Positions 1 through 64,000 of a stretch of DNA of 64,000 nucleotides are shown here, piece after piece. The notes below the pieces were generated by a model that did not search any database, was not told the DNA's origin, and worked only from the letters and a program-made list of their open reading frames with translations. The stretch spans positions 41,726,001 to 41,790,000 of the forward strand of contig CM060733.1 in the NCBI GenBank assembly GCA_030704615.1, written 5' to 3'. The stretch's first letter is position 1. Each line of letters begins with the position of its first letter. The position numbers were made by a program, and so were the translations under genes. Source of the stretch: Takakia lepidozioides. Lineage: Eukaryota > Plantae > Bryophyta.

Positions 1-4
1 GGGG

Positions 5-1556
5 GCTCAAACAGTGTGCGTTGACGCACACTGTTTGAGCTGCCAGCTAATTGTGGTTGTACCTCAAAAGACATGCCCTATGTGGCCAATTTTAACATAA
101 AACAAACAATGAGAAGGGGGGCTCAAACAGTGCGCGTTGATGCACACTGTTTGAGCTGCCACTTAAGTGTGGATTCAGCCTATCCAAGATGCCATTTGTG
201 GTCGATTTTTACATGAATTAAACAACAAGATGGGGGGCTCAAACAGTGTGCGTTGATGCACGCTGTTTGAGCTGCCAGGATATTGTGGTTGAACCTCAAA
301 AGAGATGCCCTATGTGGCCAATTTTAACTTGAAACACACAATGAGAAGGGGGGCTCAAACAGTGTGCGTTGACGCACACTGTTTGAGCTGCCAGGATATT
401 GTGGTTGAACCTCAAAAGAGATGCCCTATGTGGCCGATTTTAACTTGAAACACACAATGAGAAGAAGGGCTCAAACAGTGTGCGTTGACGCACACTGTTT
501 GAGCTGCCAGTTAATTGTGGTTGTACCTCAAAAGACATGCCCTATGTGGCCGATTTTAACATGAAACAGACAAAAACAAGCGGGGCTCAAATAGTGTACG
601 TTGACGCACACTTTTTGAGCTGCCACTTAAGTGTAGATTCAGCCCGTCCAAGATGCCATTTGTGGTCGATTTTTACAAGAATTAAACAACGAGATGGGGG
701 GCTCAAAGAGTGTGCGTTGACGCACACTGTTTGAGCTGCCAGGTACTTGTGGTTGAACCTCAAAACAAATGCCCTAAGATTGCAAATTTGGACATGAAAC
801 AAACAATGAGAAGCGGGGCTCAAACAGTGTGCGTTGACGCACACTGTTTGAGCTTCCAGGCAAGTGTGGATTCAAACTGCCTGAGTGGCCCTGTGTGCAC
901 GATTTCCGCACCAAAAACCAAGGAAAAAGGGGGGGCTAAAACGTTGTGCGTTGATGCACACTGTTTGAGCTGCCACGTAAGTTTGGATTGAACCTGACAG
1001 AGATGCCCTTTGTGGCCGATTTTAACATGAAAACATTATGTCGAGTGGGGGCTCAAACAGTGTGCGTTGCCGCACACTGTTTGAGCTTCCAAGTGGGGGT
1101 GGAATGAACCTTACAGAAAGGCCCCTGTGTGCACAATTTTGATATAAAAAAAAGAATGAGAAGGGGGGCTCAAACAGTGTGCGTTGCTGCACACTGTTTG
1201 AGCTTCCAAATAGTGGAGGATTGAACCAGACAGACATGCCCGTTTTGGGGCCGATTTTCGTATCAAAAAACAAGCACAAAGTTGGGGCTCAAGCGGTCGG
1301 CGTTGCCACACACTGTTTGTGCTTCTTAATACGGGTGGATTGAACCAGAGAGAGATGCCGTATGTAGGCAATTTTCATATAAAAAATACAAGCACAATTG
1401 GGGTCTGAAACTGTGTGCGTTGCCGCACACTGATTGACATTCCAGTCAGTGGTGAATTGAACCAGACAGAGAGGCCCAAAGTGGCCGATTTTCACATCAA
1501 AAATGAAGCACATATGTGGGTCTCAAGCAGTGTGCGTTGCCGCACTCTGTTTGAGC
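5..1556. repeat. Tandem array of 14 units (period 116-119 bp), each with a 36-bp palindromic core; may continue off the left edge
   Basis: Core GCTCAAACAGTGTGCGT-TG-ACGCACACTGTTTGAGC (17-bp arms) starts at 5, 121, 237, 353, 469, 585, 701, 818, 935, 1051, 1168, 1287, ~1404 and 1521. The ~80-bp linkers are mutually homologous and decay rightwards. Confidence 0.95.
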
Positions 1557-2858
1557 TTCCAAGTAGGTTTGGACATCACTTGTACCTTTTTCTTGGCTGC
1601 TCCAGAAGACTCCCCAATTGTCGGAGACCCTTTGCGCTTTGGACTGCTCTCTACGCCGACCATGTTCTGGAGCATCTCCCCCATCCTCTTTTCCACTATC
1701 TGGTTCTTCGTGAGGCCAGCATCAACATCATCTTCGGCGTCCGTCTCTCCCTCGGATGCAGTCTCCTCCTCACCAATTCTTGGAAGTATGGCGGGCTGTT
1801 GTTCTTCTCCAGAATCTTGCTCTTCCATCGCCAGACTTTCCTCTTTGCCCTCTTCTTCCTCCTTTTCCTCTTCGTCTACTCTTTCCATCCTCATTCTATA
1901 TCTGGCTCTATTCTTGTCCCTAGTGCTCGTGAAGTATAATGACTTCCTTCTCTTCCTCCTCCATTGGAAACAAGGGCTCCCCACGCTGCCTCTAGAGCTC
2001 TCAAGTTTGACGTTTGCAACAAGGGTTGCTATGGCATGTAACCAAAATAAAAATTGGACATTGTTAACCGTATTTGGATGCGGGTGTTATCATTGTGTGT
2101 GAACGGAATTCATCCATTTCGGCGTCTTTGTATTATCCAAGAAATAAAGTGCTAGAAAAAAAGTACATCCGTTGCATGTACTTGTGATATATGTCAGATG
2201 TACTTCGCCGCCTGCCAATACATGGCAACCTTCTTGCATTCTTTCAAATTCGGAAGTGCCGTAGAAATTTAATGCTAAATCAATTTCGAGCAGTACTTGC
2301 AAATTCGCAATAATTGTTATGCTTCACATATGCATCCACGTGTGTTGTACTGCCTACCCTGTGGTTTGCATTTCGCCGTCACCGTCGCAATGGGGTCATT
2401 CGGTATAAAGGGTTGTGTCGGCAATGGTCATGTGTTGCACACATTCGTGCGAGGTGTCTCCCGGAGTGTCAGTGTTTGTGTTGTGCTCTTCTGGGACAGC
2501 ACAACCTCATTACATTCGGGGTCTTCCTGTTTACTGCTCTCCAGGGTTGTTGCCATCTTTCCATAATGGATGGTTTCATGTCATGTTCAGGGTTTGTTTT
2601 TCATCCAAATACAGCACGGCTTCTTGTGGCTTCTTGTCTTTGAAAACAGTTTTTCTGGTTGGTGTCTCTCAGTGTGGTTGTCTGCAAAGTTCGGTGCATG
2701 TCATTCCTACATCCTTTGCATGCATCGCCTGCAGTCTTTGGGTTAGTGCTACACTTATTGACCTCAGTTTGTTTGTGGTGGATCCCCTTTCGAGAATTAG
2801 GGGCTATCAGTTCGGGGATTCCGTTGTGAATCGCAACTTTCGGTCAGTGTAGGAAAAC

Positions 2859-3634
2859 ATGTCGAGGGAGCGAGATAGACTCGCTCGATTTCATTCCAAT
2901 GCAGGTAGTCTTCCACTGATTGCCACTGCAGACAACGATGGGTTTGCAGTTGTTCATGAAGATGAGCTGGTTATAGTGTTCCCGCTGGAATTGGGTTCTC
3001 TGCTTGTTCAAAAAGAGGTGTATGACGAGGATGGGAATTTGAATTCTGGGCACTTGGAGAAACCGTTGGTTGGCGAGTGTGGAAGGAAGTGGAGAGTCCT
3101 TCCAGGCACATACCGTGTCCTTGGAAAAGAGAGAAGACAATCAGCAGGATCAGTAGTTACCCCTGACACTGCAGCATCGGTCGTGCAGCAGAAGGGCACA
3201 GTTCATGTGAAACAAGAGGTGAGCACATCCACTACATTCGTGACTCTTTCAGACTCGTCCTTGGAGGATGATTCTGAGATTCCTCCGCCAGTGCAGACTC
3301 CATTCTTGGATGATGACGAATTGCAGGAGATAACGAGTGTCATTCCAAAATTGAAAGCCCTCGCAGGGGTGCCTGGGTGCAAGAGCGAGTTGCGTTTTGT
3401 TGATTGGGAGTCCCTTCGTGTGCAGCGGGTTCAATACTGCTAGCAAAGTTTGATGGGGACATCTTGTTTGAGCTCAACCCTCCCACGTCTTCTTGTGGAC
3501 TGGCTGGGCTTTTGCAGGGCATGGACAAGAAACATGACGGACACCCTTGGTGCAGGACAAAAACGTCGAACATCCATAACGACATTGGATTGAAATTTCG
3601 AAGGTCGGTTTGCGTTGGGCATTGCAAGTATCAA
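2859..3634 (+). pseudogene. Truncated, frameshifted gene with a GCM-like Cys/His region, probably DNA-transposon associated
   Basis: ORF 2859-3443 shifts frame near 3440 into KFDGDILFELNPP...GMDKKHDGHPWCRTKTSNIHNDIGLKFRRSVCVGH, then is cut by a retroelement fragment. Family call is from memory of the motif. Confidence 0.45.
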
Positions 3635-4030
3635 TAGGCTTTTGAGGAACTTACATTGTAAGTAACAACTACACCTGTGCTGATTAACCCTCACTGGCAT
3701 GTAGTATTTCATGTTCACTGTGATGCCTCAGGAGAAGCGTTGGGAGCGGTGTTAGCCCAGAAAGTTACAGGAAATATAGATTCACCTGTGTACTATGCTA
3801 GCAGGTTGATAAATAGTTCTGAAAGGAACTATAGCACAACTGAAAGAGAAGCACTGGCAATGATTTATGCAGTCAAGAAATTCAGGCATTACCTATTGGG
3901 AAGAAAGTTTATGTTTTATGTGGATCACCAGGCTCTGATATATCTGGTGAACAAACCTTTGATAAGTGGAAGGATAGCGAGGTGGTTAATAATCTTGCAC
4001 GAGTTTGAGTTCAAAGTTGTTTTGCGTATG
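3635..4030 (+). mobile_element. Ty3/gypsy RT-connection/RNase H fragment
   Basis: FHVHCDASGEALGAVLAQ...VYYASR...ERNYSTTEREALAMIYAVKKFRHYLLG...VDHQAL...RIARW. Confidence 0.92.
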
Positions 4031-4549
4031 GAATGGGCCGCAACATGCCATTATGGCAGTTTCAGGCGGCAGCTCACCACCACCTTCACCCGCCACAATG
4101 TCATGTTGCGGCCCATTCCATAGTACATACGGACTAGGCCGTAGCTTATTTGAATGGCCAAGCACCTAGGGTCATAAGGCCATATAACAGTATGGGGCCA
4201 TCAAAATACAAGTGATGAAGTCCTCTCAAGTAGAATAAGGTCATAATAAGACAAGGAGATCCTAATCCTGCCGCCCCTAGATGATATATAAAAGAGGGGA
4301 GGTTTGTGCTCTGCGTGGCCTCTCCTGCATCCAACTTACTATTTAATATGTAGGGCCTCCACTAAAAGATGGAAACATATACCATCACTAAATCATATAC
4401 CACCTCAAATAGATGTGTACCTTAGATACTAGAATAGCGGTCCCAATATGGATGTGGCTTGATTTTATTGCAAGCATATGAGCTGACGGGTACGGCCCGC
4501 GAGGTACAGCCGGGGAACCCCGCTCCGGCAGCCTCGTCGGCGAGCTGGA

Positions 4550-6300
4550 AGCCCCATGTCAAATCATCCCCACCCCCCTCCGACTCCTCCGCCCGTTGCC
4601 CCGCCCGCTGCACCCCGCGCCCCCTGACCCCCCGAGCCCGCCCGCCTGGGACCCCTGACCCCCGCCCCACCGCTGGCCGCGTGGCGCCCCACAGCACCGC
4701 CCGATCTCCAGCCACGTGGCGGCCCACCGTTGTGGATCCCCTCACTGGGATGATCCCCCTTCCAGTGCCAGAGTGATCCCCCACCCCCATCTCCAGCCAC
4801 GTGGCGCTACCCATGAACCGTCGATCCCCTCCCCATCCATCCAACCTCAATTAAATGGATGACGGCCGGATGAAGGCCCCATGACGTGCCCATCGCCACG
4901 TGGCACTCCTGCCGTCGATCCCCTCCTCCCATCCACGGCGCGCTCCCCGAGACGTCGCCGCTCCCCCCGACGCGCCTTGATCCCCCTTCCGGACCGGGAG
5001 TGATCCCCCAACCCTAATCGCCCACCACGTGCTACTCCCCCGGACCGTCGATCCACTGCGCATCCATCCGACCTCACAAACAATGGATGTTGTGTGTCAT
5101 CCGCCCCTCTTCCCCCCGCCATCCTCCCGCTCCCCCCACCGTCGATCCCCTTTTCCCATCGACGGCCCGATCCCCCGACACGTCGCCGCCCCCCCCCCCC
5201 CCCCCCTCCGTTGATCCCCCGTCCAATGCGGTGTCTGATCCCCCTCCACCCATCGGACGGCACATGGCGCTCCCCCACCACCGATCCCCTCCTCCCATCC
5301 ATGGCGTGATCCCCTGACACGTCGCCACTCCCCCTGACCTGGCTTGATCCCCACTCCGGACCCGCAGTGACCCCCCACCCCTAATTGCCCGCCACGTGCT
5401 GCTCTCCCGAACCGTCGATCCCCTGCTCATCCACCCAACCTCAAAACAATGGATGTTCTGGGTCATCTGCCCCTCATCCCCCCGCCATCCTCCTGCGCAG
5501 TGGATGGACGACGGCTGGATGAAGGGCCCATGGCACGCCCGCCGCCACGTGGCGCTCCCCTCCCCGCCGTCGATCCCCTCATCCCATCGGAGGCGCGATC
5601 CCCCACAACTAGGTTGATCCCCCGTCCAGGGCGGGAGTGATCCCCCACTCCCAATCGTGCGCCACGTGGTTCTCCTTGAACCGTTGATCCCCTGCGCATC
5701 AATCTTACTTACAACCACTGCCGTTCACAGTGACACGCCGCCACGTCGCAATCCCCTCCGCCGTCGATCTCTCCAACGATTAGAGGCCTGATCCCCCGAC
5801 CCCAGGCGCGGTCCCCCGGGCCTTCGACCATGGACGGCGCAATCCCCGCGCTGTCGCTCTCCCCGCCTCGATTGATCCCCTCCTCCAATTCGGGGACTGA
5901 TCCCCCTCCCCACATTTTCCGCCACGTGCTGCTCCACTGTGCCCTCCATGACACGTGGGCCACGTCGCGGTCCCCTCGTCGTCCCCCCCCCCCCCCCCCC
6001 CCCCCGCCGCGCCGTCCATCCCCCTCGACCGCATGCCGGCACCCCAATGTCGATCCATTCCCGATCCCCTGCTCCCCCCAGGGACTCATCCCACTTGGCC
6101 CTCTTCAACGTGATGTGGGCCCCCCCCCCCCCCCCCCCCGTCGTCCGATAGTTTTGCGCGATGGTCCACTGCGTGGCGCTCCCCCGGTCGTCCATCCCCC
6201 TCCCTGGTCTTGCCGCCGATCTCCTGCTTTGATCCCCCTTCGACCGATCCCCCAATCCCTTCCATTTCCAACGGTGGGTATCGCACCACGTGGACCTGCA
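4550..6300. repeat. C-rich degenerate repeat tract with recurrent GATCCCC and CACGTG motifs and long C runs
   Basis: Dozens of (T/C)GATCCCC motifs, internal duplications (e.g. ~4850-5100 vs ~5500-5710), poly-C runs near 5189-5206, 5983-6005 and 6120-6139. Confidence 0.75.
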
Positions 6301-6491
6301 TGTGCTGTTCACTTCGTCGTGGAGGTAGAGTTCTTCATCTGGATTGAGCGAGGGTTTCCAGCTGTCGTGCTTGTTCGTGCTCCTGCTTTGATGGGCTTGG
6401 GATGACCTGCCAGGGCCTCAATCGTGTGCGCTCTACGGCATTTGTGATTCTCTTGCGACTCACGTCTTGCATACAATGTGTGCATGGGGTT

Positions 6492-6515
6492 TTCTTCTTC
6501 TTCTTCTTCTTCTTC
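6492..6515 (+). repeat. (TTC)8 microsatellite
   Basis: Read directly from the sequence. Confidence 0.9.
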
Positions 6516-7450
6516 TTTTGTTGTTCTTTCTTGTTTGTTGTTTTTTGTTTTTCAGCCTCAACTTCATGTTTGTTTTTTCATACTACTTACCTTGCTAGAT
6601 TCAAATGTGAACATCTGTGTGTTGCAGAATCGAACATGGTTGGGTATCGAGCAGCTGAATAGGATTGATGGAGGTTGGAGAGTCCAAGATGGTTGTATAC
6701 CGGCCAGCGCATAATGTATGCACTTATAGGGATTTCTTTTTTGACCTAGCATGGTGTTTTACTTGTCCTACACAACGGTCTCTTCTCATGTTCCCTGCCC
6801 CTGCAGTTTTGATCCCCTTCCTCTCATGAGTTGTCTCCCTCCTTGAATCCGTCACTTGCAAACCCCCAAACATCCAATCCCTCCCGAGTTTTTGCTCCCC
6901 CACTGTCTGGTCCCCCCCCCCGCCGCTCCCCATGTCTTCGCTGCCCACGTGTCACCTCCCTGACCACAAAATCGCCATGCATGTCATATCCAGTACTCTC
7001 CGCACATGTCAGCTCCCCTCTACTAACATCCCCCCACGTGTCTGGTCCCCCTACTTTGATCCACATGTTCTAGGAGTGGCTAGGGGTTCGCTCCCCCTTC
7101 ACATCTCCCCATGCCTACTCCCTCTTATGACCGCCCAGATCTCCCCACGTGTCGACATCAGTGATCCCCACTTTGGTGATGCTGCCACGTGTCCATCGAC
7201 TGATCCCCTGCTCCCCCACGTGTCCGCTCCCCTAGGTACACTGCACGTGCGGAATGTCTTCCTCGCGAAGCTACTCTTTGGTGGCGGCTCTTCGTTGTGG
7301 GTTTTCAACTGCTCTACTCATATCCTCTTTGTTGTCTATGCTGTGTGTTTTCCTTTTGTTCGTTGCAATCCGTGTGCTCTTCCTTGTTTTCTCTGGCTTC
7401 TATTCCTTGCTTTTTATTTTCTGTATTTCGGCGTCGTGTGCTCGTTGCCG

Positions 7451-10400
7451 ATGGCGAAGACTAGGCCTAAGGTTGTTCTCATTGAGGATGGTATGCTGGT
7501 TTTTTGGCACAAGCCTAAGAAAGGGGACGAGGTTCTTTTCTGGTATACGCCAACTGAGTGGGAGGAGATGATAGTGGAGACAGAGGCGGACCTCAGAGTT
7601 CGTGATGGCGCAAAACAAAGGAATCCCTATAAGTGCAAGTTTTGTGGGCGGCCCATGAAGGATAAGGTTAGGTTGAATAGGCATGTCATTGATGGGGAGG
7701 GTTGTCCTTGGTTGAACATGTTGGATGGTTGGGACGAGGTTGAGTTGCCACTAAAACCCTAGCCCGCTGCCGAGTTCCCGAAGCAGGTTACTCATTTTGT
7801 GGAGAGGTTGAGAGGGTGTACAAACCCCGAAGCGTGGCGCATACCAGGAGACAACGTGTCCCCTAATGATCGGCAGCAACAGCCCAAAGGAGCAAGAAAA
7901 CGGAAGCCTGATGCACCTGCACCGTCACAAGTGGCTGCCCCTTACAAGAGGAGTAGCCGTAGTGGGTCCGACACGGATTTTGAGCGCACCAAACCAAAGA
8001 AGGGGGCAAAAAAGGTTAAGATTGTTACTACTTTACCCTCCGCCCGTGAGAGACAAGCCAAAGTGCGGCCTAAACTCGCTGTCACTTGGAGTAGAAAGCC
8101 AAAGAAAAAGTATCCCTACAGCCGTGAGCAGCCAGCAACAGAAATGGGGGGGATCGGACACAAAGTCAGGGGGGCCAATCTGGAAAACATCGAAGACACG
8201 CAGATGTGGGGGAGCAGACTACTCAGGATGACGAGGGGGAGCAAACCACTCATCAGGACGAGGGGGAGCAGCCTGGGAGTTCGGGGCCTCTTGCAAGGGA
8301 TGGGGCCATGGACATCGACCACGACACACCGCACCCGATCACTCCTGCTGGAACATTTATACTCGTGCAACATGGACTTCTCCCTTCCAATTTTGCTGAC
8401 CAGAATGATGATAGATTCTGGGATGCATTTGTGGATTTTGCATGGAGTGGAGGGTTTGCAATGCGAGTGGAGAGGGCTGAACACCGCTGGAGAAGATGGC
8501 TTCTACAAGAACAGGTTTGCTTCACCCCCCAATCTCCTTTTGAGTTTATGGCCATCTGCTCCCCCCAATAGTTTACCAGGATTGCCCCCAGTTTGTAAAT
8601 GCTCATTTTGTGTTGCATTTTTGTCTGCAGATCAATGCTTCCGTGGGAGGAATTGAGGCTGTGCGGAAATCAGTGAGGGCATGGAGCACCTGCAAAGACG
8701 GCGTTCCCTGTGCTCTATCCATTGGGCTGGAGTTGGAAGATTTTGAGAGCTACCTTGTGGGAAAGATGAGTACTCCTATCGTAACACCCTCCTGTCCGGT
8801 GAATGTTGTTCCCCCCATCATGCCTATCTCTACTCCCCCTTCATCGTCTACCCCTCCCCACCCCCCCGCATCTACTGCAAACAGGTCTGCTCGCCCCATA
8901 TCAGGTCCCCCCACGTCATGTCCCCCTTGCACCGTTCCCCCCTCTTCTGCTCCCTCGACTTCTTTCAGGTCTGCTCCCCCCTCTGCTGCTCCCTCCTCTT
9001 CTGCTCCCCCCTCATCTGTAGATCTCCAGTTTGATATTGTTGAACTATTGCTGGAGGAGCAGGACGTTTGACGTCTGCTTCCTGAATTCCCTCTCCTAAG
9101 AACTGTCGAGGAATCTGAAGCCATTGTCACCTGGCTGAAACGTCAATGTCCAGCCCGACTGCCTCCGGTCCCTGTTCCCCTCCAAGTTTTTTCTACCATG
9201 GACCCTCGACCGCCTGTTTCACACTTGTATCATTTGGCCGATTTAAGACACGACATCTGCCCCAGTCATATCATGATGCTTTTTGCACCGCAGACTGCTC
9301 ACAACTGCCCTACCATGGATTTTGGACGTTTGGGAATTTTCAGAATCAGGAGAGTATGTTGAAAGAAGTGCTCCTGGCAGAGGGTCAGCTTAGATATGGT
9401 ACAATGCAGGACAAAATGCAGATCGTCGACTCCTGCCGAGCATTTCTTCGCATGGTGCGTGCCCGAGCGTTTCATGAATTTGCAGCAACGGAAACCGCCC
9501 ACTTCCAAGTTTTGTGGTGCAAGGGCAACGATGCCAAAGGGATACGACGTGTAGCCAGGGCCTGGGAGGATCTATTGTTTAGGCGGGAGCACATTGATTT
9601 GGGACGCTATGTGCATCTTTTGAGTGAGTGCATGTTTTGCCTCTCCAACAGTCTGTCATTGTGAAGATCAGAATTGGAATAGATAAATGGGGGAGCAGAC
9701 TTTACAGTCGGGGATCGGGGGATCACGGGATCACGGGGGTCAAAGCTAAGACACAAGCGCTTGTCTCTGTGATAGGTGAGGCTGAGGCAGCTGATGTTGG
9801 AGTTCAAAATGCCACGGAGGAGGTCTTACGAGCAAACAAGGTGTTGTTGGCGTGAAGACATGAACTATACGACCGACGAGTGTCACCACCCCTCACCTTT
9901 CCCACATCGACGTGGACGCCTTCAATTCATCACAGTTGTCCCACCATGCATCGCAGATGGCGTCGCCAACACCCTCACAGGTTGAAGACCTTCAAGTGCC
10001 TCATACAAAGACTTTTCAAGTGGAATCTCCGACGGCAGGTTTCTACACACCCATTGCGGAAGTTGATGTCAATCCCATCCCCTCTCATACTGTTCTGCCT
10101 CACAGTCTTCTTTTAGACTCCCCAAGGGAATATTCCATTGCCCTCGCTATCTTTGCTGCCCCCGCCTCTTCTCCCCTTCCTATCACTGATCGCTCCCAAG
10201 GAGCGGCCCTCCTCTCTGCTACCCTCTCTGTCTCTGCTGCCCCACCATGTGATGTCCCCGCCGCTGCTCCCCTTCAAATCTGTGAACCCGCACCAGGTGC
10301 TACCCTCCTCTCCCCCCCCCCCCCCCCCGCTGTGTCTGCCGCCCTCTCTGCGACTCCTCCCCAACCATGCGGTCCCCCCGCCTCTGCACTTCTTCCATTA

Positions 10401-12766
10401 TCTGCTCCCCCAAAAGTGGCTACCCTCGTCTCACCGCATGCTATCCCATCGGACTCATCTCCCTCCTCGCATGAGATTTCTTTTTGTGCTCCCCTCTCAT
10501 CTGGTACTGCTTTAGTGTGTATCACTGCTCCCACCCTTTCTGATCTCCCTTTAGCCCTGGCAGCCCCCACCTCTACTCCCGATTTTTTGTGTGCTCCCCC
10601 AGATCTGTCTTCTACGAAGCATGCATCCGTGTGTGACCGTGGTCCCCCCCTGTCTACCCCTGACTTCCACTCTTCTTCCCCACATCTGTCTGCTCTCTTG
10701 CATGCTACCATGACTCCCTTTGGTCCCCCCCTGAGTGCTCCATCACCCGAGGTGTCCTCCCCCAACGTTGTTCCCGATGTCATGCCTGCTCCCCTCCATG
10801 TATATGCTATGTCGCGGGCTGCTGTGTCTCTCTGTGATCCTTCACTCTCTGCCCTTGTCCAATCACCTCTTTCAACTCATCCCGAGTCTGTGTGTACTTC
10901 CCACGTGGAGAGGGAGGATGTGCCAAGAATGGTGGATCCAACTACCAAGTCCAGCAGATTTGCAGCTGTTTCCAATCCTCTGCCGACGACACAGGTTGAG
11001 GTTATTTCAACGTTGGTGACCCCTGAACGCCAGTCATTGGCAGGGAACACTGAATTGGCAACGGAGGGGTTTGTTCCGCCCATGTCAGTTTTCCCAGGTG
11101 CACCCCCGTATCATGCACAGGCCATCCCGTTGTTATCCGCACTCACAGATAGTCTGGTCTCCCCCACAGCAGAGTGCTTACTCCAGCCCCCTGGTACTGC
11201 TCCCATCGCTTCCACAGATCCTTGGAATATTGAATTGGGGGTCACCCCTGGCTCCACATTCACCACGGGTCTGACGGTGCCTGCGCCTATGGTTTCTGCT
11301 CCAACCCCCTTGCACAAGGGTTTGACCTCTGGCAAACCATCATCTGGCCAAGTAGCAGGTCAAACACGGCATAGGGTTGCTGCAAAAACTTCGGGACGCC
11401 AATTGAACCTGCAGGGCATGGAGCAGGTGGATCAGAAAGAAACAAAGGATAAGGGGAAGGAGAAGGAACACATGAAGGGCAAGGGGGAGCAGATCGGAGA
11501 GGGGATCGGCAAGTGGAAGCAAAGACCCCCGAAGGATGAGGGGGAGCCGAAGCGTGCGCAAAAAATACGGGTGACAATGCGGGGGAGGGAGGAGAACCGT
11601 GCTGCTGAGGGGGAAGGTAAAGCTATCACCAAAACAGGGAAGAAACGGAAGGCAAAATCTGGATGGCCAGAAGTGACTTAGTAAGTGGGCCAGGGCTTCC
11701 AACGACCAAGGGGGGACCAAATTCATGGTGAGTACATTCAGCAGGGCTTATACGCGTGATAGGGGGATGATATGGTTGCTTGAAAACACCCTTAACAGCT
11801 AATTGTCTGTCTGTGTGACTTCGTGAACTTGTGTACAATGCAGAAACCATAATAGACTGAGGGAAAAGCTCCCTGAGGACAAGGGCTGCCTTGTTTTCTT
11901 CAAAGGCACTCCACAGGAGTCCATTCTGGGTTCATGGGATTATCTATGGTGTCAAAATTGTATGGGGAAGCGGGGGATGGAGGGGTGTTTTTGTATACCA
12001 ATATTTTGCAGCTATCCCTGGAGGAGAGTAATCGTTGCTGGTGGGCTGTGATGGACACACTGATATGGACGGCTTTGGAGGCATCATCCAAGGACGACCT
12101 TCACAGGATTTCCAAAGGGCTTGTAAATGATTGGGTAACTGAGAAGTGCCTAGGGAAGGATCCAGATAAGGTTCAGACATGGTTCGTCCCCTTATGCTCT
12201 AGGTACGTCCCTCAATCCTCCTATTTTGCAGCTTTGACCGACTTTGATTTGATTTGGAGAATGGAAAGCATTAGTGGTGTCTGCACACATGTGCGTTCTG
12301 CAGGGGCCATTGGAGTTTGATGGTTTTTGATAAGTCCAAGTTTGTTCATCTGAATTCCATGACATCATTCAAATCCCATAGCCGACTTGCCTTTGAAACG
12401 CGTCTTCGCACTTTTAGAGCATACCTACACAAAGCCAAACCGGACTCAATACTTTGGAATGAAATAATGGCATGGGAGTGGCTGGAACCTGAGGTGCCAC
12501 AACAACCAAGCGGCTGGGAGTGTGGCTACTTTGTAATGACTTTCATACAGAAATACTTGGAGACCAAAATCACAAAAAAATTGGGGGCAACTTTTACAGC
12601 AGATTGGCTTACATGTGAGTACGCAGTATCAAAGCAGGATTTTCTTTGTGGATGGATAGTGGATAATTGGGATGATGCAGATTTGCAGCGTAGACTGTCG
12701 CATGTGCATGCCTTAGATGCTGAGGATGTAGCTATTGTATCTCCATTCCCCACGAAAAAAAAATGA
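7451..12766 (+). pseudogene. Multi-exon transposon-type gene: N-terminal C2H2/C2HC-like finger, basic region, Pro/Ser-rich region, C-terminal Ulp1 (peptidase C48) domain
   Basis: ATG 7451, YKCKFCGRPMKDKVRLNRHVIDGEGC, in-frame TAG at 7760, frameshift near 8150, 589-aa Pro-rich ORF 9912-11681, then Ulp1 exons. Joining all pieces into one gene is inferred. Confidence 0.55.
11934..12766 (+). CDS. Ulp1/SUMO-protease-like catalytic domain in two exons (to 12202; 12304-12766)
   Basis: Removing the GT-AG intron 12203-12303 gives WFVPLCSRGHWSLMVFDKSKFVHLNSM...VPQQPSGWECGYFVM, with catalytic His, oxyanion Gln and Cys; Asn replaces the usual Asp. Confidence 0.85.
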
Positions 12767-12829
12767 AGCTTGTCCTCCTCTTTATAATCCTTTTGTGCCT
12801 TCTTTTGGCGTCCACTGTGTTGTGAAGGG

Positions 12830-13360
12830 GTGAAGGGGTGAGGGGATCCTTGAGGTGGATCAGACAAGCAAGGATGAGGGGGGGTCAGGGGGATCAGGGG
12901 ATCAGGTTTAGGGGGATCCCGGGATCAGGGGGCTCAGGTTTAGGGCAGTCGGGGGATGAGGGGATGAAGAAGACAAGGGATTGTATAAGGGGTTAGCGGG
13001 GATCGGGGAAGCAGGGGAACGGGCGGGAGATATCAGGGAACCAGGGGAGTGGCCGGGCAAATGAGGGGATCAGGGAACCAGGGGAACGGGTGGGGGAGAA
13101 TAGGGGATCAGGGAAGCAGGGGAATGGTTGGGGGATTAAGGGATTAGGGAAGCAGGGGAACCGGCCAGGAGAAGAGGGGATCAGGGAACCAGGGGGACGG
13201 GTGGGGACATCAGGAGATTAGGGAAGCAGAGGAACAGGCCGGGAGATGAGGGGATCATGGAGGGAATGTCGGGAGCTGGACGGGGGATAAGGGGATGAGG
13301 GGACCACGGGGTGACGGGATGAGTGACGGCAGGTTTCGAATCGGGGGATCGGGGGATTAC
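12830..13360. repeat. G-rich degenerate repeat tract (GGGGATC / AGGGAANCAGGGG units)
   Basis: Recurrent GGGGATCAGGG(G/A) motifs and two GGTTTAGGG motifs near 12905 and 12937. Confidence 0.8.
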
Positions 13361-14493
13361 TGGTGAAAAGTCACGTGTGAAGGGGCAAGTTGTGAAAGGT
13401 CATGTCCATGTTTTGCACTATGAAAGGTCACGTCCCTTGCATGTACGAGTGGTGCATAAGCATGCAGCAAAAACTGAAAATAAACCCCAAAGCAAAATCT
13501 GAAATTTGCCCAACAATGGCGGAGAGCCCAGAGTCGGAAGATGACCCAGAGCCCACAAACTTTCGCTTTAGTCCAAGACAATGTCATTTGCTCTCTGAAA
13601 GGGACGATGATACTGAAGCATCGAATGGTTCCCACTGAGGTCACCACAAATGTCTCTCATACCACTGTGAATCGCACAAAACATCATGGGTCACTGGACA
13701 CAAGGCGCTGGCTTCAATAATTGCCCCGCCGGATGACAGCCGCACTGCCTTGTTGAACGAACTCTTTGGGTGATACATGGGGGAGCAGTGCACGGTGACG
13801 GGGACCGGGCATATAAGTCCATTGCGAAGCCGCAGGGGATGGGGGGATGAGGGGGAGTAGTGATTGGGAAGGGGATCACGGGGAGCTGAGCACAACCTCG
13901 GGAAGCACCGGTGTAAGGGGGCCAGCTATGATGAGAAGGGGGATGAAGGGGATCAGGGAACCTCTGCCATTTCAGGGGAGCAGAGGCCAAAGCACTACAC
14001 AAAGAGGGGGATGATGGGAGGAGGGGAGCAGTGTGCTTGCAATGCAAAAAAGGTGGCAGGGAACGCACTAGAGACTTGTGGCAACCGTTTTTCAGTATTG
14101 GAATTCAGGACTGTTAATTTAAAGGCTAAACATAAAAGTGGGCGGTAATTTGTGTTTTGAACATCACTGCAAATGCATGCATACAGACTCAATTGCAATA
14201 AAGATCATCCACATCTCCTTCACTCCATTGTGAATCACAGAACACATGCGTCACAGAACATAGCTTCAACCATTTTGAATAATGAGAAATTGTTTGATAC
14301 CAAATGCTTCGATGAGAATGCAATCTCAGGGAAATCAGCAATCTGAATGGAGCACGAGAGCATAAACCTGCTTGCTCTCAACCCTTTCAATCTGGGACGC
14401 CCAACTTGACGAAGTGCATGCAAAATAGACGAAGATGGAGGGATTGCTGAGACTCTTTTGGATCCAAGACGTCTTGGTTTCCGTGACATAGAA

Positions 14494-15214
14494 TGTTGCG
14501 CACCTCACTTCGGTAAGCTCCCCTTCAAATCATAGTTACTCGCTTTGATGCGCGCGCCTGACTCCCAATCTGGCCGCCGGGCCAACTTGGAGCTTCGGCT
14601 ACTCACCGAGACATAACGGTCCCCCCTTCGCTTCCCACTAAACCCTCCACCTATTTGGGCCTAGTGGAATTCCCTTTGGTAGATGGCAGTCCGGAACAGC
14701 CCCCCACTCTTGGTCGCTTTCCGGCTCGCTCGCTTACTCACTAGTTTTTGGTCACCAACGGGCTTGCACCGTTCTCGGGGTCAATACTCCCCTTATATAT
14801 ACTTCTGTAGCTGTCCGCGGGGGCTTCACAAACCAGCCATGCCATTTTATGGCGAACCACCACGAAAACCCTCGACTCCCGGTGATGAGTCGCGGTGAGT
14901 CTTGGCCCACTCACCCGGCCCTATGGACCGTGATGAGTCCCAAGACTCCCCACGACCCACCACGAGGTCTCCGCCCCATGGTGAGTCCTATGCCACCCCC
15001 ACTAAGTCCCGCTAAGCTACCACCACCCTTGTGGAGCCACCCCCCACCGCAACCCGTGTGCGGGGCTCCACTTAGTGAGCGCCTCCGCCTCCTTGAGTGC
15101 CTTGGGCACTCAAGGGTGCTTCAGCCCCCCATACCTATCGGCCAGCTGCCCCCACCATAGGGGCAGCCCCTCATGTGTCCCGACCCCCTACCCTCAAGGC
15201 AAAGGGCCGCGACA
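14494..15214 (-). repeat. 3' LTR (721 bp)
   Basis: TGTTGCG...CGCGACA, a near-identical direct repeat of 20672-21395. Confidence 0.96.
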
Positions 15215-16074
15215 CACACCCCTACCAACAGGGAGTCGATGTCCTCATCGACTTGTCTATTTTGTAGAAACGAACATCCAAGTTGTGGCGTCCCACATCA
15301 AGGAGTTTGTTTCCGCACCATGGCGTCCCATGGCAAAGAACCAAAACCCCACACTTGACTCTACTCTCCATAGCTAGTTCGGCCGACTTCCTCCAAGTCC
15401 CGGCCAAGGGTGGAGCCTCTCAAGCTCCTCCCAGTGCACTCTTCTTGGCCTACTTCAAGGCCAAGGAATGATCCTCTCTGAGGATCGAATCGCCTTACTG
15501 CAACAACATTGCTTGCGATCGCTCGTGATGCCGCTTTTGGCACCACCTTGAGCAAGGGTTCACCTCGAACCCTCTTTGACTAGGAAGATAACCTTGAACC
15601 AACCGTGCGCCCCAATCACTACAATTGGGTCCGTCTTGGAATGCTGGCCTGAGGTACGGGAACACGCCGAAGCCGCACTACGACTTCGTCCCGAGGCTAC
15701 ACGATTATAGTACGTGAACGGAAGCACGTAGCTTCCGCGTTAGCCCACACTACAAAGCAACCCCCTCGGTAGCGCGCCAGGTGCGCACTAGCACGTGAAT
15801 TCCCAAATAAGGTGCAAGTTTCTTTGCCCCTTTGATGGGAGTCACCCGATTTCGGCACAGCGCAAACACACGATTAACCCAATTTACCTCTCCCACTTTT
15901 GTAAGCTAGCATGCATTCTACACACTAGCCAACCACACCATGCATCACCATTCCAAACAAAATAGAACGCACAAAATTTGGAACCCATTTCCTTTATAAC
16001 AATTTTTTGTACAATACAAGTTTTTGCAATTGGATTCCTAAGCGAGCTAAGCCGGGCTAAGCATGCATTTCCTC

Positions 16075-19000
16075 CCCCACGCTCCAAGGTTGATGTCCCC
16101 ATCAACGCTTCTTCCGCTTTTGAGGTCGCCCTTCGAAAACTACAACCGCCTCGGATGCGTTTCCCATTTCTGAGGCACGCACCCAAGATGCCTCCACATG
16201 ATGATAGCCCTTCCATTTGACGAGATACTCCGTTTCTCGGTCTTGAACCTCCTCGACTTAAGCATTGCCTCCACCTCGTACTCAGGTTCATTTTCATGAT
16301 CCAACAGCATAGGTGGCGGACGCAACACTTGATGCCGATTCGGACGCGCTTCATCTTTGAAGTAAGGCTTCAAAGGGAGACATGGAATAGGGGTGCACCT
16401 TGCTGTTTGCCGACAGCTCCAATTCATACACATCCTCATTCATAACCTTCCCGAATGCGAAAGGGTCCCGCATACGGAGGTACGAACTTCGGACTCACTT
16501 CCGGAGGTAGTCGAAAATTCTTGATGTTCAACCAGACCTCCGTGCTTGCCTCAAACTTCACTTCCCTCCACTTCCGATTTGCCTGCCTTTCATATCGTTT
16601 CCTAGCTTTGGCAATGTTGTACTTGCGAGCTTCAACAAACGCTCGCGTTCTTCCAGTACTGCCGCTACTGCCGGTTCTCAACGTCTTGGGGGCCCAACTT
16701 GTCGGCACCAGAGGTGCTTTTCCATAGACCAATACGAAAGGGGAAACTCCCGTTGCGGAGTGTTCTGTGTTATTATAACAGAACTCTGCCGCGTCTAAGT
16801 GTTCCACCCAGTCTGTTGGGCCGACACGTAATTCCGCAAGAATCTGCTTCACTACGGAATTCACTCTTTGTTGGCCGTCGGTCGTAGGTCGGAAGGCGGT
16901 GCTCATCTTAGGCCTCGTCCCATCTTCTTCCAAAGTGCCCTCCAAAATTTACTCGTAACTTTGGATCGCGGTCCGAGACAATATCCTTCGGGACTCCATG
17001 ATGCTTTAAGACGTGGGCGAAGTAAAGTCGCCCTGTCTCCTGCGCCGTTGCCGTCTCTTTGGTGGGATGAAATGGCCCATTTTACTGAACCTATCCACCA
17101 CCACCATGATTGATCGAATCCTTTTGACAGAGGCATAGCAGTCATGAAATCCATCGAGACGCTTTCCCAAGTCCCCTCTGGAATCGGCAAGGGTTGTAAC
17201 AGCCCCGCTTGCTTTTTGTACTCGCTCCGGTTTTGTTGGCTGTGGTGCATGTCTTGACATACTCCTCTGCCTCCTCCCTCAGTTTGGGCCAGAAATACTC
17301 TTTCTTCAAGAGTGCCGCAGTGCGGCTTGGCTCCGCCGTGGCCGCAAGCGGGCTATCATGGCATTCTCTCAGAGGCTATCTGATCCCTCCCTTCGGCACG
17401 TAGAGACACTTTTGGCTTATACCGGAGCAGTCCTTTTGCAAGTGGAATTGCGATTTAACCCCCATCCTCAAGTCCTGCATCACGGACTTGCCAGCTCATC
17501 CTTCCGGCAAGCCTTCCGGATCTTCCTTTGGAGCGCCGTCTCGCCCTTGTACACCAACAAGAGCTGCTGCTTTCTACTTAGAGCATCGGCCACCACAGTT
17601 GTCTGTCCCGGTTTGTACTGGATATCCACGTCGAACACCGCCAAAGTAGTATCTGCCACCTAAGTTGTTTTGGGGAGACAACTTGGGCTGCGTGGCAAAA
17701 TACTTTACCGTGACATTGTCGTGAACACCCTTCACTGGGTTGGAACCACATAGTGGCGCCAAAGCTCAAGACAGTGCACCACCGCCTTCATCTCTTTCTT
17801 GTTGCTTCGGCCACCGTCCTCCACTTCATTCATTTCTTACTTTCGTGAAGCCACTGGACGTCATCTTGCATCGTACAACCCCCCAATCGCGAAGTCCGAC
17901 GCATCGTATGTATCTCGAACGGACGATCGAACTCCGGGTTTTCAAGACTGGAGCTTCCGCCATCCGCTGCTTCAATTCAGCAAAAGCTTGGCCACAAGAG
18001 GTGTTCCATGCCCAGACTTTAGATTTACAAAGAAGGTCTGACAGCGGCCCCGCGATTTTGGCGAAATTTCTCACATACTTTCCGGTAATAGGAGGTGAGT
18101 CCTAGGAAGGATCGCCACTCCGGGACCGAAGTCGGAGGGCTTCCAGTCCAAAATTGACGTCACCTTCCTTATCATCCATCTGATCCCATCTGGTAATCAC
18201 ATGCCCCAGGAACCAACTTTTGTGACCCCGAATTATTTGCACTTGAAGCTTTGGCATACAGATTCCCTTCTCGCATTTCTGGAACAACCTTTGAGGTGCT
18301 CCAGGTGCTCCTCCTTTGTTTTCGAATACACCAAGATGTCGTCGATGTACCACGATCACCAAAAGTCATCCAACCACTCCTCGAAAAGGCTGTTCACAGC
18401 GTGCTAAAGGCTTCGCGGGTGCGTTTGGTGAGCCCAAAAGGCATCACCAAGAACTCATACGAACCATACTCGTCCTGCACGCGGTCTTTCCTCACCTCCT
18501 TCCGCCATTCGAATTTGATGATAGCCGGAGCGCAGATCGATCCGCTGAAATACTTCGCTATGCCAACCGAGCGAAAAGGTCGTCGATCCTTGGCAAAGGG
18601 TACAGGTTTTTGATAGTCACCTTATTCAGAGCCCTGTAATCGACACACATCCGCAGCGTCCCATCCTTCTTGTCTGCAAATAACACCGGGGCTCCGTAAG
18701 GTTACTTACTCGGCCGGATGTACCCCTTTGACATTAGATCCTTGAGCTGAGTCTTCAGCTCGACCAACTCTCTGTGGCTCAACCGGTAGGGCGCCTTGGC
18801 AGGCGGTTCCGATCCCGGTATCACCTCAATCTTGTGGTCAACTCCTCTTCGCGGTGGCAAGCCGCTTGGCAAATCCTCCGGCATCACATCATGGTATTTC
18901 TCCAAAATCCCCTTGATCCAATCTGGGCTCGGCTCCCATCGCCTTCTCCCTTCACTTCTCTAATGTAAGCAAAAACTGGGGCTCGTGTGCCTCCTCCACG

Positions 19001-20450
19001 GCCCACTCCCTTGCTGAAGAAGGTTTATTCGCCCTCCCCACGGGTTTGGGCGTTTCCGAACTCGTAAGACCTCGCCACCATTCCAACATGGCAGCGTGAC
19101 TACTCTCTTGCGGCCATCTATGACCGCTCCGGATTTGCTCAAAAAGGTCATCCCCAAAATGAGATCCACTCCATCGATCTGCAGACGGTGAAGTTCTCAC
19201 GTCCCTCCCAACTCCCCAGTTGAAGAGGAACATCGAACGCCAACCTCGTCGCCAATTGCGGTTCTCCTTTGGCAGAACGCACCTCAATAGAGGCCCCACG
19301 TCAGTTGTCGGGAGTCCCAGCTTTTGTGCCGTTGCCGGTGTCATGAAGGAGTGCGACGCTCCTGTGTCCACCAACAATGACACGTTAGTTCCGGATATTA
19401 TCCCATCCACGAACAATAAGTGACTCCCTTTACGCAAGCGCCAGTTTCCTGATACAACTCACAAGAATATTTGCCTACCTTGCAAGTCCTGGCGACCACC
19501 GCTTCCACCAAGCGACTGATGGTATCTTCCGACAGCTCCGTGGTTGCCCGAGTCATGTTCAATTGTCGGGCTTCGTGCACTTCTTGGCCATGTGCCCGGG
19601 CTCCCGCAATTGAAACACACTCCATCAAAGGTCGCCTTCTGTCCGCCATAAGCCGCTCCACCCGCTTTTCCTTTCGAAGCACCGGGTGCCGCCTTGACGT
19701 GTGAAGGCCCTCCCTTCGATTTCCACGTGCCATTGTCGCCGCGTGGCCTATCCCACTTCTTTTCCGGTCGGAAGGAGTCACCTTCCCGCCGGGTCTTCTT
19801 GTGGTTCAGCTCCGTACGGCCTTGTCTTTCACCCTTAGGGACATCCGAGAAACATTCAGCCCTCTCAATTGCCTCGTTCAAAGTCTTAGGTGGCTTCTCC
19901 TCCAACTTCCGCCTGGCCCATGGGGCCAGTCCCGCCACAAAGTTGAAGACCATTTCTGGTTCTGCCATGTCCGCGACTTCGAGCAAGCACATTGAAAGCC
20001 TGGACATATCCCCGAATGTCATCTGTTTGCTTCAAATTCCTCATCTTGTCCCGGGCAAGCCAGACGCGTTGAGGGGCACAACTGTCTCTTCATCAATTCC
20101 TTGAACCCACTCCAGTTCAAGGTTTCCGGGCTTGGACCTCGGTCGTGAAGGCGTTTCTGCCACCATTGTTGAGCATAGCCCCTCAAATAGGTGGGAGCCA
20201 CTTCCACCCGATCCTCGTCACTCAACTTGGCCGCCCGGAAGTACTGCTAGCTCCAGAGCCAGGTGTTGAGTGCCTTCCGATTTCGGACGCCCTCGAAGGT
20301 GCCGGGTTCCTTAGGCTTCACCTTAAACTTTGCCTTAGTGGAAGTGGCATTAGCCGCCTTCAACACGTCTTTCAACGTCCCGCCAAACTGCGCCAACAAC
20401 CCTTCCCAAAAAGGCTGCCGGCATGGGAGGCATCTGTTGGTCGTCGGAGC
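16075..20450 (-). pseudogene. gag-pol of the chromovirus, broken by many small indels
   Basis: Consecutive short minus-strand ORFs carry successive gag, PR, RT, RH, INT and chromo motifs in shifting frames. Confidence 0.92.
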
Positions 20451-20656
20451 TCTCAGGGATTCCTCGGGCTCCGACTCCTCGGATTCCTCCCGCTCTTGAG
20501 CGGCCTCGTTTTCAGCGCTTCCTCAAACGGCCGCTTCGGTGACACGTCGCCCATCGGGCTCACCAGGATCATCATCTTTTGGGCCGTTCCGCTTTCGCTT
20601 TGGCTTGCCCGCCCCATGATGAGGCCAATCCCAAGGACGATCGCGTACTGAACTCT

Positions 20657-20669
20657 AAGCTTGATACCA
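20657..20669 (-). promoter_or_regulatory. Primer-binding site, tRNA-iMet-like
   Basis: TGGTATCAAGC on the minus strand 2 nt inside the 5' LTR (canonical TGGTATCAGAGC). Confidence 0.85.
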
Positions 20670-20671
20670 AG

Positions 20672-21395
20672 TGTCGCGCACCTCACTTCGGTAAGCTCCC
20701 CTTCAAGTCATAGTTACTCGCTTTGATGCGCGCGCCTGACTCCCAACCTGGCCGCCGGGCCAACTTGGAGCTTCGGCTGCTCACCGGGACATAACGGTCC
20801 CCCCTTCGCTTCCCACTAAACCCTCCACCTATTTGGGCCTAGTGGAATTCCCTTTGGTAGATGGCAGTCCGGAACAGCTCCCCACTCTTTGGTCGCTTTC
20901 CGGCTCGCTCGCTTACTCACTAGTTTTTGGTCACCAACGGGCTTGCACCGTTCTCGGGGTACTACTCCCTTATATATACTTCTGTAGCTGTCCGCGGGGG
21001 TTTCACAACCAGCCATGCCATTTTATGGCGAACCACCACGAAAACCCTCGACTCCCGGTGATGAGTCGCGGTGAGTCTTGGCCCACTCACCACGGCCCCT
21101 ATGGACCGTGATGAGTCCCAAGACTCCCACACTCCCACCACGAGGTCTCCGCCCCCATGGTGAGTCCTATGCCCCCCCACTAAGTCCCACTAAGCTACCA
21201 CCCACCCCTTGTGGAGCCACCCCCACCGCAACCCGGTGTGCGGGGCTCCACTTAGTGAGCGCCTCCGCCTCCTTGAGTGCCTTGGGCACTCAAGGGTGCT
21301 TCAGCCCCCCATACCTATCGCTGTCGCTGCCCCCACCATAGGGGCAGCCCCTCATGTGTCCCGACCCCCTGCCCTCAAGGCAAAGGGCCGCGACA
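20672..21395 (-). repeat. 5' LTR (724 bp)
   Basis: TGTCGCG...CGCGACA followed by the TSD TAGAA. Confidence 0.96.
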
Positions 21396-22839
21396 TAGAA
21401 ACCTCTTTCCAATCCTTTCTTCTCTTCAAACTCATTCCCGATCCATCCTGAACACGTTCAAACCTTCTTACAAGATGTGGGTGGATAAGACCCGCAGCCA
21501 TGCGTGTGGTCATTTGCGCTAGCTTTCCTCTCGTGACACGAAGGTCACTCAAAAGATGGTTCTGAAGGGCCATGTTACCTTTCACACAGATTTCCAAACC
21601 TCGCATCTCCTCTGCGATGGCCTTCATGACACTTGCCTGCAATTCATGGTGGGGCTGCTGCTCCCCCAAGACATTGCCAGCCAGAACCGTGTCTGGTGCA
21701 GGGGGATCAATGCCACACTTGGGATCTGTGTCACACGGGGGCTCCGCAGCGGACAGGGGATCGAGGTCGAGCAGCTTGGCCATGCCCCCATTGAGTGTCC
21801 CAAGTCGTGTCCCAAGTCGTGTTCAAGTTCGGACAATTAAACCCTTTGGTACATGTGGCCGCAACATCTTGAACACCTTCAGTACTTGGTGCTTGCATAG
21901 GTTCCCTTCCATGGCGTTACGGCAGTCACAACAAGCCCACTCGGATGCTGGATTGCATACAGTGTATACAGTGCCTGGAGAAGACATCACTAGAAGCATT
22001 CATGTCTTTTCCGAATCGACTGCATGTCCAAAACCACTGAGGGAACAACTTTGAGATGTTTGTTATACTGCACAGTCGTAACGGATAAATTCGCATTTCT
22101 AATGGCGGATAGAAGTTGCATCAATGACTCTGCAGTCGGCGCAATATTCGCGGCGATTTAATTCAATTACGTAAATTGTTTTTTTTTTAAAAACAGCAAT
22201 TACAAGTGGTTTTAAGCACTAGAGAACGACTCTTAACAACTAGGCATTCATTGCACACCCTATTCAAAAATGGAATTTTTATAAGTGCTCCACATGGCTC
22301 ATGACGTGGAATATTTTAATGTATTTTAGGGCTTGTGTGGCTCGTAGAGATTGTTCTAATCGTCAGATGTAAAATGATCTAAGGGTGGAAGAATAACTTT
22401 ATCCTTTGCCTGAATTTGTCTAAGTGTTGGGAGAGGGATGGAGGCTTGAGAGAGAGACGAGCAAGTGATGCGAGAAGGACGAAGACCAAATTGAGGCCCA
22501 TGTCCTGTTGTTGCAAGCGTTTATGGCGTCAAGGGCGCATTCTGTGCAAATGTGGGCTCTGGCTCCCCTTTGTACCATGATTTGGTATTCTTCTTGATGA
22601 TCACAAGGTTCTTGGGGGAATCAGCTTGGTCTTAGCAGCCCATATTTTAATCTCTGCCCGCTCAGCTGCACCGTGGTGGTTCTTACGAACCAATCCCACA
22701 TTACCTGACTACAGATACAAGCAGCACGCACAAGAGGTCTTCTTGGGTTCATGGTCAGTCTAATCCGCAATGGGTCATGACACAAGGTAGAGGACAATGT
22801 GGTGAGGGCACCTTCTTCTTCGAGCTATTTCAGCCTGTT

Positions 22840-23700
22840 TTGCCGAGATGTAGTGTCGTGGAGTGCGATGCTTGTAGGGTATGCACAACAGGGACGTGGG
22901 ATGGAGGCTTTGGAGACCTATGAAGTTGCGAAGGGAGAGTTTAATAACATGGCTGAACGAGATGTTGTCTCAAGGAACACGCTGAATCTCGCAAGATATG
23001 GCCAGCATGTGTGCGGGATGAGGCATTGGAGACATATGAGCAAATGTTGTGAGAAGGGGTGCAGCCTGACCGGGTCACGTTCATTTGTGTTTGCAATGCA
23101 TGTGCAAACCTGGCAGCCCTGGAGACTTGGTAAAGGGCAAAGAGGTCCATCGTGACATCGTCAAAGCTGGAACTGTACCAGATGTAACAATACCTCGTCG
23201 ACATGTATGCCAAACGTGGGAGCATTCCCTTGTGGACAAGGAGTGTTCAACAATATGGCTGAGCGAAATGTGGTGTGGTGGAACGAGATGATCGCAGGGC
23301 GGGGATTGCGGGTTTTGGAGACCTATGAGCAAATGATGTGGGTCTAGGGGGTGAAGCCCGAGCACATTACGTTTGTTTGTGTTTGTAGTGCATGTACGAG
23401 CCTGTTGGAGAAGGGCAAAGAGGTCCATGGTTGCATCGTCAAAGCTGAAATTGTGGTAGATGCCATTCTAAACATGAATACCCTTCTGGATAGGGAGTGT
23501 TCAACAATATGGCTGAGCAAAATGTGGTGTCGTGGAAAGTGATGATCGCAGGACATGCACAACAGGGGCGGGGATTGCAGGTTTTGGAGACCTATGAGCA
23601 GTTGATGTGGGAGGGGTGAAGTCCGACCACATTACGTTCAGAGAGTTCAAATGCCTCTCCACCATGACCTTGCTTAGCTAACCATGCCTTGCTGATGTTG
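22840..23700 (+). pseudogene. Degraded PLS-class PPR repeats
   Basis: RDVVSWSAMLVGYAQQGRGMEALETYE and GVKPEHITFVCVCSACTSLLEKGKEVHGCIVKA, with many frameshifts; an inverted PPR snippet (AKQGHGGEAFEL) lies near 23645-23690. Confidence 0.88.
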
Positions 23701-25821
23701 TGTCTTGCACTTGAGCTGTTTTGGACACTGGCTGGAACATCCACAAGGCGGTTCTGCTTGAGAGAGGAATCAGCTTGAATGCAGGGGCAGATTTTGAGAT
23801 CACAATCACCACTCAGAACGCTGTTCTTTGCATTGGCATGGCATGTCAGCATGCATATCAGCCCAAAATCATTACTCCGTGAGCCTTCCACTGCCGGAGT
23901 GTGCCCATTCAAGCCAGATCTTCGAAACGCATGGATGGAACGGGGTTTTGAAACCAACATTGCCCAACTGGATACCTAACTCAGCTCCGCATCTTGATCC
24001 ATTAATCTGCTGCACATTGTGAAGTTTTTTGCCCGTTCACCGCAAGTTGAAGAAGGAGTATTCTTAAAACACGGGTACTCATAATCTGAAAATGGCTCCA
24101 GCTTATGTTGCTTGAGTGCGAATATGAGTGTGGTTGGCTTGGCAGCTTTACATCTGGTCCATCCCACTCGATATGATGAGCAGGTTCAGCTTGACTTCTC
24201 TCACACAAAAGACGCTGCCAAGATGGGGTTTGCTGCCCTAGATGACTTCCCGTCGTTGTTCTGGGCTACAACATACAATTAATCTGGCCCATGGCAAGGG
24301 GCCTTGCCTTCCACCAATCATCTATAAGTCCTGTGAAACTATTTTTGTGGCAGTTTGTAAGCAGTGGGCAGCGATGGTGGGCTGTTGTAGGATTTGATGA
24401 ACTCAATGTCGTGTACTGACAGCAACCCCTTATCTCTTATGCAAGCATTCAACAAGCCAAGTTGACTGCAGAGCATATTCAGCCGGCCCCACATTTCCAG
24501 TTGCCTAATGTTCTTCATCTCCTGGGCAGAGCATTTTCCAGGGTCTCCCTCTGTGATGACACACTATCTTCTCATGGGTTCAGCTTCTGGTCTTGCTCTT
24601 GTTTGCACCACCCCAAGGAAGGGCAGTTCCCACCTGCTTGATTCTCTCCATATGGTTGTCTTGGCAGGGTTTCCCACAACCGCCTTTCCTTTTCAGACTG
24701 CCAGTCATCAGCCTCGTTCTCCAATGCTTCACTTTCTTCCCAAGTGAAGTGCTCTCCTCTTTTATGCTTCAACGTCCCTATAGGTGTCTTTTCCTTCATC
24801 TCCCGTGGTGCTTTCGAATGAATGAGCACTGATTTGCATCTGTTGGCAACACTTACGGTGTCCCTTTCCTTTCAGGCCACTGCAGGCCCGTCATTGACTT
24901 TCTTGGCAGGGAAGTTGCCTCCTTCTCCCTCATTTTCTGGCTCTGTTGGTGCCCCACTCACCATGCTATCAGGGCTGCATTTATTTCGTGGTGTTGCGCC
25001 AGCCAAGGGCGATCTTTCACTGGTCCGATTGTTGGCAGCAGCTGATTGGAGTCTTCTTGGCAGAGTCTCCCACGAGCTCCCATCAGTTTCAGGCATCAGG
25101 TTTTCTACCTTGCCCTTCCACTTTTCATAAGCGAGGTGCCTGTCTTCCTCCCTTTCACTCTTCAGCCTCTCAGGCAGATTTTTCTTCATGTGATTGCTGC
25201 TCCCATACTTCCAGTCCTTGTTTAATTTTCTCCAGCCATCACCCTCAGATTTGACAAGGTATTGCTGCCCTTCCTTGTGTCTTTCCTCACTCCCAGCTGC
25301 TGGTTTTATCCCAGATTCACCTCTCATCCTTGCCTGGGGTTTTGCTTGCCAAACAGCCTTTGTGTGGGGAACTTCAACGAAAGGCAACATCTCATTCTCA
25401 GCACCTGTCTTTGTACCTCTTTGCAGCAGTCCAGCCTCGGGTGCCTCACTTTCTGATTGCTGGGTTGCATTCTTCGACCGCCAACCTTTGACAGGAAAGT
25501 GTGCTCCATCTTCCTCATCTTCTACTGGTTCCCTTGATGCTTCACCTCGTATGTCTTCCTCCTCATGTTTTAGCAGCAGCTCCCATGCCTGAATTGTTTT
25601 TTTTTTTTTTTTTTTTAACACCAAAACGTTTTTGCCATTACAACCTGTTCCCAGGTTATCTACGGGTTCCCGAGGCCATTCCCCTCCAGGCTTCTCCAGG
25701 CACCAAGAGCTCATTAACTCCAAAACTCGACCTCAGTTGGGTATCACACCCTGGAGGCGATTTGCTTTTCTCTGCGCGTGGGCCTGCCTCCTCGAGCTTT
25801 CAGGACGGCAAGGCAGCAGCC

Positions 25822-25932
25822 ATGTTTACGGCACGCAGGAAGATTCAGAAGGAGAAGGGGCTTGAGCTTGATGAGTTTGAAGAGGCTGTAGCCCAGGCCT
25901 TATTCGACCTAGAGACTACAAACCAGGAATTG
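25822..25932 (+). pseudogene. RPS7: 5' fragment of 40S ribosomal protein S7 (eS7)
   Basis: [37 protein letters not shown] matches the plant eS7 N-terminus, then similarity stops. Confidence 0.88.
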
Positions 25933-26181
25933 GGGCGATTTCAAGAGCAGATGCACTGCGCAGCACCTTCATGGCTTATGGACAGGCGACCTGCTGTAAT
26001 GTGGCCGTCTTTGCATGGAATCCAAGGCAAGACCAGCTTGAAGTTCCATAAACTTGGTCTAATTCACATCTCTCGCCAGCAATTATTGTTGGCTTAGAAT
26101 GGTTTCCGCCTTCCTGTTACTGCTCGTGTTTCTGCCCTGTTGTTGTTGTGCATCGATAGCTTCGGCATCTCTCGGGAATCC

Positions 26182-26526
26182 ATGGCGCATGCATTGCTTG
26201 TGAAGCCTTTGGTTCTGGTTAGTCCCGGCAATTGCAGCTCAATTCAGCACCAGCTCCGACAAACCGCCTTCTTGCCTCTCCCTCTGAGATCTGCAAGGAC
26301 GAAATGTGTCGCTTCCAAACCATCAGCAAGCTTGACTTCTGAAGGATTCTGGACTCCTTCATCCAGGGACAGTCACCAAGTCTGGTCCACGAGGAGTGAT
26401 CTGGAGTTACCCACCTCAGCTTATGCTTATGAGGGGCCAATTGCTCAGGGAGGGCAGGGCCCATCACCCATGTTGGCTGAGCGATTCCAAAGCGTGATCA
26501 CTCAGCTTTTTCAACAACGAATCATT
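26182..26526 (+). pseudogene. CLPP5: 5' fragment of plastid Clp protease subunit ClpP5 (transit peptide plus N-terminus)
   Basis: Ser/Ala/Arg-rich leader followed by VWSTRSDLELP...GQGPSPMLAERFQSVITQLFQQRII; no catalytic region. Confidence 0.85.
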
Positions 26527-26599
26527 CCACCTTGGCTGGCCGATACTGCCCGTTCCAGCTGGAGTCGGCATTTTGTGTCTTCACAAAACCAAACAAAAC

Positions 26600-27222
26600 C
26601 AAACCGGATGCTGTGGTGTGGAGGGCCTTGCTTGGTGCCTGCAGAATCCATTGCAACATGGAGGTCGCAGAACGTGCAGCAAAATCTGTACTCAAGTGGG
26701 ATGGACAGGAGGCCGCAGCTTATGTGTTACTTTCAAACATTCCATGCCGCAGCTGGCAGGTGGGCCGATACTGTAAAGGTGAGATATATGATGAAGGCCA
26801 GAGGTGTGAGAAGCCAGGTTTGCTCCTGCATTGTGGTCGACAACAGACTGCACTCCTTTGTTGTAGATGACAGATTGCATCCACAAATTGAGGAAATCCT
26901 TGTTGAGCTAAGAAGGTTGTCCGGACAGATGAAGGAGGCAGGGTACGTTCCTGACACCCACTTTGCATTGCATGATGTGGAGGATGACAATAAGGAAATT
27001 TCCCTTTGTTACCACAGTGAAAGGCTGGCCATTGCTTTTGGGCTCCTCATCACCTCCCCGGGGATGCCTCTCTGTATCATCAAGAACCTTAGGATGTGTG
27101 GTGGCTGCCACACGGCCACCAAGTTCATCTCAAGGATAGTTGGGCGAGCTATTCTTGTAAGGGGTGCAAATCGCTTTCACCACTTCAAAGATGGGGTTTG
27201 TTCTGGTGGGGAGTACTGGTGA
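26600..27222 (+). pseudogene. PPR E/E+/DYW C-terminal fragment
   Basis: KPDAVVWRALLGACRIH...AYVLLSN in one frame; GYVPDT...HSERLAIAFGL...KNLRMCGGCH...NRFHHFKDGVCSGGEYW in another. Confidence 0.93.
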
Positions 27223-27901
27223 GGGGATATTTCCTCGTGGGGTGTGAGTGTATTGTGAGTGTGAGTGTCTCTTTTCATTAATTAGAATTAAGCTGCTGGT
27301 TGGTTCATTTAGGATACCCTGGGAATGTTGGCTTTGACTTACTTGGAGGGTGTCTCCTCCATGGCAAATCAACCCTACATGAGGCAATTTTGGGGTCGAG
27401 CCACGGTACATTGAAACTCAGCCCAAAATTGTGATTGCTCCTTTGTAACGCATGGGAATCAGGTTACAGGCATTCACTATTAGCAGACAGGAAGGTGTAG
27501 AAAATGAAATGTGGATGTCCTGACTTTGCCACTTATGGGACAGCAGACCGTATAATAAGAATGTGCCCATGAGACTTTGTATGAACCTAGCTCAATGGGG
27601 TCCAATGGCCACAAAAATCTAACCCGCACAAGCCCATGTTAGCACATAGAATCAGTTGGGGTGGGGGGGTTGGTCAACTTTAATCCATGGTTCAGATGGA
27701 GGCCACATAATGTTACTCACACCTTGGCCTTCAAAACCCAAATGACAATTTTGCAAATGGGATATTCCAAATGAAGGTAATTGTGTACCTCTTTGATCAT
27801 TGGTGTAGAGGACTCTCCCTGTATAAGAAAGGCTTTCTTTTAGCCTCCCGCATTTTACCAAATAACTTCAGGTGTAGCCAATAGAGTCAGCCTCTACAGT
27901 T

Positions 27902-29225
27902 TCATGTCATTTGTACAGGAGATAACCAAGCATCTTCCAATGCCTCCTCTGCAGTGCACCTCTTAGACTTAAGACTGCTAATAAACCTCTGAGCAGTACC
28001 GCAATGTTGGGATTGCAGAAGTACTCCCAGCTGATACAAATCTGACTGGGGAGTGTAGTGGCCGTCCTCCAACATGTCCTCGCTCCAATCAGCAAAAGGC
28101 AGAAATCCTGCTGGCAATTTGAATGGAGATTCAGCTACCGTTTCAAGGTCTATGAGCATGAACCCCTCCGCTGAAACCTGCACAATATTGGGCAACCGGA
28201 TATCCCTATGGATGAGGTTTGCCACATGCAGGACAGACAAAGCCTTTAACACGTCCCGAGCCAACAGCTTCATATCGTTCTCCGACCTCAACAACGGGGA
28301 GTAGCCCAGCGGACTGATCTCAATATTATAAGTACCTCTACGATCCATTTCAGGCTCTGAAATTACCTCCAGAAGAGAAGGGACCCCTCGTGCAACATTG
28401 TAGCCATGCCAAATCAGTTCAAAAGTGGTCCTTTTCTCAATACAATACCTTGGGAAGTTCCTTATTGCCTTCCGAACACTGCTCGGCTGAAAGTATATCG
28501 TCCTATCCCCACATTCTTCTTCAGAAAACATTGCCCGCCGGCCTGGCACTTCCGGGATTGACTCCACCATCTTCTTCATGATCTCATAGGCATTGCCAAG
28601 GCTGAGTAACAAGAAGAGGCGGTCAGAAAGTTTCGAGACATTAAGACATGGCTTGATTCGAAATGCCCTCTTTCCATCCTTGTCGATATAAACCCATTGG
28701 AAGGCTGTGCCTGCTGCGATATAGCCGAGAATGAATTGAACCTCCCCATACAACATCGGACTAAAGTGGCATCATCTTTCTCAAAATATCCTCTTCAGCA
28801 GCAGGTAAGCTGGCCAGCTTGTCCTCACCAACCAGAAAAGTGCATCCACCGGCAATTCCAATCATGTCAGGCCTCAGCTGTTTTCCAATAGTATTGGTGT
28901 TAGAAGTACCTGTCTTCCTTTCACTAGTATTGAACAAAAGCTGGGCATTCAAAGCAGACATGCAGAACTGGTCATACAAAGAGAATACCATCTTAAAACA
29001 ATTACCCACAAATATGGATACGTCCTGCTCTGATATTGGAGGGGCAACATTGGCAAGCAACAATGCTGATAGCGTCACAGGGAGCTCTGAATCATTTGCC
29101 TCCACGATGAAGTCCCATGCCTCAGAGGGCAACTTCTGTCGGAGTGTCAAGTAGGTAACTTTGCACACAGGAAGCTTTCCGTGATTCGTAGGAAACAATG
29201 CTGCTGTTAGCTCATGCTCCCACAA
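27902..29225 (-). pseudogene. Crinkler-like PD-(D/E)xK nuclease plus protein kinase, with a 1-bp frameshift near 28760
   Basis: LRPDMIG...FLVGEDK, YGEVQFILGYIAAG, IHRDIRLPNIV, LIDLE, SDLYQLG, TAEEALEDAWL. The kinase call is firm; the Crinkler assignment is from motif memory. Confidence 0.72.
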
Positions 29226-29303
29226 AACTCTTGTGAGCTAACAGCAGCATTGTTTCCTACGAATCACGGAAAGCTTCCTGTGTGCAAAGTTACCTACTTG
29301 ACA
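29145..29303. repeat. Perfect 70-bp inverted repeat with a 19-nt loop
   Basis: 29145-29214 is the exact reverse complement of 29234-29303. Confidence 0.95.
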
Positions 29304-31299
29304 GCAACATAGAATGGATCCACACTCCAGAACTTTCAATCAATTCTGGTGGACACAAATAACAATTCAGTTAAGCATAGCAAGGCAGACCAGAACAGAG
29401 TAACAAGTGCAAGGAAATGCACAATGGTGGTAATTATCATACTAATGAAGTAATTAATTAACATATAAGACACATAAGATTCGTGATGGTTCATCTGAAA
29501 TAACAACCAAAGGAGCCTCCTCATCATCAGACTTTATACATAACAAAAGACAAGCTCAGACTGCCCTAGGCAACGTGATCTCACACTCTAACCATCATCC
29601 CATGTTGTTGAGTTGCATCTATCATGTAGTGCACAACCAGAATTCCACATATAAATAACAAAAAACCGTGTCTTTCAAAGGACCCTCCTGCGCTGGAAAG
29701 CTGGCTGTCATGGTGGACATACCGATACTACCAATTGAGAGCATATGTTCGCAATGTAAGTGTTTGTTTTCTCCATACACTGTGCAACTCGTTACTCTAG
29801 CTAATCATTGTCCAGACAAACTCCAGAAACAAAACCTTAAGTATCAAGAACTCCACAAATACTCGATGCAACAAATAAAGACAACCCTAGGCACTCATGA
29901 GAAATGAGGGGTTTGAACGATACTACTCATATTTGCAGCCACGCATCAAACAAACCCTAGCTATGAAAAGAATCAAGAAAAGATCCCAGCATCAGCAACC
30001 TAGGTGCCAAGAATCTACACAACCTCTGAATTACACCAAACGGGACGTTGGGCTTTTAGGGGACCCTGCGGGAGTAAACATAACCTACGGGACAAACAGC
30101 TCCAGTAAGTACAAGAAGACATACCCTACAACCCTTGCTACGAAAGCCTTGCAAAAAATTTATGGAGTGAAGGCAAGTGGAGCTTCTGCCTGCCTTCACA
30201 AAGTTTGCAAAGCTTTCAATAACCTTGAAACGATCTGGTGACAACAAACCCTAAGTACTTAAACCTCACTATCAGCAAACTCAGGCCGCAGAGCCCTAAG
30301 AAACTCAGACCCTACAGGAAAACCTAAATTATCCCGATGACAAAACCCCGATGACAGGGAGAAGGGTTTACCACTGCCTTTACTTGTGTCTGTTGTTGAA
30401 GGAGCATCAACCTGCTTAAAGGTATCTAAGCTACGCATTGAACGAATCATTGAACAAATCAGCAACTGCAGCGGGTTCAACAATCAACTGCCCAATTGTC
30501 TTGCAAGAATTCAAATGTGCCTGCCCATCATCAGAATTGCAGACATAAAAACAAACGGGCTCAGACTGCCCTAGGCAACCCATCGACATTCACCAGACTC
30601 TCTCCATGACGCACTATCTGACACCCCTGGTTTCCATAACCAACAATCCCACACAGAAAGTAGGCTGCGAAGACAGACACAACACCGTTCAACCAAGAAG
30701 CAAGAGACGTAACAAAAATCAGATGAAGATTTGAAACCCTAACCCGAGTCATGGAAGGAAACTAATTATCTGTGGTAGAGCAGTAAATTGGTGGACCCAT
30801 GAGATCAAGCTCAAGATTGCTGAGAGGCAGGCGCTCTATTATCATTTCCTCTTCAAAAGGAGCAAATGATCTGGTGACGACAAACTCTCAGTACTTGAAC
30901 CCTCACGATCAGTATACTCAGGCCGCAGAGCCCCAAAAACTCGGACCACCACAAGGATCAGGTGCTTGTAAAAACAAAACAAGATTTCAACATAGTGGAA
31001 CATGCACTGAAATGACAAAATAAAATGTCCAAGGTGCTGGATTGGACATCAACATGCGACAGTTGCATCACGTGATGCACTAGCTGACACCCTGATGGGT
31101 GAACGCAGCGAAGAAACTTACACCCACACCTAGTTGCCAAGAGCGCGCAACCCTGAGTGCACATCCAGAATTCCACATCTAAATAACAAACACCGTGTCT
31201 GCCAAGGACCCACCCAGGAACAAGAATTGTTAACACTTTCTAGTCCACTTTTTACCCTCCACACTTTACAGTCACTTCAAGATCTCTCCTCTTGCCCAT

Positions 31300-31660
31300 G
31301 GTGATACAAGGGAGGGAGGTAGAAGGTGCTGTAGATTCTTGGGAAAGCTTTGCCACTTCTGCTGCTGATAGAGTCATGGAAGGAAACTAATTATCTGTGG
31401 TAGAGCAGTAAATTGGTGGACCCATGAGATCAAGCTCAAGATTGCTGAGAGGCAGGCGCTCTAAAAGGACTGCTGTAGTATCAAAGATGAAAAAACGCTC
31501 TGGTCTAGATACTACCAACTGCGTAAAGAGGTCAATCAGCTTGTAAGGGATCAGAAGAGGCTTTACTGGGAGAAGTTGTACAGTGACATAAACTTAACCC
31601 ACCATGGTCATATTGACAAAAGATTCTGGTTGGCCTTACAACCAATTATCATAACACCAA
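31300..31660 (+). mobile_element. LINE ORF2 fragment (endonuclease-RT linker); 93 bp of it is duplicated at 30746-30838
   Basis: Across frameshifts: RAVNWWTHEIKLKIAERQAL...LWSRYYQLRKEVNQLVRDQKRLYWEKLY; 31371-31463 equals 30746-30838. Confidence 0.7.
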
Positions 31661-32119
31661 CAATTGCACAACCAATACATGTACCCTACCTGGATCTTGG
31701 CAAGAACCACAACAGTGATAGACAATGTATATAGACTGGAAAACATAACACACCAAAGAGAAAGAAGACAAGAATGCAGAACACTTTAAACCTGCCCTCA
31801 TCTGCCGCAATCTGATCACCTTAAGAAAATAAGTGTCCTTTAAGTCTGGAAAACTTGGACATTCAATGAGCTAGCAAAACACATTTCAGCACAAAACCCT
31901 AACAGCTCCGGAAGAATCTCACCTACACGGTCCTAAAGCATACCTGCATGAGTATGTGGGCTTGTAGAACAACAGGTCATAATCAAGCAAAGATTCTGAA
32001 TTCAAGGTGCCAAGAATCTACATAACCTGGGCCCACGGTACGGTGTGGCTAACATGCAGTAATGAACTTTAGTGCTGCGGTGCACACTTGCGCAAGAGAC
32101 GATAGCGAACAAGTACAGC

Positions 32120-32154
<35 letters not shown>

Positions 32155-32926
32155 TAAAGAGAGCTTGAAATGGCTGGGAGGGAAGCGAATGGAAGCTGCG
32201 GGTGCGCCAATCCAATCTTGAATCTGAGCAGATTCCATCCTACGGAATAAATAAATTATTTGCAAACCTTAAGCACCTGACCTTGTGTTCATTGACTGCT
32301 TAAACTACTCGAACTCAAGACAGGAAAGCAAAGAAAAGCAACAAAAGCAGGAAGAAAGAAAAAACCCTGCTACCTGCTGTAGGTGCTACAAAAGAAGTAT
32401 CCCCACAACAGACGTATGTGACCAACCAAGAATACTCGAGGTGTGCTGAGGTGCTCAACCCTTACAGTAGCCATAGCTGAGAAAAAACTAATCTGCAAAC
32501 CCTCAGCACTTAGGAATGGTTTGACACAGTATTCTGAAAGATCGTTGATTCACAAACTCAGAGCTAACAAAAACGAGTCCAGCCAAAGGCTCAATGACGA
32601 AACAGATAAACTGCAAAACCCTAAGCACTTGATCTTCTCTTCATTGACTGCTTGCACTAAAAGAGCCTCCCCATCATCAGACTTGCAGACATAAAAACAG
32701 ACGGGCTTAACTGCCCTAGGCAACCCATCAACGTTCACCAGACTCTCTCATAACTTCTCATTAGTGAAGTATTAGCTCATATTCCACACATGGGGCAAAC
32801 CAAAGCATCAGACACAACAAAAGGAAACCAAATGAATAACTATCCCAGCAACAATGGACATCATTAAGGTAAATTTTCAGCCCGCGTAAATAGATACTAA
32901 ATTCAGCTTGCAATACCTGGCAATAC

Positions 32927-33163
32927 TTGGGTTGACTTCCGCTTTTTGGACAGAATTGCTTTCTTGAATCCTCTTCTGTCCCCACTGGCAGCCTCTGGAA
33001 ACTCTTCATCCATAATCTCATCGAGCTCCTGCTCTGACATCTCTAGCAATGTAGCTACAGTATACATGCTGGAGGCAAGTTTTGTACCAAAAGCTCCAAC
33101 AGTCTCTTCTTCCAAAAAATTCTGAAGCATCGCCTCAATACTACCATAAGGTGTATCCGCCAT
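32927..33163 (-). CDS. Probable first coding exon (SAM-like helical domain) of the Crinkler-like gene
   Basis: MADTPYGSIEAMLQNF...YTVATLLEMSEQELDEIMDEEFPEAASGDRRGFKKAI, then a GTATTG donor; same strand as and upstream of the kinase exon. The link is inferred. Confidence 0.5.
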
Positions 33164-34072
33164 ATCTGGAGCTGTATATTGCAGGCTGACCACCCTTGAT
33201 AGTATTTTATTAAGATACACGACGGGAGAAGACCTGAATAGACAGCCAGCAATATTAACAACTTTTTCCCCAAGTCATCTGCCACACAAAAAGTACTCTA
33301 CCATAACTACCCCAGGGCCAGAGGGACCATGAGCTCCCAAGGCACAGTTGGTACTAGCCCCAGCTGAACGAAGGCAGTATCAAGATCCAAAAACTCAACG
33401 AAAACAACTAGGAGACCTTCCTCCTTTCAAGAACCAAATAAATTAGTTTCAAACACATCAACAAGGTCGAAGCACTTACTTGTAAGTAGAGGTTTAGCCT
33501 TACTGCAACTCCTGACGCTCAATTCATCCGCCAATCCGCTCCTGTCTCAATCGAAACGCTCTGCACTAGTGTTCCTGCACCAGGTGCTGCACATTAATAT
33601 TCTCTCATTCACATCAGATTAACAGAGTTGCAATGTCCTCTCAATGTCTCCATCGTTCCAAAACTTCGCCACTCTTATATGGGTGCGCATGCAAGGTTGG
33701 AGCTATCTTGATATGGAGCAAAAAATCCTTCACAGCCAATGCAGATCATACCGCTCGTTCATTGCAAATGAAATTAGCTAGCTAATGAGAAGCAACGGTC
33801 TGTGAAAAGATAAATTAACCTACTCTAGCTTCATTGTTCTCTGAATCAGGTAGTCATTGTGCAGATCAATGCTATCAATCGGAGTAATGGACTGACAAAC
33901 CAGGCTCAGGTCCTGAAAGAAGCTAATATCAAGCCACAGCAAGAGCGGTATATCAGTACAGGCTAGCCGAGATTTTGACAACATACCATCTCCTCCAAAC
34001 AGGCTCAGAATTGTGTAAGCAATTAGAGTGCAAGCAACAGAGGTACACAAGCTCGAAGATTACGAGACACAG

Positions 34073-34110
34073 TAGAGCGAGAGAGAGAGAGCGAGACAGA
34101 TAGAGCGAGG
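34073..34110 (+). repeat. Imperfect (GA)n microsatellite
   Basis: Read directly from the sequence. Confidence 0.75.
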
Positions 34111-35393
34111 AAACAAGGAAAAATGAAGAGCATTGGCGGGATTTAAATTAAAACAGCATGTCATGACCGTCCGATCTTACCCTAATCCGATCGAACGGCC
34201 ATAATTTTACATCGAAACTTCATCCAAATCTCATTCATCTGTTGACGTTTCCGTTCACGAGTTTCCGTCCAAAAGTTTCAGTCTATCCCTCGTTTTTTCG
34301 TTCAGTTTGACATTTGAGTATGTCATTCAACATTGTGCATGTATAAATTTGGTTTACACTAGACATGGAGTTGAATGCGCGTGCAAGACCGTGGGCCCTC
34401 CTTGCCTGAGCCATGCACCCGCGCGCTGCCGGAGCCCGCCTGTCAATCCCCCCCCGGCCCCGGCCTCCCCCCCCTCCGCTCCCCTGAGCCTCTGCTCCCA
34501 TGGCATGTTGGTGTGTTGCTGGAGCATAGCAACTTTGTCGAGATGATTGCCGTGTTGGAGCAACCAGAGGCACGATTTGTGAAGGCACAAACAAATGTTG
34601 AACCACCAAGTACTGTTGTGAAGGGCCGTCTTCCAAGGAGTACAAACCCCGCCGCCAGTGTTGTGCAGGTGTCTAGAGGGCCACCTGAGCTTACACTGTG
34701 CAATGTCAGTGGCCGAAAGAGGTCAAGAAGGTCGTTGCAGTGCAGATGTGTTTTGGTCAGTATAGTGCTTTCTCTGATGCAGGGAGGGTGGAGGAGCTAC
34801 CTCTTTCGCAGCGCGCCACAGTTGTTAAAAGAAATCCAAGGAAGCGAGTCATGACGACTGAGGTGAGAAATACTGGAGCAGTCGAGCGGCAACGCAACGG
34901 TGGTGTCTTCGGGTAGGCTTGACGCAGTTAGGGCAGTATGCTGAAGATGGTTTGTCTCCGTCATGTCATACTTCCAGAGCTGATAGAGAAGGCGGGTGGA
35001 GAACTCCCATCTCCAGACAACGAAACTTGAAGATATTGTGTTAAGAATCTGTCGTGCGCATACGTATCGCAACACAACTACATCGCTGTCCAAACCACAC
35101 CACTCATATATGCACAATAAAGTAGTCTACCACAATCGCCCCCCTAGCTGATGGATAGGTCCATCTACCTCCAGATAGCTACAAGATGTAATAGCCACAA
35201 CCGTACTAAGTCCTCTATCACTGTCCCTATTGTGCTCAAACTCTATCGACCAAGAGGCCGGGTACAAGTGTAGCCCCATCGTTAGTCGCCGTCTTGCAAT
35301 CTGTGAACTTAAACCAGGATCTCGTGTGTTCAAGGTCTCCTAGTAGCTGGGCCTTGCGTTTCTTGTTAGCCTTCTATGGTGTATCCACTTTCA

Positions 35394-38300
35394 CTATCCA
35401 ATGCAATGTGGACATAACCAATCCCCATCCGGAACCATCTCAAGAGGTGGTATCAAGCATCCCATATGCCAACCTCGAGAGCATTGATCACACACCAGCA
35501 TGGTGGCTGCCCCTCTAGCAGACCCACACAACATGCACCTCAAACCTGCAGATACCACTGCCAAGTTTGGGTCAATCCTGCCATCGTAGGAGGAAGGTGA
35601 CATGGCGCACAATTACGCACATGGTCCTTCCAAGTTATGCCATCCCGACCCTCCAAGACCAAGACGCCTGAGGGCAAGACCTCTCGAACCCTCAAAATAA
35701 CACGTCATGCGGTCACATCCAAGGTCGTAGGAGCAGTCTGCTGCAGGTAAACATAGTCATCAGGGAATCTCTCCGAACCCCAGGACGATAGCCCCACCAC
35801 GTATGGTAGCATACCTCAACGTATCACGGTGTTGTGCAATGGCAAGGTTCTCGAAAGCCATGGGCATGACTTTCTTGAACAACTCTGCACGCTGCTCACA
35901 TGCACGTGCCCACACGTCCGGATCGTCAAGGTTAAGAACTGTAGCAGCTTCTCTGCGAATGGATGTAGGCAAATCCGCTCTCTCGGCCAAAGAGAAGAAA
36001 GTATGGTGAGAAGGAGGCAAGCGATGCTTGCTTGCTGAACCTGTAGCCCATGGCTAACCAGAGTAACTGAAGGTCCCAATCTCCCAGGTATCCCTTCTGC
36101 AAGCCATACTTGCGCAAACCCCTCTTTACTGTCTGAACAACTCTCTCTGCCAAGCCATCGGCCTCAGGATGATCCCGAGAAGTGGTGCGATGGTCTATCA
36201 AGGCCTTGACACACAAAGCCTGAAACTCCCCCAAGAACTCTCTCCCTTGGTCCGTGAGTACCTCAGCTGGAGCACCGAATCGGCTAAGCACACAATCCAA
36301 GAATGCATATGCAGCTCCCTCACTAGCCTTATCAGGCAATGGAACCAACTCAATCCACTTGGAGAAGTGCTCCACCATCACCAACACGTACTTGTTGTGG
36401 CGTATGGTCAATGGCAACGGCCCTGCAAAGTCAAGACTCCACCTGTAGCCCAATCCCATGATCAGAAGAGGGTGCAATTGTGGAGTAGGGGCGTTGAATG
36501 AAGCACGCACCCTGTCACACACGATGCACCTAGCCACAAATTGTTGCACCTCTGTGTGCATACCACGCCACCAATACTGCCCCTGCAGTAGGCTATAAGT
36601 GTGTCGCACTCCAAAATGCCCCAACTCCTCGTGGGCATGCCGCACTAACCGTGCCCGCTGTGTTGGGTGAGGCACAATCCTCACTTGACCATCCTCCCAC
36701 ACTCGGAGCAGATGTGTCCCCTCCCACTTGAACCTCTTGGCTCGTTGTAGGATCCGATCCCTCTCCTTGGCAGTCATAGTGGCTGCCGTGTCCCCAATGC
36801 GGAGGTAGTCCAACACAACTGAATCCTCATGTATACCTTTGGCGCCACCTTGCTCATTGCTGGCCTCAGGGTCCTCAGACACTTGATCTACAGTCATCCC
36901 TGTTGCAGGTCCAACCTGGCCATCCGCTGCCAAGATACACAGAAATGCAGATGCATGCCATCCCGGCACGTCTCTCACCGTGCCACCGAGCTCCAGTGTC
37001 ATCTTGCTGGCTCGTGCATGGATTGCGACTCAACCCATCTGCATTGCGATTGACCAAAACCCGGTCGATGCACCACCTGAAAGTCATACTCTTGAAGGAT
37101 GAGTGCCCCACCGTGCAAGCTTCCCCGTAAGCTTGTCTGACTCCATCAACCACTTGAGTGGTTGGTGATCCGTGACAAGGGTGAAGAGATTACTGTATAA
37201 ATAGCACCTGGAGTGTGCCACGGCCCACACTGCAGCTAAGCATTCTCCCTCATATGAGCTATACTTAGACTCGGCAGCATTGTTCGAGCGGCTAGCATAA
37301 GCCACTACGAACTCTCTTCCCTCATCATCCACCTGTGTGAGCACCGCTCCAAGCCCCAACATGCTCCAATCTGTGTGCAACTGAAAAGGACGCCCCCTGA
37401 TAGGTCGTCTCAAGATGGGCGCCGAGGTCAACCTCGCCTTGAGCTCTTGGAAAGTTCTTGCTTCTTGCTCATCTTCCCACTGCCACTCCTGGTCCACCTT
37501 GGTCAGCTTGGTTAGAGCCTTTGCAATGGCACTAAATCCTTAACAAACCGTCTATAATAGTTTGCTAACCCCATGAAAGCTCAAACTCGGCTCACATCCG
37601 TGGGGCATGGAACCTGTGCAATGGACTCTACCTTAGTCTGATGTACCCCCAATCCTCTAGGATATATCATGTGACCCAGATACTCAATCTGGTTGTGGAA
37701 AAACTTGCACTTTCCCGGATGTAACTTCAATCCGTGGCGCCTCAAGTGCTCAAATACCCCCTGAAGGTGTCTCTCATGCTCCTCCTAGTAGCACTAAAGA
37801 CGATGATGTCATCTATGTAGCACCGAGCAAACTCCACCCCTGCTAGAATCCTGTCCATGACTCTTTGAAACTCAGCAGGAGCGTTTTTAAGCCCAAATGG
37901 TAAGAACCGCCACTGGTATAGGCAATCCTTCCCGTGCTCATTGATCCCCTAGAATGTCGTCTTTTGCTTATCCGCCTCCTTGATCGGCAACTGGTGATAT
38001 CCGGATCGTAAATCCAATGTGCTAAAGACCTTGGCATGCCCAATGGCATCAAAGATCTCCTCTGATGTCGGCACGGCATACCTATCAGACTTGGTCTGAC
38101 GATTTACAGGCCGGTAATCACCGCACATACGTCTCTCCGTCCAATTGCCATAGACATCCTTCTTGGCTGGCATCACTGTGGCTGAAGCATACTCCCACCA
38201 GAGAGCTCCACCAAACCTGCCTCCCAGAGATCTTGAGTCCTCATCTGAATCAAAGACCTCTCCATGTCACTATATCCATAGGGTCTCCGAAAGATTGACG

Positions 38301-38679
38301 TGTCAGTGGCCAACTCAATACGGATCTCTTGACCCTTCAGTGCTCCCAAGTCCTTCAAACTGAAGGCAAAGCAATTTCTGTAAGCGCTCAGGAACCGCCG
38401 TATATGTCGTCTCTCTCCTCCGGTAACAATGGGTCCAATGGCAGGCTCCCAATTGTCCTCCGTAACTGCAACCTTAAGTCCAATGGGCTTAGAGGTAGAA
38501 GACGCGTCTCGTGGTTGCTATGCTGCAACCTCTTGAGCAGTACTCCCTTCTTGCTCAGTCAATGACAAGGCCTCATCCTGCCCCATCATCTCATCATTGA
38601 GAACCTCCTCAACCCAAGAAGAGTCCCCAATCTCATCCATCACAGCTGCCTTGGCTGCCAACTCCCTCTGAACCTCAGC
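35394..38679 (-). pseudogene. pol: RT, RNase H, integrase, C-terminal PHD finger (frameshifts and stops)
   Basis: RMCGDYRPVN, LDLRSGYHQ, CYIDDII, LHTDWS, SYEGECLA, H-x4-H...C-x2-C, WSLDFAGP, TDQGREF, GLAER; PHD CMLC...CDQCSRGWHMGC...WLCPHC. Confidence 0.95.
38512..38520 (-). promoter_or_regulatory. Putative stop-codon readthrough signal TAG CAA CCA (copy A)
   Basis: In-frame stop between the DNMT linker and RT; fits UAG-CAR-YYA; identical in copy B. Confidence 0.65.
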
Positions 38680-38695
38680 TGCCCAGTGGGGCAAG

Positions 38696-40123
38696 ATGCC
38701 AACACTAGCCGCCTTCACATCTGCAGTTAGTTGGCCTGGAGAGTTGCTGGAGGGCAATGCACATGCAGAGGATGTGCCACCTCCAGCAGAGCAGGATGAC
38801 ATGCATGGTATGGCGGAGTTGCCTGCCATGGTTGCTCACACTCCATTGTGGGGTACGAGCAAGGATTTGCAGCAGGCTGCTGATGAACGGGTGCAACAAG
38901 CTTGGGTAGAAGCTTTCGTACCGTCAGGGGAGGAGGAGAGTGTGGTGATTGCACCAGGACCACCTCAGTTGTCACCATTGGATACCACACCTATTGTGTG
39001 GCAGTATCCGGATGAAGGCATTTGCCTTCTGGACTTGTTTGGCGGGATCAGCACCGGATTGGCTGTTGTGCTACAGGCAGATATACGAGTTCGACATTAC
39101 CTGTATGTAGAGAGGGATGAGACTGCACGACGCGTCTCACTGCGCCATGTTGCTCAGATGGTGCAGCAGTACCCTGAGTTGTTGCCGGTGTCTGCAGTTC
39201 GTGGATATCAGCAGGCCTTGCCAGCAGACATTGCGTTGCTGGGGGCGCATGATTTGGAGCGGGTTGGCTCCATTGATCTGGTAGTGGCAGGTTGGCCCTG
39301 CCAAGGGCATTCATCAGCCGGGCATGGCAATGGATTGCGGGACTTGAGGACGGGTCTGTTTTGGGAGATGGTGCGGATTTTGCGCCACTTGCAACTTCAT
39401 CAAGCTGTATCTCCCGCATACATCTTGGAGAATGTGCCACTGATGGGTGATTCTCGGGCTAGGCTGATGGCCAGTGTGCATCAAGTCCGGTCATGGCTTG
39501 GGTTAGCAGTGTTGCTGGATGCAGCTGCAGTGGGGTCACGGGCTCATCGTCCACGGCTATGGTGGACTAACTTGATGCCACCCGCACTGCTCAAGCGTGC
39601 ATTTGATGGGGTGGAGCGGCTAGCACACCTCACAGTGGATAGCATTTTGGACACAGGGAGGCAGTCTCAACGTGTGAGAAACCACGACCGTTCGCCTTTG
39701 GCAGTGATCAATAGGGTGGGTCAACCACGAGCAGCATTACCTACACTGCTCAGCTTCCCAGGATCCCATGCTTTTTGGGATGGTGGACCTGGCCTCATGT
39801 GGGATGCTCAGTTGCAAAAGTTAGTGGAGCCTAATGCCGACGAGCGAGAGCGGGCTATGGGGTTTTCCACTAGGACCACGGCGGTGCCTTCTTTTTTTGA
39901 GGCATCACGTCGTCAGGTGTTGGGGCAAGCAATGGATCTCAATTGCTTGACCTGGATTATCAGCTTGGCTATGGCTGAGCAACGTAGAGTGCGGAGTGCA
40001 CTTCCCTTGACGGTCTCTCTGCCTACCGAGACGGTACAGGCAGCGAGTGGGGGCGAGCCGGTGAGGACCACGGGGTGTAGACATCCATGGCACACGTGGG
40101 AGGTGAAGAGCTTGTACTGGTAA
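38696..40123 (+). CDS. C5-cytosine DNA methyltransferase domain, uninterrupted (element homology ends near 40104)
   Basis: Canonical motif order: I LDLFGGIS, II YVERD, IV AGWPCQG, VI ILENV, VIII AHRPRLWWTN, IX ERERAMGF, X LGQAMD. Confidence 0.95.
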   Translation: MPTLAAFTSAVSWPGELLEGNAHAEDVPPPAEQDDMHGMAELPAMVAHTPLWGTSKDLQQAADERVQQAWVEAFVPSGEEESVVIAPGPPQLSPLDTTPIVWQYPDEGICLLDLFGGISTGLAVVLQADIRVRHYLYVERDETARRVSLRHVAQMVQQYPELLPVSAVRGYQQALPADIALLGAHDLERVGSIDLVVAGWPCQGHSSAGHGNGLRDLRTGLFWEMVRILRHLQLHQAVSPAYILENVPLMGDSRARLMASVHQVRSWLGLAVLLDAAAVGSRAHRPRLWWTNLMPPALLKRAFDGVERLAHLTVDSILDTGRQSQRVRNHDRSPLAVINRVGQPRAALPTLLSFPGSHAFWDGGPGLMWDAQLQKLVEPNADERERAMGFSTRTTAVPSFFEASRRQVLGQAMDLNCLTWIISLAMAEQRRVRSALPLTVSLPTETVQAASGGEPVRTTGCRHPWHTWEVKSLYW

Positions 40124-40331
40124 AGAATTGGATTCCAAAGGATATTCTGTGGATCAAACTCACACCAAGAACAACTTTCCAGACTTGTTTGCCATATGGT
40201 TATATGGTAACAGAGACTTCTAGTATAGCCAAAGGTGCATTGAAGCTTGAAAGAAACCCAGGCATATACGAGAGATACTACAGAAGCGAGTTTTGGTTAC
40301 TGCCACATTAAGGAAATGAAAGACATGGGAC

Positions 40332-40950
40332 ATGAGTGATGAAAGAGAAGCTAGACTCCAGAGATATTCAGCAAAAAGAGAAAGTTATCTGAAAACTAAT
40401 TATCCATATCTTTGGGAGAGGGGAATAGACATAGGGGAATCATCTGGACCTCTCACACCATTAAGATCAGAGAGTACATCACCCATACCGGAAGAACTAG
40501 AGTTGGATGCCACTCCTTCTTTTTCTTTGCAAGAAAGATTAAGGGAATTGGTACGGGAAGAAGATCAACCACGAGGTGAAAGATCTGAGGTACATCCCTG
40601 GATAAAAGATTTGACAGAAATCTTTGAGAAGAGTTGGCATGGAACACCAAAAGCAGGAACTCCAGTTTCTGAAACGGAAGGTGAAGAAGGAGGAGAGGAT
40701 GTGGCAGAGCCAACGGAGAGTTCAGACTCTCCAACACCATTGGGATTGATAAGAGGAGTTAACATACAGATACAAAAGATGATTTTTATGATCACAGTAA
40801 CTGTGTTGAAGATGGATGAAGTCATGGAGGCTTACTCCTTATTATTGGGATGTCCGTGGCTGAAACAGGCCAGGGTATTCCATGACTGGAATTCTCAGTT
40901 ACTAACTGTGCATAATGGGATGCACAAGATACAAATTACCACTAAGGATC
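40332..40950 (+). mobile_element. Internally deleted gag/protease fragment of an unrelated Ty3/gypsy element
   Basis: PLGLIRGVNIQI...YSLLLGCPWLKQARVFHDW is the C-terminal half of a retropepsin. Confidence 0.7.
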
Positions 40951-41139
40951 AGGCTTCGTCGCTTGGACAAATCGGCACCGCATTCCTTCCCATCGCTGCA
41001 TCCCCCTTCTACCAGGGAGCTTCCCCGCACGCCATCCTGGCAGTCTTGTGTGCACATCTCCCATGGCGGAGAACCCGAGCGCTACAGTGTACTGCCCTCC
41101 TCACGAGCATAGAGCTTCATTTCGGAGAGGTGTCGGCCT

Positions 41140-41760
41140 CTCCGCCGCTCTGTGGGATATTCGGTGCCGAATTTCCGTCCGGCGGTTGAAATATGTTGGC
41201 CAGGTGTCGACCTCTCCCCCCTCCCCGACTGCAGGTAATTCGAACCCGGATTGAAATTCGGCGCCGTTTTCCCATCTGGGAAGGTTTTTATGTCGGCCAG
41301 TTTTCGGTCTGACCCCCCGACACGACTTCATTTGGGAGGGCCCGGATGGAAATTTGGCGCCGAATCTCCATCCAGGGGATGCTCTCTGTCGAACACGTGC
41401 CGACCTCTACGCCCGAGGCGACTTCATCCGGGCGTCCCCTGTTCGATATTCGGTGCCGAATTTCCGTCCGGGGGTTGAAATGTGACGGCCAAGTGCCGGC
41501 CTCTCCCCCCTCCCCGAGTGCATCCGAACCGCCCCGGATGGAAATTCGGCGCCGTTTTTCCATCTGGGGATGTTTTATGCCGGCCAGTTTTCGGCCTGAC
41601 CCCCCGACACGACTTCCTTTGGGGGGGCCCGGATGGAAATTCGGCGCCGAATCTCCATCCAGGGGATGTTCTCTGTCGCACACACGCCGGCCTCTGCGCC
41701 CGAGGCAACTTCATCCGGGCTTCCCCTGTTGGATATTGGGTGCCGAATTTCCATTCGGGG
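41140..41760. repeat. ~96-bp tandem repeat (7 units, ~290-bp higher order) with palindromic core ATTCGGYGCCGAAT
   Basis: Cores near 41157, 41253, 41351, 41447, 41541, 41637 and 41733; each unit best matches the one three units along. Confidence 0.85.
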
Positions 41761-41933
41761 GTAGTAATGTGACGGCACGGTGCCGGCTTCTCCCCTTCAG
41801 CCGTCATCATCCGGACGGCCCCCCACTTTCTGACTGCATACCGTTGGCAGTTATTGCGCAAAGACCAGGGGCCGCATTCCGGTGACAAGGTTCATTAACA
41901 CTCTGACTCTGGATTTTTGAGATAGTTGGCTCC

Positions 41934-43110
41934 ATGGAGAACGACCACGGAGCTTCTCGTGCCCACACTTCCGATGAGGTGGATAAATGGGATCCCCATT
42001 GGCAAAGGCGAAATGAGGAGTTCGAGAGATTGATTGCTACTGATCCTCTTTTCCAGCACTTGTCCGGAAAGATGTTTTACATGTGGGACGGCAATCATCG
42101 CCTTCTGGCATGGATGGAATACATAGCCCAAGCCCACCCCAACGACCTGGATTGGCATTTCGCCGTGGAGTGTGTTGTGCTCAAGGTTGCAGGGCCCAAA
42201 GATCGCAGTCTTCTCAAAGCGGCAATGGCAGACATCAACTCGTAAGTTACAATGCTTCTTGCTTTGGAACTTTGAATTTGAAACAGTCATTTCATTGCCA
42301 ATCGTCATATTTGTTGCAAATTCTCATTTCTGTATTGTTTAATGGAAATGTGGCATTGCAGGGTGACTGAGAATGTCTTCATTGCCACCAACTTGTCCCA
42401 TATGCTCTTCCGAGTGAAGGCTGTCAGGAAGCAAGGGGTGCAAAAGTTTGCCAATTCGCTCAGTGCCGACCTCCTGCGCAAGTCGGAGGCAAAGGCAGAC
42501 AGACCTGAATAGGCTGAGCATGGACGCCATGGTGGACTACATATTTCGGGTAAAGCTCCTCACTGTTTTGTTGAGCTAATCTGTCTCTCCTCCCCCAATA
42601 GAAGAAAAAGTGTTGAGCAGGATCTCTAATCTTATGTGCGCATTCTGACAGACGACGAAAATTCAACAGGATTTGGCACATGCGCGGAGGTTCTACGTGG
42701 AGTCAGAGAAAGAAACTAAAACCGACACTAGAATCATATCTCAAAGCTGCGGAGGCGAAGGCCCGCATCAAGTATAAGTCGCGGATGGTAAAGTACGTGG
42801 CCATAGCTGATCCCGCCCTTGGTGCCGATTTTCTGGTGGAGGTGGGGAAGCACTACTCCCGCGCTCTGAAGCCCACGATGACATTGGAGAAGCTGCATCG
42901 TCTAGGCACATCATATGTGGATGCAACAGAAAAGGTTATACATTCTTAACCGAATTGTCGTGGCAGCAATTCGTTTTTGTGGTGTTTGACACTTACTAAT
43001 ATGCTGGGTGGTTGGACAGACCCGGTGGCTCCAAATCTGGAACGGTTCCCAAAGTACAAGGACATGTGGAGCTTCCCCAAACCCGACAAACTGTCCGACC
43101 CCAAAAATAA
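41934..43110 (+). pseudogene. Spliced gene fragment with a ParB/sulfiredoxin-like DGNHR motif
   Basis: MFYMWDGNHRLLAW; GT-AG intron 42242-42361 gives DINSVTENVFIATNLSHMLFR; further exons near 42669-42934; lesions in exon 2. Confidence 0.55.
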
Positions 43111-43389
43111 ATAGGTTCATTTATTTGGATGAGGTCCATCAGCAGAGCTTTGAGAGTTTTTTACGTCAGTGGGGACCCCAACTAGGAATAAATATTGTTT
43201 TGGTAGATATATGGACGTATCATCATCTTCAGAGTCGCAACTATGACGTTGATTTGAATGTTGATGCAACCATAGCTAGAGCTTGTGTTTACGAGGATTC
43301 TTGCTTAGAGTTAGATGTGAAAAACAAGTTTTAGGCGAATAAGCTCTAGTTTTGAGAGTTGGAAGGTAGAGCCCCTGCTTTTGCAAAAG

Positions 43390-43800
43390 TACTTGGCTTG
43401 GATATGGTGTGCCCTCTTTTGACCAAGTCTAAGGGATATCGTTACCTATGTGTGGTGACAAATTACTTGACCAAGTGGATTGATGGAGACAACATTTGTT
43501 CTCCTAGGATATTGATTATGTAGTTCAGTTCTTTTTCAATGCAGAGATTATCTTACGCCATGGTTGTCCGCATGAAATCCTAACACATCAAAGAAAAGAG
43601 TTCTTGTAACCAATTGCTCTCGGTGGCCGTGTGCTTCAGCCTTGATGTGAAACAATATTCTACCGTTACGCCCTATCATCCTCAAACTAATGGACTCTTG
43701 AGATGCTTCAATCAAACTCTATGTCAGATGCTAAAACGTAGTGGTGTTTTAACTCATGATTGTAATACTTTCTTGTCCTCTTACATTTGCCTATAGGACT
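43390..43800 (+). mobile_element. Degraded Ty3/gypsy integrase core fragment
   Basis: NYLTKW, IILRHGCPHEILT, TPYHPQTNGL...FNQTLCQML in shifting frames. Confidence 0.8.
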
Positions 43801-44785
43801 GCCGTGCCTAATACTAGACAGATGTATTTTTAGATGGTTTATGTGAGAACTTGGGTTTCTTCTATATCCATGCTACACCATTGGTGTCTACCATGGCTAA
43901 CCCACGTGACCTTGATACTTTTCTTGAGGACTTATAGGCTTACAGTGAAGTGGTGCTTTTTACAGGCCAAGGCTAAGATCATGGTGCCACAAGCTCATAA
44001 TTACAACAAATGGGTTAAGTATGATGCTCAGTTTTAGATGGAATTCAATATTTGCATACTAGAGGTACGACACATTTCTTTCGGAGAGAAGCCCCCGAAC
44101 CCCAAGAACCAACTACTTATACAAGTTAGGGTTCAATCCTGCTTGGGTTTGGAACATCATGGCCAAGGCCACCTTGTTGGTAATATACCCTACAAACCTT
44201 CTTCACCTTTCTCCCAAGAGCTTGGGCAATGGAGGCTCAACTACAAGGAGAGGACTCAGCCCCCTCCACCCACCACATGAGATTTTATAAGGATCCAAAT
44301 GAGACATATGCCAAATGAGGTCCCAACACCAAAAATACAAAGAGCTTGACTAGAACAGGAAACCCAAAATAAACAAAGCCTCAAACAGCATTGAGCTCTC
44401 TTCTTTTGGCAAAACATAGAGGGGAGGTGAGAGTAAGGGGCATGACTCAGCACAACACACAAATCGGAGCCTTTGACACGGTGTAAGGTCCTTTGACCAC
44501 ATTTTCTCCATTGACTTCAACGAGCCAATAAAAAACAATCTAATAAGTAAAATTAACTGTTAAATAAGAAGACAATCATACATTCTCTAATACTGAAAAG
44601 TGTAAGTGTAATCGATGGTGTGATTAGACAGTGCTGCCATGGCCGGCTCTTGGGAGAGGGGGAGGGTGAGGGAAACGATGAAGAGGGGTAGAGATGGGCA
44701 CGAGGTTGGGGAGGAATGCGAGTGGATAAGTCTGGGAAATGCTACTGCACAATGTTTTTCGTGAGGGTCAGATCGCACAGGGGGG

Positions 44786-47700
44786 TTGACTTCGGCCTGG
44801 AGGGGTAATTTGCATCCCTGTACTGGATTCCAACTCACCCTGTTGGGCCTTTTGTTAGTGTCCCTCCCTCTAGTATCTGCGGCCCGGAACTTCGTGATTG
44901 TTTGGGAGGACGATGATACTAAAGATGGCGGAGAGGCGGGTGCCAACGGTGAAGAATTTAGCATGTCAGATGCCGCAGAGGACAGAGGGGGCCGGATCGG
45001 ATGGACAGATGGGCCGGATTCTGCCATTGAGTGGGATGAGTTTGGGGATACTGAAGAAAAAGGGGACGAGGATTTGATCCGGGTTCATGGAACCATGTTC
45101 TGGAGCAGTCCCATGCGCGGAAGAAAACGGAGGCAATGAGGTATGTAGCATATCTATACACACCTATTGATCTTATTCTGTGTTACTTCCTTTTCTCAAT
45201 GGCAATCCCCGAGCTTCTTCACCGGAAAATTGCACCTTCTTACATTGACTGTAGTGTGCAGAAAGCAAGAATGTACCAATACTGTGGAAGAGTTTATGGT
45301 TTTAGGGTTTCCTTACGTTGTCCGTATTGCAAGGAGTGAGTACGTGTAAACCCTAGCCCTAAGCTTAGAATCGATGGCGAATTTCAAGAAAATTGCAGGC
45401 CTTTATACTGAGATAAATTTGGAATTCAAATTTCTCTGGAAAGATCACTGACTGGGGTAGGTTTTGATTTTGTAGTAATGCATTTTGATGGCTTACCTGC
45501 ACCCAAACATCTACAATAGAGGTTCCCAGGAAATTCAAGAATCTGCCAACAGATATGAGCGGTCTGAAATTTTTCCTTCGTGTTGAGTGGGTGTATCACC
45601 GACACGCCACAATAATTACTGTTTGTCTGATGTTATGGACTGGTAGCAGGTCTGGTTGTGCCTGGAGTCTTAGGGTTAAGCCATAATGGAATTGTAGTGC
45701 AACAACCTTTACAGCTTATGTTAATGGTTACCCATGGTCCATCATCAACCCTTGGAACTTCCACCTCACCATCTTTGGAGTTATGCTTAAACTGTTTTTG
45801 AGTGCAACATGCGTGCAGTATGCCATCGGAGTAAGAAAACTGATCGAGGGTGTAAGCGAGGGGGAGTCAGATGTTCTGAAGGAAGCCATTAAGCATCTGA
45901 AGTCAGAGGCAGATAATGGGAATGCACATGCACAATCGACCTTTGCATTTTTGCACGGTGCTGGTTATGGTGTGGAGCAGAGCGATGCAAAAGCATTTTT
46001 GTTGCACCATTTTGCAGCAGAAGGTGGGAACTTTCAATCAAAGATGGCCCTGGCCTACAGCTACTCCCGGCAGCAGGTGTGGGTTTAGTCCATATTGCAC
46101 TGATATGGGTACATCGCGAAGTTTTAAGATGCCTCATAGTGTTCAATAGATTCTCATATGCCGAACTACCTGTGACATGTTTCCATTAGTCACATCTAAT
46201 TTTATCTGTCATTGTCTTTCTTGATTTCCCCATTTCTCCTAGAACTATGAGGCAGCAAGAAGGCTTCCCTTATGCCCTTTCTTTCCTTTGCACAATCCAA
46301 GCATGTCTACCCTCTAAAGCAATTGAAGCTGCCTCACTTGGCCCCATTATGCACACCCACCAACCAATAGATTAGCGACATGCAGAGAATGCAAGGCTTA
46401 ACGGCTTCACAGTTGTTACCCATGTCCACTTTAGCTAGGAGACATTCTTGGATTGCAAGATAGAAAGAAATGACTGCATACCAGTGGGTGGGAGGGTGGT
46501 AGTATTTCTTGCAACAGTACATCAGCAAAGCAAGGCATTGCTTAGGCTGTTACAGCAGCACTCAGCCCTGTGTTGTGATACTGAGCAACACTTGAAAGTA
46601 AAGAGCCTAAGTTAGTACCTTGAAGCCACAGTTCCTGGCACTGAGGTCACTGCTCCTTCAGCTCCTGCCTGCTCTTCCAAATGAGAAGAGCAGCCAGGGC
46701 TTCTAACATTATGGGGCAGCCTCTTTCTGACCATGTAGGACAGCTGCTTTAGGTTAGGACCTAGGGAGAACCCCCGTTATCCCTTCCATTCTAGGCAAAA
46801 AAAGCCAAACAGAATTAGGGAATTAGGCAATTCTTTGAGTGGTGCTACCAAAAACTTAGCCACCATCAAGATACAAGCAGGAAAGAGAGGCAGAGAGGCA
46901 AAAGTCCTCAAGCCTCTCATTTTCAGGTTTCCTAATTCTGACACAAGGCATGGGCTCAGCTGCAGGTATAAACTTATTTTCCCACAACTGCCATCAAGTG
47001 ACTCACAGAAGCACTTGTCTGCATGCAAACTCAACAGCTTGGTTGCAGGGTTATGGACTTTATTTTATAGCCCTGCGTTTACCACAGAAATGAGATGCCC
47101 TTCACTCTGGATTGTGTGCAGGGTTGGAGAGAGAATGGTTCAGTCATGTCAAGAATTGTCCAGTCCTAGATGATTTGGATCTAGTTGTGTTTTAGCTTAA
47201 CGACACCACACATCTGGACATGATCCATCTCCTTCAATATAACCACTAGCAATTACATGTAAATCAAACAATTTCTGCAAAGCTTGGATTTGTGAGTATA
47301 CAGGCTTTGACGTAAGGTCCCTCCTAGTTTCCATAGGTAGAATAGAAGCCTCAAAAGGTTCATACTAGAATACTTATTGTAGAATCTATACAAAAGTTAA
47401 AATTGCAGCCCTGAAGTCATAGCTCAGCAATCAGGGGATTGGTTCTCTAAAGCAGTTCTGCAAACTGAGAAGTCTCCATGTGGGCATACTTGAGCCCCGA
47501 GGAGGTCATAGTGTCAAAATGCAGCCATCTACCTATTTCAATGTTGGTATGAAGAGTTACAGTAGGTGGATTCTTGTAAAACGGATCAGGAAATGGCAAG
47601 GCTGCCACTGGTGATCAGATCCTAATGTCTTCCTACAGTCCAACAAACATTTGAATAGCACAAACAAATGTTTACTCTCAACATTCCACACCAAGCATGA

Positions 47701-50700
47701 GGCAGCATGAAAGCTTTCTTATGCCTTTTATTTCGCTTTTCACAATCTGAGTATGTCTACCCTCTAAAGCAAGTGAAGCCGCCTCAACTGGATCCATCAC
47801 AACCAACCAACAGGTTTGTGATCCCTGTTGGACCCCAGGCTTAAATGGCTTAAATGGCTATCCATGTCCACTTTCGCTATGAGACATTCGTTGTTTGTAT
47901 TACAGAAGGAAAAGACAGCACATTTGTGGGTGGGAGGGTGGTACTTATCTCTAGCAACAGTACATCAGCAAAAGCACAGCATTGCTTATGCTGTTACAGC
48001 AGCATTCAGCCCTGTGTTGCCATACTGAGCAGCACTTCGGTGTGTTTAAAGGGTACCTTGCTTGCAGTCATGGTTCAGCAGTGAGGTGACTGCTCCTTCA
48101 GCTCCTGCCTGCTCGTCTTCCAAATGAGAAGCGCAGCCAGGGCTTCTAAGGGAAGCCTCTCTTCTGACCATGTAGGACAGTTAGGACCTAGGGAGAAAAT
48201 GTTCAAGAGAAAGCAAGAGAGAAAATGTTCATACTGTTCCCTGCGAATGCTGCTTGCCATAGCCTTCCGGCCATTGACCCGCAAGAGAATGTACTCACAA
48301 GACTTCGTTTGCCGTAGCCTTGTGGCCATTGACCTAGCTCCCAGTTTGAGCGGAACACAAAGGGACTGAAACTATCTTTGTCAGGGGCTGACGTCGGTAG
48401 TATGACTTACCTTGGAACAGACAGTTGATCCGAGTTTTCCAGATATCCTCTAGAAATCCCTTTACGCAAGCATCAAATCTGCTGTGTGTGATTTGCCCAA
48501 TAACTAGGCCCCAAAAGGGCTTTTGGCCCAGCCTCAAGATTTTCAAAGTTGGCAAACAGAGGTATAGGCACAAATCCCTTAATGGATTTGATAGGACAGA
48601 GAGAGAGAGAGAGAGAGAGAAATGGCAGTCAAGTGTGATTGACCAATTTTTTTCCATGCCCTGGAATTCAATTCGGTGTTTCCATTCTGAGGTTTACGGT
48701 GTCTGTGCTGTAGATGCACGAGGAGGCGGTCAAATTGTATGCAGAGCTGGTAGCTACTGCCATGGCCAGTTTCTTAAGCTCTAAAGATAATCCTCTCATG
48801 GAACCAGTGCGATTGAATGATGGATTTGAGGAAAGCAAGGAGGCCTTGAAAAAATTTCGTGGGGAAGATGATGACGATTTCCAGTTCCTAGAGTATCAGG
48901 TAGGTTCCCTCTTTTGCATCCAAATCATGTTCATGTTCAGAGAGTCATCTGTATATTTATAACCAGAAGAAAACAGGGAAGGCATTATTCTATTTTCTCA
49001 ACTTTTATATTGAACTTGAGGTAATGTATCTTACTCTATTTGAAGGAGTTGGTAATCATTTATGTTAGAGGGTGGTTTGTTAACATTGTCTAAGTTTGGC
49101 GAAAGTTTTTCTTACTACAGCTTTGTCATAAAGGCTTCCCCTCACATCTCCAACCAAAGGATCAGGCGTCAGACCAGCAGAAGTAGTAGAAAGTGGATCT
49201 GGCTGGCCCCTAGCACAGAGCATGCTTGATATGTCAGTGCACATGGACTACAGCTGGTCAGGGCTGTCAGGTTTTTGTTTACTGATTTCAGTAGTTCTCA
49301 CAGACTCTACTTGAGTCACTAACAATAAGCTGTAGTCCAGGCTCACAAGGGATATCCGGAGGCAATGTATCGACTGGGAGTATTTTATTACTTTGGGTTA
49401 CGTGGCGTGCGGCGTGTTCACACCAAGGCTCTCACATGGTTTTTGAAGGCAGTGGAGAAGTCGGATTCACAGTCAATGGAGCTGCTGGGAGAGATGCACG
49501 TGGCTATGGTGTTGAGCGGAACTACTCCCGAGCTTATGAGTGGTTCATGGCAGCTGCTCGCCAAAAGCATTTCTCGGCCCTTAACGGAATTGGGTATCTC
49601 TATGTCAAGGGACAAGGGGTGGTGGATGGCAAGAATCATACCAGGGTAATGAACATGTATCATATCCAGCTATGCTTGTAATTGGGTTTCAAAATGTTAT
49701 AACGATAATTAACTGGAAGACAGGCACAATCCCTAATCGTGTGCAGTAGTTAAGCATCCTTACATGCTGGAGCCTTGCAGGATGCTGGTTCCAAGTAATA
49801 TGGAAAACATGTGGTAGGTGAAGTCAGTGACATACATAGAGGTTAAAATGGGCATGGGAGAGATAGGGAGATAACCCAGAGGAATAAAGACACTCGTAAC
49901 CTTGTAAGTCGACCTTCGGTTACAGCTGTACAGGTTGGTAAGGACTCTTCAGTGAAGGAGGGCGCCGGTTCACCTCTTTGATTTGGGTAAGGAAGAGATA
50001 CATCCAGACTAATACATAACCCAAGGGTGAAGAAATGAGGGAGATGCTTCAGTAACAATTAAACTAGTGGAGATAAGTTTTTATAGGGCTCAACTCATGG
50101 ATTTATGACTGGATTTGTGGTGGTGGAGCAGGCAAAGGAGTTCTTCAAAAAAGCTGCAGATTCAGGCGATTCCCATGGGCATTACAACATGGGCGTTCTT
50201 TATCTGAAGGGAATGGGAGTTAAAAAAGATGTGAAGGAAGCATGTAAACACTTCTTGACGGCAGCTAATAAGGGGCATCCGAAAGCATTCTACCAGCTTG
50301 CCAAGATACAGCAGCGAGGGATTCCTGGCATGAAAAGGGATGTGGCAACAGTAAGTCTTTTGCTGAGTACACAAACAGATGCATTTTCTACTTCATCCAA
50401 AGACCTTCCATGTGCTTATGTTCCTCCAACCTTGAGGACTTGTATCGATACTGTTCATCCCAGGCTAAGTTAATGGAAATTTTGCTGTCAGCAGATGACC
50501 CTTGCAACAGTATGCTACTCCTAAAATTGCATGTGGAGATAGTAAATCATGTGAGAATTTTGGAGTTCTCCTGTATGCTTCAGGTGTCTTTGTGATCAAT
50601 AAGCCTCTGTTTGGTCAAGGTTGTTTGAGTGATTCTTGTTTCATGTCACCACTGTGTCACTGGCAGTTGCCTCTTCCACATGTCTTGTCGCTTTGCTATG

Positions 50701-51380
50701 TAGTGCATCTGTCTTCTGAAAGCGTCCAAAAGACAGTCTTTACTCTACTGAAAGTGCATCCAACAGATGGCCGGTGGCTAGGGCACAAGTCTGCCTTGCA
50801 AGTGGAAGGGGGTTTAAATCTGTCAGTTGGGTGCCAGCCATTAAAGCCCCTAGCCATAAAGAGGTGGTTACTAGGTAAATTGGTCACTTAATGTCGTAGG
50901 GCGTTTAGAGTTCTTGGGGAAGGGATTCAATAATGGGTTAGAGGGTGTCTGCCTACCAAATGGATGGCAGTAGTCCAAGGTGAAGAGACACCAGAGACAT
51001 GCTTGTTTCATGTCCGCCTCTTGTTTGTTTACTGAACTCAGCTCTGATGGAGCAGGCGGCTGCACTATACAAGATAGTGGCAGAAAGGGGTCCCTGGGGT
51101 TCAATCATGCGGTGGGCATTGGAGTGCTATGTGAAAGGCCAGGCAAGGCTCTTCTCTTCTCCTTTACTCTCGTGCAGCTGAGCTTGGCTACGAGGCTGCC
51201 CAGAGCAATGCGGCGTGGATTCTGGAGAAGTACCATAGTGAGGGGGTTTGCCTTGGGAAATCGGGAGTTTGCACAGATATGGAGCGACACCAACGGGCAC
51301 ATACCTTGTGGCGCTATGCTTCAGAGCAAGGCAATGAGCATGCAGCACTACTCATTGGAGATGCGTACTACTATGGCAGG
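44786..51380 (+). pseudogene. HRD3: HRD3/SEL1L ERAD component, 6 exons, frameshifted and 3'-truncated
   Basis: Exons ~44786-45140, ~45819-46076, 48714-48899, 49341-49645, 50132-50350, 51056-51380; signal peptide, EWDEFGD, DPGSW, Sel1 repeats, [11 protein letters not shown]; frameshifts near 45075, 49497 and 51142. Confidence 0.92.
46248..48195. repeat. Two diverged ~500-bp direct repeats (46248-46769, 47698-48195) in HRD3 intron 2, possibly LINE 3' remnants
   Basis: Shared blocks such as ATGTCTACCCTCTAAAGCAA, CTGCTCCTTCAGCTCCTGCCTGCTC and TTAGGACCTAGGGAGAA. Confidence 0.7.
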
Positions 51381-51499
51381 GTGAGTTCTTGCTCCTACAG
51401 GGCAACATCAGTGATGGCCTCTGGAAAATAAATAAATAAAAGTTTTGTTAAGGTCACTTACCAGATGAGACTCCAATATTACCCGTTTTCTCAATTGGG

Positions 51500-54134
51500 C
51501 CTGACTGCCATCCAGGCCTGTAGGATGCTGACTCTTCCCAGAAGTCCAGGGTGAAGCCCATGGGGTATAACAATGCCCCACCAACGAGGACATCGTAAGA
51601 GACCGCGTCTGTCACAATGGCCTTGGCTCGCATCACTGAGCTATTTACAGGATGATCCGGCTGTAGTCTAATGGCCAACTGATGCCGTGTCATGCCTCGA
51701 GCCTGCTCTGATCCTCCCAGAGATATCTGTATCTGGAAAGGACAAGGCTCCATATCCGCCTCCATGAGGCCCAAACCTGCAATAGCGACTCTGCCCAACA
51801 TCAGTGGCTGAGCTCCCGAGTCCAACAAGACCCGAAGTGGCCGGTATTTCTTGCCTGCCAGTCCACTCAATGAGAAAATGCCTCCCTGGTTGTCTAACAA
51901 GACAATTCCAGGTGTCACCGTGGCGCGCTCAAAGGCTGGTCTAGCTGGCAGCTCCGTCAACCTGGCAGCTGCAGCTTGCCATGGCGCAGCCGTGGCAGTC
52001 TTGACCCTCAAATCCGAGGATCCCTCTGCCACTACACCTTCCACTAACTCCGCAAAAGATGAAGTGACCTCCCCACTCTCACAGAGTGTTGCTGCTAGTC
52101 TGAACACTACAGCTGGTCTCACCCCCGGCGTCGCAATCATGGTTGCCGAGAACAGTGAGGCTTGGTAACTAAAAAGAGGAATGAAGGACAAGCAGCACGA
52201 CTGCTCTGAGTGGGCAGCCATCCCGGGTTTCACCCTCGCACTGGGCACCAGAACACCCAACAACATCACCAGCCGCACTAGCCTGGCAGCAGATGTCAGT
52301 GCTGCACGTGTAGCTCTCCCAATGGCATAGTAACCTTTGCCTCGGTGACAGTTCGGGCGAGAACTAGGTGCCATGGATGGCGTCGACACAGTCTCCGCCA
52401 ATGTGAATGACTGAGGAAGCCTCGCCTGACGGCTTGCCTCTCTACGTTGTGAGATCCAATTCCACCTCTGCACCTCGTGGCTCAGGAACTCGTGATGCCT
52501 CCTTGAGTCACGGCTGCAGCAGACTCCACCTGCTCTAGTTGGTTAGCCGCTGCTCCGCCCATAAATCCCATGCCTCCCCATCTCCTCCCTCGGAGCAGGA
52601 GGTGGACCATCCCGCTATAGGAGCGGGCGGTACCGCCCTGAGCCATAGCCATGGCAGCAAGCTCTGCTCTAGCTGCTGAAGCCGCCCGTTGGCCATGCCT
52701 TGGTCAACACCCTGACCTCCGCGTCCTTGGCCATGTGGAGCTTGCCCCTTGACCTGCACCTCGTGCCCGACCACCTCGTCCTCTTGGGCTGGTCCACCTC
52801 GCCCCCGGCCACCATTGTTCCCTTGGAACTGGCTTGGGCGCAACTCAGGATGCAAGTCATAACACTGGGCATCTCCATGCCCATACTTGCCATAATTCCC
52901 ACACTGCAGCTGTGCAGGCTGTGCTTTGTGTCGGCCTTTCTGCCACTCTCTGGGCAATAATCTCTTTTACATGGGGTCCTCCACATGTCCAACATACCAC
53001 CCCTGGTTGCTGTTGGCCTGCAAAAGATGCCACGCGGCCTCTGCATCTGAGGTCCCCTGTAAGCTCCATGGAACTTGGGTTGGGCAACCTTGCCCCCCTG
53101 ACCACGTTGTTGGGGCAGTTCCTTGTGCCTGTGGGCTGGCAGCTGCGCCTTGTGCAGGCATGTCCTTGCCAAATCCAATGGTAACAACTCGCTCCTCCAC
53201 CATGTTGAGCTCAATCCGCTCAGCCAGCAGAAACACATCTGCTAATGTGGGTTGGGCTGCTTATAACAAGGTTGCATCTCGCACCCTTCTCTTGAGCTCC
53301 TTGTCCAGAATTCCATACCAAAACTGGATTTCCTGAGCTTCAGTAAACCCTTGGGTCACACTTATCAAGCGCCTCATACGAGTGTACACCTCTCGCAGGC
53401 TCTCACTGGGTTTGCGCTGGAAGTCTTGCAAGCTTCGCAGCTTCTCAGTCCGTACACTTTGGTAGTTCATCCGCAACTCCTGGAAGAACTCCACCACCGG
53501 GTTGAATCTAGGACACATGTGTTGTAGTCGTGGGAGGAGAAAGTAGTAGCACCCTCTCCAGAAGTACTACGGCACTACTAGTGCTAGCCGTGGGAGGTAT
53601 TGGGACTAATGCAGCTACTGGTCGTGTTGTTCCCCGAGTAATGGAGACGTAGTCAGGTGACCAATACATCCTCCACTCTTCAATTTCTGCTTCATAGTCC
53701 TCGCTCGCCTGAACTCGTGGTAATCGTCACGTAGGCGGGCCTTCCAAACGCTGGAACAATCCCTTCACGCCATAATGGGGTGAACAGCTGTGGATTGCGC
53801 ATCTGCTGCAAATCACACCAACTGTCGAACTCCTGGATAAAGTCATCCAGCTCGATTGTGCCCACAGCTCCAGAGTACCTACGAGGCCCCTTGGGACTCC
53901 ATACATCTCCTCCATGTCGTCCCACAACAATGGCGAAGAAAACTGCACACTTGTTGATGAAACCTCCGGGTCTGTGTCAGACTCTACAGTAGTTGAGGGT
54001 AGAGGTGAAGGTGGTCTGAACCGAATACCTCGTCTTGTGAACCCACTCTCACTCCACGCTACTGCCTGAGCCGTACTCCCCTCAAAACCCTGGGGTAACT
54101 CCGTGATGACACTCACAATGTGCACCTCCTCCAC
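51500..54134 (-). mobile_element. gag-protease part of the DNMT-carrying element family (copy C), frameshifted and truncated just before the DNMT
   Basis: Homologous to 60026-61773; CWTCGGPH and CGNYGKYGHGDAQC knuckles, VLLDSGAQP; ends at YRPGWQSG. Confidence 0.92.
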
Positions 54135-54146
54135 GTGACACTATAA

Positions 54147-54159
54147 GGCTCTAGTACTA
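54147..54159 (-). promoter_or_regulatory. Degenerate tRNA-Met-like primer-binding site of copy C
   Basis: TAGTACTAGAGCC just upstream of gag, 3 mismatches to TGGTATCAGAGCC. Confidence 0.45.
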
Positions 54160-55022
54160 ATCTAATAGTGACACGGGTGGGCACGTGTTGCAGTTTAAGG
54201 GTCATATCCCAATGGCTCAGGGCACCTGCACTTGCATCCACCGCAAGAACTCCTATGGTTGGCTGGTCATCAACCCAGCCTCACCATAGAAGAAACTACT
54301 GGTGGTCTTGCTGGTCATCACTCCAGCCTCACCACCAACCGACACATACTCTAGGATTGACCGGTGATCAAATCCGGCCTAATCCCTATGAAAGCAAGCG
54401 CCCACACAAAACCAACATGGCGCACAATCAAGCATGCAGGTGTTGGGGGGGATCCAAACACAAGAAATCAAAACATCAACACCCCCACACCAAAATCCAG
54501 CTGCAATGCTGATCTTACAGAATAGCCCAGCCCAAAACCCCGGACTGACTGGCCTCCACCAAGAGAGGCTTTGGCAACTACAAGTACAAGGTAATGAAAA
54601 ATAGTACAGAGATGGAGGGGAAGAAAGAAAAGCGGCCACCCAGCAAGATCTAATCCTGATCTATGCTATCAACTGCCAGACTTCTCTCAAAGTGCCTCGC
54701 TCTGCATGATGGTAAGGTGTAGGAGGTATATCTATGTCCAGAAACTTGCCACTAACCTTGTCCCAAGCTACAGTAGCTCGCTCTAACCAACCCTCCTCCT
54801 CTTTCTGCCAGGTAGAGACAAAACATTACCAAGAAGCTCATAAATCAATAAATATTGTGAGGATTACAGAAAGTATGCTTATGGATAGCCATGTAGCCTG
54901 ACGAGCCAGAGGATGCTTGCAGTCAGGAATCTGAAGGTCAAGATGTTCAGGAAATTTGTCAGAGACAAGTCCCAGCTGAGGAGCAAGCATTTGTTGATAT
55001 CCCAGAAGACCCATGTGGAGGT

Positions 55023-56330
55023 GTGGTGCGGGGAACAGGTGCTTCCAATATTAGTGATATTTGGTTCAATGATGAGGAGAAAACTTGTCTTGAACCCCTG
55101 GATGTTGAAACCAATGCCCCTCTTGTTCGATGTAAGAATGTCAAGTACACACAACCAAAGGAAGTGCTTGAGGCAGCTGATATGCATGATTCGACAGAGC
55201 CACATATCTCTGTGGATTTGGAAGCAGAATTGTGTGAAAGTGGCAAGCCCTCTCTGGCACTGAAGGGCATGTCATACTGGGTAGATGAATCCAAGTCTGT
55301 TTCACTTGGTGAGCCAGGGAAGGAATTAAAGCAGCTGGAAACCCCAGATCCAGACCACGTGACATCCCTGGCTGTAGGCCTAGAGCAAAGTACAGGGTCA
55401 ATCATAGCCTTGTTCAGCATTTTGATCCCATGAGTTACCCCAGCTGGGAGGAAGTGCAGAACTGCAATCCACAGGAGCAAGCAGTTGAGGCAGCAACCAA
55501 TTTTGGGCTTTCAAGGCCCTTGGCGGCTACTAATGGAGGGCTATGCAGAAACAGTCAGGGATTGCAAGGTGCTTTGTTGAAGAACACCTCCTTGAAGTCA
55601 GGTGGAAGGACTTCAACATCGGTGAGCAGCATAGATATGTCCCAGAACACGGACACAAGTTCCTCGTGCCCTAGCAATTTAATGTGGGAAGATCCACACT
55701 CTGGCTCGAACACCAGGTTTAAGCTAAAACAATCTGAGCTAGAAATGGCTCATGTATTCTATGTGAGTGAGCCACTTTCTCTGCCACCTGAAGTTTGCCT
55801 AGTTGAACCTCAGGGGGAGTTACTGTCAGGGCTCCCAGACAGTCAAAGTACAAAGTACTTCGACACCAGGTTGGAACTCCCTGCTGACAGTGCAAGGAGT
55901 AACAGCTTCCATGGAGGAAGCAGACAAGGCCTGGATCAAGCTAAAGAAGCAATGTCACCAGAGTTGGATTACTTTGTAGACATTTTGGGACCACATACTA
56001 ATAGTAATTTGCAGATGATAGAAAATTGCAGTGCTGAAAATGTGCTGGCTTCGAGAGGTGAACTGGAGACCAGAAAAATTGACCTTGTAAGAGATATAAG
56101 GGCACTTGATAGTTTGAAATGTGAGGAGTCCCTGCACAGCAACAAAACTCCAGTTGGTGACAAGGCTTGTGAGGACAGGAACACGGATATAAAGGATGAA
56201 TCTGACTGGGAGATGGTCAATGCTGTGAAGGGCATTGAAATGTCTGGGGTAATGGGCTTATCTCACTCAAAGACAGTACAAACACTGCACAGTGTGGACC
56301 AAGTTAAAGAGCAGATCATGGAGAAGGTAA
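55023..56330 (+). pseudogene. Large acidic/Ser-rich exon fragment of an unidentified gene, frameshift near 55430
   Basis: Abutting ORFs 55023-55433 and 55430-56464; AAG/GTAAG donor near 56327; no recognisable domain. Confidence 0.4.
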
Positions 56331-56365
56331 GAAATGAGAATGCACGAGTTCCAAGCGAGTCTCAC

Positions 56366-56608
56366 CTCTTCTGCCCGACTGATGCCATCCACAACGACAG
56401 CTTTTCCCTTGAGCGTGACCACACAGCGCACGTCGCCGTTGTAGAATCGCAGTCGGAGCACTGACCTTTGTGACCTCAATTCTTGGGTGGAGCCATCGAA
56501 GAAGATGTTCTCCTGCTGGTATGTGACCTCATGTGTTGGGGCCAGTAACAAAGCAACCTTTTCATGTGCAGCTGCATCAGGCAGCCTCAGCTTCACTTCG
56601 ACTTCCAT
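56366..56608 (-). pseudogene. TTM3: Exon 1 of a CYTH-domain triphosphate tunnel metalloenzyme; downstream exons not found
   Basis: MEVEVKLRL...QENIFFDG...VLRLRFY...CVVTLKGKAVVVDGISRAEE with the ExExK motif, then a GTGAG donor. Confidence 0.88.
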
Positions 56609-56827
56609 CCGCTCCCTACCCTCTTAGATCCGAGCTGGAGTTGAAATACGTGCAACTGTGGAAGCGTGTGTGGTACCGGTACAAGCAGAGAGGGAAGCCA
56701 TGGCTCAAGTGGAGGAGAGAATAGGAACCCTATCTCTTCTCTCAAAGCTGAAAAGATTAACCTAATAAAATACATACAAAATGTCGAAATATATTAGGTC
56801 CCTGCGAGCGTTTGCTTGCATGTCAGA

Positions 56828-57883
56828 ATGGAAGAGGGAGTGCAGCGATTGCAAAAGCGACTGGCGGAGGTCGAGGCTGTGGCAGACGAGTTCCTGCTTG
56901 TCCGCCAGCAGGTTGGCACAGACCTCATCTAAGCAGGCATGGTGATGATTATGTGTATGTTTTACATGGTTTCTTAAGTTTTCTTTACCGCCCAACTCAT
57001 GAATCGACGCAGAGGATCCAGCCTCATCGCATAACAGTGAATAGATCTATGAAAGGTTTGTGATTGAATCATTGTGACCTGAGATTGCCTGTATTTCTTC
57101 CTAGACAACCCCAAGAAAATTCTATCGCATCTGAGTGAGTAGAGCCACTCCTCTGTCCTATACTAGTGTGTAATTTTGTAGCGTCTGTCACGGAATGTCG
57201 GACCTGTTGTTGTAAGGAAATTTTCTCTCCCGTTCTTGTGGTTCTTTGAAAATCTTAGAAAGTCTGGTTGGTTCTCCATGTGGGTAGCTGGTGGAGTGCG
57301 ACAGATTGCGTAATGGGAACAGAGAAGCATTGACGGCCTTACGCAAGCAGGCTCGCACCTCTCGCTCCAGTGTCCTCTCGCAGGAACTGGAGGCTCAAAA
57401 TACGAATGCAGGGGAAGGGGGATGCCTCACTTGTGGAGAACATGATGGGACGGCACCTGTTTGGGTGATATGGCCGGGCTCTGATATGTTCGTCCGCCAT
57501 CCCTTTCATCAAGTTCACGGTGATCTGGAAGAAGGTTGGTTACACATGTTATAATTTTCCCACCAACTTTGATTCTCGCTGTCTTATGTTGGGTCAAAAA
57601 TCCTGCCATGACATCGTTAGCAGATGAGAGACACATAAGGTGGGGAGGCTTGGGAGGAGGAAACAACAATACATTCGGTAACCACTGCAAAATGCAGAAG
57701 CACCATATCTAACAAGCAAATCGTGTGATTGCAGAGCAAGAGAAACTAGAGCTGGCAGTGAAGAAGCTCCAAAGTGTCGTGAAGGATAATTCACTAACGC
57801 TTTCAGAAAAGGGAGGTCTGTCAGATAGGATAAGCCCCAATTTACTCAAGGCATTTGTAACCCTGGATGACAAGTCCAGCTGA
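56828..57883 (+). CDS. PDRG1: PDRG1-like prefoldin-family protein, 159 aa, exons 56828-56911, 57288-57534, 57735-57883
   Basis: GT-AG introns keep the frame (480 nt total): MEEGVQRL...LLVRQQ/LVECDRLRNGNREALTALRK...CLTCG...PFH/EQEKLE...LLKAFVTL. Confidence 0.88.
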
Positions 57884-58690
57884 TTTGCAGGGGGAGTCTC
57901 TGACGCACCCAAGCATAGGCAGTCTTTGAGGGTGCACTTTTGGATGTTAATCAGCAAGGAAAAAAAATTTGGGGACTGTCCCTGCAGCTCTTTGAAATAC
58001 TGAGCTTAATGTTAGTCATTCCTACCAGCGAGCATCCTGAGTGAAATGGAGGTCGTGGTGTAGTTGCAATAATAGGTAGTTTCATTGTGAATCTGTTATG
58101 AAAGAGATCTCTCTTTGTACATTTCGCACTTTGATGGGTATGTTGAGCAGAACTTACGCTTCAAAAAAACGTACTGTCACCGTGAAATTTCTGTAACAGT
58201 GCAATCTTCCTAATTCTCCCTTGTCTGCTTGAGAATGGCAGCTGATATCTTTGCAAAGAAGGAAAAAGTGATCAAGTCTTATAAGAAAGAGCTACTAGAG
58301 CCACATCACCAACAAAACATAGCACAAATTGGTTTCAAGAATTAAAGGACAGGAGACCTTGATGTGGAGCTTGACATTCTCCCTGTACTATCCAAATTGT
58401 TTGATTCTGGGGAGAAGTAAACAATCCTTACTTGTGATTGTGGATATTTGCACTTGCTTTACTTTCTGGAGAAAACTCTGGAACAGCAGCAAGTCATATG
58501 TGTACAAACTCTGCTCCAGCAAGGATGGCAGTTGACCAAAAACAGCTAGTATCTCTTAGCTGTTTGCACTGACAGCAAGATAGCATGAATTTCCCCCAAC
58601 TTCTCTTTGGGGGACCACAGTTCCAATGCCTGTAGAGATGTCGATACTCAAAACCTCGTGGTAAAGTCTTCCAAATTCTCACGAAGGCAG

Positions 58691-58766
58691 CTTCACAAAA
58701 CAAGTGTTATTCGGAAACCCTAAACCCTAAACCCTAGTGTTTCCGAATAACACTTGTTTTGTGAAG
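58691..58766. repeat. 28-bp perfect inverted repeat enclosing ~3 plant telomere repeats
   Basis: Arms 58691-58718 and 58739-58766; centre AAACCCTAAACCCTAAACCCTAG. Confidence 0.93.
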
Positions 58767-59960
58767 ACGTCACGTCACTCCCATATTCTGACTCCTTGCT
58801 GAAGTCCAATTTAGGACTGTCCACATGTCGACACAAGCCACTCTCATCATCCTCGACTGCACAATCTAGGGGCTCTTGCAGGTGGCATCTCTCTTTGTAC
58901 GTAACCAATCCCCCAACTTCCACACAAGCAGTCTCAACTTTGACTACCATGTTATCTACAGCTCCCTGTGCACATCTAGGGTCTTTGACGCATTCTGAGT
59001 TAATGCCCTCAGGATGGCGATCGTGCATGATCAATTCATCTGCTTGTCGCGACAAATGCAGCCCTTTCGGTCCATCCTCATTGTGGGAGCATCCATTCCC
59101 GCTGATTCTAGCAGACTCGCCACCTTCCTTACATGCTGTCTGACCCTTGGGGACTGAATAGTTAATGGCCAGACTCCCAAGCTCAGGCTCAGTACTGTTT
59201 GCCAAGATACGGTTTTCCAAGAGGCTGAATGAATGCACCTTATTATTTGCCCTCACTGAATCAAACTCTTGGGCCCTCTTGAACTTCTTCTCTTCGGAGT
59301 GGGTTTGCTCGCAACTCATATAACTAGGAAAGTAGTCATTATCACCAAAGTTTGTCCCCTCCGAGCAAGGGAGACTCTCCACATCATTCCTATCCATGTA
59401 TGCGTGCTCATGTGGCTTGCTGTCCCTCTCATATTGGTGGGTATCCCAGCTGGAGTTCTTGACCCCCTCTTTATCAAGCACAAGCACCTCAGCATGTCCC
59501 CCCGGTGACAACCGTCTCCCTCTGTCACTCAATGAGTCGTCCTCTGCCTCACTGTTATGTACCATACTAGCACCTTGGTCTGAACTGGCAGTGCTGCTCG
59601 GAGTCGTTGGCTTTGAGTCTATACCTATGTGTGGTTTCCTAAGGGAGATAGAGGCCCTGCTGCTGTGGAATGATGAGATTGAGGTGAATGTCATGAAAGG
59701 TCTAAAGCCATTGGGTGAGCGTTATACTGCTACATTTGTTTTGACACTTTTTGTGAACCCTAAACTTTCTTACAGTGTTAGCTGGAACACATATTTAAAT
59801 CACCTTCACGTAATGGAGACAGATGTTGATCTTCATTCTTTTGACCAAGATGCTCATTCATTTGATGAGGCAACAATACGAAGACCGAGCTGTGTTTCTT
59901 CTTGGAGGTCGGAAGGTGGGGATCATGGTTGGACACGTTCAGGAAACACAGCTGCAGGCT
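58737..59960 (-). pseudogene. Exon fragments of an unidentified low-complexity protein gene, truncated at the telomeric tract
   Basis: 324-aa ORF 59694-58720 running into TTTAGGG repeats; probable intron ~59803-59702. Confidence 0.45.
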
Positions 59961-60025
59961 TTAGCAAGACGATGGTTGCACGATGGTCTGCGTGTGCAAA
60001 GTTCTTACGAGTTTTGTGTTCCTTT

Positions 60026-63000
60026 CCGAAGCTCAGGCAGTCCAATTCTGGTATGGGATATTGGACAAGGAGCTGAGGAGAAGGGTGCGGGATGCAACTC
60101 TCCTACAAGCGGCACAACCCACCTTAGCAAATGTGTTTTTGCTGGCAGAGCGGATAGAGCTCAACATGGTGGAGGAATGAGTGGTCATGGTGGGATTTGC
60201 TAAGGAGACCCCACGGGGTAGTGGTGCTCCTAGCCAACCACTACCTCCACGTGCTCAAGGCAACAAGGGGGCTCAAGTGAAGCTCAGGGAAGGGCAGAGA
60301 GGACCTCAAATGCAGGGGTCTCTCCCTTCATTTGCAGGCCAACACCGGGCGGATGTGGTATGTTGGACATGTGGAGGACCCCATGTCAAGAAGGATTGCC
60401 CAGAGGGAGGCAAAGGGCTAGCATATGCACAGCCTGCACAGTTGCAGTGTGGGCATTGTGGCAAGCACGGGCATGGAGAGGCCCAGTGTTATGACTTGCA
60501 TCCTGAGTTGCGCCCAGGCCAATTCCAAGGGAACAATGGTGGCCGGGGGCGGGGTGGAGCAGCCCAGAGAGGACAAGGTGGCCAGGCACGAGGTGCAGGC
60601 CAAGGACCAGCTCAACATGGCCAAGGACGCGGAGGTCAGGGTGGTGACCAAGGCATGGCCAACCGGCTTCAGCAGCTAGAGCAGAGGCTCGCTGCCATGG
60701 CTACAGCTCAGGTGGTACCGGCTCCAAGGCCGGATGGTCCACCTCTTGCTCCTGAGGGAGGAGATATAGGAAGCATGGGATTCACGTGCGGAGCAGCACT
60801 ACCACTAGTGTAGGTGGAGTCTGCTGCAGCCGTGACTCGAGGAGCAGCATGAGTTCCTGAGCCGCGAGGTGCAAAGGTGGAATCGGATCCACAACGTGGG
60901 GAGGCAAGCCGTCAGGCGAGGCTTCCTCAGTCATTCACATTGGCGGAGACAGTGTCGACGCCATCCATGGCACCTAGTTCTCGCCCGACTGTTACCGAGG
61001 CGGAGGTTACTATGCCATTGGGGAGAGCTACATGGGTAGCACCACTACCTAGTGTTGCAAAGGTTGCGGCAGCTAGTGTGCTGTTGGGAGCGGCCACATC
61101 TGTGTGTCAGGCTCCATTGTTCTCAACTACCATGATTGCGACGCCGGGGGTAAGACCAGCTGAGGTGTTCAGACTGGCAGCTACACTCTGTGAGAGTGGG
61201 GAGGTTACTTCATCTTCTGCGGAGATAGTGGGAGGTGTAGTGCCGGAGGGATCCTTAGATTTGAGGGTCAAGACTGCCACGGCGGCGCCATGGCAAGCTG
61301 CAGTTGCCAGGTTGATGGAGCTGCCAGCTAGGCCAGCCATTGAGCGCGCCATGGTGACACCTGGAGTTGTCTTGTTAGACAACCAGGATGGCATTTTCTG
61401 TTTGAGTGGACCGGTATGCAAGAGGTACTGGCCACTGCGGGTCTTGTTGGACTCGGGAGCTCAGCCATTGATGTTGGGCAAAGCTGCTATTGCAGGCTTG
61501 GGCCTCACGGAGGCGGATATGGATCCTTGTCCTTTCCAGATACATACGTCCCTGGGAGGATTGGAGCAGGCTCGGGGCATGACACGGCATGAGTTGGCTA
61601 TCAGATTACGGCCGGGTCACCCTACAGATGGCTCAGTGATGCGGGCCAAGGCCATTGTGACAGACGCGGTCTTGTATGATGTCCTGGTTGGTGGGGCAGT
61701 GTTGTACCCCATGGGCTTCACCCTGGATTTTTGGGAGGAGTCATCTTCCTATAGGCCTGGATGGCAGTCAGGGTAGGGCCGACGTGTGCAGCTCCCTGTG
61801 ACGTTCATAGGAGGAGTTGCGGTTGCCCAACGAGGCAAGATGCCGACACTGGCAGCATTCACAGCTGCAGTGACTTGGCCTGAAGAGTTGATGGAGGGCA
61901 ATGCCCATGCAGAGGATGTGCCACCTCCAACAGAGCAGGATGACATACATGGTACAACGGAGTTGCCTGCCATGGTTGCTCACACTCCATTGTGGGGTAC
62001 GAGCAAAGATTTGCAGCAGGTTGTTGATTGTCGTGTGCAACAAGCCTGGGTAGAGGCTTTTGTACCGTCAGGAGAGGAGGAGAGTGCGGATATTGCACCA
62101 GGACCACCTCAGTTGTCACCATTGGATACCACACCTATTGTGTGGCAGTATCCGGATGAAGGCATTTGCCTTCTGGACTTGTTTGGCAGGATCAGCACCG
62201 GATTGGCTGCTGTGCTACAGGCAGGTATGCGGGTAAGGCGTTACCTGTATGTGGAGAGAGATGAGACTGCACGATGTGTCTCACTCCGTCATGTTGCTCA
62301 GATGGTGCACTAGTACCCTGAGTTGTTGTCGGTGTCTGCAGTTCGTGGATACCAGCAAGTCTTGCTAGCAGACATTTCGTTGCTGGGGGCGCAGGATTTG
62401 GAGCAGGTTGGCTCCATGAATTTGGTAGTGGCAGGTTGGCCCTGCCAAGGGCATTCATCAGCCGGACATGGCAATGGATTGCGAGACTCGAGGTCGGGTC
62501 TGTTTTGGGAGATGGTGCGGGTTTTGCGTCACTTGCAGCTTCATCAAGCTGTATCTCCAGCATACATCTTGGAGAATGTGCCACTGATGGGCGATTTTCA
62601 GGCCAGGGTGATGGCCAGTGTGCATCAAGTCCGGTCGTGGCTTGGGTCAGCAGTGTTGCTGGATGCAGTTGCAGTGGGATCACGGGCTCATCGTCCACGG
62701 CTATGGTGGACTAACTTGATGCCACCCGCACTGCTCAAGCGTGCATTTGATGGGGTGCAGCGGCCAACACACCTCACAGTGGATAGCATTTTGGACATAG
62801 GGAGGCAGTCGCAACGTGTGAGACACGATGACCATTCGCCTTTGACAGTGGTCAAAAGGGTGGGTAAACCACGAGCAGCATTACCTACACTGCTCAGCTT
62901 CCCCGGATCCCATGCTTTTCGGGATGGTGGTCCTGGCCTCCTGTGGGATGCTCAATTGCAACAGTTAGTGGAGCCTAATGCCAACGAGCGAGAGCGGGCT

Positions 63001-64000
63001 ATGGGGTTTTCCACCGGGACCACGGCGGTGCCTTTTCTTTCTGAGGCATCACGTCGTCAGGTGTTGGGGCAAGCGATGGATCTCAATTGCTTGACCTGGA
63101 TTATCAGCTTGGCTATGGCTAAGCAACATAGAGTGCGGAATGCACTTCCCTTGACGGTCTCTCTGCCTATCGAGACGGTACAGGCAGCGAGTGGGGACGA
63201 GCCGGTGAGGACCACGGGGTGTAGACATCCATGACATATGTGGGAGGTGCTCGAGGTTCAGAGGGAGTTGGCAGCCAAGGCGGCTTTGATAGATGAGGTT
63301 GGGGATTCTTCTCGGGTTGAGGAGATCCTCAATGATGAGATGATAGGGCATGATGAGGCCTTGTCATTGATTGAGCAGGCAGGGAGTACTCCTCAAGAGG
63401 TTGCGGCATAGCAACCACCAGACGCGTCTTCTACCTCTAAGCCCACTGGACTTAAGGTTGTAGTTACGGAGGATAATTAGGAGCCTGACATTGGATCCAT
63501 TGTCACCGGAGGAGAGAGACGACGTATACGACGGTTCCTGAGGGCTCACAGGAATTGCTTTGCCTTCAATTTGAAGGACTTGGGAGCACTGAAGGGTCAA
63601 GAGATCCGTATTGAGTTGGCCACTGACACGCCAATCTTTCGGAGACCCTATAGATACAGTGACATGGAGAGGTCTTTGATTCAGATGAGGACTCAAGATC
63701 TCTGGGAGGCAGGTTTGGTGGAGCTCTTTGGTGGAGAGTATGCTTCAGCCACAGTGATGCCAGCCAAGAAGGATGTCTATGGCAATTGGACGGAGAGACG
63801 TATGTGCGGTGATTACCGGCCTGTAAATCGTCAGACCAAGTCCGATAGGTATGCCATGCCGACACCAGAGGAGATCTTTGATGCCATTGGGCATGCCAAA
63901 GTCTTTAGCACTTTGGATTTACGATCCGGATATCACCAGTTGCCGATCAAGGAGGCGGATAAGCAAAAGACGGCATTTTGGGGGATCAATGAGCACGGGA
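60026..64000 (+). mobile_element. DNMT-carrying Ty3/gypsy element, copy B: gag-PR-DNMT-linker-RT in one frame; 5'-truncated and runs off the window
   Basis: ORFs at 59983, 60181, 60877, 61786 and 62323 and the RT start share a single frame, separated only by point stop codons; two Zn knuckles, DSGA protease, PCQ/ENV methyltransferase, RMCGDYRPVN. Confidence 0.96.
63409..63417 (+). promoter_or_regulatory. Putative stop-codon readthrough signal TAG CAA CCA (copy B)
   Basis: In-frame GCA-TAG-CAA-CCA, same position and context as in copy A. Confidence 0.65.

Follow-up and report, generated by a model that had tools for sequence, protein, structure and literature searches.

What does a PHD finger do at the end of a retrotransposon integrase, when the same element carries a DNA methyltransferase? 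The question is raised by a Gypsy-type element in a stretch of 64,000 nucleotides (the window), for which the initial annotation proposed that integration sites are chosen by the state of histone H3 and that the element pre-marks its own DNA, a chromatin reader being paired with a methylation writer. We analyzed the finger, the copy in which it lies and its relatives, and asked whether the two domains work together.

The finger itself was found exactly as described. A frame on the minus strand (35397-35612) runs for 72 codons from stop to stop, with two stops at its end, and the motifs CMLC, CDQC, H-x2-C and WLCPHC occupy its residues 26-70 (35537-35403). All eight zinc ligands are present in the canonical Cys4-His-Cys3 spacing, a tryptophan precedes the last cysteine pair, and only two more residues follow before the stops. 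The match to Pfam PF00628 scores 45.2 bits (E 9.3e-12, cut-off 24). In an AlphaFold model of the relative P0001, which is 88% identical over the PHD stretch, the finger superposes on the solved fingers of BAZ2A, ATXR5, UHRF1 and BHC80 at ~1-2 A. It was also correctly noted that a neighbouring chromovirus has a chromodomain at the same place: the element at 14494-21395 (minus strand), ~14 kb from the studied copy and bounded by 96% identical LTRs and a 5-bp duplication, carries PF00385 (34.2 bits, 16105-16257) in the slot of the PHD. The coding part of this chromovirus is CpG-rich, with a C3pG1 observed/expected ratio of 0.98 against 0.17-0.60 elsewhere in the window.

The studied copy is dead and rearranged (Table 1). 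Between the integrase core and the PHD there are three frame changes, near 35.98, 35.79 and 35.59 kb, with stops between them. The C5 methyltransferase domain is present (PF00145, 46.9 bits, 38672-40120), and its block 38680-40105 matches 61824-63249 of a sister copy directly (92%), while the adjoining reverse transcriptase part matches 63253-64000 in reverse (94%). This inversion has a sharp junction at 38676-38680 and the block ends at 40105. The description of the PHD as the end of pol thus holds for intact near relatives and not for this copy, where the finger is out of the integrase frame; likewise, the methyltransferase with which it was paired exists and is inverted relative to pol here. 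The gag-protease piece further along the window is possibly the 5′ half of the studied copy. No A1/A2 or B1/B2 repeat pair was found and no target duplication was located in the studied copy, and the window ends before the integrase of the sister copy. The 11.4 kb between the methyltransferase block and the gag-protease piece (40106-51499) is other DNA, which contains a second high-depth gag-protease-like ORF (40320-41186), 96-bp tandem repeats (41150-41822) and Sel1-repeat exons (49295-50470).

Table 1. Features of the studied copy and of family pieces in the window.
Position	Strand	Feature
35050..35135	-	single B-type terminal repeat, 3′ end of the studied copy (relatives: B1-A2-B2)
35139..35145	-	likely polypurine tract (PPT): purine tract kept in relatives, directly before the terminal repeat
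35394..35612	-	stop-to-stop frame with linker end and PHD, then stops; out of frame with integrase in the studied copy
35403..35537	-	PHD finger, C4HC3, last Pol domain; structurally of the KDM5-PHD1/BAZ2 type, without aromatic cage
35543..35975	-	C-terminal part of integrase, in three frames: long helix, SH3/Tudor-like barrel, linker containing an invariant Cys
35980..36675	-	integrase H2C2 zinc finger and DDE core (PF17921, PF00665), within ORF 35932-37029
37084..37539	-	RNase H (PF17917, 111 bits)
37540..38676	-	frameshifted reverse transcriptase and its upstream spacer
38680..40105	+	DNMT3-like C5 methyltransferase block in the opposite orientation to pol; catalytic motifs unrearranged
51500..~54900	-	gag-protease piece, same family and orientation as pol, 11.4 kb away
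60028..64000	+	sister copy: gag-PR-DNMT-RT, one frame with stops, ends at the window edge

Contigs from public sequencing runs showed that the damage is private to this copy. The family is very abundant, with 54,749 same-family contigs from run X1 (summed contig depth in X1 is not a copy number, and runs X1 and X3 are of one sample, which may be that of the window). Family depth begins in the bin 34987-35173 and is continuous across integrase and PHD. Most same-family contigs differ from the studied copy at the first two frame breaks; at the third, about half differ in X1 and few in X3. In contigs the reverse transcriptase adjoins the methyltransferase end the normal way round (X1, 22 loose ends; X7, record 27). 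The frame breaks and the inversion are specific to the studied copy.

Elsewhere the window, which looks like plant DNA by its PPR-DYW pieces, contains a 116-bp tandem array of at least 12 copies (1-1520); long ORFs without a Pfam match at 6830-12766 beside a Ulp1 protease domain (12275-12763), together possibly a DNA transposon; in the region 22800-29300, PPR repeats that include a DYW domain (26098-27219), part of a ribosomal S7e gene within 25492-26094, a kinase ORF at 27905-28771 (minus strand) and a perfect 70-nt inverted repeat at 29145-29303; and a CYTH domain at 56270-56623 (minus strand).

With the PHD frame as query, 9 proteins were obtained from 30 candidates, one of them a chain with RNase H, integrase and PHD, and cluster members added further relatives beyond these 9. 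Integrase and PHD lie in a single ORF in the near proteins P0006, P0079, P0081, P0083, P0084 and P0089. The initial annotation was to be given up if the finger proved out of frame with integrase in intact copies; the near relatives encode the two together, and these in-frame relatives also refute the idea that the PHD is a chance host fragment. Source names of relatives include Marchantia, Sphagnum, Closterium, Volvox, Tetraselmis and Pseudoscourfieldia. PHD clusters in the Atlas come from Chlorophyta and Streptophyta, and an integrase-PHD cluster there, at a score of 0.78, serves as a lead only. No relatives were found among viral contigs, and none of those recovered bears the name of K. nitens.

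The frequency of both domains was determined in sets chosen blind to them. From metagenomes, loci were picked by the integrase core alone; 80 were kept of 176 confirmed, and these are 64 distinct loci at 98%. The PHD is present in 49 of the 51 distinct copies that are long enough (55/58 before removal of duplicates), and the methyltransferase lies between protease and reverse transcriptase in all 24 distinct copies that have both (28/28). Both domains were found together in 21 of 21 distinct copies testable for both. A stop-free read from integrase into the PHD was seen in only 6/80 loci, as expected with mostly decayed copies. Proteins of 1296-4127 residues, a range that favours elements with extra domains, were likewise searched by integrase alone, with 49 hits. 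Among the 40 closest (query included), 38 have the methyltransferase, 32 the PHD and 31 both, and integrase and PHD share one ORF in 32; the nine distant hits were set aside as an outgroup, with a PHD in one and a methyltransferase in none. Several of the eight long proteins without a PHD end early, and P0099 has a divergent Cys/His pattern. P0132 (Closterium) has the methyltransferase and ends apparently without a PHD; in P0134 the PHD stands between RNase H and integrase, and a methyltransferase is missing. The pairing suggested by the initial annotation is the rule in the family. The relatives are kin, so that co-occurrence shows joint inheritance and not coupling.

Substitution patterns indicate that the PHD finger is under purifying selection (median pN 0.22 versus pS 0.63, n=37; for comparison, integrase pN 0.13 and pS 0.72, n=68). 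For the methyltransferase a single pair of decayed copies gave pN 0.059 and pS 0.114.

Complete loci have the order A1-gag-PR-DNMT-RT-RH-INT-PHD-purine tract-B1-A2-B2, in which A is ~340 and B ~115 bases long. This DIRS-like repeat layout was seen as an A pair in 5 of 13 long loci and as a flagged B pair in 22 of 48 (L018 and L064 are doubtful). Target duplications of 4 bp flank four of the five complete loci, and three of these four have TG...CA ends. Loci L014, L027, L048, L074 and L078 are DDE-integrase elements of this kind, with split direct repeats (A1 ... PPT-B1-A2-B2) and 4-bp target duplications. The Gypsy order PR-RT-RH-INT, with a DDE integrase, is found in the family. The best PDB matches of the methyltransferase are DNMT3A, and its motifs are colinear and unrearranged.

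The two domains differ in how freely they have moved. The methyltransferase lies in frame between protease and reverse transcriptase in the sister copy, P0013 and P0035. Of 96 rows, 44 have it before reverse transcriptase, 41 have it in the stretch from RNase H to integrase, and 11 are unplaced. Forty of the 44 before-RT rows form one branch (FastTree support 99; 4 rows were skipped for length), and several small groups recur in the integrase tree, a quick tree whose weak deep support (82-94) gives no order of events for the slots. The PHD, in turn, stands ~1000 residues downstream of the methyltransferase. In every protein with both domains it follows the methyltransferase and lies behind integrase. 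A linker cysteine is invariant in 65/65 aligned proteins and is parted from the first PHD cysteine by 21 residues in 62/65. This cysteine (P0001 residue 151; ~35.60 kb in the window) is followed by His in 55/65 and preceded by a second Cys in 45/65; one more zinc may be bound here, on the way from the barrel to the finger. The PHD is the end of the protein in near relatives, and distant ones have tails of 11 to ~590 residues; tails of up to ~590 residues (P0039-P0073, P0101-P0133) carry no annotation. In the P0001 model (pLDDT 87.6, pTM 0.51) a long helix is followed by a beta-barrel, after which come linker and PHD. An earlier fold from 15 sequences was discarded (pLDDT 48.5), as was a likeness to the Tudor-PHD tandems of PHF1 and UHRF1 (top Foldseek matches), since with an rmsd of 12-14 A it reflects merely two similar domains in a row.

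The DNMT3 ADD is a GATA-like finger plus a PHD directly before the catalytic domain. The family has a different layout, with the PHD downstream of the methyltransferase, at a fixed distance behind integrase, and the methyltransferase in two slots; the analogy with ADD drawn in the initial annotation is not supported. Since its spacing behind the SH3-like domain is fixed while the methyltransferase occupies two slots, the PHD looks like an integrase accessory rather than an ADD-like methyltransferase guide.

What the finger could bind was considered by comparison with solved PHDs. The closest sequences in the PDB are CHD4, KDM5A/B PHD1, PHF12, ATXR5 and PHF21A, and the alignment with KDM5A is ungapped. 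The fingers of CHD4, PHF12 and ATXR5 read unmodified H3. The same is stated for KDM5A/B and BHC80 in the available part of bioRxiv 10.1101/715474, according to which KDM5A PHD1 holds H3 Ala1 in L309/P331/G333/W335, Arg2 on D312 (essential) and D315, Lys4 on E305 and backbone carbonyls, and Arg8 on D292, with a ~6-fold loss of binding in each of E305A and D292A. The studied PHD keeps the Ala1 pocket (L309, P331, G333, W335) and the Arg2 aspartate D312, and has Ala, Ala, Ala and Ser at D292, E305, D306 and D315. The pocket was followed in 37 distinct complete fingers (what was left of 64 loci with a PHD hit after removal of the broken and the duplicate), where W and L are kept in 37/37 and D in 36/37; D is kept in 26/26 distant relatives.

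An acid at E305/D306 is absent from the studied copy, from all 37 loci and from all 13 near proteins (0/51 in the near sub-family overall), and is present in 20/26 distant proteins; these counts leave out fingers whose loops differ in length. Acids are missing from the C2-C3 loop in the studied copy, in 32/37 loci and in 13/13 near proteins. There is no aromatic cage: the only two tryptophans are at the KDM5A Y318 and W335 positions. Two residues before the His, which we take to be the position of the cage tryptophan, the studied PHD has Gly, and an aromatic residue is found there in 0/77 fingers. As the near sub-family lacks the Lys4-contacting acids, reading of the H3K4 state by it is doubtful, and the proposal that integration sites are chosen by H3 state is weakened for this branch, by this lack and by that of a methyl-lysine cage. 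The near PHD is predicted to be a weak anchor for the H3 N-terminus with little K4 discrimination; we say little because backbone contacts to Lys4 could remain. With four acids gone, H3 should be bound less tightly, and so the finger may have another ligand.

We consider it probable that the PHD tethers integrase to nucleosomes through the H3 end, much as a chromodomain would, and that the methyltransferase is a separate activity directed at the element's cDNA. Integrase-PHD would contact the free end of H3, with Ala1 and Arg2 as the predicted contacts and likely with little reading of Lys4 methylation; integrase multimers would help such a tether, which would affect insertion sites. Chromodomains in the same integrase slot are reported to direct integration in the accessible parts of PMC6673714 and bioRxiv 10.1101/2021.11.30.470311. 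The protease would release the methyltransferase from integrase-PHD, and the enzyme would act separately as cargo, methylating the element's own cDNA, a target proposed in 2018 (PMC5890265, available text). A CpG signature of such self-methylation was tried and rejected: the family ratio (observed/expected 0.49-0.51, against 0.86-0.88 in the neighbouring chromovirus) is equalled or undercut by the majority of 2-kb bins in the window, and in 26/28 loci the element body has a higher ratio than its flanks. The family value of ~0.5 is the window background and so gives no sequence sign of self-methylation. Against a view without coupling it may be said that the near-complete presence of the methyltransferase (21/21) is what coupling would predict too, though shared descent explains it.

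Could the PHD instead be a structural or protein-binding part of integrase, packed on the SH3-like domain or holding a non-histone N-terminus or a host factor, and no histone reader at all? The loss of all mapped acids but one and a C2-C3 loop that is acid-free in most fingers would suit this, as would the invariant extra cysteine and fixed linker that tie the finger to integrase. The finger has retained its Ala1 pocket and the Asp for Arg2, however, and the model shows no fixed packing of barrel and finger (with the low pTM given above), and we regard this role as unlikely, if still worth weighing. A truly coupled reader-writer, in which unmethylated H3K4 is sensed by the PHD and the methyltransferase is thereby guided or activated, as ADD does in DNMT3, so that copies and flanks are methylated at chosen chromatin, appears less likely again. 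The two domains do occur together from chlorophytes (Volvox, Tetraselmis and Pseudoscourfieldia by source names) to relatives from Marchantia and Sphagnum. In the larger distant group the methyltransferase stands directly before integrase, so DNMT-integrase-PHD could stay one protein, and the PHDs of this group keep the acidic patch (20/26). In the 2018 yeast assay, as far as the available text of PMC5890265 goes, activity was detected only for SymbioDIRS-Dnmt3 domains, with the K. nitens domain among those tested, and an isolated K. nitens domain not reported as active would fit a missing partner; the same result speaks against a methyltransferase that acts separately on cDNA. On the other hand, there is no ADD-like adjacency, the methyltransferase slot varies at constant PHD-integrase spacing, the near sub-family is without K4-contacting acids (0/51), and each domain occurs without the other (P0132 for the methyltransferase; P0134 and Gypsy-7a_cRei, in which none is seen or listed, for the PHD).

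The most far-reaching version of coupling we hold to be similarly improbable: an ancient green-lineage clade with a chromatin-guided methylation unit, in which integrase-PHD docks on unmodified H3 and brings or activates the DNMT3, and of which the near, likely land-plant branch kept the dock and dropped K4 sensing. If true, such a unit would methylate the new copy and its flanks, best where DNMT-integrase-PHD is contiguous. Finally, heavy rearrangement of the studied copy and its out-of-frame PHD might suggest that the domain is a passenger or came by accident from the host, but the PHD stands at the same place in nearly all distinct copies, is under purifying selection and lies within continuous family depth across integrase and PHD, and this explanation is hardly credible.

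By way of small soluble domains, this family allows tests of two general problems: how chromatin is selected by retrotransposons, and for what reason some of them bring along a cytosine methyltransferase. It offers natural contrasts, as the PHD differs at H3K4-contacting residues between two branches and relatives without a PHD or without a methyltransferase exist. To the Gypsy-DNMT3 kind, which was described from a single alga, the present analysis adds a family of high copy number whose host is likely a land plant. New here are the trait-blind co-occurrence counts, the contrast of a fixed PHD with a methyltransferase in two slots, the arrangement of the repeats together with the 4-bp duplications, and the finding that acids contacting K4 were lost in one branch.

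Parts of this picture are already in print. Literature searched outside figures, bioRxiv supplements and most subscription papers held no statement of a PHD-plus-DNMT3 pairing or of its land-plant spread. One lead, a PHD in Selaginella Selgy or SM-Fogey, was dropped, the term having 0 occurrences in the accessible parts of PMC6317226 and PMC3350952. In the portions available, PHDs are described as widespread in retrotransposons, with a proposed part in guiding insertion (PMC6673714, PMC9940879, PMC8557442, bioRxiv 10.1101/2021.11.30.470311), Ginger1 transposases can carry one (PMC2836005), and PMC12344493 mentions retrotransposon DNMT3s without a PHD.

At the level of the single domain, KDM5A/KDM5B PHD1 (PDB 7klo, 2mny) are the closest solved sequences and share the Ala1 pocket, the Arg2 Asp and the cage-free fold, from which the studied PHD departs by its Ala, Ala, Ala and Ser for D292, E305, D306 and D315. 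Chlamydomonas REM1 and Gypsy-7a_cRei share a PHD in a Gypsy polyprotein that is proposed to steer insertions; as far as the accessible text of PMC9940879, PMC8557442 and PMC6673714 goes, the legend for Gypsy-7a_cRei lists no methyltransferase. Chromoviruses such as MAGGY share a histone-reader domain at the integrase C-terminus (PMC6673714, bioRxiv 10.1101/2021.11.30.470311, in part). Unlike them, the family has a PHD in place of the chromodomain, a barrel without the GPY/F letters, repeats that are split where theirs are plain LTRs, and a methyltransferase. A chromatin reader and a cytosine methyltransferase in one LTR element are already in print for the chromodomain-bearing EpiLTRs (bioRxiv 10.64898/2026.05.21.726589). 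In the part of that source available, EpiLTRs carry a chromodomain, DAM and a DNMT4-related enzyme, and their authors separate them from Gypsy-DNMT3; no DAM hit was obtained in the ORFs scanned, and the family has the PHD and a DNMT3-like enzyme instead.

The nearest known system is KnitGypsy-Dnmt3 (PMC5890265), with which the family shares an unrearranged DNMT3-like domain in a Gypsy Pol and DIRS-like repeats joined to Gypsy domains, as far as the available text describes them. The word PHD has 0 occurrences in its main text and three supplement files, and Fig. 4c (domain architecture) may draw one. Judged by the split repeats and 4-bp duplications of its relatives, the family appears to match KnitGypsy-Dnmt3 and has to that extent been partly described since 2018. 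In the available text that element is described from Klebsormidium only; the family studied here has a likely land-plant host, chlorophyte relatives and two slots for the methyltransferase.

Follow-up and report, generated by a model that had tools for sequence, protein, structure and literature searches.

A conserved and probably leaky in-frame stop codon follows the DNMT3-like domain of a plant Ty3/gypsy retrotransposon family

Retrotransposon copies at the locus

The window, a 64,000-nucleotide stretch of Takakia lepidozioides contig CM060733.1, contains the retrotransposon pieces listed in Table 1. Elsewhere in it lie a DYW deaminase with an E+ motif, of the land-plant PPR editing factor type (26098–27222), a Ulp1 protease fragment (12275–12766), tandem arrays at 1–1573 and 41150–41822 with periods of ~116 and ~96 bases, and a short inverted repeat at 58691–58766 with CCCTAAA telomere-like units at its center.

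Table 1. Retrotransposon features in the window
Feature	Position	Strand	Basis
ORF1 remnant, copy B: Gag C-terminal part, protease, DNMT3-like domain, linker	60022..63408	+	translation
Two zinc-knuckle-like motifs, Gag nucleocapsid region	60361..60489	+	read from translation
Aspartic protease, LLDSGA motif	61432..61710	+	motif; Pfam Asp_protease_2 in relatives and L081
DNMT3-like C5 cytosine methyltransferase	62160..63130	+	Pfam DNA_methylase, E 1.7e-11
In-frame TAG ending ORF1, conserved	63409..63411	+	copies compared
CAA CCA, CAR-YYA readthrough hexanucleotide	63412..63417	+	sequence
ORF2 start (reverse transcriptase), in ORF1's frame	63412..64000	+	Pfam RVT_1
5' arm of predicted long-range RNA stem	63422..63438	+	folding
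3' arm of predicted stem, codons G-G-E-R-R-R	63508..63525	+	folding
Copy A junction (TAG 38520-38518), RT, RNase H, integrase, PHD; frameshifted, broken	35391..38676	-	
Copy A DNMT segment, inverted relative to copy A pol part	38680..40105	+	Pfam / copy comparison
Copy C: Gag N-terminus to protease	51499..53915	-	motif / comparison

Copy B is 5'-truncated at ~60022 and carries six private stops in its ORF1 remnant. Residues 188–1243 of a Marchantia ORF1 match it at 51% by tblastn, and the ~187 N-terminal residues of Gag are absent. The assignment of the N-terminal region to Gag is suggested by the zinc knuckles and by Pfam matches in relatives, in which zf-CCHC is found and Retrotrans_gag is matched weakly in two Marchantia proteins (E 0.011–0.023). 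No Pfam protease match is obtained in copy B itself. The methyltransferase domain contains motifs I, IV (PCQ), VI (ENV), VIII, and X in unrearranged order, and its best PDB matches are DNMT3A (E 4e-8) and then DNMT3B, with DRM2 far behind. On the basis of these motifs and matches it is a DNMT3-like enzyme of predicted activity.

Copies C and A (35391–53915) share the minus strand, follow each other in the expected order, and just fall short of overlapping, as would a single element interrupted by ~11.4 kb of other sequence and carrying its 1426-base DNMT segment inverted. They are probably pieces of one rearranged element, and the window therefore holds two elements rather than three. Since these two are 92–94% alike, the TAG that they have in common could, within the window alone, be a shared lesion. 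The window pieces, like the undecayed relative L081 described below, show the domain order of a Ty3/gypsy LTR retrotransposon (Gag-PR-RT-RH-INT), the full order being Gag-protease-DNMT3, stop, RT-RNase H-integrase-PHD. No LTR pair was found in 33000–64000, and the copies in the window are truncated.

The initial annotation had counted eight in-frame stops in copy B, and exactly eight are present between 60076 and the window end, at 60178, 60811, 60850, 61774, 62311, 63232, 63409, and 63478. At six of these, the other copies have a sense codon, just as it had listed. The stop at 61774, said to have no comparator, indeed falls in a 51-base gap within the window, and it corresponds to a sense residue in two of five relative proteins, the two where the motif was found. 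Only the stop at 63409 is common to copy A, where GCA TAG CAA CCA is likewise read (38520, minus strand). The combination of TAG and CARYYA at 63409 is more than chance, because CARYYA follows a stop triplet in only 8 of 2344 cases on the plus strand of the window and because the stop is kept across species and distant relatives.

Conservation of the stop and its context

Within the host species, the copies were assessed in the contigs of publicly available sequencing runs; those from four runs of a single sample mark a high-copy family. Sense codons account for 98% and >99% of the summed contig depth at 63232 and 63478, respectively (X1), and these two stops are private to copy B. No variant at 63409–63411 is present among the 40 of 110 rows listed. 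When a narrow stretch is considered with all rows, no variant of at least 1% is seen at 63407–63418 among 301 X1 contigs; variants are present at 63405, 63406, 63419, and 63420. The same twelve positions are invariant in two X6 contigs, one X7 contig, and one X11 contig, the last of which is from another organism. The CAA CCA hexanucleotide is thus invariant at the 1% level. In all four runs, the summed contig depth falls three- to tenfold over 63388–63411, and divergent subfamilies may therefore be under-counted.

The decisive case for the stop as a genuine feature of the element is L081. RT patterns retrieved this single locus from the genome collection, and its junction is fixed by its ORFs rather than chosen. 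ORF1 (Gag-PR-DNMT) has 1162 open codons, the junction is a single TAG followed by CAA TCA, and ORF2 (RT-RH-INT-PHD) continues in frame with ORF1 for 1047 open codons that include a YxDD-type RT, RNase H, integrase, and PHD. Identity to the window is 49% in the DNMT and 64% in the RT. The contig is circularly collapsed. The L081 sequence (1–9285) is placed in the record of a cyanobacterial metagenome-assembled genome, and its Pol carries the label of a cyanobacterial reverse transcriptase; this is most likely eukaryotic contamination. It also contains a 2-kb non-coding part (6635–8600) with a run of ~24 A and short tandem repeats.

Nucleotide copies from metagenomes were taken as the best 80 of 159 loci for the DNMT query. 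Among these 80, 54 cover the site in a first moss-type family (46 after merging near-identical copies), 7 end before the site, 2 enter unrelated DNA, and 17 belong to four other lineages, with 12 of the 17 read at the junction. The 46 merged copies have a mean identity of 88%, and the family groups with Sphagnum proteins in the DNMT tree (100/99). A stop occupies the site in 45 of the 46 copies (34 TAG and 11 TAA, with GAG in the remaining one). At 44 other stop-prone codons, the stop frequency reaches 32% at most, with a mean of 11%. The initial annotation had named CAG in young copies as the finding that would speak for a lesion. CAG occurs at the site in none of the 46 moss-type copies, and the undecayed L081 is interrupted only by the TAG with its CAR-YYA context. 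We conclude that the TAG at 63409 sits in a decayed Ty3/gypsy copy and is not itself a lesion.

Most copies of the first family read CAA CCC after the stop, one base off CAR-YYA. In the remaining moss-type and decayed lineages, the junctions were placed by eye. By this placement, L043 reads TAG CAA CCA behind two earlier stops, and the second moss-type family has a stop in six of the seven copies read (TAA in five of seven), followed by CAA TCA or CAA TTA in four of those six. One decayed lineage (L062/L066) reads TAA CAT GTA, and another (L060/L065) reads TAT CAA ATA, which is not a stop. Taken together, TAG with CAR-YYA and an in-frame downstream ORF is found in the window, L043, and L081, and TAA with the same two features in L059, L074, L076, and L078. 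The distance from the stop to a conserved Trp is 17, 23, 24, 28, or 29 codons among the lineages, and the frame is always kept. The triplet at +4 to +6 varies (CCA, TCA, TTA, or CCC); since it encodes Pro, Ser, or Leu, it is the nucleotide pattern that is kept, not the residue.

As a separate matter, G-to-A change in the moss-type copies (L001–L080) is high after A (CAG 0.30, GAG 0.16, TAG 0.15) and low in AGG, TGG, GGG, ATG, and GTG (0.01–0.03), which hints at a sequence preference in non-CG methylation decay. Against viral contigs, P0019 gave no match, and the Pol alignment gave one distant locus, L082.

The copies from Marchantia, Calypogeia, and Coleochaete were compared as proteins only. 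Full-length ORF1 proteins of 1228–1451 residues occur in Marchantia, in a Calypogeia cluster, and in metagenomes, and they end 93–163 residues past the last DNMT motif; the linker from the DNMT to the stop is 111 codons in the window family. Separate RT-RH-INT-PHD proteins have 1033–1043 residues, and one Pol cluster has 226 members, most of those listed being full length. ORF1 of this family is represented in Marchantia by the gene models Mp_4g09160, Mp_5g06330, Mp_Vg00370, and others. The Marchantia annotation presents ORF1 copies as host genes (the P0003 cluster), several of them on the V chromosome, such as Mp_Vg00370 and Mp_Vg00540. In the transcriptome of Coleochaete scutata, the open frame of a Pol of this family (P0134) extends 64 residues upstream of the conserved Trp, and its ORF boundary therefore lies elsewhere.

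In a DNMT tree of 60 rows, the ORF1-type proteins form one clade of 40 (99/97). Outside this clade, the DNMT continues into the RT in one ORF, the Klebsormidium type included, and the stop was likely gained from a single-ORF ancestor if the midpoint, the only root used, is placed correctly. In a separate clade of 11 proteins (100/99; P0040–P0042, P0045–P0047, P0049, P0051, P0052, P0054, and P0055), a related DNMT mostly sits between the RNase H and the integrase, which is another position for it within gypsy elements.

Predicted readthrough and competing explanations

Folding predicts a stem that begins 11–14 nt past the stop in four lineages (the window family, the first moss-type family, L076, and L081), with arms of differing sequence and with pair types changed at aligned positions. 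Nucleotides 14–33, counting the U of the stop as 1, are predicted to pair with codons 9–16 after the Trp. There are 13–19 predicted pairs in 7 of 12 rows, and the stem is absent in the other 5. The arms were delimited with the folds already in view; own-partner pairing then ranks 6 of 720, 17 of 720, and 2 of 24 pairings, and the own partner beats 96–100% of nearby windows in six of nine rows, failing in three decayed ones. Over 350 bases, the pair probability is 0.89 for copy B, 0.64 for L020, and 0.87 for L081, and 0.01–0.02 for copy A and L076. The L081 junction has a z of −4.4; of 51 windows, three rank above it, two of them overlapping the junction, and one other L081 window folds as strongly. 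Single-sequence folding of the window and moss-type junctions is no better than shuffles (z −0.2 to −1.2). The criteria of Firth et al. 2011, as far as the accessible text gives them, are at least 10 pairs, a 7–12 nt spacer, a long loop, and compensatory changes. The data give moderate support to a predicted long-range stem recurring behind the stop in four lineages, which is a new observation.

It is very probable that the TAG is the conserved end of an ORF1 encoding Gag, protease, and the DNMT3-like domain, and that it is read through rarely into the in-frame RT-RNase H-integrase-PHD region. The suggestion of a leaky stop in the initial annotation is thus supported by the maintenance of the stop across species and distant relatives and by its CAR-YYA context, from which we infer readthrough itself. 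In such a scheme, the hexanucleotide would drive insertion of a near-cognate tRNA, as in tobamoviruses, and the predicted stem 11–14 nt downstream would help. At a TMV-like rate near 10%, about ten molecules of Gag-PR-DNMT would be made for each Pol fusion. The element's protease would then release the DNMT, and the freed enzyme might be packaged at the level of Gag and methylate cDNA, or it might act in the nucleus. These last steps, from processing to packaging and the enzyme's target, are drawn here from general LTR-element biology.

Among the other explanations, translation of Pol on its own, by an internal promoter or by reinitiation just past the stop, has a precedent in the proposal made for Tca2, whose junction is apparently of the readthrough type and for which readthrough was undetectable in yeast (available text of PMC2194720). 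The largest moss-type family has an ATG at codon +3, whose A is kept in 45 of 46 copies, and L076 has one at +5; gene callers begin ORF2 16–20 residues ahead of the Trp. Reinitiation nevertheless fails for the window family and L081, because the first in-frame ATG after the stop lies inside the RT, 85 codons downstream in both window copies (A and B) and 117 codons downstream in L081, and because the ORF2 starts called for the L081 group are GTG codons, given as V in one source. A separate start for Pol also leaves the kept frame and the CAR-YYA unexplained, and we regard it as very unlikely.

Splicing could also join the two ORFs if an intron holding or ending at the stop were removed from some transcripts, as in Ogre (PMC6317226, available text), in which case the TAG might double as a 3' splice site. 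The moss-type context, TTTTTGCATAG, is acceptor-like, and five eukaryotic gene models within the clade of 40 bridge the stop, fusing DNMT to pol. Their junctions are, however, five different ones, as expected if gene predictors avoid a stop. The linker has 41–55% GC in four lineages and is coding-like, the frame is kept on both sides of the stop, L081 has no pyrimidine tract and has an AG three bases earlier, and the TAA in five of the seven copies of the second family speaks against a splice acceptor. A lone contig of run X7, tentatively taken as RNA though possibly DNA, crosses the site unspliced, which is a weak point. An Ogre-type non-coding intron between the ORFs is thus not what is found here, where there is a single in-frame stop, a coding-like linker, and no consistent junction. 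TAA in the first family was also considered as a test against an acceptor, and its frequency (24%, 11 of 46) lies within decay when compared with the mean of 15% at other G positions in TAG context, making it non-discriminating. Splicing at this site appears very unlikely.

Yet more improbable is that the stop is a plain terminator, with ORF1 expressed, Pol supplied in trans, and the in-frame pol and its context left as relics. It would fit the annotation of Marchantia ORF1 copies as stand-alone genes and the broken state of every copy in the window. The fully open pol of L081 and the many full-length members of the Pol cluster argue against it, as does the fact that, single decayed ones excepted, no stop-free helpers were seen among the nucleotide-level copies of the clade. 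Finally, a CAG-to-TAG lesion in dead copies, shared or recurrent, has a negligible chance of being correct: although, of the stop-prone codons in the moss-type copies, CAG mutates most readily (up to 32%), the lesion is refuted by the invariance within the host species, the absence of CAG from the site, and the TAG as the sole interruption of L081.

Relation to known elements and significance

The literature within our coverage, which did not extend to subscription papers, contained nothing on this junction or this family in bryophytes. SIRE1 is a copia element with its stop after pol, and that stop reportedly has a CAR-YYA context. Its likeness to the present case is that of a plant retroelement with a suppressed in-frame stop, there between pol and env (cited in PMC2194720, available text). 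Streptophyte elements are mentioned in 10.64898/2026.05.21.726589 and PMC12344493, with no stop in the text available; their supplements may list bryophyte copies.

The nearest relative is KnitGypsy-Dnmt3 of Klebsormidium nitens, in which, in the available text of de Mendoza et al. 2018 (PMC5890265), the DNMT is described within the Pol ORF together with RT and RNase H. It too is a gypsy element with an unrearranged Dnmt3 domain and its catalytic motifs ahead of the RT. The K. nitens protein KFL_009030040 (P0202) is 43% identical in the DNMT and 42% in the RT, and six of seven Klebsormidium-type metagenome proteins inspected continue from DNMT to RT without a stop, with P0053 ending. Here, in contrast, a conserved stop parts the DNMT from the RT, and the DNMT belongs to another clade. 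Because the two domains do not share one ORF, the window family is a sister variant rather than KnitGypsy-Dnmt3 itself.

The context resembles the type I signal of tobamoviruses, benyviruses, and pomoviruses in the stop, the hexanucleotide, the A at −1, and the polymerase downstream. In TMV, UAG-CAR-YYA is sufficient for readthrough, at ~10% in vivo with Tyr inserted (PMC3159437 and PMC2754532, available text, for both statements). The short TMV product also contains a methyltransferase, for capping, which is a coincidence of layout. The present case differs from these viruses in its retrotransposon host and in the apparent combination with a long-range 3' stem; in the accessible part of Firth et al., no such stem is seen in tobamoviruses, and one is described for alphavirus-like type II sites.

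Readthrough of an in-frame stop straight after Gag is already known (10.1101/2022.12.06.519325, PMC2194720, and PMC3441728, as far as available). In MuLV, Tj1/Tosmo/Tcry, and Tca2, one in-frame stop holds Pol below Gag, as it would here. Their stop lies directly after Gag, however, with the protease on the Pol side and, in the text available, no methyltransferase, and their contexts are TGA-CT or UAG plus a pseudoknot (10.1101/2022.12.06.519325 and PMC2194720). RIRE2 of rice is cited as a gypsy readthrough candidate (PMC2754532, available text); the accessible portions of PMC2844528 and PMC1142308 contain nothing on the position of its stop. Ogre, of the Tat lineage, has GAG-PROT followed by RT-RH-INT and so shares a first ORF that ends after the protease, but its ORFs are joined by splicing of a 274-bp region, and no DNMT is described (PMC6317226, available text). 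The initial annotation had called a boundary after the protease unusual. That part is overstated, as plant gypsy elements with such a boundary have been described (Ogre and others, in the same source); what is unusual here is that the DNMT lies ahead of the boundary and that the boundary is a CAR-YYA stop. Gypsy-DNMT3 elements, in-frame-stop readthrough, and a GAG-PROT first ORF are thus known, and the stop behind the DNMT and the predicted stem are new to the literature covered.

Why retrotransposons carry cytosine methyltransferases is an open question, and the standing idea of cDNA methylation has been argued from the place of the DNMT in Pol (PMC5890265, available text). An enzyme ahead of a leaky stop would say that dose matters, and the stop provides a small, testable cis-element. 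If it is read through rarely, the output of methyltransferase would be far above that of the copying enzymes. As a tentative proposal, somewhat less likely to be right than wrong as a whole, an old and widespread plant clade may have shifted its captured DNMT3 out of the scarce Pol product and into the abundant Gag one through the evolution of a tobamovirus-type leaky stop and a long-range stem behind it. Each particle would then hold the enzyme at capsid level and bring into bryophyte nuclei either cDNA that is already methylated or a pulse of de novo methyltransferase. For annotation, the stop makes intact elements seem dead and pushes gene predictors to invent introns. DNMT-gypsy elements are abundant in land plants that include a genetic model, Marchantia, and a de novo methyltransferase encoded by such elements could play a part in bryophyte methylomes.
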